A stretch of DNA of 64,000 nt from Paragordius varius (taxonomy: Eukaryota > Animalia > Nematomorpha), in assembly GCA_964247055.1 (NCBI GenBank), contig OZ176052.1:8246001-8310000 (forward strand), read 5' to 3'. Each line of letters opens with the position of its first letter. Within the stretch, counting starts at the first letter, position 1. Shown piece after piece: positions 1 through 64,000 of the stretch. Position numbers and translations under genes: made by a program. A model generated the notes under the pieces. It ran no database searches. It was not told the DNA's origin and worked only from the letters and a program-made list of their open reading frames with translations.

Positions 1-341
1 TTAAAAAGAATACTTTTTTATATTTTATCATTTAAACCAAAGGTGGCCAAGCCAGACTTAATGTGCGGCCTCCGAAAAAATTGAAAATACATAAAATATA
101 AAAATATGCTCACAAAATCTTAATAAAATTGATATTACTTTAATTTCAAATAAATCCAACTGGCAAGAACTAAAAAAATTGCTATATTGTTTTTGCATTT
201 TACAGTTTTGTGTTTTAAATCTAACTAATTTCTTATGAATGCCCATATATATTTCGAATGTAGCCCGCTAAATCATTTGTGCTGAACACCGCTAATCTAA
301 GTAATATTGATTATTTTAATCACATATACGTATTTATATAG

Positions 342-3300
342 ATATCACATTCCAATGAATTTCCTATTGAAGTTGTAAATGACGAAAATATTGAAGGCAA
401 ATCAACGTTAGTTTGTCAAAATATGGATTCCAACCTAGATTTTAAGGCCCTACTCAAACCTAACCCTTGCGAACAAAATGTCGATTTTGACATGGATAAC
501 AAATGCATTAAAAATATCTATAATTCCAAAACTTTGCCATTAAACAACGAAAAGCGACGTGAAAACAAATTGCTGGATGACAGCAAAATATTTAATTTTG
601 TGTTCTTTAAATCATTATTTGATTCGTTTTCGAAATTGTTTCGCTCCGATTCGTTTTATGTCAAAACTGAATTAAACGATAGCGACCAAGAGGAAAACCT
701 GATTGCGGATTTCAGAGATTCAAATGCTGAAAACAAATGCTTACGGCATGACTTAGAAACTTACATGCTAAACCGAAATAATCAAAAGTCGTTTGGCAAA
801 AAGGTATGATCAGATTTAAAAAAAATATGTTAGAAGTTTTTTTAATAGTCTGCTTTGTTTAATTAAAAACTAAAAGTACTCCCATACTGACTTTCAGATT
901 AATTAGGACCTATGAATTAGACTATTGTTAAATCCATTTTTATGGTCTTTTGTAGCCATAATATATGTATAAACAAGTTTAACCTTGAAACTGTTATGAA
1001 AACATAATTTTATAAATTTTTAGTTGCAATGATGCATAATTGATTTTTCCTGTGTATATTTTGATTAGTCATATTTTTGTACACACTGTTATTATGAAGC
1101 CTTTTTCTTCTAATTTAATAATTTAAGTGACATATAGAAGTGGTTTATTGAAAATTTTTAATTAAATTTGCATAATTTTGAGATAAATGGAAACACTTTC
1201 AATTACAGTTTATATTGCATGATATATAATTTTTCAATAATTTACGATGTATTGTAGGTATATGAAATTTATTTATATTAAACAATTGGTTGATAATCCA
1301 TCAACCATTTTATTTATGCGCCATTATATTGAATTCTTTGGCTATAAATATTATTTTGTGACCACTTAGAATGGTCAAATGTTGGATAATCTGCACGGTG
1401 AAATGGAACCACATTCAGATAATTTTCATGCGAATTCAAATCGTATAAATGGGAAAGAATCTTTTTTGTTGGGTAATCCCGTCATTCAACGCATTAAGGT
1501 CATCATGTCGCTCGGTTTATTGATCGTTCACATTCATTCCCGATTTTTCTTGAGTTATTACAAATCTTCGTCACATCCCATGGCCAGTAGATTGGGTTGG
1601 ACTGCAACGATACAGAAAAGACTTAATCTCTCATCATTATCCACTCACATGGATAATAACAATAATAAAATTATGATGGGGGAAGGAAAGTCTTTAACAC
1701 CTTCTGGATCACTCTTTATATTTTTGGTGACCAGGTGAAATAATTTTTATGCCATTACAGTCTCGTTAATATATTGGTATACGTTTACTCTTTTTTGTAA
1801 CGGAGTAAAATAATTGTATAATGATGGTAAAAAATAGAAGCAATTATGGTTCTATCTCAATATTAATTACTTTTACTTATAAATTATTTCCATGATCAAA
1901 TAATTTTTAACTAATTACGGTTTTTATGGTGAACAGTAAAAATACAAATATGGTTTCATATAGTATATTTTCAGTAAATAATGTTAAAGGGAATGATTTA
2001 CAATATATGTTTAGTTGGGCATATGTGTATTATATTCAAAGATACATTTTATATCGAGTTATTTAAATTTTTGCGATGCTTTATTATTTACTTCGTTAAT
2101 AAAATATTCTTTTGGACATCTCATTTTTTATTTGAGTTTGATGTTTAGCAATTGACTATGTCTATCATAAGTTCGAATTTATAAATATAGTATTTAAATA
2201 ATTGGTCTAATGACATATTGTTTAACCTCAAATTTTTAATATAATTTCTTACATAAATATAATAATTAAACGTTGGTGTTTGTTCATTATTACCAATTTA
2301 TTATCGTATTATACCATAACAATACTCTAAGACTACTTTGTAGTAATTCAAAATATTATCAATTGATCTATTCCTAAAATATTCTACGTTTATAGAATTT
2401 TCGATTTAAAAATCGAGGACTATGTTACAATTATATTTGGGATTTTAACAACTCTGCATTACCATTTTTTACATCAATCAAAACCACGGACCCATACCGG
2501 TGATGATGTATTGGATGATAATTTTGAAAAGAGTCATATCACCGTTAAAGAAAAAGCAAATAGCCATTTTCCCCAAAAAACATCTGATCACAATAATGTA
2601 TTAGTTCGAAGGGATCAAAATATAGTTAATCTTTCGACGCCAGATAAAAAGCCTTTACAAAAAGGTTTAATTTTGGAATATTATTATTAATTTAATTTAC
2701 CCAATAATTCATGATTTGTATTAATTACATTATCAATCTATATATTTTTTATTGTAGCTGATAATAGACGAATATCCTTTATAATTGGAGAATCTCTTGG
2801 TGCTAATGATAAAGTCGAAAAATCTGATCAAGCGATACAGACCGAAATCGAGGTTTGTGCTATATAAGAAAAAAATCGACTTACAATCTATAATATCGTT
2901 TAATTTGAAAAATAGGCCACCATTTTTATCAAGATATAATAATAGTAGTATAATAATGCTAGGGATTAAAAATGTCGATTATTATTGTTCACAAAATACT
3001 ACTTTTAAGATTTTCTACGTATAAATAGTTTAAAGTTTACATGTTTTATAGTGTAGATCAGGGGGTGTCCAACACGCGGGCTGCAGGCCGCATGCCACCC
3101 TCTAAAATATTTCCGCAGCACGCGAGAAATTGCAAATACCTAATATTACAAATCTAAGTAAAATTAATTTTTTTAACAAATTTTCTGGCAATGAACTGGC
3201 AAAATTTTTTAAAATAACTAATAGTTTTTCAGTCCTAATCTAATAAAATATTTGTTTATACCCATATACTTTGCGGATGCGGCCCTTCAATATTTTGTAT

Positions 3301-6300
3301 CTGAAAATGCTGCATGCGAAGCCATTTGTGTTGGATACCCCTGGTGTAGATATAAAAAAGATGAGGCAAGTTACTTAAATTGAAATAACTTTTATATCAA
3401 TCTACATTGTTATGGCATTTGTATTTGCAATACTAATATTTGATATAAAATGTAATTTTCGCCATAATGCATATTACCATAAAACATTGTTTACAGATTA
3501 TTGTATTCTTTAAATAATTTATAGAAAAGTACTCTAAGTTTAATACACCAAGAAAGTTTTGCCGAACCTGTTGTTGATCGAAATTTTCAACTTAACACGA
3601 AGGATTATAACATTCTTAAGGGATATATAAATAAAACTATACCATCTCAAAACCTTGATCAAGTTTGCGGCAATGATTGGGAAAAAGCAATACTTATTCG
3701 CAGGCTTGCCATTGCTTATAATCAAAAATATGGAGCTGTCAGTTGCGATGAAAACAACTTAATAGGTTTTATATTTTATTTAAAGCTCTATTTATCAAAA
3801 ATGAATTTTTATCATTTCTTAGATTTAATTAATGAATTAAATGATGAATATGATGGATTTTCCGGGATACCATTCAATGGTTACAGAGATTATGGGTTGG
3901 TCAGTGGTGCATGTTGTGAAAATGTCATAGGCTTTATGCCTCTACCTTTGGGTAACATTTATTCTATTATTTAGCGATATTTTAATGAAATTTAAATACG
4001 TTTTCACCTATTGTTATTTAATTATTTTAAGTTCCGAAATATGTATACTATATTTTTAATCCAATTTACTCTCAAACCATTTATAAACTTTCATATTTAA
4101 TTAAAATACATATTATAATTATTATGATAGGCATTGTCGGACCACTCATTGTTAATGGTCGATTCTATTACGTCCCAATGGCGACCACAGAAGGATGTTT
4201 AGTGGCGAGTACTAATAGAGGATGCCGTGCTATTACAGTACACAATTATTATATATTTAATTCATGCGAATTTCAATTTGGTTATTTTTAAAATTAAAAA
4301 TTTCATATGTCTAAAACAAAACCTATAAAGATCTCGTCCTGTTCTATAAACTTGCAAATGAATTATTTAATAACATTGTTTCAATAATAACCGTTGATTT
4401 ATAAATAATTTTAATAGGATTTATATTTTCTCATGTTTAAAGAATTAATTTTAAAATCGACTCATCTAACCTTATTACAGTCGCTTTGATACTTATAATA
4501 CCATAAAATTAATGAAATCGATTTTAACATGTTTTATTACGTACAAAATTTCTGTATTTATACAATGCTGAAAAGAATATAAATAAAAATAATGTCCCAT
4601 TATAGGCAACTATAGATAAATCCATTGTTTAATATAAATTTTATGCGTAACATATTTTTTTGATAAGTTTGCCAAAAAATATCTAGCCTTAAAATTTTAG
4701 GAAAAAACGAAGTTAAAAAACCAAAGTTGGCATTAATGGGAAAATTTTTAGTTATACAAAACTTTCATATATAGGACAATATTTTTGCCATAAATTACAA
4801 ATTTACATACAGGAGAGTGTAAAACATTTTTCCCTAACGAAACAACCACAAAATCAGATGGAATCCTTTTCAACTCTATCAACCATTACATCGCTTGCTC
4901 AAACCGATTTTAACAATAACGATGTATGCAGCACAAATGAAATGCCTGTGCCTGGAGTCAGTGCCCATTTATTTGGTGATGGGATGAGTCGGGGACCAGT
5001 CATTAAATTTCCCACTGCGGCCAGAGCTGTGGCCGTTAAGGCTTGGTGCGAACAACCGCAAAATAGAGTCGAGATTAGTCGGATATTTGAGGCTACGAGT
5101 CGATTTTTGACGCTGACTCACCTTCAATTTGCAATCGCTGGTCGGCGCCTGTATATACGGTTCAAGGCACAGACTGGTGATGCCATGGGCATGAATATGA
5201 TGTCAAAAGGTTTTTAATTTTATTGTCATACACATATATTTGGGTGTTGAGTATATAACTTTGGTTTCATAAAGACTTGGTTTAACGAATCTTGAATATA
5301 GAGTTTACCGAATTTGAGTATTATATGTATAATTTTTTGTTACACTTAGGCTGTGATACAGTATTAAAATTCCTTGCATCTCATCATTCCGATATGGAAA
5401 TCGTTAGTGTTAGCGGTAATTTTTGTGTGGATAAAAAGGCATCAACGTTGAATTGGATAGAAGGACGCGGTAAATCTGTCGTGTGTGAAGCACTCATTTC
5501 CCAAGATGTTGTTTCAAAGGTACGTGATATTTATCGCATAAATTTTGAAACGCGAGACTTCTAAATTAAAATTTGTCAATATCAAACAAAGGATTCATCA
5601 GATTGATTATATATATATTACATCCATCTTTTTCAGCGGTAAAAGGATAAAAATCTATACCATTAAAATATTATTATTAAAAGTTTTATATCATATAATA
5701 AAAAAAATAAAAGCATTAGCATAAGGAAACAAGATAAGAAGAAGATAACATTATCCTCTTCCGCTCCATTAAAGTTATTTTCTATCAAAAATTTTAATTC
5801 GCATAAAGTTCAAACGAATTAGAGTTTATCCAATTTTTGAGAAGCGACCAAATTTTACTTCAATTTTTAAAAACACAATATACATTTGAACTGAGTTTTG
5901 AGTTAATAGCATTAACGACTATAGAAAGTGTTTTTATAGTAGTTTAAAATATAAAAAAAATTACAAAATACCTAATATGCTTTACATAGATTTGCTAATT
6001 AATTTTTAAAGCAAAAAGCTTGTAAAAAATTGATGTGATAAAGCATATATTCAAAAGAATATATCTCAATCCTAACTTTTTTGCCACTAGCTCGTCTCAA
6101 CTGGTCACGACAATGGGTAGTTATTGTCCGACAAAAATTTAACAAACATTGTTTAGTTTGTGAAATATAAATGATATATATATTAACAATATTTTTAAAG
6201 TGTCTAATAAAAAGCGATATTTTTAAAATTACTTGTTAGCTCCAAAAAATACTATGAGAATGCTGATATATTTATTTTTAGAACAGGGTGTCGAACACGC

Positions 6301-8131
6301 TTTGTTCGGTAAGCAAAAGTGTTCCAAAAAATGTTGAAAAATCAAAAATTGGATTTGGAATCAAAAATTTACGATTAAGAAGATATATCATCCAAAATTA
6401 GGCAATTAAATAAATAAAAATTTTATAACAGCCCCCGAAGACATTGTGCACCGCCCTATTAGAATATATATTTTATTAATAATTTTCTTTGATACAATTT
6501 TTGCTTTATTAAATTATTTTCTATTTACGAGCTATTTCCCCTTATACAAATGGTTTATTTTGCCGCTTATTATCATCAAAACTTAAAAAAGTCTAGAATC
6601 TAATCTTTGTTTTAATAATAAAAACACCTTATGAGTTTCATATTTTTATATTTATAATCTTCATTGTAACACGTGATTATTAAAGTTAACGCATCCTATA
6701 AATTTATGAGTTTAAATTAATTTCTCAGGTGTTAAAAACAACCGTACCTGCTTTGGTTGAATTAAACCACGATAAAAATTTGGTGGGATCCGCCTTGTCT
6801 GGAACAGTTGCTGGTTCCGGTTGTAATGCTCATGCAGCAAATATTGTTGCCGCCATTTATATTGCTACTGGACAGGTAATATATTATAAATGGATAATTT
6901 TAATTATATTTTTACCTTTTATGTGACATTATTTTTTCAATTATTTTAAAGACAAGTAGCGTTTGAAAAACGTATTATTTATGATTTTAGGATCCGGCAC
7001 AAGTTGTTACAAGCTCTAGTTGTATGACTCTAATGGAGTATGGTGGACAACATGGACAAGACCTATTAATTTCTTGTACTATGCCATGTTTAGAATTGGG
7101 TACCGTGGGAGGTGGAACTATACTTTCGGCTCAAAAAGCTTGTTTAAAAGTAATCAACGTTTCTTTTGTGAATAGTTTGAAAGCACTGACTAGTGCAATA
7201 AAATCGATGAAAATATTTTTATTTATTCCATACCATAAATCTTTAATTTATACATAAATGATTAGTTTTGTACAATTTTTTTTCCAAACTTGATCAAAAG
7301 TACGAAATTATACACGAATTTTAACCAATCCTTTTCTCCTCTTTGTATGCTAGATCATGGGTGTTGATGGTGCTCATGCTACTAAACCAGGGAATAATGC
7401 CATCCTTTTTGCACAAATTGTGTGTTCAGCAGTTTTAGCCGGTGAACTTTCTTTGCTATCGGCCCTATCAGCTGGTCATTTAGTCAAGAGTCATTTGAAA
7501 TATAATAGGTAAAAGTAATTTTTATAATGTGGTATTATTACGGGATGATGTTTTTGTATAAACCAGGGGTGTTCAACACAAATGACTTCGCGGGCCGCAT
7601 TTTTGGAGTAAAAAATATATGGGGATTAATAATTATTTTATTAGATTTTAAACATTGATAATTTTTGCTAGTTCATTGACATTAGGAAAAATTTATTTAA
7701 TGATTAATTTAACTTCGTATGAAATTCGCGAGCTGCAGAATTATTTTGGAGGGCCGCATGCTGGATACCCTTGGTATAAACGATTGTAAAATTTCGTGAA
7801 ATTATCCTACAAACGAAAGTTAGACTGAAACTTAACTTATAAATCATACTTGTCATAAAATTAAATCTTAAAGTACCAAATGATGAGTGAAACCGTCCAT
7901 CAATAGTAATCACTCACTAGTTTCGAGCTGTTTACTCATTAGTATGATATAACTTTATATTTGCATTTTATTATGTAAGTTTAATAACAAATTTCAGTCC
8001 AATTTTTGTTTATGATTGGATTTAACAATTGTTTAAATAATTTATGATTGAACTATTAATTATTATTACAGATATTTATATTTTTTATCAAATAAAGATC
8101 GCAAAAAAATCTAAACGTATCAACATCCTAA
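342..8131 (+). CDS. HMGCR: 3-hydroxy-3-methylglutaryl-CoA reductase (class I), 5'-partial. Exons: 342-803, 1370-1734, 2396-2664, 2758-2852, 3525-3765, 3823-3951, 4131-4237, 4813(or 4858)-5209, 5350-5519, 6729-6875, 6991-7149, 7354-7508, 8098-8131
   Basis: GT-AG joins are phase-compatible throughout. Motifs: [24 protein letters not shown] (membrane span), [102 protein letters not shown]|SQKNL. Catalytic Glu/Lys/Asp/His and the NRS phosphosite are present. Exon 342-803 and the last exon are less certain. Confidence 0.93.
3059..3343. mobile_element. Non-autonomous hAT (Buster/Charlie-type) MITE in an HMGCR intron
   Basis: Termini CAGGG(G)GTGTCCAACAC ... GTGTTGGATACCCCTG; perfect 8-bp TSD GTGTAGAT at 3051-3058 and 3344-3351. 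Confidence 0.9.
7564..7773. mobile_element. hAT MITE (same CAGGGGT family) in the last HMGCR intron
   Basis: Termini CAGGGGTGTTCAAC ... GCTGGATACCCTTG; perfect 8-bp TSD GTATAAAC at 7556-7563 and 7774-7781. Confidence 0.88.
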
Positions 8132-8429
8132 GCAATGGATATGGATATGTGACGAAAGCAGTTGTTCAATGTGATATTACAATTCTTTATCTTTATCAAA
8201 ATTATCGAGTCTCTTTTATTTATTTACTTAAATTCATTTTTCTATGACACTATGATTTTAATCTAAGTTGAATTTTTAACTTTTATTTCGCCAAACTTAG
8301 TCAATCTTTAATTATATAAATTATCCCAATGTATGTAATATGTATAAAATTATTTATTTATATACAATCGCGTTTTTATTTTTACTACTTGCACATCATC
8401 ATTTTAAATAATCCAAATTATTTAGGCCA

Positions 8430-9420
8430 ATTTTTCAAACAAATTATTATAACGTTTTAATATTTTCTATGGAATAATTATCCATAATCCAATCAATGCC
8501 GCCATTAGTTTCCTTGTTGTTTGATTGTATTTTATGAAATGTTCCAATAAATCTTTAAATATATAGAAATAAATGATAAATATAATCTAAATTTTAAATT
8601 TGGAAATACAATCGTTTGGTCAATTTGTTATTATTTTATCTAAACTTTTTTTTTAAAAAACGATTAATTTAAGAAAAAAACTCTCTAACGCATATAAATG
8701 TTTCCTAATAAATATAGTTATGGGATTAGAAAAATTAAGGTGTTATAATATATTTTCCAAACAAAAAGATATTACAGTAACATCAAGCCAGCCTATAATC
8801 TTCGGTTAAAAAAGTTAAAGAAAATAATATCCAATAACGATCCATGTTTAAATATGCATTATTTATTCTCTCATGATCTTCTGTCCACTTAATTTCTTAA
8901 ATTCCTTTTTGAGCGCTTACCGAGCTGTCCATTTCCTTTACAGTTTACCTTTCTGAACCAGTGATAGGTTTGACCATACAATAATTTAATACATATATTA
9001 TTTATGCGTCCATTTTTGATACCTTATTAAATTTGGTTGTTACTTTCCCTTGGTATAAGGTTTTTGCGCTGGATATAAATATGTAATCCTATTTGGAGTA
9101 ACTAAGCTTGATAATATTGTAAACACCATATTTAACACAACTTATTAAGTACCTGGTTTTTATATCTTAAAATCTAGCAAACCTGCTCTTATAATTTCGC
9201 TTATTTCGTAAGGGTTTGTCATATATCGAATTATAATTCAGTCTCTAAGCGCAACTTTAATGATAGTACTTCCTAAGTAATCTAACGCTGTTAGTTTAAG
9301 ATAAAGTTGGTTGTTCCTCTATCAGGGGTATTGATGTAGGCGGTAATTTTCTATAAGCATTTCTAAACCTTATTTTTTAAACGTCTCCAAACATAAGCAA
9401 TGTATTTGAATAACTTAAAC
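8430..9420 (-). mobile_element. Highly decayed Gypsy-like pol remnant (RT connection/RNase H)
   Basis: Minus-strand fragments EIKWTEDHERINNAY (RT-RNase H linker-like) and YNQTTRKLMAALIGLW (RNase H-like), with many stops. Boundaries approximate. Confidence 0.4.
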
Positions 9421-10682
9421 TAATTTATTTTTTAATTAGTGACCTAGATATGGATACTCATATTTTAAGTGTAAATTAATTTTTTTAAAAAACTCATGAC
9501 ATATAATACGGAAAAAACGTCAATTATTTTTCACAAAAACTATGGTTTTACCACCTTTTTTCCTATAAAAAATATCTAACAAAATATAATTGAGAGTATT
9601 GTCATTTTACAACTCTCTCCCTATGATAAAAGCTTCAAAAACAGTTTAAAAATTTGTCTAACTTTTTGTGTTTGTTCATATTTTACTCTAAGTTTTATTG
9701 CTATCTTTCATCTTTCAGTAATGGCATGGTTTTGTTAATATTATTTAATAAATGGGAAAGATGATAGGCATGCGTAAATAAAATATTTGTATAACATCAA
9801 GTTTAAAAAGCGAGTATCTATAATTTTTTATAAGATGTTGGTTATACGTCGTAGATCTAATTACAAATAAAGATTTGGTAGTAAATAGGTACACTTGTCG
9901 GATGATTTTTTAGTCAATAAAAAAATTAAACTATCTCTTTCTTTGTCTATAAAAGGCGAATTGGAATTTAACTGATTTTAGAGCTTTAACATTCCCACTT
10001 TAATAATGAGTACGGGAAATTTGGGCTGTTTCAGCGAAACTCTGACACATAAGTCAGATAATGTATATATATAAGAGAATGGTTACCTTTCAAATAAAAA
10101 CAATTAAAAAAATTTACATATAAATATATACTTTGACAGAAATTGTGCAAAAAATCCCGACTCAGAATTATGCTTAATTACAAAATAAATGACATCAATT
10201 GAACAGAAAAGATTATCTAAAATATATATATAAATTTACTTTTATCTTCCTTAGTTTGAATTTTGTGTGGATATACCAAAAGAATATTATCTTCTTTTAT
10301 TGGAAATAAGCTGGAAACATCTTTTCTATGCTTTAATTTATCTAAGATATTTCGACACTAAATTAAAACTAATATTACATCATGACTCGTTAAGTCAGCA
10401 ATCATTTTATTATTGTTATCAGTCAAATATTCGGAAACGGTAAGAAAAGCCTATTTATCATATATGATAAACTTGTTTAGCACCCAGAGTAAATGAGGCA
10501 ATATCGAATTCATTATCATAATTATTACGTATGTAGTTTTGTTTAATCCAATTGTTTAACTTTGTAATGGGATTCACCAAATATAAAATTTTAGCGTTAC
10601 TATTAAATCGTGCAAATTGAAAAGCTCTAAAAGGGATAAGGTGTAACATGTGTTACGGCATAACAACCATCGATCTGATTAA

Positions 10683-11257
10683 CACTTGAATACAACACAT
10701 TCAAGTCCTTCGATTCAAATTGGGGTAGTAAATACCCCAGGCCTGTTTAAAATTAAATTCTTTAAAAAATATAGAAGGAATCGAAACCATGGCAAAATTT
10801 TGCACTTATCTAACATTAATAAACCGAAATATATATAAAATTTTATTCAAAAATACTTGATAATACTTATTTTAAGCTAAAACCGAAAGATAAAAATTTC
10901 GTCATCGTGACATTCTCAAATTGTAAAATTAAAAAATTATGAAAACTAAACCGCTTTTTCTATTTCTATCAATGTTAGATGTAATTTATATAAAAAATTA
11001 TCTTTAGTTTTACCCTTAAAATTAAATAAAAACGATATTTTGCAAAAATTTTGTAAAATAAAAATGGCGTCGAAGTAGTTTGAGATGGAGCTTTTTTTTC
11101 ATAACAAAATTTTATCAAGATATTTTGGCATATTTATATAATATTTATCAGGATAGAAGCATAAATTTAAATTAGAACCGTTTTCTTTAGTAGTTTTTAA
11201 AAATATTAATTTAAATTTAGTCTGGGGTATTTAGATACCCCAATTTGAATCGAAGTG
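10683..11257. mobile_element. TTAA-flanked (piggyBac-like) MITE, about 575 bp
   Basis: TTAA at 10679-10682 and 11258-11261; CACT...AGTG termini with subterminal inverted GGGGTA/TACCCC motifs; a full-length inverted homologue lies at 49917-50486. Confidence 0.8.
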
Positions 11258-11284
11258 TTAAATAAAAAATTAGCTTTAATATTT

Positions 11285-11980
11285 AAGAAACCATGGCAAA
11301 ATTTTGCACTTATATATCATAATAAACCGAAATATGTAGAAAATTTTATTCAAAAATATTTGAGATTACTTATTTTAAGCTAAAACCGAAAGGTAAAAAT
11401 TTCGTCAACGTGACATGTGTGCAATGGTAAAATTAAAAAATGATAGAAAATAAACCGCTTTTTTATATCAATGTTAGATGTAAATAAAAAATTAGCCTAA
11501 ATTTTACCCTTAAAATTAAATGAAGACGATGTTTTGCAAAAATTTTGTAAAATAAAAATGGCGTTGAAGTAGTTTGATATTAAACTTTGGTTAAAACAAA
11601 ATTTTATTTAGATATTTTGGCATATATATATACTTTTTATTAGGATAGAAGTATAAATTTACATTGCGACCGTTTCATTCATAGTTTTTCAAAAATCCTA
11701 ACTCAAATTAAGTCTGGTGTATTTAAATACCCAATTTAAATTGTTAAATGAAAAATACATTTTAGCTACCAAATCAAATAAACACGATATTTTGCAAAAA
11801 TGCTGTAAAATAAAAATGGCGTTGAAGTAGTTTGATATTTGTCATCAAACTAAATTTTTTAAATATTTTGGCTCATACTAGCAGAAATTTAATTGGAACC
11901 ATTTTCGGTAGTTTTTTTAAAATATCCACTTAAATAGTGTCTCCGGTATTTCGATACCCCAATTTAAGTCGTAGTGTTTA
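11285..11980. repeat. Tandem, partly truncated copies of the preceding TTAA MITE
   Basis: Blocks such as AAACCATGGCAAAATTTTGCACTTAT, AAAATGGCGTTGAAGTAGTTTGA and ATACCCCAATTT recur about 500 bp downstream, plus a third partial unit. Confidence 0.75.
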
Positions 11981-14126
11981 AGAATTTAAAAATATCTTTT
12001 TGGGGTATTTTGTTCAAAGGCTTAAATTAATGAATGTTGAAGCTGAGTAGAGACGGTATAAAAACATTTTAGGGTAATACGAAAACGTTTCTATTAAAAT
12101 CAATGATTCTGAAAATTTTCCCAGAATTTTGAATGATACCTTTGTTCGTCTTCTTATGTGAAAAACACGATTTATATTAAACCAATATTTGGAGACTGAA
12201 TTTTTTAATCAATGATCTGAGTGGAAGGAAATGCTTTGCATCATCGATTTAAAAGAAATGGTTTTTTAATATCATTATACCGCTTTCACCAGAAAAATAC
12301 CATAAAATACCTACAATATTAACCTAATTTAATATTATATCATGAATTCTTAAAAAGATTTTGGTGTGGTAATTTAATATATATATTTTTCTCGCAATCT
12401 TAGCATGTTTGCGTTAACAGATGAAACTAGCCCATTTTGAGGGGCAAAAATAAAGACTTACGGCACCTTTAAAAAATAAAATTTGTAAAATTTGCTTTCT
12501 ATTATTTTATAAAATATTTTTGGGTTATGTATTTTTGGAATAAGGCATTTAGCTTTGACAAAAATATTTTATTTAGTACGATATGCTCTAATTTTGCGAT
12601 TTCTCGATGTGGAGCACTCGGCAGAAAAGTGTTATTTTATTCTTAAGTGACTCATAAAACCACCATGAAAATCCCTGAATAATTTCTATTAAGAGTCACT
12701 ATTTGGGTAGTTAAAAATAAATATAAGATATTTTTTTGACTTTTTATGAATTCAGGCCTTAAGCAAGTAGCCAAAGCCTTGGTATTTGAATCTATTTACC
12801 ATTAAATAGTAACTTCAACAATTTATTGGGATTTTTTATATTAAATTTTTATAGTTAATCACTTAAATATATAAATTCGTAGTAAAATAAATTAAAATTC
12901 ACAAAACCTCCAATAATTCACAATTTTTCAAAAATTAGTTTTCTTTATCACAGAGATTCCGTTAAAATTTATGTTTAAAACTTGGAAGTTTTTTTGGGTA
13001 AAGGCCATTTTTTCAATTAAGCATATATCAAAACTCGCCACAGATTTGGGCCAGATTGACTAAAATGGTTGAAATATCATTTAAAACTTTATGATGCATC
13101 ATGCTTTGACTAGGAGGTACGGTACACATATGAATTTACAAAATAAGCCACAAACTTTCTATTACACAATATTTGTCAAAGTCAATTTATATAAATTACC
13201 GAAGTCATTTTATTATACTAAACCTCTGTAAAAAAATTTAAATATAGATTACCAAGTGTTTTAACCTTTGTGCATCTAATATTTTGTGAATATATGATAA
13301 AAATTCCTTACTCTTTGTGATAACTAATAGATATGCTAACAAGCTGTTTGCATTTTCAATTTTAAGTTTTTGAGTGGCGTTGACCCCCAACATTTGCAGA
13401 TATTTGATAAATTTTAAAATGTAAAGATTATTAAAGCTTTTTAAATAATACCGTTTCATTTGCAAATTTGGCGATTTAATAAATAGGATATTTGGCAAAT
13501 AATTAAGGTGTAGATTTTATGCATAAATTTTTGACCAAAATATTTGAAACCCGTGTAATTCATATTTTTATGGTGGCAGTAATTATATATTTATCAATTT
13601 ATGTAAAATATACCCCAAAAAATACCAAAGTATTTGTTAATAAGTTTTAACAAATTAGATGGAAACTAACCTATATTTCACAATTATAAGATGAACCCAA
13701 TTAAAAATTATGTTAAAAAAATCATTTTATAAAATTGTTGGTTATCATTTCGGAAATAATAATTTAGTATGCCTCAACTTAACAATGTTAAACTCGGATG
13801 GCCTATTTATTTTTTGGCTAAAAAGTCTCCAGTAATGCAACCGGTATATGACAATACAATTATTTTATAATCATTACCCTTTGGTTAAAGAAAAAATTGG
13901 TTGTTTAATTAGTTTCATACCTGCTTAAATTACATTGAATATCTTAATTTATCGGTAGGATGCCAAAGATATGAGACTGGTGTTCTTAATTGTATGTCCG
14001 TTGATAATAATAATATTGGAAAAATATATTTTGCTTCAGTTTTATCTTTCATTATTAAAATTTAACATTCTAATAATTTAAATATGTTTTAAAAACATAT
14101 GTAAAATTATTAAGTTTTTTATTTGT

Positions 14127-17100
14127 TTAAATAAAAATTTCGCTTAAATTTGTTTTGATTTGATTTGTTATATATCCTGTATCTGGTTCATTTGGATTCA
14201 TCTCCTTCAAAAAATTGTATAACCATTCCAATCTATATTTAATTAAAATGAAAAACTTGCTGTATATATTTTGCATGACGATAGAACTTGATTTTGGAGT
14301 TAATACAAGATCATTTTCTTCATACTTTGAAATCTATTATAATATAACATTTAACACCTCAAATTCACCCTTGAACATTTCAAATTCATCCTAACATGAA
14401 TATTGTGTTTTTGATATCAAAACATATCAATGAGTAAAACCCAAAACTTATAACTTATTTTTATGATGAATTTGAAATGTTTATCTAAACACTATGTCAA
14501 ATTTAATGTATAAATTTTTTGCATGTTATATTTGGATAGGAGGGCTACCGGAACCCAAAAATGGGGGTCAAGTTGAATTTCAGGCAACTCCTTCAAAGTG
14601 TGATTTTAAACAGCAGCGATTTGATCATTAAAAAAATTATAAGTATAGCTAAATAGTTGCAATCATTTATATATTTTAAAAGTATTGGAATTATTATTAT
14701 ATGGATAAAGATTGGCTTTAATTTAAATATGTTAATATTTTTATCTGGCCATTTTGCAAAATACCTTTGTTGATAAAAAAATAAATTTTGGTTTAACCTG
14801 AGAGGCTCTTGATATTATATCAGGTGGAAAATTTAATGTTTGTGCTAAAATGGTTAAGTGATTATCATCGACAAATCCATCTTTAATTTTATATAAATAT
14901 ATCATGTCGGTTTGCTTGCTATCCACCAATACTTCCATGGTCTAATTATATGTATATAAATAAATAAATTAATTAATAATATTAATTATTAATTTAAGAG
15001 TTTCGAACGTATCAAACATAACTTCATTCGTTAAAATTTTAAACTAACTATTTTAATTCTGGAACAAAAGCTTCTTTTTGTATAATCATATCCTTTGGCC
15101 GCAGAAAATAGCTTTTAGCCTAATTCAAAAACCATCTATGATTTTTAAAAAAATTTATAAAAAGTTAATTGTTTACTGGATATACCCTGTCCTGTATTGC
15201 TGTGACTTAGTTAAAACGATATTTTAAGTCGGGTTGATAAAATATTTTTTTCTTAACTGTGGAAAATAAAACATGTGCAAACAAAACAATAATAGACATG
15301 ACATATTTCAGTAATCAAAACATCTTTAACCATCCCTCTACGTAGTGTTTGATCCGCCCAAAGCACGAATAATTGAATTAATTTACTATTAATTGATCAA
15401 AAGTTGGCATTAAATAGTCATTTACCACAAAATCCATGGTGTGTTTGTTAAAAATAATAAACTAAAAATTAAGCTTGACTGAAATTTGTGCATAGGATAA
15501 TACACGAATGCTTAAATAAACGTTTTTTTGGCACATTGCCCAGTTACAAACGCTTAATGCAGGGTTCTAAAGTTTTTGGAAAATGTTTTTGCTCTTATGG
15601 TCATCTTAAATGATAGTCACAGATAATTTTCAATTCAATGGAGTTTGAAAGAATTTCAGCGTTTTTAAACATAAACGTAACCTCCACGCCCTACCACCCC
15701 GGATTAACAGTTTAGAAGAGATATTATTATACCTTGAAAAATCATTATTTTATGACCAACTATTTTACAGCCGACCCGAAACGATAATTAAATCATTATC
15801 GTCCTGTTGCAAAACTAACACAATTTATCAATGGAGACTTTTTTTAAAACTAACTATCAAAGTTGATTGTTTGAATTGAATTTAATCCATTTTCTATTTC
15901 TAATGAGAACCAAACCCATTGAATTTATCGATACTCGCGACACTCCAAGGGAGTTTGAAAAGGGGCAAAAGATATATATCAATAATCAATTGTGTGCTGG
16001 TTGGAGGGGTGGTGGGATTTTCGACAGAATAGTGGTTATCGTAAACATCTACGGCGATGACAAAATAATTCGAAAACAAGATCATAGAGAAAACACCATT
16101 TAATTTATATCTTTCACAATAAACCAGCTATAACAAATTATAAGAATTGACAAATATTTTAAAATTATTTCAAATATATAATTTTTGTATTTTATGGTAA
16201 TTAATAACATCATATTTATGTTACTATTTATTATTTAGCTATTTTTCACATATTTTTAACAAATATTCAAAAAAACTGATATTTTTTAAAAAAATATCCT
16301 TCATTTTTTACCAAAATATCACCTAAATTTGACACTTATTTTGTATAATGAAATTAAAAAAATTTGAACCAGTAAATTAAAGCATTGTGTATACTTGAAA
16401 ATGAATCCAATCTTCCATTGGTGTTTTCAAATAGGCTTTAATATCAAGAAAATGAGTCACAATAAATAAAAATGGTTTTGAGCGCTCTTCACAATAAAAG
16501 TTTAGAAGGCCAGCTAAAAGACTCATGCCATCCTCCTAAATAAATATCGATATATTAGAATAATGTAATTTTTTATCATGCTAGAAATAATGTTAGCTAC
16601 ATAGTCTGGAGTATAGAGTTTAATACTTCATTAACTAAAGGCACATTAAAAATATTAATGATTTACACTGGTCTATATAGTGAAATTCCTATGATTAAAT
16701 AAAGTTGCATTTCTTCCTTACAAACATTTATTTACTTTAGAGCCATTATAAATCCAATTATATGAATTAATAATATATTGTTTTATAAAATATGCGGCAT
16801 ATTCGTTGAATAACTGTTTCTATGGTTGCATTTTTGACTTATAACCAATCAAATTGGTTTCTGCAACCATAAATAAACAATATTTCATTTTGTATTTTAT
16901 TTACCATTATTATTTTTTGCGGACACGTAATAAAAATAGTTTCAAAATGTTAAGCGATATAATTACGGTTAATACATTTTAAATCATGCAACTGAAATTC
17001 CCCTTTAGCCAATTAAATTGAATGGTCAATAATAGCTCTCACTACTGAATTCTGAATTATTTCTACTAATAAAAATTTCAAAATTTGTGGAATCCTACCG

Positions 17101-20100
17101 GTAGAGTTCCCTTCCCAATTTCATCCATTAAAACAAGAGATTTTGATGTAGCGAAGTTTAAAGCATGTACAATCTAATTATATATGTAACATCACATAAA
17201 ATGTCGTAGATAATAATTAAAAAAATAAACTTATAAAATAATGTATACTCTTGATATTTCAACCATAAATCGACTGTAATTGAGTGAAACTGAATCATAA
17301 GTGTATATTCGTGTGAAAAACTGATCCATTATACCGATTTCTGCAAATTTTGCTGGGATAAATGATCCAATGTGTGCCAAAAAAACTATAAGTCCAATCT
17401 AACAGTTTTGCGATTAATGTCATTATAATAAATAATTAATTAACAAGTGTAAGGAATGTAACTTGTTTTATGTATATGCTTTTTCCACTTCCGTGTGCGC
17501 CTGTAATCAATTTTATTTTATGATCCCTACTAACACAAATAGTTGTTGACTTTTCTTGTATTTCTAACGAATTGGATGAATTCGTGGAATTTAGCCCAAG
17601 GTTTTGTGGATCCCGGGCATAAGTGTCATTTGAAACGATTTGTTTGACACATAATTCTTGGAGAATGTGTCTATAATCAATTTTGAAACAAATTAAATTT
17701 TTTAACTTTTTATAATCAATAAATTACATTTCCCATAGTATAAAAATATCTAAACATTAATAATTTTGTTATTCAAATAGGACAGCGTCTGTTGAAAAAT
17801 TAAATAATTTTATTTATTTTATCTTTATATCATGATTATCTATAAATAATAAAATTTATTCTTCCAACGCTATCTCTTAATTCTAAAATTATTTAGGCTT
17901 GTTCTTTTTAGGTTTATCTTTCCAATCCAAATGTTTTTTTAATATTTTTTTATTTTCAATCATTTATGATAAAGATCATAAATTAATTATGCTCAATTTT
18001 TAAGGCTAATATTAAAAGTTAGTTAGATAAAAGTTAATAACCTTGGCTTTTTCTTTATTTGACATATTTACCATTTACACCTCTTATTCCTCTTTAAACA
18101 CTTCAAAATCACTCAACATTTAAATTCAACCTTGACCGTTTCAAATTCACCCTAAAAATAAATTATGTTTGTGGTAGTCAAAAAATAATATTTTTTATAT
18201 TTTTAAAAAACAAACTTGATTAAATTTAAAAGGTAAAGTTTGCATGACGAAATATTTCATATCAATAATGGGTTAGTAGCACAAAAACACATATATATTT
18301 TGATGTAGTCTTTTAGAGAATGTAAAAAAATAATTTTGTCCACCGGTGACCGAAATCGGATTTTTATGGGGTGATAAATTGTTCGGGGTATATTTGTTAC
18401 AAGAGTGATTTTGGTGTTCAAGGGTTAATTTAAGATGTAAAATGATATAAATATATATATAAATTGCTTAACCTATCAGAAATTTAAAAAACTAAAGATT
18501 AGATTATTTGGGAAGATGAATAAAGAAAAAGGATTGATTCAAAAAATAAACCGACTCATTGATTAAATTTCATATAAAAGGGTTGACGTATCGTTACCTT
18601 TATTACCCGAATCATTTATATAATATATTACAATATTATATGGATAAATGATGTAAATTTATAATTTTTAGCGATAACATTAAATTGTTTTATGCAAGGC
18701 CAAAAAATTAATCAGTAACGGATCAAATTTAATTAAAGTTCTTAAAATATCAAACATAAAAAATATACCGGCCTTCTTTGATATTTAAAACATTGTCCGT
18801 AGTCATTATAGGTTTCACCAAGTTGTATTCCATGGCACAAGCAGACAAAGTTACTAAGCTGTTTTGCCATATCAATTAAAAATTTAGTTAAATCAAGAGA
18901 ATTGGTTAAAAATAATAAAATATATTAAACACAGTTTAATTGATAAAAGGTAAAAACAAATTAAAAAAGGTTGAGGGACCAACTTAAAACGTTCAAGGAC
19001 CAACAGTCTTCAAGGACACTCCTGAAGTGCAAATGTTATATCAATAATGAGGGTTCTATTGCCGATATGTACTTTGAAACAGCGAAAAAACCAACCATAA
19101 ATTTATTAAATTTGGATAACTAATGCACTTTTCTAATTTCACTACACATTAGATTATGTTTCATTTTTTATAATTATGTGTAAAAAATAACTAAATATAA
19201 TCAATTTTTTTTATAAAAAAGGTATAAATTGTTGACAAGATGGAGGAAATCTGGTTCCAAATCAATATTTTGTCTCTGCCACCCGTTCCAATTATTTTTT
19301 TTAGAAAAAAACTGTTTTCAATCAAATGGTTCATATTCCATATGTTATTTTCCCAAGCTAATTCTGGCTCTGATTCCATTTTTTTTAATCAAATGGTTCT
19401 AATTTTGGTTCCATTTTAAATTTAGCTATACCCTAAATTTTTGCTACAATATGGATAAAATGTTATCAAAATAATATAAGTTAAAGAAAAATTGTTAAAT
19501 ACTTTTAAAAATAGAAAAATATAATTAATATTTCGTTTTATTAACTCTGGATTGTTTTTAGAATTTTATTCGGTTCCAAAACAATCAAAGAAAAGATAAA
19601 AACGAATATCAACCTTATAAATAGAAAGTCCTGAAACTAAATAATAGCACTTTTGGTCATAAAGAAGGGATTTCCTAATTATCCTTTCCACATTATATTG
19701 TTTGGTGCGCCAAAGTAAAAAAAATTACCAATCTATTTCGGCCACTGATATCTCTATATTACCAAGCAAATCCGATTTACTAAGAATATGGGATTCCAAT
19801 TTCTGTATAACCATTATTTCCAAATCTATCAAAAATTAATTAAATAAAAAACCATTTATATCACTATAAATATCCCCCATTTCGTTATCGAGCTCTAAAT
19901 ATTTAAATTTCTGAATATACGTGTCATTCTTGAATTTTTGTAATAGGCAACATCCTGATTGATAAACTACACATAATGGGAACATGATTGTAAAATAAAA
20001 TCAAAAATTATTTAAATAATATATAAAGTGATAATTTAGTCTTTTACGAAGAGGATGGGAATTTATATGTCATTCATTATTAAGGATATTATATATTTGT

Positions 20101-22004
20101 TTGTTAGAAATGATAATTATAACGGCTAGATAAAATATAATATGATATTTTTAAGAAGTGTATGAAATTTTTAAATTTCTTTACTAAAATTTATTGTAAG
20201 TACAGATTATTAATAATGAGCTTAGAATTCATTTAATCACAATATTTTTTTAAAATTCATAAAAAAGGGAAATATTTTATAAATTCAATCACCTTAAGCT
20301 CCCTAGATTCATCAGAACCCTCGCTTATAAAAGAGCTATAAGCAGTAGGAATAGTCAGCAAATATCCGAGCTTAATTTAATTAATAGAGAATAAACTGAA
20401 TTAATATATGTGACATTGCATTCCTTCACATTTTCTGACAATTTTTCAATTTCTTCCTCGGCAACTTTTGTCAGTAGGGTTGGTATTTTATCAATATCAA
20501 TGTATTCTGTTATTGTCAAACTAAAACAAACTTTGATCCAATTCATGACATATGCCAGAATTTATACACAATTTTTTGGTTTTTTTAGATTGGGTGAAAT
20601 TAATCTATTAGTAGTTACAATAATATATTTTATACGAATCCTTTTAACCAAGATTCAATTTCTTTTAACTCATCTATGTGAAATGCATTTCCGATTTGTG
20701 TAAAGAAATCAAAATCTTTGGAAAGACACAGTTCTCCTATCTGAATATAACATGTAATAGTCTATTGATGTAAACACCAAAAAACTTTATTTAATATGAC
20801 CCAATCGCTTAATGTAGATTTTGATATTTTCATCCGTCTAAGTATGTGCTTTATAGCATTATACCCAAATATACTTTCGTGATTTTTACTTCTTTCAAAA
20901 TGTTGGTAAGGTTTTGATACACATCAATATTTTTTATATCAGTTAAATATTCAATGACTAATAAACGATTATTAATGCATTCAATCTCGCCACTAGGTCG
21001 TAAAAACCATTCACTAAATTATACTATAATTAAATTACTTCAATAAATTTGATCCCATGTGTGTTTTACATTTATTAAATATATCTATTAGCTTAATAAT
21101 CTTTTTACTAAAAAGTGAGAGACCCTGTTTGTGATAATTGATTTTGTAAGAGCTTGGATGGCATTCTTCTGAAAATATTTGCAAATCTCTGAAAGTAATT
21201 AGTGATTGATTATACCTATAACTATTGTGATCCATGAAAAGTAATTTTTCACTAAAAAATAATTTTCAAATATTTATACATATGGAACATAACTAAATCA
21301 TCTACGCCATTCGACCCTTGGGTATTGCATGACAAGTAATTTTCTCTCTCAATAGTCATTAATAAAGCTCCTAAAGTGCTAACCTAATACTTAAATTTGA
21401 TATTAACCATAAGAGTATCGGACATGGGTATTTTAGTTCCAAGATAAATTTTCCATTCGTTTTCCGAAAGGTTGGGCATATTTGATAGCCATTTAAGTGT
21501 GGTAATCAATTTTAAATTTATATCATGAGCTTAATAATAATAACCTTAATTTTTACTAAAGTTAACGAAGGGCAAGAGTGTAAATGTAGAATCAATATTA
21601 TCGCAATCATTCATCCTAGACACTATTTTATTTTTTTAAATAACTTAGTTTTTTCAAAAAATCCAAAAAAGATTTGTTTTGCCTAGTTGTGGTAATTATC
21701 AAATTGGGTCTTATTTGATAGAGCACTCTATTAATAATAATATTTACGCATCATTGTTTTCTGAAATGTTTGACTTTCTTCTATATCTGACATAACTCCA
21801 ATTTTTTTATGAATCACGTTATAGTAACAAGCTCCAATTTTTCCTCTTTGATAAATAATGCATAAAATAATCTAATTATTAATTATTCCACTATACCTGT
21901 GTGGAATCATTAATCAAACTTTCCGAAGCTAGTTTGGTTTGTTTTGATTGCAAAATTTCATTAACCTCATTAACATCATTTTCATAACTATTAAAAGAAT
22001 CCAT
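14127..22004 (-). CDS. MSH5: MutS homolog 5 (meiotic MutS-gamma subunit), 26 exons, 2532 nt, 843 aa. Exons in transcript order: 21897-22004, 21748-21871, 21645-21725, 21557-21622, 21408-21529, 21280-21383, 21216-21251, 21109-21188, 21039-21084, 20875-21013, 20786-20848, 20636-20761, 20532-20604, 20397-20506, 20293-20370, 19921-19966, 19853-19894, 19729-19825, 18769-18858, 17463-17670, 17249-17398, 17099-17173, 16395-16535, 14798-14941, 14257-14333, 14127-14232
   Basis: All 25 joins are GT-AG, and the exon lengths sum to one uninterrupted ORF from ATG 22004 to TAA 14127. Collinear MSH5-like segments: IGACYY, DLQIFSEECHPSSYK..KQGLSLF, EWFLRP, RMKIS..SDW, IPTLLTKVAEEEIEKL..CNVTYI|LGYLL, GRHILQELC, ITGAHGSGKSIYIKQ, IGLIVFLAHIGSFIPA, FTRI, SLVLMDEIGKGT, IVTHF, IYLYKIKDG. 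Confidence 0.93.
15640..16103 (+). mobile_element. Decayed Gypsy-like integrase remnant inside MSH5 intron 23
   Basis: MEFERISAFLNINVTSTPYHP (integrase core-like) followed by PREFEKGQKIYINNQLCAGWRGGGI...DDKIIRKQ (integrase C-terminal-like); frameshifted. Confidence 0.55.
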
Positions 22005-23509
22005 TAATTTTTAAATCGTCTGCTCTGGTCACCTTTTAATAATATCGAAATATATTTTTTAAACTGATAATATTTTTATATAATAATCATATATCATTGT
22101 AAATTTTAAATTACTTTTTATTTTATCATTTTTTTCAATAAAAATATTAAAAAAGTTAACATTTATCTGAAGTTGCAATATAAAATTGACCGCATGATAA
22201 TTTAATAGATCGAAACCAAAATCAGTTAAAAAACCAAATTTGTAAATATATTGTCATGTTGGTGGGTTTTTAATAAACTTAAATAATTATTGAAATAAAT
22301 TGTTAGAATAGGCTAGAAACGCATTTGGACAAAATTTTTGATCATATATATCAAAAATTTGATCGATAGGGCTAATTGCGTAAGCAATAAACAAATTTTA
22401 ACGCTTGAAAACAAAAATGCAAGCATTTTGTTGTGTTTGTAAGAGTCGTGTTCAACATTCGTTTCGATTAATATGTAACATTGTTTGCACATAAATAAAA
22501 AATGCTATTCTAAAAATATATATAGATAATTAAATTTAGTTTTTTTGTTCTTCTTTGATTATGTTATTATTATACTACTAAAAGCGGTTCGTTAGATTGA
22601 ATTTCATTTTTATTTGGTTACAACATATATTAAAAATTGTGGTATTAATTGAATGGTGGGACCATGAATGCATTTTTAAGCAGTCAACGTTTAATTTTTG
22701 ACAAGTCCAAACACAAAACCCATCCTATGTAAATTAATAAAAAAATCTGTATTAAAAATTTTATTAGCTCATAAATAAAAGTTTCGTAATATACGGTTTG
22801 TTTAAAAATGTTTTCAACACATCTTTAATCCAACAGAAAACTTTGATACATATTAAGGTGCTTCTAGATATTTTTTTATATTATTTAACCAGGAAATCCT
22901 AAAAAAATTGATATTGACGTTTCGGAATTATCTTTCAAACTTTCAATTCGATATCATAGGCATTTTTGGTTGGTTCAAAACTAACACTAGAATTTAAAAA
23001 ATAGCATAACAGCTGCATCTAAAGTACGCCTAATTAACTTCATTTAAATCATAAACATTTAATGCCAAATTAGCATGTAATCAATTATGGTTTATAAAGG
23101 CCGGAAACTAGCCCATTTTATATCAAAAGCAGCAGGTGCACACATTTATACATTAATGAAAATATTGAATTTAAGACAATTGCCCAGAAAATGTATAGCT
23201 CATTCAAACTAAGTGGAAGATTTTTATTTATTTTTAATGCACGATAATCGAATCGCTTTAAAAATCTCTCATTAAGCCCCCATGGTAATGGGCCATAAAT
23301 CGCGTCTATAATATTGTTAGAAAACTTGAAGCCCGATATAAATTCAATAATATAGATATTTCAATTATTTTGAAGGAGCCAAACATAGTCGACCCACTTT
23401 AGCTGCTCCTTCCCATCCCTCTAAAAATAAAATTTTTGCATGATCCATGCCAAAAATAATTTGAGGCAAGTGTTCGCCCAAGTTTCGAGACTACAATAAA
23501 TCGATATTT

Positions 23510-24035
23510 ATTTTTATTATTACATTACATGTTTTCACTCGTGAGAGCGGTCATGTTATACAACCTGTCTCGCCATAGAACTCTATCTATGGCGTCTTCT
23601 GCATTAAGCTCGTATTCTGCTAGCTCTCGTTTGAATGTGTCTATCCATTTCGTTTTAGGCCGCCTACATTTTTGTTTCCCTTCAACTATATGACTCTCTA
23701 TTATTTTTGCAATATAATTAGAATCTCTCCTTTCAATGTGCCCAAACCAACGTAGCCTATTTTTTGACATTCTTTCCACTATTGGTTTAACATCTGTGAT
23801 CCCATGAATAAATATATTCTTTACATTGTCTTTTCTTGTTACCACACACATATAAACATTTTCATTTCCGTCACGTTGAAATGTCTTTCTTCGGATTTTT
23901 TGGCACCCCACGTCTGTGAATTATACATCATTGTGTGTTGAACAACTGTACTGTATATCTTACCTTTCACTCTAACGTCAACATTTCGATCACATAACAC
24001 GCTTGAAATTTTCTTATTTATAAACCCATGTTTTA
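23510..24035 (-). mobile_element. 5'-truncated RTE-clade LINE (3' end of ORF2)
   Basis: KISSVLCDR..VKGKIYSTVV..MMYNSQTW, then KNRLRWFGHIERRD...GKQKCRRPKTKW..EDAIDRVLWR (ORF 23525-23911); short TAA/TTA-rich tail. Confidence 0.85.
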
Positions 24036-25380
24036 TAAATTAATGAATAAGGCTTAACCCTCTGTAAATGCCCATAAAAACAACATGACTTTTAAGCTAA
24101 CTTTAGTCCATATGAAAACCTTGTTTACATAAAGGATTTAGCCATTAGATAAAATCAAAAATTTATTCCAGTGATTTTTTAATTGGCTGCTGGGTAGTCA
24201 TCCTCCTATGTTAAATAGCCCATGATATAATAACAATGCGGTTTTGAAGCAGCTTTTTGGATAGGCTTTAGGACCATGTAATATCATGTTTTAGGTATAT
24301 TTAAATAAAAGCAATAATTTTAGTTACGCCCGGGAATAGTCATCACTTTGTAAATAGGGCCGTATATAAATTAGACATGAAGCTTTTCGGCATAACATAG
24401 GTGACCATATGGGATCAATCGTTTTTGATATTTCCCGAATAAAGGCAAAAAAATTTTGTCCCGTAGCCGCACCTGATGTATAACGCGCACTCATACAAAA
24501 AAATCGACTATTGAGCAATTTTTCGGGAAACGTTCTGAGCGCCTCTATATTTTATCAAAATTTTATGATATAACGCTAATTTTACGACTTCTCAATATGG
24601 ATTACCACAAAGCTATAAATAATTTTATAAAATGAAGGAAGATAAAATATATTTCAGTAATAACAATACGCGTTAAAAAACAATCAATAACGGTTTATTT
24701 TACATATAATTTTGGTGGTAACAACAGTAAAGCAGATTTTTAAAAATAAATTTTAAAAAGGGCGATTAGATACGACACGCGCGCAATAAAGCCAAATTAT
24801 ATATTCTATCTGACTATTTGAGATTTGGTCAAGATCGTCTGCTTTTAAATATAAGAAAAACACATCAAAGTCATCAAACATTTTTTTATACTTTTGGAAT
24901 ATATATGAATCTCCATTTGTAAAGCGTGCAATCTAAAGAGGCTTATTACGCTGATAAAGTTCGGTAACTTAGAAATGAATCTTTTTATAATTATTGAGTG
25001 TCCCGCAAAACCAGTTGTTTGGAGGAAATGTACCTATGCCACAAAAAAACCAAAGATATGCCCCTTTTTACACTAAATTTATTTTATTTAATAATCTTTT
25101 AACCATATATTTACGATGTATTTAACTATAATGGAATTAATATTATTTGGGTTATCGTCTGTTCATTATTATAATTGTTTTTTGTCGTTAACGTTTTATG
25201 TGATTACAACTAATTCTTAGCAACACCTCAATAACAAACCTCAGATCATGTAATAATCAAACAATAAAAAGTCTTCTAAAGCGCAGATTATGTTCGGTAT
25301 TTTTTCGCGATTTTTATCTACACGATTAATAACAATAATATACGTTAAAAAACTAATAACATGGTCATATCATATATATA

Positions 25381-25900
25381 CCATTTGCACTTCAAGAGTG
25401 TCCTTGAACATGTTGTTGAACATTTCAAATTGTTGATTTAACCATAATTTTGTATTTATTTTTTTATTTTATTATTTATAAACCTAATATTATATATTTA
25501 TCCATTTAAAAATAAAAAATTTTCTTCAAATACCACTTTTTTGTTTTAAACTAATTTTTTTCCAATATAAATAATTATAAACTTTTAAATGTTTTTGTGA
25601 ATAATAACCCAAAAATCATATATATTTTAAATAACTGTTAATATTAATAAAGATAACGGTTTCTCAATGATTAAAGGTTGATATTGATTAGAAATTTATG
25701 TTAAATAATAGAAAATAGGTTAAAAACGATAAATAAGATAATAGATATAAGATTTGATTGATAAAAGTTAAAAACAAAACAAAAAGACAAAGGACGAACT
25801 TCAAATGTTCAGAGACCAACTAAGTGTTCAAGCACCGACCAACTTGAAGTGTTCAGGGACCAACTGGAAGTGTTCAAGAACACTCTTGAAGTGCAAATGG
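25381..25900. mobile_element. TA-flanked MITE, 520 bp (Tc1/mariner-like target site)
   Basis: About 29-bp terminal inverted repeats (TIRs) CCATTTGCACTTCAAGAGTGT(C/T)CTTGAAC, embedded in (TA)n on both sides; a partial copy lies near 18965-19040. Confidence 0.8.
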
Positions 25901-26125
25901 TAATATATATATAATATATATATATATACTCACGGTGCTCTAACAATTGGACCAATTGTACGAAGGAGTATACCCCGTGGTATTGTCATATTCTTATATA
26001 CAATATTATGTTTTTCTGTATGTAGGGGATTTTAAAATAAATTTTAGAACCTTTTACTTTATCTATTATAACGTAACATAAAGCATATTTATTTGAAAAA
26101 ATTAAAACATTCATAAAACCAGACT

Positions 26126-26465
26126 TTATTTTAAATGATGAAATAATTTTTCAGCAACCTAAAATATATATAAAAAATTACATGATGGTCTCTATAGTGA
26201 ATAAAATCAAAAAGTTCTTCTTCACAAGTTTCATCCGTACCGGGAGTATTGTTAACACGTTCGGTGCAAACTTCCAACCGTTTCTTCAATATCCTCGCTT
26301 TTTTAGTTAATACAGCTTTTTCACGAAGTTCAGTCATGGGATCCTTAAAATATTATAATAAAAACTTTTAATTCCTAATATAAACATAAAAAATACTTCT
26401 TCATCGGCTGCATTAACAATAAAAAAATTAGTAAGGCGATTAAAAAACCCAAAAAAATTTATCAT
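26126..26465 (-). CDS. UQCRH: Cytochrome b-c1 complex subunit 6 (hinge protein), 87 aa. Exons: 26397-26465, 26182-26343, 26126-26158
   Basis: MINFFGFFNRLTNFFIVNAADEE|DPMTELREKAVLTKKARILKKRLEVCTERVNNTPGTDETCEEELFDFIHYRDHH|VAEKLFHHLK*. Introns of 53 nt and 23 nt. The C-terminus matches the hinge-protein end (DHCVAHKLFNNLK) only after the 23-nt intron is removed. Confidence 0.93.
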
Positions 26466-26829
26466 AGTAACCACACGAAGACAGAGAAAAAAGAGTTTGT
26501 GAGCTGACCTAAACAACCAAAAACACTGATAAAATATCAAGCAAGTATTGTACAAATATAAATAAGGTGCTCAAGACTTAGTTATAAATTTTTTTAAAAA
26601 TGCATCGTGAAAAAATAATCAATTTTAAAAGGAAACCTGAAAATAACATATCTCTTATTAAAATTTATAAGAAAAATTTGGACTCAAATCATGTGCACAT
26701 TTTCGATATAAAATAGTGTCATTGATTATGCCAGATAAATTGAAATAGTACTTTTAGGATACAACTTTAACTAAATGATTTAGAGTTAAAATAAAAATAT
26801 ATTACATTCCTGTATTTTTCATAGTGTCC

Positions 26830-26837
<8 letters not shown>

Positions 26838-26866
<29 letters not shown>

Positions 26867-27862
26867 TGATAGGAAAATGTCGCATGATTATCATAATGGT
26901 TTTGGCCCTTACGATCATATAAAAAAGTTATTTAATCTTTTATGGCAAGTGCCGCATATCAGAAAATGACAAATTTTTGTCCATTTTTTCAAATAAAATT
27001 TTTTAGGTGAAGACTAAAGGCTTCATTCCATAAGATATCACTAAAATCATATACTACATAAGTGTCCACAAATATTATCTGTTTAAATATTATGTTCTGA
27101 TATGAAAATGTTTCATGATTATCTAGAGGCTTTTGATTTTGGCCCTTGCTAGTGATTTAAGAAAATTATTTGCATTATTGTGGGTAAGTGGTCCGTGTCA
27201 GAAAATGACAAAATTGCTCATATTTTAAATAATATTTATGATCAAAGAGGCTTCATCCTAAAAATTATCACAAAAATATACCATAAACTACATAACGAAA
27301 GCAAAAAATATTTTAAAATAATTATAATTAATCTCATTTTTTGCTTTACTAAAATGTGCAAGTTCTATTAAAATAAACGCAAAAAGGTCATAGCGCGCAA
27401 AAATTTAAATGTAATATCAACTAAATATTTTTTTTAAAAATGCATATTTTTTAAATTTAACTTATAGTAAGATTTTTTAGAAGCGTACTTCATATATTTA
27501 TGTTTTGAGGGAAACGGTTAAAACGCTTTAAGATATTATAAAAACACTTTCTCGATATAATACGATATTGCTGAACATCGCTTCATAATTTTAATTTAAA
27601 AGTTAGTATGCTTAATTTTTTTGTAAATTTTTGTAAAAAATCACCATATTTATTTAACATATATTTATTTGATATAAGTAAAAATCTGAGGCAATGGAAA
27701 TCATCATCATCGAATTATCGAGAAAGTGATTTTGTAATATTTTAAAGCGTTTTAACCCTTTTTCTCAAAACATAAATATATGAACTACGCTTCAAAAAAT
27801 TAATAATTAGATTTTTGGAAAAACTATGCATTTTAACATATAGTCTTTGATATCAAAATTTA

Positions 27863-27913
<51 letters not shown>

Positions 27914-28330
27914 GTTTTTATCGCCTGATTCCACAAGAAGACAAAAAATTGGGACTTTTGAAGCCCACATCCAAAAATTAAAATTTCCTGAAAATACTGT
28001 TTTGCTAAATGTAGTTTATAACATATTTTAGCGATGCTTTTTGGAATGAGGCATTTACCTTTGACAAAAAAATTTTTATTTAAGAAAAATGTTAGAAATT
28101 TTGCCATTTTTTGATATGTATTTCTTATCACAAAAGTGCAAATAACTTTGTATCACTAACAAATCCAAAAGCACTATGAAAATCATGAGAAACTTTCCTA
28201 GACTATATATATATATATATATATATTTCATCAGGTATTATTTTGTGGATATTGTGATATCAGAAAATGGTAAAATATGCGCACATTTTGCTACATAATT
28301 ATTTTTGGTGAAAGCTGAATGCTCAAAAAT
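26838..28330. repeat. Cluster of direct and inverted copies of a 200-400-bp repeat family separated by (TA)n runs
   Basis: The unit TATCAGAAAATGACAAA...AAAGGCTTCATTCC recurs, once inverted; internal palindrome about 27440-27835; (AT)n at 26838, 27865-27910 and 28204; a related copy lies at about 56400-57130. Confidence 0.65.
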
Positions 28331-28537
28331 GTCAGACGGTGTTATTTACGTCCCTACAGTTGCTCATAAATTTAAAAAATTAGGTTTTAGCCGTATAATG
28401 GTAAAAAAATACGATATTCTTAAAAAATTTTACATAAAATGGCGCCTGATACAGATTAACATATAACCTTTAGGGTGATGCAACTCATAGGTATTTTAAA
28501 CTCTATTTTTATAAAAGTATTTAAGATTTTTTTATCC

Positions 28538-29652
28538 CAGGGGTCCGCAACCTTTTTTGGAGGTGAGCCGTTTTTAAATAGAAAATTTTCGAGCCCTATG
28601 CTTGAAAATATTATTAAAATAGTACTCTATACTAATATAATAGTATATTTTTAAAATGTAAAAAAAAATAATTCTTAACATTACATGCTACATAATAATA
28701 ATAATATGTGAGTATGATTAAACAATTTTTTACTCCTTTTAAACCTAAAAATATGAGATATCCATTTTTCATGACTATAATAGTTTATAAATTTTATTCA
28801 TTAAAAATTCAATGTGCTTTCAGTTCGTGAATATTCTTTGATAATTTATTTAATGGTTGTGTTTTCGACACTGATACTCTCAACAAGTTTTGCAAATTTT
28901 CATCCGCTATCGTTCTATATTTTGATTTTATGAAATTTTTTGAAAACGTTTGTTAGCATAAATTTGCTTAAAAAATGCAAATCCTTGATTTAGCAAAATA
29001 TTTTAGAGTGCTAATATTATCTGGTAGATTTAAATAATCAAATTATTTCCAAAATCATGTTTATCTGCATTTTCAGATTGCAAATCAGTTAACTCTAGCT
29101 GTTTTTCTGGACAATATCAAATTTAGGATATAAAAATAAATATACTCTTTAATGTCCATAAAATTCTTGAAACCGATGACGAAATTTTCATCCAACACTA
29201 TTAATTCAATAAAATTATGCGAGGGTCATTGTTTTATAATTTTGATTTACATCGATTGCTAAGTCTTTTAAAGTTGCGAAATATATAATTTTATTTTGCA
29301 ATGTTATGTTTGAAATTAAATAAGCGGTGATATCAAACAGAAAAATTAAGCATAGCTATTTAAAAATTGATGATTCTGGGTTATAAATATCTTTTTCAGT
29401 CAAAAATTTTTGTATTTAATATACAAATCAAAAAATTTTTCAAGACTTTTCCTGGGCTAAGCCATTTTACTTCTGCAAAGTAAATAACATCGTCATATGA
29501 ATTGAATTTCATCCAAAAAATTTCTAAACAATCGATTGTTCGAAAAAGTTGTCACTTAGTTACAGGCCGCGTTTCGGCTTTAAAAGATTTCAATTTTTTT
29601 AAATTCTTCGGCGGGTCAAATTTGGCTCGCGAGCCCTAGGTGCCGACCCCTG
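28538..29652 (-). mobile_element. Internally deleted, decayed hAT transposon
   Basis: TIRs CAGGGGTCCGCAACC / GGTGCCGACCCCTG; minus-strand NLC*QTFSKNFIKSKYRTIADENLQNLLRVSVS resembles the hAT C-terminal dimerisation domain. No clean TSD. Confidence 0.75.
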
Positions 29653-31974
29653 CTTTAAATTGTATAATTCATATTTTTTAAAAACTGTTTAAAATAATTT
29701 GCCAATTCTAAAATCATTTTATCCTTATTAAACACCTTTAATTGGGGTATATGGATACCCCAGCAAACTATGTAATGACATAAAAATACTACTCAGGCGA
29801 CTGAATTTTTATATTCTATCTGAATAAAAATAAGCTAAAATATTTTTTTAAATTAATTTTTGAGGAAAATGTTCCATACTATTTTGGCACCGTTTCTATT
29901 TCATTTTTTTGTTTTCGTATTCATTTTGCTACGGCTGAAACTTGCTATTATTAAATACATTAAGCTTTTCCTGTCTAATTTTTTCCTTCTAAGGATAAAA
30001 TAGGGAATATTAAGCTTATTGGTTAATTAACAACATCATATTATTGAGAGTGCAATTAATTGGTTGTTTATTTGTGTTTGGCTCTATCTAAATTTTTGAT
30101 TTCGACAAATATATCAAATCATGTTTTGTTGATATTAATAAAAAAAATTAATTTTCAAAATTAACTAATCACTATGACCATACTATGACTTGAGTTATAC
30201 ATATATATATATTAGTGTAAAGTGTTGACAATTTAATTTATAACATTCTTTCACAATTTTGAGTTATACTATTCCCATGATATTTAAATTTTAATTCTAT
30301 TGGGGTAAATTTTAATACTTTTACTGCATATGGTCTTAGATATAGTCGATATTTTCCATATAATAAAAAAACTTAAAATTTTCCAAACATTATTACACTA
30401 TCATTTTTTAATGAATTTCTTAGGTAAATAATGCGTGAATTATCATTTTAAAAAAGTTGTATTATCTTATATGTAACACCAATTAAATAATTTTGTGCCT
30501 ATAATTATCTATATCATACCTCTATCTTTTTTTTAAATTTAATCTACCCCAAAATTCCGTTTTATACTTTAAAATCTAAAGGTACTTAATTTATTTATTG
30601 TCGTCATATTAAAATCCTTTTACTAAATATGTGTATACCTTACACTTTCATTGATATGGAATTAGATGTATACACCACCATATATATGAATATCTTTTTA
30701 TAAATTAATCTTGACCTCAATTTTCTCATGTTTTTTGTGTTGTTGGTGTTCTGTTTAGTCATTTAAAAAAAATGATGTCTTTACAAAATATTTGTTACAA
30801 TATTTTTTTTAAAATCATCATTTTTTTTATTACACATTAAAGCATAATCAACTTTTTAGATCAGATATTGGAATGTAATCTAATACATATTATATATATT
30901 TGGGTATGACTGTTTTTGTAACGTTTTTGAAATATGCTTTTTTGATAAAACTTTTTTATGATAGAAAAAATATCTTTCATCATCTCCCAAAAATGGGTCC
31001 AATACACTTAATTCCAATGTATAGATAAAGAGTTGTATGGTAGTTTTAGGGTTTGAGATAATCTAATTTAAGGTTAATTTTATGATAATTAGTAACGGTA
31101 AAAATAATTCCAACTACATGGAATTTATCACCAAGTTTTGCAAAATTATATGAAAAAATTTGCTTTATTAAGTGTTTTATGAAGTGTTCAAAAATTTACC
31201 ACATACGTTTTTTTTACGAAATATCGTAGTCAGTTAGTTCATCTTTCATATTCATAATTATAATTATTTATTACATACATTCTGAAGATTTAATTTGTAA
31301 AACATATTTTTTCGGAATAAAATATAATTAATAGACAATATATTATGCTACAGTTTATTAAACTTTGTACAATATGTTTAAATTTTGCTATTTTATTTTT
31401 TTAGATGCTCCTCCGGTTCTGAATGTGGATAATACATAAAAACGGAAGAATATTTCCAACTGATAATAAAAAGCATGGATATGTGCATTAGAAATTTTTT
31501 TTGAACATGTTTGTCTGCATTTCTCTTATATCTGTTAATTATCCAACGCAAAATTTTAATACATATTAAATGCGTAAAACTTCATCATTTAATTCAAAAC
31601 TTTGGGGGGCTATCTTTTAAAAATACGCACGCTCTTAATTTTACATATAACAAAATATTTGGAATGTTTTTGTTTTAATATATTCGACACTATACTAAAT
31701 TACATGTAAGACTAAAAGATTTACCCTTTCTCTTTCTCTATATTATTATCTATACTTCATCTGTCCCATCCCATCCCAACATACATGTGTCACACTGTAA
31801 TGCTTACTTTTTACCTATAATAAGGTCTCGACAAAAAATAATTATTTAATGTTTCAGCAAATTAATATATAACTTCTATAAGATATTTAAGCGCTCGTCG
31901 ATTCCCAAATTATATTCCGTTCTCAGAATTTTAAAAAACCAAATCACTACAAACTATCCATAGACCCTAAATCA

Positions 31975-34900
31975 ATGTGGACGAAATTGCGAAATTTTAT
32001 GTTTTATCGCCATCGATCTCAATTACTTACCCTTACAACGTTTGGCGGTTGTGGACTTTTGTTATTCACTTACCTGGCTGTGTTTAAGGGACATGGAACA
32101 TATTATGAAAATAACTACAACGATAAAAACATACTAGAAAGTAAGGACGTTACTACTAATCACCAAAAATTTTGGGAAAAAATTTCATCTTATTTGAACT
32201 TTGGCAAAAACGATGGCGAGGGAAGACAGCAATCCCTCCTATACAATAATTTGTTAGGTTCCCTGGTTAATCGGAATAACATGTATCCCGGGCTTAATCT
32301 CCAGAAACCACTTATACATGAAGGCCGTATAGTACAAGCTATGGATGGATACCCAAAATTATGTATTATTGTTTATTTAATATTTGCTACTATTTTTACT
32401 TTTTCTTAGTGATTGCTATCTCTAAATAACTAACATACTTTTATAATTTATATAAACTATCCACTTTTTCCTCAAAAAAATTAAATGTTTCAATGAATTA
32501 TCATATTTTTTTAAAAATTTTAGAAAATATTTTTAAGATTAATAATAATGCATTTTACTTTTTAGATTGGTACATTGTACCTTCATATATTCTGAAAACT
32601 GCTTTATATCTCAATAAAGGGTTATGAACGCTAATACCTATTTTATATTGTCAATTACTTGTGATGTACTAGGTGTCGTCCATTTTTTTACAATTTTATT
32701 AACCTATGTCGTCTGTTTCCTCTCTTTGTCATAAAAATGTTAAAATCTTATGCATACAATAAACCATATAAATTGAGTGTTTTCCGAAAATAAACCCATA
32801 TATAACATACATCAAAGGAATATTTTTTAATTTATTACACTATGCTAAAATACTTTTTTTTGTACAACTAAAAACTTAAAATTTACATTGTCTATACCAA
32901 CCATTTTTATATTGACATGTGTGTCCTTCATTACACACACAATTTAAACCATATTTAAATTTATACTTGTATATATCAAGACACCAATTTGTATTACCAA
33001 ATAATTATATTATACATAATATATGTGGATAGTTTTTTTTTAATTATAAATTATATAAGCCTAATGTGGTAGGTAAAACGATTAATTTGTTACACTGTGT
33101 AATCGGTTAAACAAACAAAATATACAGCAAACATATTTTAAATTTCATTGCATAGCTTTTTCCATTCGATTTTAATTATAATTATATGGTTTTTTCGCAC
33201 GAACATTACTAAATGAGGAAAAAAACATAGATATAAAGGTATAGAGATGGAATAAAGGGATTAACTGTACATATATAAATATTTTTATATATATAACTTT
33301 TTTTGTTTTAAACTTCCGTGTTTGGATTAATGAAACAACAATGTATATAAAAATAAAATTTTGCAAATTTAATTTGCACCTTTTTTATTGTGATTTTCAT
33401 CATAATTTTTAAATTTTTTTTCATACTTTGTAAAAAATAAATTAACCTTTAAGGACGTGAAGGCGGATGTTAAACAAATTTTTCGTATAACAGTTGAAAT
33501 GTTAAACATTAAATTTTAAATTTGTCACGCTAAATATATTTTAACCAAACCAAAATATATGATAAATTTTTTATGTGCGAGCAAATATGATAAATTATTA
33601 TACACCAAATAATTTAAAAAATGTAGTAAGCCACATGTGTGATACTTAGTTACATAATAAATTATGGCTAAAAAATATGATAACATTGTTAAAAAGTTTA
33701 ATTTAAATTATTTTAAAATATGATTTAGTTCTAGTAGAATTTTGTGTAGATCATTGTCAAAAAATTCCGTAATACTGTAAACAGCAATAATGGTTATATG
33801 GGTCTTTGAGTAACTTTTTCTTGCTTGCACTTAATCTGTTAATATAATGTGTTGAGGTTGAGCAAATTAAAACAAACCCAAAATTTAATTTCTTTATTAA
33901 CAAATAATAAATTATATATAACCAATAATATACTGTATAATAGTGAATTTTCAAAATTTTTAGAAAATTCCAAATTAGGGCGCCGGACTATCACACTGTG
34001 TGTATGGTAACTGCCAATTTTTCATCATCACTGTCAGCCCTGACAGACGACTGTTAATACCTATGTCCTTCATTAATAAAAAAGGAACTCTTCACTGTAT
34101 ATTTTTTATCAGAAATTAAAACTAAAAATAAACTTAAAATTCTGTATTTGTTAATACTCGTCCTCGTGGGTTACTTTAACTTTACAGTAAACTGCAATAT
34201 TATTGTTTATATGGCTGTTTTCTGTATATATAAGTTTTAAAATTCTAACTTCAATTTATTTCGTTATATTTTCAGTTTATAAAAAAAACATAATTATTTC
34301 TAATTATATCATAAATGATAATTTCATTCATTATCTTTGCAAAATTAAAGTATTGAACGGCATATAGATATCATTTTTTAATGAAAAAGGAATTTTTTTG
34401 CCGCTAACATTTTAATGGACACTGCATCCAATTTTGAAATTAACCTGGTTTTAACTGAATTATTATTGGTTTCCTATTTTTGGATAACTTTAGTTTTTAG
34501 TGTTGGCCAAATGATTGGTTCAGTACATTTCTTAAAAAAATTCCCAGACAATAATCGCCCATTTTACGTTTGGGTTTTCCAAGATGTTAGATTTTTTTTG
34601 ATATTTCTAATAACTAATAAAAATATTTGACTTTTCTCTTGTCACTAAGTGTTAATCCACACTACTGTTAAACCTATTTTTGAGACAACCCAAAAATTCA
34701 CACACAAGTCGATATTGGTTTCATAAAATTGTCAACTATTATTGATCGTATGCAACAGGTTTTTTTGTAAAAAAATCCTCATCAGACAAAATTTGACGCT
34801 AATGGATTTTTTTATTTTTATATCAAAGTGGGTTTCGAAATTCTAACATACACCCCATCAAAATATTTAAATTTAGGTGGGGATGATGCTAATTGAATAT

Positions 34901-37900
34901 ATAATCAATTTCACCGAAATAACCAAATTTAGCAGTTATTTTTTAATTTTATTATTAGATAGACCAAAAACATGTTAAAAATCGGTGTGATTTTTTGTTT
35001 TAATGATTTTGCATAAAAAAACGAGAATATTTTTCAACAAAAAAAGTGAATAATAATAAAAAAGTACTCTAACAAACAAAGTGTCCTTATAAAATAGTAT
35101 TTTGCCTGGAAATCGCATATATATAATATTCTGTGCTAGATAATGGTAATGGAGGAAACAACAAGTATAATACTTTTCCACCCTCATCGTTTTCTTCTCC
35201 TGCCTATCGTTTCCCTTATGAACCGCAACAACAAGCAATGATGAGTGGAAATGGGCCCATAACTGTACCACATCGCAAATATAAATGGAGAATCCTGTGT
35301 TGGGTCTTAACTAACCCATCTAATTTACCTACCCGAACTATTTATGTTAAACGCTCTTGGGGTCCACGGTGTGATAAAACATTGTACTTGAGTACATTCA
35401 CTAATGCCGACTTTCCAACCGTTGGACTTTTAGATCAAAACATGACCGATTTCATGTTGGATGATGATGAAATTACTACAACTATTTTAACCCTCTCTAC
35501 CACCAGTCAAAATATGTCAATTGCTTCATCTATTAAACGAGCTAAAATGTCTTCTAAAGCAAATGCCAAACAACAACGGAAAAAAATTGTTGAAAGTAAA
35601 CAACTTAATTCGGAGAAAGCTAGGATGGCTTGGATCTACATTTACAAAAAGTATTACAATGATTATGATTTCTTTTACAAAACGGATGATGACACGTACG
35701 TAATAGTTGAAAATTTGAGAGATTACTTGGAAACTAAGGATCCCGGCGATCCTGAATTTTATGGCCATAGGTAATTTTTTTATTATACCTTTGCAAATCT
35801 ATATGTAATAATTGGTTATGATGAAATTGTAATTTTTTAAAGGTATATGCCACACTGTTTGACCAATAACCAATTCTTACATTTATTTCACAAGAAGTGT
35901 AAAATAAAGTAGCATATAGTGTATAAAGGTTTGTCCATAATTAAATAATTAAAATTAAGTTAAAATATAGGAAAAAGTGTTTAACTTCAACCATTTGTTG
36001 TTTGTTATTATACACCACTGTAAAAAGAAAAAAATTTTGGAAGGGGATTTACTGTAAAGCAATACAAATAGCGCATGTACAATATAATCAACTAGGTTGA
36101 CAATGACCTAAATTTAGCACATTTTTTTATATAACTAGAAAATTATTGGCCGTTTCAACGCACATTACTGTATATGAAGTGATAAATGTCTAGTAACGAA
36201 TTCTCTGTTGTGATAAAACTGATACATTGATTTATGGAATATAAATCGATGTGTTTTTGGTTTTATATAAATAATTATTTTTAGAAGATCATTATATATA
36301 TATATATTAATACTACTTTGCTATTTTTTAAATGCCATTAGATGTGGATTATATTAAATATATAAATTGGTGACATACTTGCGTAAATGCTTAAACATAA
36401 ACGAAACGACACCACTTGTAAACGTTTAGCTTTTAAAATGAATGACCATGATTTTAAGTTTTTTGACATACATGGATGGTCTAATTTTGTTTCAAATATA
36501 ATATACATTTTATTATGAAGTTTTATGTATACATAATATAATTTATATCTTTTTTCCATCTAAATTTAAGTTATATATTATAAGGATTTATTTTGCACTG
36601 AACACATATATTTACGATAATTATACTAGAATTTAATCGTCTTTAGGGATTAATTATACTAATTTCGTCTAAAATAATATTTTCATGTTTCTTTACATTA
36701 TAACAATATGGTTACATACATACACTACACCTACAATTACTATTTATAAGTAGCGCTATTTTTAAACTTTTATTATTATACCAGATATTAAATATGAAAC
36801 GTTTGAAAGTTTTGTGGGTTTTGTTAAATAATTAATTATACACCCAGAAAATGTTAGAAATTTGTCCTCCCCTTATTGACACATTTGTTGTAGTTTGAAA
36901 AGTTTAATTATTTATCCTGTGATTTAGATGTAAATTTGTCATTTTTGGATATTTATCTATAATTTAATATGGATTTTCATTTTGGTAATTACATATTTTA
37001 CAACTCGTACAAGTCTGGTTCATAATTAGATTAAAGTAAGTGAGTGTTTTGTCAAAACACAAAGACTTGTTTAAAATGTAAAAAATTTAATTATGTACAT
37101 TGTCAACTAAGGTCACATCTTATGCTAAAAGTCACAAGTTTTTCATAAAATAAAATACAGACCATGTTAATCCTAAAAATTAATTACTTTCAAAAAAAAT
37201 GACAAATAATAACTTCTACTTACATGTGTGAATGTATAATTAACTCAAACTTTTTTGTCATTGGTGAGATATAATTTTTTATAAATCATAAAAGTTTTAA
37301 TCATCGTGCTGTAAAATCTCTATTTCATAGCCAGCTCTGCACTATCTTGCGTCGCTCTGGCTGAGTTAGGAAAAGGATTTTTAGCTTTTTTATCCTTAAA
37401 AATTAGATAGCGAAAATATATATAACAATATATTTTTAAAAAATACGATGCAACCATTATCCTAAATAATTTTATAAGTTTTTAGAATTGCTAAATAGCC
37501 AACATTTATCAAAATCCAGATGTTTGGAGAAAAATATTAGCGGCATATATTTGAGAAGAAATTCATTTAATAACATTTTTAACGGTTTAAGTTTTATTCT
37601 ATAGTGGCATAAACAATCATATTATTTAAAAACCAACCTTAACTTTAACAAGTGAAAAAAAATAGCGGAATATGACAAAGTTTATTTTCAAAGTGTGTCA
37701 TTACAGTTTTATTTACATGAAATAATAGCTGCAGTCTGTTTTTTAGACATAGCATAAATATTCTTTTTTTGGTTTTGTTTGAATTTTGCATCTTGTGCCG
37801 CCAATTATTCCATTAAAAAGATAAAATACTTAAATATATATTTTAGACATGAATGTTATTCCTCGTTTTTATTTAAAATTTTAATACTATAATTCATCTT

Positions 37901-40776
37901 CTATATTTATAATATGATTTGTAAAATTAAAACTAAATCAGAGCAAAACCATCTTTGATATTTATTTTACTTTTACTGGTGTTAGGAATATGATAAATTT
38001 TTTTTATCACATTCCACTTTACTTCATTATAAAATATACCTTTACCAAATTTTTACATTTTCATTCATCTTTTACCATTAGTAATATTGTTAAAGCATAT
38101 CTCACTCAGTCACCTTTTAGATCTCCCTGTTAGGTGATTTGCTTAATTTATACTTTATTATTTAATACATGATATAAACAAGTAGGAGGGACTATATAAT
38201 TATATATGTGTAGTATTTTATATATAATGAATTGCTTGCTACTTACCAGAAGGTAATTTAAGAATTTATGTAATTGCCTTAAATTTAGTCCTTATCTCAG
38301 ATCTGTTGTAACAATTTAGTTTGATAAAAATGTATGTATTTTATGTCTTACTACCAATAGGAAAAAATGAATAAAATTCCTTTCCTATGTTATAATATAA
38401 AATCTTGTGTATTTCGTTTACCCAATATATTAGGCTTATTGCAAATATACTACATCTCACCGATAATAAAATTCTTGTTTTAGATATATTGTGATAAATA
38501 CCATCGAGGTTGTTTAATATAGTTACTAATTAAAACATCGACAAGAAATTTGAGCCAAACTTTTATATATGTATGTGAATATGAATCCAATTACATATAG
38601 ATATTTAAGTTAACTTTGGTTGAAAATATTAAATTTTTAGTTGACAATATGAAATTAACTTTATTTATAATATTACGAAAACACGATTGAAATTCCTCAT
38701 TTGTATGTTATTATACAGTAACGTATGGTATAAAACAATATTCCATAAAAGTATAAAAAATGTTTTTTTAAAAAAACAAGGGGATATTATGGATATGTGT
38801 ATATACAACTAGGTTTTTTTTAAAACAAAGCATTTTTTTATTCTTTTATGGACTAATAATGTTTTATTCCATACGCTACTGTATTGTAATAACAATCACT
38901 CACACATTACCAAAGTGTTAGGAGGTTATTAGTGACATTTTATTTAACATTTTGGCTTCAGGACATTAGGATTAAATAATAAATTCCTCATATTATATAT
39001 TAAAAAATAAAGAAGTCATCAGATTTTTATATAATGTGTCTTTAAAAAATGAAAAAATACCTTTACCTACCTGTGAGAGACCAGATATTTGTATATAGAT
39101 AAGCATATTTTAATATGTGCCTAAGTTAGTAGACTATTTCCAGAAAGATCTGATATCATTTGAAAGGTTAAATGGCTTTAAGTAGTTTTTGTAAAATATT
39201 TGACGAAATAATTGTCATTTCCTGTCTTTGTGCTTAAAGTATTTTTTTTAATAACTGTCCTCCTAATCCTTAAATATTTCCATTCTTTTTATTGATTCTT
39301 TATTTAATTATGTTTAAACATAATTAGGATACACCTCTTTTTTAAAATGTTTTATAATGGTATGTAATTAAATAAATGTATGTTCTTTGTAAGAAAATAA
39401 AGATAAAGTACTTGCTTTTACATTTATGGACTCATTATTACCGTTGCAATCACAATCAATTAAACTTCATTATTATTTGTTTTTACGTTTAAACACATGT
39501 TATTAGATTCATACTTCGGGGTAAAAATGTGACATATATGAGCGGGGGATCTGGATTCGTTTTAACTAAACGAGCCCTCCGTAATTTGGTAACGATTGGT
39601 TTCAAACGCTATCCCGATTGCATTCCCAAGGGAGCCGGTGAGGATTGGAAAACGGCCCGGTGTTTGCAGTTAGCGGGTTGTACACCCATTGACACGCGAG
39701 ATCAACTTGGAAGAGAACGGTTTCTTGTGTTTCCGCCCAAATCTCATCTTGCTGGCACTTATCCGGCTTGGTATTACAAATATGATGTGGACGGGGCATC
39801 TAAGGTTTCTATTTTTAGGATTAAAAACAAATTGTTTACATCAGGGGTGTCCAACATGCGGCCCTCCGAGACTTTTATGTGCCGCCCGCGAAAAATTTAA
39901 ATTATATGCAATATGCTCACGAAATCTTGGTTCAATTGATATTTGTTTAACCATTCCTCTAAAAAGTCTCGTATGTTGAAAAGAACTAAATAAATTGTTA
40001 CATTGTGTTTGAATTTTACAGTTTTTTGTTCAAAATCTTCTAAATATTTATTAATGCACATATAAAATCCAGCAGCCTGCGAAGCCATTTGTGTGGACAC
40101 CCCCGGTTTATATCATATGAATGAAATTAATTGGAGTTAAAAAAATAAATATACATAGCTAACAATTAAATAAGTTTATGTGTAAGACACAGTTTTTTAA
40201 CCCTAAACATTATTAATTTTGTGTCGCTCTGAAATATAAACACTATTGCTAATCTATCACATAACTTTTATAAATATTTACATTTAGGGTATAGGTTGTT
40301 GCTCATACTATCCCATCAGCTTCCATTACATCCGGGGAACCGAATTATTAATGATTGATTATTTCTTGTATCGCATGAGGGTTTTAGGGGATCAGGCTTG
40401 GGTCGATACATTTGTTCCAGGACAATCTACAGATTTTGATCTGCCTTCTCTCAAATCCACTACTATGGATGGCAATACAGATATCAAAGGTGCTAATAAA
40501 AAACAAGATTCACCCCCAAAATCAAAAGATGACTCGCATGTCCAAATTGATTCCGCCAAACATATAACGGTCACGACAAGATCCATTAAAAATACTAAAT
40601 TATTACCTCGGGGTCGAGGACACTTAATTGCAACTTCTGCACGAAAATCGGCACATGCTACCTTAACAAGAGGAGAAACTGAGGTTTTTTATCCAATCTC
40701 CTCACATTCAGCTACTTACGATGTTGAACACAATGATATTGAATTAAATAAAAAGATTACCAAAAATTCTCCATGA
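31975..40776 (+). CDS. C1GALT1: Glycoprotein-N-acetylgalactosamine 3-beta-galactosyltransferase 1 (core 1 T-synthase)-like, 601 aa. Exons: 31975-32362, 35140-35770, 39507-39804, 40288-40776
   Basis: N-terminal type II transmembrane anchor; RILCWVLTNP, VKRSWGPRCDK, FYKTDDDTYVIVENLR (DxD), YGHR|F, YMSGGSGFVLTKRAL, GEDWKTARCL, DTRD..GRERF, GCCSYYPISFHYI, LYRMR. Joins are phase-compatible GT-AG. Confidence 0.92.
39842..40105. mobile_element. hAT MITE in C1GALT1 intron 3
   Basis: CAGGGGTGTCCAAC ... GTGGACACCCCCG; TSD GTTTACAT/GTTTATAT (7 of 8 match); internal similarity to the 3059-3343 copy. Confidence 0.85.
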
Positions 40777-42189
40777 ACAAAAAAAGTATGATAAACGAAA
40801 TTTTTTTTAGCGCAAACATGACAAGTGTATGGCACTTATTTGATCATCTTTAACAATACATTTCAAAATCGTAATCTCATATTTAATAGTATCATTCTCA
40901 CAATATGCTATGAGCTTTGTGGCAGTTTTATTTTTAAAGCCAACAAATTAAATTCAAGGGGAATCGGGCCAAATGTAATCATAAAATGTCTGCATTTAAT
41001 TATTTTTGCTAACCAATCAAAAACATAATCAAATAGTAAATTATAAAGATTTTTAACGTTTTATATTACTTATGCATTTATTTTTTTATTTGAACAATGC
41101 TCTCTCTCATATATATATATTTATATATATGCACATTTGACTTCCTAAACCAATTTTATGTTAAAATTTTTAAATCGTATTTGTATTTAATAATTAATAC
41201 CCAGGTTTTTTTACCATCTATTAACGCATTCTGACAAAATTATATCGATTATTTAGCATCAATTTATACAAAACAAAATTATTCTACTACCAATCTACAA
41301 TATAAAATAATGTGATTTAACTGTTAATAATTATTAACCATTTGAAATAAAATTATACATCATTGAATGCAATAAATAATAATAAATCAATTTTCCCATT
41401 ATATTTTGACCAAGTGAGGGGGAAAATCAGATTTCAACCTTTTTAAACGGGGTAGGTACGACAGCATATGTTAAAATCTCCCTCCTCTTTTCAAAAATAC
41501 AATGTGTCAAATGAAACACATAATTTATTATTGAATCTTGTTTACGCTCAAATATTATTGTATTAATCGAGATTATTTAAATTTAGCAACAATTGAATTT
41601 TATAAACGCTAATCTTGATTACTACAGGTCATCATTGTCGAATATAAAAATAAGCAAAAATATAAAATAAAAATATACTAAATGAAAAATATGTTTTTTA
41701 GTTATTTCTTATTTAGTTATGTTTATTTTTGTATTTTTGTTTTATTTTACATTTAATAAAGATTACTGTAGTAATCAAAGATTTATGTTTTAAATATCCA
41801 TCAATTCCATTTATCATAATTTATATTTGTCACAAATGTTGTGAATGTATCTCCGACTAAATTATGTTTATCCAGTTCAGAGCTATTTTGTGTGATTTTT
41901 CTGTTTAGCTTCGTTGACGTATTATGGTTTAAATATAAAGCTTATAATATACATTAGGTGTCAAATTTTGGCTCTTCATTGAATATTTATTAGGGTTAAG
42001 TGAATTTTACATAATATGGCTAAATGATGATTTTAAAATGCTATAAAAGATTAAAATGCGCTCAAAAAGCTGATCATATCTAATATTTAACCATAACTTT
42101 TAATAGCATGTTGCAAAACGCTTTACTTTGTATATTAATATCAAATTAAAACACCTAATGAAACTCTAATATACCATTTTTCATGCAAA

Positions 42190-42510
42190 AACATCATTTT
42201 TTTCAACCAAATGCAACATTTTTTCAACCAAACTCAACATTTTTTCAAGCAAACGAAACATTTTTTCAAGCAAAGACAACATTTTTTCGAGCAAACGCAA
42301 CATTTTTTCAAGCAAAGACAACAATTTTTCAAGCAAACGCAACATTTTTTCAAGCAAACGCAACATTTTTTCAAGCAAAGACAACAATTTTTCAAGCAAA
42401 CGCAACATTTTTTCAAGCAAACGCAACATTTTTTCAACCAAAGACAACATTTTTTCATCCAAACGCAACATTTTTTTAACCAATGACAACATTTTTTTCA
42501 AGCAAAAACA
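42190..42510. repeat. 21-bp minisatellite array (inverted copy at about 44800-45030; degenerate copy at about 61915-61985)
   Basis: Unit approximately CAACATTTTTTCAAGCAAACG; it accounts for the overlapping heptad-repeat ORFs on both strands. Confidence 0.85.
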
Positions 42511-42724
42511 ACAGTTTTTTAAAATAAAAAACCATTTTTTTATTTTAAGACATAAATGTAAAGTTAATGTAAATTAATTTTAGACTAGAATTATGATTTT
42601 TATTGTTTTATCATCAATATTTGATGGTATGATTGATTTTCAAACATTTTAATTTAGCCCATAAATTGCATTATTTATTTATATTAATTATTTTTTTCTT
42701 TTACAACTTAAGTTTCACCTAATC

Positions 42725-44124
42725 CAGGGGTTCTGGTCGCGTAGCAAAATTATGGGGTCGAGTGATAAAAATACAATTTAACAAAAAATGTTTTTTAACT
42801 TGCAAAATTATTGTTATAAAAAAATAACAATTATCGTATATATATTATATCATCTGGTTCCGAAAAACTGTTTTACCAGCATTCCTCTTCCAAACATAGC
42901 TATTTCACATGTTTTAATGAAGATTGAAGAAAAGATTGTCTTTGGGAACGTCTTTGAAAAAACAATTATATTTGCTCTTCTAGTTTTAATTTGTCAGTGC
43001 CCTCTGTAATAAGATTTTAGTTTTCTTTTTATTCGGTAATTAATAATCAAAATAATCTGCAAAAAATTGTCGACACTGGAAAACATTCGAACGAATTTTT
43101 TTCGACCCTACTTTTCCAAGATCTTTTCAATAAAACTTTGAATTTGTTTCAAGTAAATATATCGCAATTTTTTCCTTGGAAAAACAAGTTAAGATCGTTT
43201 AACATCACAAAAATATCTGATCACAACTAATTTTGAAAAAAAGCACAAATACTTTTCGTTCAGTTAAGAATATTTCGATCTCGTCCTTTAACAACTATCT
43301 TCTTAAACTTTGACCTCTTGACAACCATCTTACTTCTCCATTTAGCATGGCTATTAATAAAATTTATAACCTTAACAGCATCCCGAAGCACATCGTTCGA
43401 TTCTGGGGCTATTTTTTTGCCGCATGAGCCTCTTGGTGAATAAGGCAATTAGTAAAAGTTATATGATCATAATGATCAGGTTGAAAATTCATTTAAAACC
43501 AATATTTTTGCCCGTTAACGCTCTGGCACCATCTGTGCATATTCCACAGCTATTTTTCCATTAAAATAAAAATCGTTAAATGCATTGGCAACTGGTATTT
43601 TATTAACACTAATACTTTCACCCATATAAAAATAAGTTTATTTAACTGGCTGGTGGTAGATCCAACAATATACGAGTAGATTGTAGAAAAAAATTTTAAA
43701 CTGACTAATTCGGAATAACATGCACTTAACAATCATACAATGGCTAAATAAATCAAAATGTTTATATAGTTTCTTTCAAATAACACTTAGAAATTTTGTT
43801 GATAATATTTATCAGGGCTATTTCGATTTTAAGAAATTGACAAAAATAAATCTACATTTTTTAATATTTCTATAACATCTCTGATTCATAATATATTCAT
43901 ACAATATATTATAATAATCGGAATATTTGTGCAAATTTTAATTTATGATTTTTTATGTTTCAAAACGAATTCTAAATTTATATATTTTCATATGCATATG
44001 TATATTGTTTTTTAATAAATATATCATCAAATATTAGTTTATTTTTCTTTTATATTTATTGGGGTCGCCAAGAAATTTGCGATCATAAATGGGGTCGCGA
44101 CTCACAAAAGTTTAAGAAGCCCTG
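42725..44124 (-). mobile_element. Decayed Buster-type hAT transposon, 1400 bp, nested in the foldback-like element
   Basis: CAGGGGTTCT...AGAAGCCCTG termini; perfect TSD ACCTAATC (42717-42724, 44125-44132); transposase remnants CGICTDGARALTGKNIGF and KKIAPESNDVLRDAVKVINFINSHA on the minus strand. Confidence 0.88.
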
Positions 44125-47100
44125 ACCTAATCAATCTATACTGCGCTTCAAGATTGTTCTTTTAAATTTAAACTTATTCCTAGAACACTTCAAGTTGATC
44201 CTTAAATATTTTAATTTTGATTCTAAATGAGGCAATAAAATATTCATTATTCAATCATTTAAACCTATTTTTTTTATTTAACCTAAACCTTTAAGTTACA
44301 TTTCTTTCATAAGAACCGTATATCCTTATTATTTTCTATAAATTAATATTAAAAAATATCTACGTTTTGTGGGTTATTGATGGTAATATTTAGTTTAAAA
44401 CAATAATAAATTTATAATATTGATAAATTAAAGAAAATTTTCAAACAAAGTTGTTTTACTATGAAAATATTAATTTTTATTCAAAAACTAAATAGAGATA
44501 TTAGTTTAAATTTAAAAAATAGATAATTACACACAAAAATAACGGTTGTATGGAAACTGCAAAAAATGTAAGGAATTTTAAGCGAAGGATAACTTTAAAT
44601 TTTTAAAGAGAGTCTTAAAGCGCAAATTGTATTGATTAATAAAAAAAATATTTATAATTAATATTGCAATTTATGGTACCATCAAATTTTGATGATAAAA
44701 CAATTAAAATCATAATTTTAGTCTAAAAATAATTTACATTAACTTCAAATTTTTATATGTCTTAAAATAAAAAAAATGGTTTTTTATTTTAAAAAAATGT
44801 TGTTTTTGCTTCAAAAAATGTTGTCATTGGTTGAAAAAATGTTGTCTTTGGTTAAATATTGCGTTTGGATGAAAAAATGTTGTCTTTGCTTGAAAAAATG
44901 TTGCGTTTGCTTAAAAAATTGTTGTCTTTGCTTGAAAAATTGTTGTTTTTGCTTGAAAAAATGTTGTCTTTGCTAGAAAAAATGTTGCGTTTGCTTGAAA
45001 AAATGTTGCATTTGGTTGAAAAAATGATGTTTTTGCATGAAAAATGGGCGAAGGTTTTTATTCTATACATATAAAATTATTAAGCGATTCGCCAAACATA
45101 CTTAATGCACACACTGACTATAGGTATAATAATTATCTTCATGGTCATTATATATGCGACGTTTTACGATTGGTTTTAAAATATACTTAGGCAGTTTTTT
45201 GGCAAAAAAAACTTTAGTATCAGCAGGGATAATACAAAAAAGTGATATTATGTGTTGGTGCATTCATACTAAAAAATTAAATATAAAGGTTCATATTCTA
45301 AATTATAAAAGCATATATTTTATTATATAGATTGATAATTTTTACGATATTTTAATATAAAATAACTCTAGGTTCCCCAAAAAATTAAAAAAGTGTAAGG
45401 CTCTACCACATTTATTAAAAACTAGCGCTAGATTTATACAGGAGATTCCTAAGAAGCATAATTAAAACGATATACAGGTGATTTCAGAGCTACTTGTGCC
45501 TCAATTTTGAGTGGCACGACAATTTAAATTTTTTTGGCAAGTTAAATTTTTGAAGGGGGAGGGGGGGAAGGTGTAAAATTTTTGTCAAAAAGCAAAAATT
45601 TTAAAGTGGTTCGCATAATTTTTTTTTATATTTATTATTTTTCATCACATTCATTTAACAATTTGTTTCCTTTGTAATCTAAAAATATTTAGGATACTAG
45701 CCACTGGTAAACCTTTTTGGTAATTATTTAGTGAAAGAGCCATATTTCTGAAAACCACAGTGTAATTTTTAAAATAGCAATACCCATATTATTGTGATAA
45801 ATTAGGTATTCGAAAACATTTACAAAGGTTCAAATATAGGTGAAACAAGAGTGCATTGTTGATCTTAATCTTTATTAAGACGTCCGATTTTATTATAATA
45901 CAATAAACGATTCCTCCTTAGCCCATACATATATTAATAATATATTATATTTAGAATTGCATAAACACAATTCAGCAGGAATATAAGTCGGGTAAATTAA
46001 GTTTTCAAAAAAATCAAAATCTCGATTAGAATTCATTGTGATATATTCTATATTTGTATTTTCATCAATGGAAAAATATAATTTTTGTTTACTTATTTTT
46101 GATCGCGCTGAACATAGTCGACTCACTTTTTTGATTTTAGCCCTCTTTTTACCCGAAAAATTTAGTTTTTGTCCATGCACATCCAATTTTTTGTTTTTAT
46201 TAGCACAATTTAACAGCAAATTTATCAATAAATATTTTTACCAGTTGTTTTATTAAATTTATATGAAAATAACACAGCTATATATATGTTTATAATATTA
46301 TTTAATACTTATGTTCTGATATTTAAATTAAATGTGGATCTTTGGTTTGAGGTCAAAAATGTGGCTCTTAGTTGGACACCCCTGTTTTATACTCTCATTA
46401 AGTGGGTATGATAATTCGTATTCATTTTTCTGATTTATTTATTTTTTGGCACAAACAAATTTTAGACTTTTTGGCATACAAACACATGTAACATACGCAC
46501 ATATTTATCATTTCTTAGAAATTCAAAATTTTTACCGTATCTTTGTGTATTCAAAATTAACACATTATGAAAGGTTATAATAAAGTTAATTCTTCTCACC
46601 AAAAATAAAAAATTTTAGTTCATAATATCATTTAATAAACCATACCAAAAATTGATGTAAAAATAGGAAAAGTACGTTTTTTGACTGCATCAGATTTCTA
46701 AATATCTGGTTATTATTTTAGAAACAGCTGGTTTAGAAAAAAAGTCATTTAATGGCGGGGAAGCCAAATAAAGGGGTTAATTAATAAAAATATTTATTTT
46801 CCTTTCCAAAACCGTTTTTATTGATATTCTAAAATAAACTACATCAATTTTATATTATGAAATTTTTTTATCCATTTTAAATTAATATTTATTTTTATTG
46901 CAATCAAAATTAAAAATTAATACTCCGATTTTGGGCAAAGTATTTGCACCTCATTATCTTTGGGATAGATCTATACCTCAGAACTATTTAAAATTTTAAT
47001 ATTAAAAGTATTAAAGGTATTGGGCTACGCTTTCTATAGCTTTTTAAGCTCTTGCCTAAAAAACGTCTTTTTAAAAAATATAAAATTGTTAAAAAAATCC

Positions 47101-47710
47101 TTATTGTAATTTTTTCAACTCCATTTTTTTCGGATTTTAGAGCGTTAAATGATCGCTTTTTGTATAAGGTATTGGCAAATCAAAACACCTCTTTTTCCAA
47201 TGTCATAGCATTGTGATCCGTAGTTGCTATTTGTTAGTTGGAAATTAGTTATGTCCCAAAGAGCGTTTTGTTATATTTTTGAGAAAGTTAGGGGTAGATA
47301 AGACAAAGTGTGTGGAGCTAGTGATATTTTAATGACTTTTTTAAAATCCTTATATGTGAATATTTACAAGTATTAGACGATATCAGACTTGTTTTAATTT
47401 GCCTGCATTTTTGGATATAATAGGAATCAGGGACCGGATGTTAAGATAAAATAAATCAACATAGGAAACATAAAATAATCGCCCTTTTCACACACCTGTT
47501 TTAAAAAATAGCTAAAAAATCCAAACCAATTATTTTGTTATCTATAAATCCACTCTCAACAAGGTTTTGCACCACCCATTTTTTACATTTTCTGTTACCT
47601 AATGGCATGGAAAGGCCAAAACAAAAAAAAATGAGGCCGCCAATAGGATTTTTTTAAAATTTAATTTTAATTTAATTTTAAAAAACAATTATTCCTCGTA
47701 TACATATATA

Positions 47711-50700
47711 TCATCATTCATCATTCATTTGTATGGGGATTCGCCATTAAATGACGGTACACCCGTTTTTCCCATTCTTCTCTTGATTTGGCTAATTCTA
47801 GATTTAAATTAAGCCATTTGAGGTCTTTAGTTATTGTGTTGAGACTTATGGTATGGCGTCGGCCGGATTTCGCTGGTCCAACCGAGTAATTTTTCATAGT
47901 TTTTAGAATGTGAGTATCTTGCCGTCTTTCAACATGTCCAGCCCATTGTAACCGGAGATTTCTGTTGACGTTGTTAATGGGGTTGAGATTGAGTATATGG
48001 TACGGGTTTATGGATTCGGTATAATTGAATTTAGAAGGATTGTGTGCGAATAATATTGTTTTCAATAATTTGGATTCAGCGTTTATGAGTTTGGATACAT
48101 TTGTTTTTGACATCGGCCAGGATTCGGATCCATATGTGAGGACGGGACGGATGGCTGTAGTGTAAATGGCACATTTAGTTTGTAGTTTGACGAATTTATT
48201 ATTTATTATTTATTTTAACGAATGGTATTTTTTCCACATTTGTGATATGCGATGTTTAATTGCATCTATTCCGCCACCGGCTGATATCATATCGCCCAAG
48301 TAGCAAAAACTGCTCACTGTTTCCATATTGAAAGGGTTGGGAATTGAGTTGATTGTTAAATTAATATTATTATTTAAACATGCCGAGCATTTGTAGTTTT
48401 TATCGTAATCTTTATAGATTTGAGACTACTACATTTTTTGTGTACCCATAGAAAACAAGAATTGCAGCGTAGGGAATTGGATTTAACTTCTTTTCTACAT
48501 ACGCTGCATGGGTTTTTAGCGGTGAGATTATCCATTAATTTGGTTTTTGAGAAATTGACTTTGACACCATAACTTTGTAAGGTGTCATTCCACAGACGAA
48601 TTTTCGCTATGAGATCGCTTTCGGATGTCGATGTTATTACGAAGTCATCGGCGTAAAGAATTTGGTGTGGCATGCCGGTTGCGATGTCTTTAGTTATTTC
48701 TTCCATAATGACATTGAAGAGGGTTGGGCTTAATATGGATCCTTGGTGGAGTCCATTTTTTATTGAAAAACTTTTACTTAGTCCAATCGGAGTTTTGATT
48801 TGGGCTCTGGTATTACGGTATAAGAGCATTATTGAGGTTATCAACCATTCGTCAATGCCTTGACGCCTAAGAGCCCATGGTATAAGATCTCTTGGGATGG
48901 CATCAAAGGCTCGTTCCATGTCAAGAAAAGCGTAGTATAAAGGATATTTTTGATGTATGCGCTTTGAAGTTGTCTTAGCGTGAATATGGCATCTATTGTA
49001 CTTTTATTTGGCCGGAACCCGCATTGCATTTCGTTTAAATTCAATTTGGACAGGATTTTGGAGAGAATAACTTTTTCATATATTTTCATAGTGTGATCTA
49101 ACAACTTTATTGGACGGTAGGATTTCGGCAGCAGAGGGTCTCCTTTTTTGTATATGGGAATGATATGGCTGTTTTCCCAGTCAGGGGGGATTTTTTCGTT
49201 TTTTATTATATTGTTGAATAAAGTTGTCAGGATAATCTGAGGGTCAGTCGGTTTAAGCATGTCGGCCGTGAGTTCTGAAGGGCCTTTTTATTTTTCATTT
49301 TGCATAAAGCGGTATGGATATCTGATTCAGTTAGGTTTTCAGCACAGTGAGTAGGTGTTGATGTAATAGGAGTAGTAATGGGGTTGTTAGGGTTTAAAAT
49401 TTCCGAAAAGTAGGTATGATAGCTGTTTTTAACAATAGCTGGATCATTTATTATTGTATTGTTTACTCTCATTGATTTTGGTGCGGATGTGTTATTATTA
49501 TTATTGCTTTTAGCCCATTTATATACAGTTTTGTTTTTAGTTTTTATATCGATTTCTTTCGCATACTTTAGCGCTTCTTCATTTTTGGCATTCCAGATAA
49601 TTTTTCGACATAAACTTTTGGATTCTAGATATAATTTTCTATTTAATGGTGTCTTTTCCTTGAACCAAATTTTATGTGCCAAATTTTTCTGTTTTATATG
49701 CTCTTTCACTTTATTATTCCACCAAAATTGATATTTTTTTTTGATGACCTTTATTTGATTTTTTCCTCCCCACCAGGCATTCAACTGTATGGATATTAGT
49801 GTTTTTTAAATTTACTCAAGTTGGGTCTAAAAGTAAAGTTTTTTTTATTTTTGAGTTATGAATGATTTAAATTTAGATGTTTTCTGCGCGTCATCTGTGA
49901 GTTTTTTATAGTTTAACACTTCGATTCAATTTGGGGTATCTAAATACCCCAGACCAAATTAACTTTAAAATTTTAAAAAAACTACTGAAGGAAACGGTCC
50001 TAATTTAAATTTATGCTTCTATCCCAATAAAAATTATATAAATAAGCTAAAATAAATATATAAAATTTCGTTTTGAAAAAAAAGTTCCATGTCAAACTAC
50101 TCCGACGCCATTTTGATTTTACAAAATTTTTTCAAAATATCGTCTTCATTTAATTTTAAGTGTTAAATTAAAGCTAATTTTTTATTTAAATTACATATTG
50201 ATAGAAATAGAAAAAGCGGTTTATTTAGTTTTATTTTTCAATTTTACCATTGCACACATGTGACATTGACTAAATTTTTACCTTTCGGTTTTAGCTTAAA
50301 ATAAGTAATATTAAATATTTTTGAATAAATTTTTTTATATATTTCGGTTTATTAATGTTATATAAGTGTAAAATTTTGCCATGGTTGCAATTCCTTTTTT
50401 AAAAAATTTAATTTTAAACAGGCCTGGGGTATTTAACTACCCCAATTTGAATCGAAGGACTAAAATGAATGTGTTGTATCCAAGTGTTAAACATCTTATG
50501 TCAGATTTTTTGATGATTCTGTCTTCTGGAGAATTTAATTTTAGATTTGCTATGGTTGATTCTAAGACTTTTGTGATTTAACTGTAGTTCGTATATTGTT
50601 TTAATATTGAAAAATTTTCTGTGATATTTCTTTGTCAAGAACAAATCAATCATAGACTTGTGGTTTAAAGTCTCATATCTCATATGTATAATAATGATTA

Positions 50701-51420
50701 TTCCGATTTTTTTAAAAAAGGTGTTTATTATAGATAAATCACTATTTTGTAAAAAGTCGATCAAACGTGATCCATTGTCATTTATATCGTCAGTTCCATA
50801 ACCTCCGTGAATATCTGCAATGTATTGCTTCCCAAAATGGCCATTAAGGTCACCCATTAAAATTAAAATTACATTATCAGGGATTAAAAGGAGATTTTCA
50901 TACAAAATATCGTAAAAGCCGGTTTTATGTTGGTTAGATAATCCATTTTGTGGAGCATAAATGGAGAAAAGATTAAATATTTTATCATGAAGTAAAATTT
51001 TAATGTGGAGAATTCGGTCATTTATATAGTTTATAGAAGTAATACTATCATTGTAATCATTATGTATAAGGAATCCAACTCCAGATGTCTTATTAATATT
51101 GTTGCCGGACCAATAGAGATAATAATTGAGAATCGATGTAGACCCGTTGTTTTTCCAGTGGCATTCCTGAAGAGCGCATATTGGTATATTGCGCTTTTGC
51201 AAAGCTAAAATGATTTCATAGGTTTTTCCATTTAAAGAATTAATAAAGCTCCCGAATTTTAGTTTGGTTGCGTTGAATTTGTCATAATTAGTGTTAGATG
51301 TTGTGATATTTGCTCCTTTACATTCCAGAATGTCCTTTCTTGCGAAATAACCCTTCTGATTGAGGGAAAGAGGCTTAGAATGGGATATTTAAGATAAATT
51401 ACAAATAAAAGAAAATTGAG
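47711..51420 (-). mobile_element. Near full-length, inactivated RTE-clade LINE (APE endonuclease + reverse transcriptase)
   Basis: Endonuclease: ICALQECHW, GVGFLI, IYAPQ, ILMGDLNG, SMIDLFL. RT: IPIYKKGD..SYRPIKLL, QCGFRP, AFD, GLHQGSILSPTLFN, LYADD, YLG, LTYGSESW, LQWAGHVERR. Frameshifts and stops are present. Short ATGA-type 3' tail; 5' end abuts (TA)n at 51425. Confidence 0.92.
49917..50486. mobile_element. TTAA-flanked piggyBac-like MITE inserted into the LINE
   Basis: TTAA at 49913-49916 and 50487-50490; inverted homologue of 10683-11257. Removing it restores the LINE frame RIIKKSDIRCL-NYKKLTDD. Confidence 0.85.
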
Positions 51421-51424
51421 GTAA

Positions 51425-51459
<35 letters not shown>

Positions 51460-51499
51460 AACGAGCAATTCAATACAAGTGGTATTACAAAGCCAAGTT

Positions 51500-52200
51500 T
51501 TTCATTATAATTTTAAAACGAAAATGCAAAAATGATCCAAATATGCCCCCAGTATAGGATACCACAAAAGAATTTTTATTAACGGAGATTCTACAGAAAA
51601 TGTTATTGATGATCTATATAATAGAACTTTAAAAAACGTCGTCGATCTCTTTATTAATATATAAACTGCCCGAAATTGCTGCTGGTTTGTTATCTTTTTT
51701 GCACGAGAAATACGTCTTATCGAGTGGGCTTGCTATTCAACAAAGATAGACAATATACAATAAATAAACATCAATAATTTGAATATGTTAATTTAAAATT
51801 TTATGTATTAAATAAAAGAGGATACAAAACTTTAAGAATAAAATTATATCACTAAGAACCAAAGAATATTAAAAATCAAAAATATTAAAAATCGAAAAGG
51901 ACTAATATATGGTGTGTGGTATGATATCCCGGCGTCTTGCACAAGCTCTGCAAAAATCCCCCATGCAACCTATAATCATGCCAGATATGGCAAAGTTATA
52001 CAATAATGAGGAGTAGAAGATACCCTTAATATAACGTAGTTAACTTTAACAAAATCAAAATTGAGATGTCAAATTAACCATACAGTATAGACTAAGACAG
52101 ATTTGACAATGTAATCGGAATAGAAGATTAGATAAAATTCATATATTGCGTTCATAATATGATAGGATCCTGGTACCAGGTAATAAAAGTGACTGAGCAA
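51500..52200 (-). pseudogene. Possible decayed rhodopsin-type GPCR-like pseudogene
   Basis: Hydrophobic fragments with stops and frameshifts: GSYHIMNAIYEFYLIFYSDYIVKSVLVYTVWLI* (TM3-TM4-like) and LLMFIYCILSIFVE*QAHSIRRISRAKKITNQQQFRAVYILI (TM5-ICL3-TM6-like). Pattern recognition only. Confidence 0.3.
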
Positions 52201-52829
52201 CAACCACCTAAAATTCAAAATATTAATAGCCAATCATTTTGAAAATAAATAACATCCTCTAGGTATATACAGGATTTTTGTAAGAATTAACCGAAGAGAA
52301 AAATCTTAGTAAGTACTAAAAATAAGCAATACTAACATAACGAATATAACCGATCTGAAAGCCGAATTTTAGTATTTTTTTTAAAAATAAATTCATACGT
52401 GTTTAAAATTACCTTAAAAAATCTAAATTTTGACCGTACTATTTTTTTTCTCCCTGATATTTAAATGACACATTCAAAAGATAGAGTTTTGCTTTATTAA
52501 ATGTATTAATTTTATAATATAATAAATAACTTTTTATTATAAAGTTTTTTTTTTCGATTTTCTCTTGTTAAAAAGTGAAAAACTCATGATATCGCAAAAT
52601 TGAACATTGAAATTAGTCATAATTCATATGATAGGTGGTCCTCAAAAATGTCCAAATTTGTCGATGAGTATATATAAAAAATGTAAAATAATAATATTTT
52701 AGGCAATTACTACATAGTTATCAAATAGGAAATCTGTAAATTATAGAGTTTTGTTTTTAATATACATTAACAAAGAGTCGCTGGAAGCGACATGTTACGC
52801 AGCCTTTATCTAAAATTTAACATCTATAT

Positions 52830-53660
52830 ATTTATAAAAAAAATGCTGGCTTTGTGATCTGGTACCGGAAAACCGGTAGACCCATTCAAATTCAAACTAT
52901 AATCATTAATGAATGCCCCGACAATAGCTTCGCCCTTTTTTTGAAATAGGCCTCCAGTTCGGGCCCACCCCGTGTGAAAAACGGTTTTTATTTTGAAAAC
53001 AAAAGTCCACAAAAATCGTGTCTTTGAGATAATTTTCTGGAGAACGTGTTGGACCATTCGATTTCAAATATGATTTTTGTTTACTTATTTTCGATTTTTT
53101 GATTTAGGCCCTCTTTTTACCCGCTCTCCCCGTAAAATGCCATTTTTTTCAAAAAACAAAGTCCACAAAAATAATTTTATGATTCTATTTTTCGCCCAGG
53201 GTATGAGACCGTAAAAATTCAATATGGATTACATGTATTCCCTGTTAAAAGGCAAAAATTTTAGTCGAGCGTTTCTTTGATGATAGCTGCTGGGTAAGGA
53301 GCTACCCGCTAAAAATTGATTCCTCATGTAACTTTCTGATCTGTTTCCGGAAAACCGGTGAACCCAATCAAATCCAAATATGGAAAAAATGTAATCATTA
53401 ATAAATTTCCCGACAATAGCTTCGCCCTTTTTTGGAATTAGGCCCCCAGTTTGGGCCTATCCCGTGTAAAAAACAGGTTGAAACAATTTTCCGGAGAACG
53501 TGTTGGACCATTCAATTTCAAATATGATTTTTGTTTACTTATTTTTGATCGAGCCGAACATAGTCGACCCACATTTTTGATTAAGGTTCTCTTTTTACCC
53601 GCTACCCCCGTAAAATGCCATTTTTTTCAAAAACAAAGTCCACAAAAATAATTTTTCCAA
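52830..53660. repeat. Two tandem units of about 490 bp from a dispersed repeat family
   Basis: GACAATAGCTTCGCCCTTTTTT at about 52920 and 53411; shared GAGAACGTGTTGGACCATT; related pieces at about 46075-46200 and 23370. Confidence 0.7.
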
Positions 53661-55231
53661 TCTATTTTCCCCCACGTATACAATATATTCGTATGAAAGC
53701 ACCGTTTTAAATTCCTTTAAAATCATTTTTAAATAATGTTTCGGAATAATCCACATATGTGGATCATTTTATTGTCTCTTATTTTAAATAGACCCCCCCG
53801 AAAGTCCGAAGCACGAGATTTACGCTAGTTATCAATATTATAACAGGAATATGAAATACCGCTGAAGATATCAGTACCTCAATATAAAAAGTATAAATCA
53901 AATTTTTGCTTCAAATTATACATCTATTATTCAGAATTTAATTTAAAAATAAGCCATATCGAATAAAAATAATTTTGCGCGTTTGCGGCTTATTTTTAAT
54001 ATTAACAAATTAATTATTTACTGATTCTCTGGTTTAATTTTTACAATATTCCATTATTTAAAATTTAAATATATATATAATATAGATCAATGGTACTCAC
54101 CAAAAAATATAAAGGAGTAAAAAAATTTGTCGTATCAAGGGCCATAATACCAAGAAAATCTTTATAGCTGTTTTACACACTGGCAGATATTTATAATCCA
54201 AATTGGTACATCGAAAAAATTAATCGAAAAACATAATTTTGGCCTATATAAATGCGAAAATTCAAATGATACATATTGTTAATTTGAGCAGTTTTGGCAT
54301 TCTTTTAAATCTATGCTTTTTCGGAAAATTGATTTAATTTTATAATATGGGAATGTCTATGAGATTAATTCTCTATTTATCTCCATATTTATAATTACAA
54401 TATACCCGTACGAGTTTCCGTTTTTGTAATCGATCATGTGTATTAAAAAGCATTAGTGAGAATGTAAATATAGTTTTTCTAGACAAAACCATTTAAAATT
54501 ATATTTGATTTTTTTACTATATATTGGGTATGTTGGTAAATTATTAATTATTCGTACACCTATTTTTATAACCAGCCAAAAATTTTCTTGTAATTTGCAC
54601 AAAATACTGGTAAAACCCTTGTCTTAAGAAATTGCGAAATTTAAAATATCACCAAATTTAATTGATGTTATTATTAAACAATTCAATTATTTTCGGTTGA
54701 CTAAGCCACATATGTTTGTGGAAATGTTTTTTGTTTAAAAGTATTTTGCTTTTTTTTATGTTAAAATTCTCCAACCAGATTACAAATCGCTTGGATGAAC
54801 ATGGCAAAAGGTATAAATGTGTTTATTAAACATGGAATATACTTTGATATTTTTATTCTCGAAATATTTAAATTTTTCGAATGAATTATAAAGTATATTT
54901 TTAAATAAGCGAAATATATTTATATAAATTTCCTAGAATTTCAATGTTTTTCACATTAAGTGTTTTTGAATGTGATTCATTTCATATAATGTTTTAAACA
55001 ATATTGATAAACATTAGCAACTTTTCTACGAATTACCTAAAAAGGATGCGAGTGTTTTATAGAATTATGTTGTACTCTCATCACAGATTAAAATGCCCGT
55101 AAGGAAATGTAATGCCTAATTTATGCGTCCAACATCCTTATAAACGCATATATAAATTTGAAACATTTCTTAACTCTTATTATATTTTCATAAAAAAATT
55201 TTTATTATAAAAACAGTTTGCTTGCTAAATT

Positions 55232-58200
55232 ATGTCATCCTCGATTCACAAATGTTTGCCAATAGTATTAGTTATCGGATTAATTTTATTGAATTCCATC
55301 ACGTCACAGAAATCGAAAAAAAAAATGCCAACTCCATCCAAACCTATTAAATTAAATGTCACTCTCTCTGTTAATACGACGAAAAGGAAAGGCAAATCCT
55401 TTTATCCCTATGATGAATACAGTCTTGTGACCCGAGATATTGAATGTTCGCAAAAGTAATTTTATTTTAATAATATACTTTGTATGTTCTCCAACATATG
55501 GTTTTTTGTCTAGTAAATTACCTTTTTTAATTTATTTAATACTCTACTTGGGTTTTTAGACCCCAAAGGCATTTAAAATATCTTAAAAAACATTATGATT
55601 GGTCCGAATTTTAAAATATGCTTTTTATAGTTTTTTTTTAAAGTTTTTTAAGAATTGAAAAATAAATAAAAAAATTTTAACTTAAACTTTTCTCCGCCAT
55701 TATCGTTAGATCCTATATCTATGATACAAAATGCAAATGAATGGATGTTTGAAAATTTAACAACGATATTTATTAATGTTAAATAAGCTGTTTGTTCTAA
55801 GCGGGGTTTGGGATCCGAATTCTGACTAGATATAACATATAAGCTTAAAACAGGGAACATTATTTAATATAAATTTTGACAAAACTTTCAAAAACAGTAT
55901 TTTATTTACAGTTTAAAAGTTTTAAGATACAAAACTTAAATTTTAAAAATAGATTAAAAAAGCTGTTTAAGGCGACATAAAATGGAGCCAAAAACGGAAG
56001 GTTAAAATCGCGAAATGTGTTTGGAATTTCTGCATTTTTATGCAAATAATTACGATAAAAATTATGGTTTATTATATGGCTGGTTTTTTTCCGTTCTCTG
56101 AATAATTATTATTTTTATAAAAAAATTGGTATAATTTTCACACCCAGTGTCAAAAACTATGCCATATACCACACTTTTGAGAACAAAGTTTTAAATTTAA
56201 GTCGTATATTAAATATTGATTATTAATTGGCTACAGTATAGATATATCTATATATATATATTAATATAATAATTTTTTAGAATCAAAAAATCCATCTACT
56301 ACAATGGATACTGCAGCTGGTATGTTTTATGCATTTACACAATATAAAACAAACCTTGCAATATATTTAACATGCTTTTCTTGTCTGAAACATATAATTA
56401 AAAAGGTCCATATAAATATATGCTGATGAATTAGATTCATATTTGGAAAATTCATGATTATCACGGGTTTTTGATCTGAGCCCTTATTAGTAATTCAAAG
56501 AGTTATTTACGCTTTTGTGGTAGGTGCTTGTCAGAAAATAGCAAAATTTGCGCACATTTTGTTAAATAAAATTTTCTTGAAAGCTAAAGGCTTCATTCCA
56601 AAACAGCAATAAAATATATGAACTATACATAAATAGCCAAACAATATGGTTATAAAATTTTAATTTTTAGATGTAAAAACTCCAAATTCCCTTCTAAAAT
56701 GGGCTGGTTGGCTAATGAACGCAATAAAACTAGGATTGGGGGATAAAAATTTTAGTTGCTAAATTTTGACATCAAATAAAAATATTGTAATTAAAAATGC
56801 ATACTTTTTTTAAAATATATAAAAAAATTTGTTAAAGCGTACTTCATATTAATTCAAGTCATGATAGAAACGGTATAAAAACGCTTTAAGATATTACACT
56901 TCTACCTCGATAATGCTGTCTATCACCTCACATTTTAATTTTAAGGTTCGTTTGCATTTAAATTTCGATAAATGTTTGTAAAAACACAATTTATTTTTAA
57001 CATAAATTTGAAATTTAAGAATTTTAAAATTCTGAGGTGATAGAAATATCCAGCATCATCAAATTATCTAGAAAAAGTTTTATATATCGTTCATGGCTTA
57101 GAGTAGTATAAACTAAGCTTCAACAAATATATATATATATATATATATTATATATCTAGGATATTTTTATACTGTAATATCCTTTTTAAAATATGGCTTT
57201 TTTCCTAAGCTGTCTCATTTGCCTTAATGTTTTTATTCTAACTAAGGGAATCCATCAGCACCATAAAAAAACTACTTAAAAGCCCTTTATAATTTAACAT
57301 TGATATTTATCTTTTTATTATTTATAATTTGAGAATATGTAAAATTTTTGGGTTGATTTACGCTTAAAGAATTTTCTATGCTTTAATTAAAGGTTGGAAG
57401 CCAGTGATACTATATTTATAAGTATTTACACTGGTTGTAATACTAACTATAACTAAATAATTTAACTAAAATACATTATATACATTAATCGTTTAAACAT
57501 GACACTAACATTTAAATCTGATTTTTATATAAATATTGAGATTAGGAGTCACTATGTAAGGGGCGGGATAAGTCTTTAATGATAAAGGATAGTAAAATAT
57601 TTACTTAATAAAATGGCCGATATCTTTATATTTTAATTTAGGGAAGGAGTTTCAAGTGAACTATTTCTTGAAAAGCAATTAGTCACACATGTCAATTTTA
57701 AGGATGAAAATTTGTTAGTTTATCGAAGTAATAGAGTTTATCAAGAGATATATGTCCCTACTTGCAAGTAATTTATATATACCAAATAATATACCATTTA
57801 CAATTCAAATTGACCCTTAAACAATTCAAATTTACCCTTGAACAATTCAAATTCACCCTTAAACAATTTAAATTTACCCTCAAATAAAATATGTTTCTAA
57901 GATTCAAAATTACCAATATTTTTATATATTTTTAAAAATAAAAATTTTGTTTTAAATTAAAATAATACCGAAAAAATAAAAAGCTATGCCATCAAGATAT
58001 ATTTCATATTAATAATGAGTTATATTAGTTCGAATAAACATAATTTATTTTTAGGGTGAATTTGAATTGTTCAAGATTGAATATAAATTGTTCGAGGGTG
58101 ATTTTAAATTGTTCAAGAGTGAATTTGAACAGTAAGTGGTATATATTATTGATTATTGATTAGATTAATTATTAGATTAATTAACAAAATTATAACACTT

Positions 58201-60534
58201 TTAAATCAGGGATGCGCAGCATTTGGGCTGCCGGTCGAAGTCACTCTGAGAAGTGCGACCTCCAAAAATTTTTATAGAGTAATAAATAAATGTAAAATTA
58301 TATAATTTGGTAAAATATGTATGTTATTTCCTAAAACTTTTTAAAATTGGAAGAAAGTATTTTTTTTGAGTTACATCATTAAAGTTAATGTCTTAATATA
58401 TTTTATATCTATTAAAACACAATCGATTCTTTCGTAAAAATTAAATTATTTAATTAGGCCAGTAATTTATATATATCTTTTTATTGGATTAAATCTTGGT
58501 TTTTAACGTAAAAATTATGATTCTGTTTGTTATAATAATATCTATTCAAATTATACACTAAGAGCTTCTCCTAAGTATATACATAAAGAGGTGGAAAGTT
58601 TTATTATTACAATGGTTAAACCTATCTAAAAATTTACTAGTCCTCTAAGATAAAATGTGTTGTCTCATTGAAGAATATTGCTAGAAATAATTAATAAGTC
58701 GATTCATAACTGGTAATAACTCGAATGAAAATAAGCGAATTATATGGAAAAATAGAAAGTCATTTATTTTAAAGTAATGTGTGCCTGATTACACATATCG
58801 AGGTAAAATTGGAATCGACCAATGGTGAAAATATATTTGAGTAAATTTTGGCAGCTGTGATGCACTATTTATATGAGTATTTTAGGCCAAAAAATTACTC
58901 TTGTACGTAAAGCACACTCTAGCTATCATTCTTTAAAGTCGAGCGCACATTTATATATCTTTTATTTTTCTGAAAGATTGTATTAAACTCATGCGTAAAA
59001 AGGTTGTTGCAAAAAAATTTAGCAAACGAAAATTAAAAGTGGTGTGTAAGAATAAAATATGGGTTTTACCTGGGTTTGGAAGCGGTTCAAAAAAGTGGAA
59101 ATGGAACCGAGTCGGTTCCTGAACAAGTGGAACCGGAACCGCGTTAGTTTAAAAATTTTGCTGTTCAGGAACCGGTTTTTTACATTCAGAAGCGGTTCCA
59201 TTTTCGGTTCCTGACTTTTAATAAAATATTTTACAAAATTATTATTATAATAAAACCAAGATATTAACAATTATAAATAAACAATTTATCATAAATTTTC
59301 AAATGTATAGTAGAAATATAGCGTAGCATAATCAATTAAATAAATTAGAAAAATATAATAGGAAAATGTATAAGTACAAAGGTATAAATGAGAGTTACAT
59401 TAAGTATGTCAAAAAATCTTTATTTAAGTTTAAAAAATTGCACCTAGCAATTGGCTGATCAAACTGCTTCTCAGGTCTGAAAATAGAAAATTAAGGGTGA
59501 AATACGAACATATGTACTTCAAATAAACTCGACTTATGACCATTATTTTTTTAATGAGCCGAATCGCCCAAAATTTAGATAGTATCGCTAATATAATATT
59601 AGGCGCTTAGTTTTAGGTTTGAAGTATGTAATATGTAGTCGTACAATCAAATTTAAATAATAAAATAAAATATTTATAATAAAAATCATATGGGAACCAG
59701 TAATTAAGCCGCAGAAACCACCGGGTTGGTTCGTGACGGTTGGTACAGGACGTTGGTTCCATCCCAATGAAACCGGTTCTTGTTAAAATCCCAGGAACCG
59801 GGTTCGGGTTCCATGCGGTTCCGGTTCCCCCTGGTTTTAACTTTTCAATCTTACCAGAAACGCAATTAGACACAATTCATGCAGACCTAGAATGCATTAA
59901 GTTTTAAACGCCTGTAATTTAAAACAAAGTAATCTGTAAAAAAATTAGATGTGAATTCCATAAAATGTTACCAGAAAAAACCAAATCCATATAATCCAAT
60001 CAATGAGTTAAAGATAAATATTTAACTACTTACTTTTTTCTTTTCTAAATTATTATTTAAATATGAATGTATTATTTGTAATATTTTACTAGGATTTAAT
60101 ATAATTATTTGCAAATTATACAACTTAAGTTTTAGTTGGTTTTAATTTTTCATGGGACGGATAAAACCATACAAAGTGCATGTAGCCGCGTGTTATTCAT
60201 TCTGCTAAGATGGATTTTTTTGTCACACATACAGATATGGAAGATAAAAATTTTATTACATTTTAAACTTATAATAAAAGGCAAAATAATTAATAATGGT
60301 ATATAATGTATTGTACAGATTATAGCCCTAATTATTAACTGTTTTCTTACCGTTTCTAGTGTTGGAAAAGAATGTTATATTGGATTGCGTACAGGTAGAA
60401 TAGAAACTAAATATACGGAACTCCATGCTGTTCAGTTGTATTCCGCATACCACAAGTGTTTATATGAGGCATCACTAATGCTTGAATGCTGTGAATGTGT
60501 TCCCCAACATCAATGTATCATAAAGGTATATTAA
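55232..60534 (+). CDS. Putative secreted cysteine-rich precursor, about 145 aa. Exons: 55232-55455, 56281-56319, 60360-60534 (3' end uncertain)
   Basis: Signal-peptide-like CLPIVLVIGLILLNSITS; basic sites KSKKK and KRK; phase-2 GT-AG joins give ...RDIECSQK|IKKSIYYNGYCSC|VGKECYIG...HKCLYEASLMLECCECVPQHQCIIK(VY*). Alternative downstream acceptors exist at 60582 and 61560. Confidence 0.55.
57794..58139. mobile_element. TA-flanked MITE with 20-bp subterminal tandem repeats
   Basis: TA|CCATTT...AGTGG|TA; arms of (AATTCACCCTTGAACAATTC)n in inverted orientation; related fragments at about 14345-14400 and 18070-18460. Confidence 0.7.
59060..59890. repeat. GGAACC/GGTTCC-rich clusters, probably subterminal repeats of non-autonomous DNA transposons
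   Basis: Dense GAACCG/CGGTTC motifs at 59080-59215 and 59690-59830; similar motifs at about 19250-19410. Termini not resolved. Confidence 0.45.
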
Positions 60535-61999
60535 TTGGCATGGAATGAAACCCGTTTATTAATTATAAAATTATATTTTAGCTGAACCATGCAAATTTTA
60601 GCATGGTATATATAAAATTATCACAAAACTTGTGTTTTTTTCGTTATAAAAGTAGGACCGTATTTTTACAATAAAAGGTTTTAAGGGTCTATTATATAAA
60701 AATTGTAGTGACTCAAATTTTTAACCAAAAATATATTAAATTAGTGTGTGCCGATTTGGCGATTATTTTTTGTGTTTTTGTCCATTTTAAAAATTACGCA
60801 AAACTTTTTTTAGCTTAATAACATCCTAAAAATCTGGTCGATAAATAATTTACAAAACTAATAATTTAGATAAAATTTATAATATTTTATGATAATAATA
60901 AAAATATATTATACAATATAAAAAAATAAAAATGAATAAATTTAATTGTTTTATTATTTTTGGCTCATTTAAAGGGTCCTCCAATAATAACGCTAAGTTT
61001 GTGGGAAGGTGTGCCTTAAATTTGAACAATTAAATTGTGCCATATTTAAAAATCTGTGAAGTGCTGCCTGACGATCTACATGATTCAGTTAGTGTAGAGG
61101 CGCCGTTTATTTGAAAAAGTTTATTTTGTGTCTGGGGGTTTATTGTGGTAAGTATATTATGGGCCCAATTTAATTTTAGGTAAAAATGCTAAAATACTAA
61201 TTGACTTTCCCATTCTCCCTCACAAATTTATATCGAGGATATTTTTATTATTCTAGTAGGTTATACAGGTTGGTATTTTTGGCAAGCCCAGTATTGAAGA
61301 TGCTTCACTTTTTAAATAGATTAAAACATAAGCAAATGATAAGTATTGAAGAAATATAGATTAGCAAAGCGTAAACCATTTAGAATTGTGTCAAGTTTTT
61401 ATAAAAGTATTAATATTGTTTTAAATTTGTTTTTGGTTATTTTCCTATGAAACCTAACACCCATTTTTCTGATTAAAAAAACTAAAAATTTCTCCATATT
61501 AAAATCCTAATATATAAGTTACATATTTAATTTAAATAATATTTATGTTTTATTAACAGGAACCATCGAGCCTATCATGTCGGTATTGTTGAAGACTATA
61601 TCAACTCAAACCATTATTTAATTTTATTAGCATCTAAAACTAATAAATTATCATGTTTTGAAGTTTTCCGGTATTCTTTTTAAAATATACGTAATAATAT
61701 TAACAACAAAAATATTGATCCCAAACCTATTTATTAGTGATAGATTGAAATTAATATTTCATAATAAAATAAAATATCATTATAAAAATGCGGTATTCAT
61801 AGTAAATGATTGTGATTTGTGATAACGTGCGCTAATTGTGTACAATTATGCAAGTGCGTGTGTGTCATCACTCATATTTTCTTAAGTTTCTTGGAATCGA
61901 AAATTTTACGTTTGCGTGAAAAAATGTTTCGTTTGGTTAAAAAATTTTGCGTGGATAAAAAATATTGCTTTTGGTTGGAAAAGTGTTGTTACTACTCCA

Positions 62000-62720
62000 A
62001 ATGGTTTATAAGCAGCTTTTTGGATAGGCTCTAATTTATGTAACAATCGTCCAGGTATTTCCTTAATAAAAATTGAATATCCGATGCTTATTAGTAACAC
62101 TCGGTAGGGGTTTATTTGTAAAATAGAACACCGTATAAAAACAAGTTGGTTAGGAAGCTATCTAATTTCCAGACAACCTTGGCGATTGTAATCATGCTGG
62201 GTGATTCCATATAAAGGCATATTTTGGCCTTGCGCCTTTTATAAAAACCCTTGGGTAGGGCTCTAAGCAAAAATACTCTATTATGTATTTTTCAGAAAAT
62301 CTTCCATAAGAAATATAAAGGTTTCAGATATTTCCAGTATAAAGGCAAATTAGCTACTCTTAAATAGGATGCTGGGTAGGGGCCAACCCTCTGTATTCGA
62401 TCATAAAATGAGCTGACTCTAAACAAATTTTCCTCCAAGTTACGAGACTATATAAAATCAACGAAATGTAAAAAAAATTGAGTGCTTTTTTACAATTATT
62501 CCAGGGTAAGACCCCACTCCGCGTTAAATACCATATAAAAGTGCTTAGAAGTAAGTTTTTGGATGATTTATGAGATCATGTACTGCGCTTTTTTTTATAA
62601 CTGGGAGGGGGCGCTCTTCTGTCTCGGTAAATTGCGAATCCACCATTAAATTAGCTTCTGGGTAGGGAAAACCATCCTATACGTTATCATATAAACCATA
62701 GACGCATACATTTTCTGGAT
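62000..62720. repeat. Degenerate tandem repeat with a GGGTAGG core, period about 120-155 bp
   Basis: GG(G)TA(G/A)G cores near 62102, 62253, 62374, 62504 and 62659; related sequence at about 24180-24280. Confidence 0.45.
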
Positions 62721-64000
62721 TTATGGCTTATTAGGCATTTTGTGTTTAATGGCAAAACATTAAATCTTGCGCTACTTTTGTAACAACGCGTTAGGATCAT
62801 ATTATTTGTAATTGTATATAATCCCCAGATAAATGTAAAAAATTAGCTTTGAAACACCAAAAAACGGGGGGGGGGGAGGGGGGGCTATTAGAAGGTTATT
62901 TTTTATAAATCGTGATATTTTTTGGAATTAGCCCCTGTATTTAGTTCCCTCGTACGATAATGTTGCCAAAAACTACCTAAAATTATTTTAGCCAATTATA
63001 AACATCAAATACATTCATGGTCCAGCGGATGTCTTATAAAGGTAAGAATTATAACTAACCTACATTTTAATTAGATTTTGGGCAGAGCCGCGTTGGAGGA
63101 AAAAGCCTTTTGAAACAAAAATTCGATATAATATTTAGGGTGCATATAGTAAAATCAATTTAATCTTAGTAGTATGTTAATTATGAGAGGTACAAATATA
63201 CTGCTGTGATTAGCGCCAACCCGTGTATAAAGACAAAACCATCGATAGTCGCCAAAAATGAATAGTATTTTACATATTGGAGAAAGAGATTGAAAACACT
63301 ACGTTCCTTTTCAATCCAATTTTTTGGACCTTATTTCGTCACTAGAATAATCTATATCAAAAATATAAAGCTGGCTTTAAGATTACGGAAAACAGAGAGG
63401 CCCATTCAGATTCACAATTTATTTTGTTTATAAATTTAATACGCCGAACGCAGTTAAGCCATTTTTTTCAAGAACCAGCTGTAATTAGCCATTCTTACCG
63501 TAGAATCATATTTTCCAAAAAACTTAGTCTCCAAAAATATTTTTATCATTATTTGAAAAACATGTAAGTGATTTGATTTTCCGGAAAACGTATCGTATTT
63601 AAATTCAATCATAGGTCTTCCTTTTTCATGCACTGATTTTAGCAGAAGCATTATTTTAATTACGATTCTATATTTAGTCCCACCTTGTAAAGGCAAGTTT
63701 TGGGCAAAAAACCTCCATTCATCGTCATTCGCAAAATAATAAATTTCACATTTGCGGGAGAATGGCAATATTAGATATTACCAAATATGTCATATATCAT
63801 TATTGTCATCTATATTACATGCCAAATTTTGAGATAAAAATGACCTCCTCATAAGAGAAAATTACTTGCAGAATGCGAAAGCAAATGGGCGCTTGGTATT
63901 ACCAACTGATATTAAGCAGTGAGTCAATATAGCTAGAAAATATTCAATTTAATAGATGGTTAATAATAGTTTTGCATAATCAATAAGATAATATTACACA

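What the first reader, a model, noticed from the sequence alone, without database searches (positions are those of the whole stretch)
19729..22004. MSH5 is built on ultra-short (22-31 nt) GT-AG introns: 17 of 25, including the first 14 in a row
Seen: restoring one 843-aa MSH5 ORF requires removing GT-AG segments at 21872-21896 (25 nt), 21726-21747 (22), 21623-21644 (22), 21530-21556 (27), 21384-21407 (24), 21252-21279 (28), 21189-21215 (27), 21085-21108 (24), 21014-21038 (25), 20849-20874 (26), 20762-20785 (24), 20605-20635 (31), 20507-20531 (25), 20371-20396 (26), 19895-19920 (26), 19826-19852 (27) and 14233-14256 (24). Retaining any of 14 of them frameshifts or stops the protein. Established: introns of this size are known from ciliates, chlorarachniophyte nucleomorphs, microsporidia and dicyemids, and lie well below the usual minimum for most animals. 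Inference: this animal-like, TE-rich genome runs a spliceosome that can excise about 25-nt introns as well as kb-sized ones. How novel that is depends on the organism's identity.
Basis: partly seen in the sequence, partly recalled or inferred. Interest (0 to 1): 0.93.

Follow-up and report, generated by a model that had tools for sequence, protein, structure and literature searches.

The report
MSH5 gene with 22-31 nt introns
An intact meiotic MSH5 gene, in what looks like a horsehair-worm genome, has 17 introns of only 22-31 bases, and each sits exactly where fish, sponge or placozoan MSH5 has a normal intron; they are therefore very probably real introns shrunk to near the physical minimum, though no RNA data were available to show the cutting.

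Summary
On the minus strand, ATG 22004 to stop 14127-14129, removing 25 GT-AG segments gives one 843-aa open frame. Seventeen of them are 22-31 nt, including the first 14 in a row. Retaining any of 14 shifts the frame or gives a stop.

- **Chance control:** none of 300 shuffles and none of 74 other window tiles can be rescued this way.
- **Intron positions:** all 25, including all 17 micro-introns, fall at the same alignment column and phase as introns in MSH5 of pufferfish (23/25), a sponge (24/25), Trichoplax or a damselfly. Many exon lengths are identical.
- **Assembly:** DNA contigs from three runs cross the micro-introns colinearly. The one 1-nt indel in the 5' region lies inside a micro-intron.
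- **Organism:** the closest protein is Gordionus (Nematomorpha) MSH5-like, sister in a tree at 100/100, with UQCRH as neighbour in both genomes.
- **RNA:** none was found.
- **Literature:** a 2026 paper lists only Myxobolidae and Dicyema as animals with introns under 30 bp. The nematomorph genome papers I could read never mention introns.

This scan had already flagged the same intron class in other windows of this genome. I read it as a new lineage for a known kind of intron.

The parts
14127..22004 (-). MSH5 coding region: 26 exons, 25 GT-AG introns, 843 aa; ATG at 22004, TAA at 14127-14129
   Evidence: MutS_V and MutS_III on exon pieces; colinear with MSH5 orthologues
21872..21896 (-). micro-intron 1, 25 nt, phase 0
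   Evidence: retention shifts the frame and gives a stop; same position and phase as Takifugu 83-nt and Dysidea 173-nt introns
21726..21747 (-). micro-intron 2, 22 nt, phase 1
   Evidence: Takifugu 132, Dysidea 2786, Trichoplax 212
21623..21644 (-). micro-intron 3, 22 nt, phase 1; 23 nt in other individuals (1-nt insertion at 21625)
   Evidence: indel in runs X1 and X5
21530..21556 (-). micro-intron 4, 27 nt, phase 1
   Evidence: in-frame stop if retained; matches introns in all five orthologues
21384..21407 (-). micro-intron 5, 24 nt, phase 0
21252..21279 (-). micro-intron 6, 28 nt, phase 2
   Evidence: precedes the 36-nt exon that has the same length in fish, sponge and Trichoplax
21189..21215 (-). 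micro-intron 7, 27 nt, phase 2; in frame and stop-free if retained
   Evidence: position matches Takifugu 271, Dysidea 1647, Trichoplax H2 79
21085..21108 (-). micro-intron 8, 24 nt, phase 1; in frame and stop-free if retained
   Evidence: matches Takifugu 88 and Dysidea 712; two SNPs inside it in run X6
21014..21038 (-). micro-intron 9, 25 nt, phase 2
20849..20874 (-). micro-intron 10, 26 nt, phase 0
   Evidence: Takifugu 81, Dysidea 1035
20762..20785 (-). micro-intron 11, 24 nt, phase 0
   Evidence: two SNPs inside it in run X1
20605..20635 (-). micro-intron 12, 31 nt, phase 0
20507..20531 (-). micro-intron 13, 25 nt, phase 1
   Evidence: about 400 nt at the same place in Gordionus
20371..20396 (-). 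micro-intron 14, 26 nt, phase 0
   Evidence: about 220 nt in Gordionus
19967..20292 (-). intron 15, 326 nt, phase 0
19895..19920 (-). micro-intron 16, 26 nt, phase 1
   Evidence: about 47 nt in Gordionus
19826..19852 (-). micro-intron 17, 27 nt, phase 1
   Evidence: about 70 nt in Gordionus
18859..19728 (-). intron 18, 870 nt, holds a dispersed repeat
   Evidence: raised read depth
17671..18768 (-). intron 19, 1098 nt, holds a very high-copy repeat near 17973-18366
17399..17462 (-). intron 20, 64 nt
17174..17248 (-). intron 21, 75 nt
16536..17098 (-). intron 22, 563 nt
14942..16394 (-). intron 23, 1453 nt
14334..14797 (-). intron 24, 464 nt (donor 14797 preferred over 14764)
   Evidence: orthologue introns at offset 0; shares a repeat with intron 19
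14233..14256 (-). micro-intron 25, 24 nt, phase 2; in frame and stop-free if retained
   Evidence: matches Takifugu 67, Dysidea 47, T. adhaerens 272; Gordionus reads through with no extra residues and no intron there

Best explanation
The 17 segments are genuine GT-AG spliceosomal introns inherited from the ancestral animal MSH5 gene. In this lineage, a relative of the horsehair worm Gordionus, they have shrunk to a discrete near-minimal class of 22-31 nt (median 25). Shown: their ends, the frame they restore, their one-to-one match to orthologous introns, and their presence in independent DNA reads. Inferred: they are removed from the pre-mRNA by the major spliceosome working across the intron (intron definition). 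The recognisable signals are very reduced: GT followed by A/T at +3 to +6 (one G at +5 among the 17), usually TAG at the 3' end, and an interior that is 89% A+T with A residues close to the 3' end as possible branch points. Also inferred: the long introns of the same gene are members of the same set that were inflated, at least partly, by inserted repeats. The product is an apparently functional MSH5, the MutS-gamma subunit that stabilises meiotic crossover intermediates.
For: - **Ends and frame:** GT-AG ends and frame restoration.
- **Chance control:** 0 of 300 shuffles and 0 of 74 other tiles can be rescued the same way.
- **Intron positions:** all 25 introns share column and phase with introns of orthologues, 23/25 in Takifugu and 24/25 in the sponge Dysidea.
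- **Exon lengths:** 124, 81, 36, 63, 73, 110, 150 and 75 nt recur in both fish and sponge. 122, 46 and 139 recur in the fish. 46, 42, 97 and 90 recur in the sponge and Trichoplax.
- **Trichoplax:** four exons missing from its gene model were found inside its annotated introns, with exactly our lengths (80, 46, 63, 110).
- **DNA contigs:** runs X1, X5 and X6 span the micro-introns without length change, apart from a 1-nt insertion inside micro-intron 3. The only exonic indel is 3 nt.
- **Intact gene:** the ATPase motifs are intact (GAHGSGKS, DEIGKGT). The best database matches are named MSH5.
- **Neighbouring gene:** UQCRH has a 23-nt intron where Gordionus has a 45-nt one.
- **Long introns:** repeats lie in introns 18, 19 and 24.
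Against: - No RNA evidence: five RNA-labelled runs were listed under the same species label. I laid four, and they hold neither MSH5 nor UQCRH.
- No spliced or annotated protein of this species is in the protein collection.
- Three micro-introns (7, 8, 25) would not break the frame if retained.
- Branch-point-like motifs are absent from several micro-introns.
- At the five micro-intron positions compared (13, 14, 16, 17, 25), Gordionus has introns of 47 to about 400 nt or, at 25, none. The extreme shrinkage is therefore not shared across the phylum at these sites.
Confidence: 0.9

Rival explanations
1. The gene is a decaying pseudogene and the short segments are small insertions that happen to have GT and AG ends.
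For: No transcript evidence. MSH5 is dispensable in some lineages (general knowledge).
Against: All 17 segments sit at the exact position and phase of orthologous introns. The exons hold no stop or frameshift over 843 codons. Frame-breaking indels among individuals are confined to introns. Shuffles never give such a rescue.
Confidence: 0.02
2. Assembly artefact: the introns are longer in reality and were collapsed.
For: The sequence is A+T-rich and of low complexity, which can be misassembled. Run X1 may be the sample the assembly came from.
Against: Contigs from runs filed under two other organism labels (X5, X6), carrying their own SNPs, cross micro-introns 1, 3, 4, 6-10, 12, 13, 16 and 17 with no gaps except a single T (tables 4 and 8).
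Confidence: 0.01
3. The segments are real introns, but a subset is spliced inefficiently or conditionally (intron retention as regulation of a meiosis-specific gene). The three stop-free in-frame ones (7, 8, 25) are sometimes translated.
For: Three of 17 are multiples of 3 without stops. A 2026 paper notes that extremely short microsporidian introns are spliced inefficiently (PMC13644364).
Against: Orthologues have no residues at these three places (alignment offset 0). Gordionus reads straight through the site of intron 25 without the 8 extra residues.
Confidence: 0.12
4. The segments are removed at the DNA level (programmed elimination, as for ciliate internal eliminated sequences) or bypassed by the ribosome, not by splicing.
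For: The size class resembles that of ciliate eliminated sequences (general knowledge).
Against: The ends are GT-AG, not TA-TA. No DNA contig shows a joined form in the listed joints (table 5). The positions are ancestral intron positions.
Confidence: 0.01

Closest known systems
Ultra-short introns of Dicyema japonicum and myxobolid myxozoans (median 22-27 bp; PMC13644364)
   Same: [quoted passage not shown]
   Different: In those genomes the short class is the bulk of all introns. Here, within one gene, it coexists with introns of 64-75 nt and of 0.3-1.5 kb that carry repeats, in a relative of a 288-Mb, 64%-repeat genome. The lineage (Ecdysozoa: Nematomorpha) is named nowhere in that paper's main text. 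Its 51-genome species list, in the supplement, was not seen.
Flatworm microintrons (Opisthorchis, Schistosoma, tapeworms; PMC6530080)
   Same: A separate short peak beside a long-intron peak. The short introns cluster together and towards the 5' end of genes. They are missed by default annotation settings.
   Different: The flatworm peak is at about 37 bp (class defined as under 75 bp). Here it is 22-31 nt, and the phylum is different.
Ciliate tiny introns (Paramecium about 25 nt; PMC5014332)
   Same: The same size class and very A+T-rich interiors.
   Different: Ciliates have only short introns. No depletion of stop-free multiples of 3 is visible here (3 of 17, a small sample).
MSH5 of other animals (Takifugu XP isoform X1 P0232, Dysidea P0192, Trichoplax H2 P0255)
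   Same: The same domain order, about the same length, and the same 24-26-exon structure with many identical exon lengths.
   Different: Their introns at these positions are 47-2786 nt. Walker A reads GAHGSGKS here and in Gordionus, against GPNxSGKS in Trichoplax and Hetaerina.

Membership tests
U2-type GT-AG spliceosomal intron | GT at the 5' end and AG at the 3' end | tested here: met
   17 of 17 micro-introns and 8 of 8 longer introns
U2-type GT-AG spliceosomal intron | Removal restores a continuous conserved reading frame | tested here: met
   843-aa frame, colinear with MSH5, controls negative
U2-type GT-AG spliceosomal intron | Position and phase shared with introns of orthologues | tested here: met
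   25 of 25 at offset 0 to 2 columns with the same phase
U2-type GT-AG spliceosomal intron | Absent from mature mRNA | not testable with these tools
   No RNA run holds the locus; no spliced protein on record
U2-type GT-AG spliceosomal intron | Branch point and polypyrimidine tract | tested here: inconclusive
   YTRAY-like motifs in 11 of 17; the interior is 47% T and 42% A, with no distinct tract
MSH5 (MutS homologue 5) | MutS domains III and V with Walker A and B motifs | tested here: met
   Pfam MutS_V and MutS_III on exon pieces; motifs read
MSH5 (MutS homologue 5) | Closest to proteins named MSH5 rather than to other MutS paralogues | tested here: met
   Top full-length matches are named MSH5 or MSH5-like (bits 250-430). 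The lower matches that carry a family name are bacterial MutS (bits up to 180). Sister to Gordionus MSH5-like at 100/100
MSH5 (MutS homologue 5) | MutS5_N domain (PF27035), and no mismatch-binding domain I | tested here: inconclusive
   The short N-terminal exon pieces gave no Pfam hit. The spliced protein could not be handed to the Pfam tool. The aligned orthologues carry PF27035
Animal lineages with introns under 30 bp (Dicyemida, Myxobolidae) | Genome-wide median intron length under 30 bp | not tested
   Only two genes were examined here: 17 of 25 introns in MSH5 and at least 1 in UQCRH. Other windows were flagged by the scan but not checked by me
Flatworm-type 5'-clustered microintrons | A separate short class, clustered and 5'-biased, beside long introns | tested here: met
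   Introns 1-14 are all micro; the lengths fall into 22-31, 64-75 and 326-1453 nt
Flatworm-type 5'-clustered microintrons | Platyhelminth host, with the peak near 37 bp | tested here: not met
   The nearest relative is a nematomorph; the median here is 25 nt
Ciliate-type eliminated DNA segments | TA-bounded, and missing from somatic DNA | tested here: not met
   GT-AG ends; present in all DNA contigs laid

The most novel reading that the evidence does not exclude
Horsehair worms, or one branch of them, are a third independent animal lineage with a discrete class of introns under 30 nt. Unlike dicyemids, they keep this class side by side with kb-sized, repeat-laden introns in a large genome. 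Gene finders and BUSCO runs that do not allow such introns would then truncate or miss many genes. Part of the reported loss of universal animal genes in nematomorphs could be an annotation effect. As an example, the Gordionus MSH5 models cover only about half the protein.
Probability: 0.65. Interest if true: 0.75.

Novelty: new member of a known kind. Interest (0 to 1): 0.62.

Why it matters
Introns under 30 nt test the physical limits of the spliceosome. In animals they are on record only for dicyemids and myxobolid myxozoans (PMC13644364, September 2026). Here one gene shows 17 of them, each tied to a normal-sized intron in fish and sponge. The shrinkage can therefore be read intron by intron.

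A lineage that splices 22-nt and 1.4-kb introns in the same transcript would be a natural system for asking how splice sites are paired. It would also warn that standard annotation of these genomes is systematically broken. The nematomorph genome papers I could read do not mention introns at all.

Tried and rejected
- **RNA evidence:** The runs holding the locus (X1, X5, X6) are DNA. I laid four (X10-X13) of the five listed RNA-labelled runs of the same species label. They hold nothing from 16200-26900, not even UQCRH.
- **Protein collection:** a search with the main UQCRH exon, hoping for a spliced transcript-derived product, found no candidate.
- **Gordionus 5' half:** neither exon-by-exon Smith-Waterman nor a profile HMM of the N-terminal 400 residues found exons 1-12 in the 10 kb upstream of the Gordionus gene. 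Whether Gordionus shares micro-introns 1-12 therefore stays open.
- **Gordionus exon mapping:** exact mapping of the annotated Gordionus protein to its locus failed. I used alignments of our exon peptides instead.
- **First homologue search:** the mite MSH5 as query returned only mites.
- **Other libraries:** PDB has no MSH5 among the sequence matches to the ATPase exon. Rfam found nothing in the window.
- **Pfam limit:** the whole spliced protein could not be given to Pfam, because it has no reference and I did not type long sequences.
- **Alternative donor:** the 854-aa variant (donor at 14764) was rejected because orthologue introns match the 14797 donor at offset 0.
Full report
**What is there.**

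Removing the first 14 turns three stop-filled frames into one open frame starting at ATG 22004. I then traced the rest of the gene by reading the frames around MutS-like open stretches. This added eight further GT-AG introns:
- 19967-20292 (326 nt)
- 18859-19728 (870 nt)
- 17671-18768 (1098 nt)
- 17399-17462 (64 nt)
- 17174-17248 (75 nt)
- 16536-17098 (563 nt)
- 14942-16394 (1453 nt)
- 14334-14797 (464 nt)

If retained, 14 of the 17 micro-introns shift the frame or bring a stop. Numbers 7, 8 and 25 are stop-free multiples of three.

**More than chance.** GT and AG are common in A+T-rich DNA, so I asked whether any path of 22-31 nt GT-AG deletions could cross 1712 nt without a stop. The real sequence can, with 12 deletions at the minimum. 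None of 300 Markov shuffles could, and none of 74 other tiles of the window on either strand.

**Not an assembly artefact.** The runs that hold the locus are DNA. Their contigs lie colinearly over the micro-introns. Two of these runs (X5, X6) are filed under other organism labels and carry their own SNPs.

I classified the differences against the gene model:
- Every 1-nt indel lies in an intron. One is inside micro-intron 3, which is thus 22 or 23 nt in different individuals.
- The only exonic indel removes 3 nt.
- Four SNPs fall in micro-introns 8 and 11.

**It is MSH5, and colinear.** Exon pieces match Pfam MutS_V and MutS_III. One exon served as query against 1.84 billion representatives, which brought in full-length relatives.

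Against these, the spliced model aligns in single colinear stretches, for example residues 13-800 to 3-766 of P0100. The named matches are:
- 'mutS protein homolog 5-like' (Gordionus, Hetaerina)
- 'MutS protein msh5' (Blomia, Lobulomyces)
- 'MutS protein 5' (Balamuthia)
- 'DNA mismatch repair protein MSH5' (a JGI record)

Among the lower-scoring matches, those that carry a family name are bacterial MutS. Identity to fish, frog, ape, cnidarian and sponge MSH5 is 30-34% over about 785 aligned residues.

**The decisive test: intron positions.** I fetched the genomic loci of MSH5 from five species and mapped each annotated protein exactly onto its DNA:
- Trichoplax adhaerens
- Trichoplax sp. H2
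- the damselfly Hetaerina
- the pufferfish Takifugu
- the sponge Dysidea

In a joint alignment, all 25 introns of the window gene lie at the same column (offset 0, rarely 1-2) and the same phase as an intron in at least one orthologue. That is 23 of 25 in Takifugu and 24 of 25 in Dysidea, and it includes all 17 micro-introns.

The exon lengths tell the same story:
- Window: 108, 124, 81, 66, 122, 104, 36, 80, 46, 139, 63, 126, 73, 110 ...
- Takifugu: 90, 124, 81, 54, 122, 110, 36, 83, 46, 139, 63, 129, 73, 110 ...

Four exons absent from the T. adhaerens model lie inside its annotated introns. With splice sites included, their lengths are exactly 80, 46, 63 and 110 nt, as here. The orthologous introns are 47-2786 nt; here they are 22-31 nt. 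These are therefore ancient introns that have shrunk, not insertions.

**Which organism.**
- The best match by far is Gordionus sp. m RMFG-2023, phylum Nematomorpha (76% identity over the query exon, 51% over residues 379-781).
- In a maximum-likelihood tree, the window protein and the Gordionus protein are sisters with 100/100 support on a long shared stem.
- The Gordionus locus (L001) has UQCRH next to MSH5, as the window does, though in a different orientation.
- Its genome has 26.9% G+C and 64% repeats.

The divergence is deep, so the window comes from another nematomorph lineage or a close relative. I could not name the species.

**Comparison with Gordionus.** At homologous positions, Gordionus introns are about 400, 220, 47 and 70 nt where the window has 25, 26, 26 and 27 nt. 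Intron 25 is absent there, and the Gordionus sequence reads through without extra residues.

In UQCRH, the window's 23-nt intron (26159-26181) corresponds to a 45-nt Gordionus intron. The under-30 class is thus more extreme here than in Gordionus. Exons 1-12 could not be found in the 10 kb upstream of the Gordionus model.

**Anatomy of the micro-introns.**
- Lengths are 22-31 nt, with a median of 25.
- After GT come A or T at +3 to +6, apart from one G at +5 among the 17.
- The 3' end is mostly TAG.
- The interior is 42% A, 47% T and 12% G+C.
- Branch-like YTRAY motifs occur in 11 of 17, with the A often 3-10 nt from the 3' end.

The long introns differ in content. Introns 18, 19 and 24 share repeats with other parts of the window. 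Read depth in intron 19 rises to about 279,000 against about 500 nearby. Insertion of repeats therefore probably explains at least part of the long class.

**How it most likely works.** Shown: the structure, the conservation and the DNA support. Inferred: removal by the major spliceosome with pairing of splice sites across the intron, tolerant of very short spacing between the 5' site and the branch point, as in ciliates, dicyemids and myxobolids. No RNA was available. I laid four (X10-X13) of the five listed RNA-labelled runs under the same species label, and they hold neither gene. The protein collection has no product of this species.

**Known or new.**
- A September 2026 paper states that introns under 30 bp in animals are found only in Myxobolidae and Dicyema japonicum among 51 genomes, and it predicts more cases (PMC13644364). 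Its main text does not mention nematomorphs. The species list, in the supplement, was not seen.
- The Gordionus genome preprint and a comparative preprint on four nematomorph genomes contain the word 'intron' zero times.
- Flatworm microintrons share the 5' clustering and the two-peaked length distribution, but they peak at 37 bp (PMC6530080).
- Earlier notes of this scan flagged the same class in other windows of this genome and reached the same taxon. I treat those as leads, not as support.

**Verdict.** This is a new lineage for a known kind of intron, shown here with unusually complete comparative evidence for one gene and still lacking RNA proof.

Noticed in passing
window 26130-26400, minus strand: UQCRH (cytochrome bc1 hinge protein). 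The 23-nt GT-AG intron at 26159-26181 lies at the same codon as a 45-nt intron in Gordionus. Upstream, 26344-26396 is either one 53-nt intron or two 22-nt introns (26375-26396, 26344-26365) around a 9-nt micro-exon (26366-26374). Gordionus has a 12-nt micro-exone-like piece there, between introns of 49 and 53 nt.
   Followed up: partly
window 26182-26343, minus strand: The window's UQCRH keeps only two of the cysteines that Gordionus has. The outer pair (REKC ... DQC in Gordionus) reads REKA ... DHH here, which suggests loss of one of the two disulfides of the hinge protein.
   Followed up: no
L001 (Gordionus OX940786.2) 10001-20910 and 23678-23848: The public Gordionus MSH5 models (426-467 aa) cover only the C-terminal half. 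The last two coding pieces lie about 2.8 kb beyond the annotated end, right next to UQCRH. The N-terminal half is not within 10 kb upstream.
   Followed up: partly
L002 (Trichoplax adhaerens DS985247.1) about 3504-3583, 3771-3816, 4181-4243, 5027-5136: The 706-aa T. adhaerens MSH5 model skips four exons (80, 46, 63, 110 nt) that sit inside its annotated introns with good splice sites.
   Followed up: yes
window 17973-18366 (in MSH5 intron 19); also 57789-58146 and 14341-14426: A very high-copy dispersed repeat. Contig word depth is about 279,000 against about 500 for the flanks in run X1, and related copies lie elsewhere in the window.
   Followed up: partly
window 47721-51202, minus strand: Broken non-LTR retrotransposon: open stretches with endonuclease and reverse-transcriptase domains, split over several frames.
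   Followed up: no
window 17463-17500 and L001 about 16520-16551: The Walker A motif reads GAHGSGKS in both the window and Gordionus MSH5, against GPNxSGKS in the Trichoplax and Hetaerina sequences read here. It is a shared derived change that also ties the two organisms together.
   Followed up: no
runs X10-X13: Four (X10-X13) of the five listed runs filed as RNA under the window organism's species label hold nothing from 16200-26900, not even the respiratory gene UQCRH at 90% likeness. They may come from a different cryptic species or be mislabelled.
   Followed up: no
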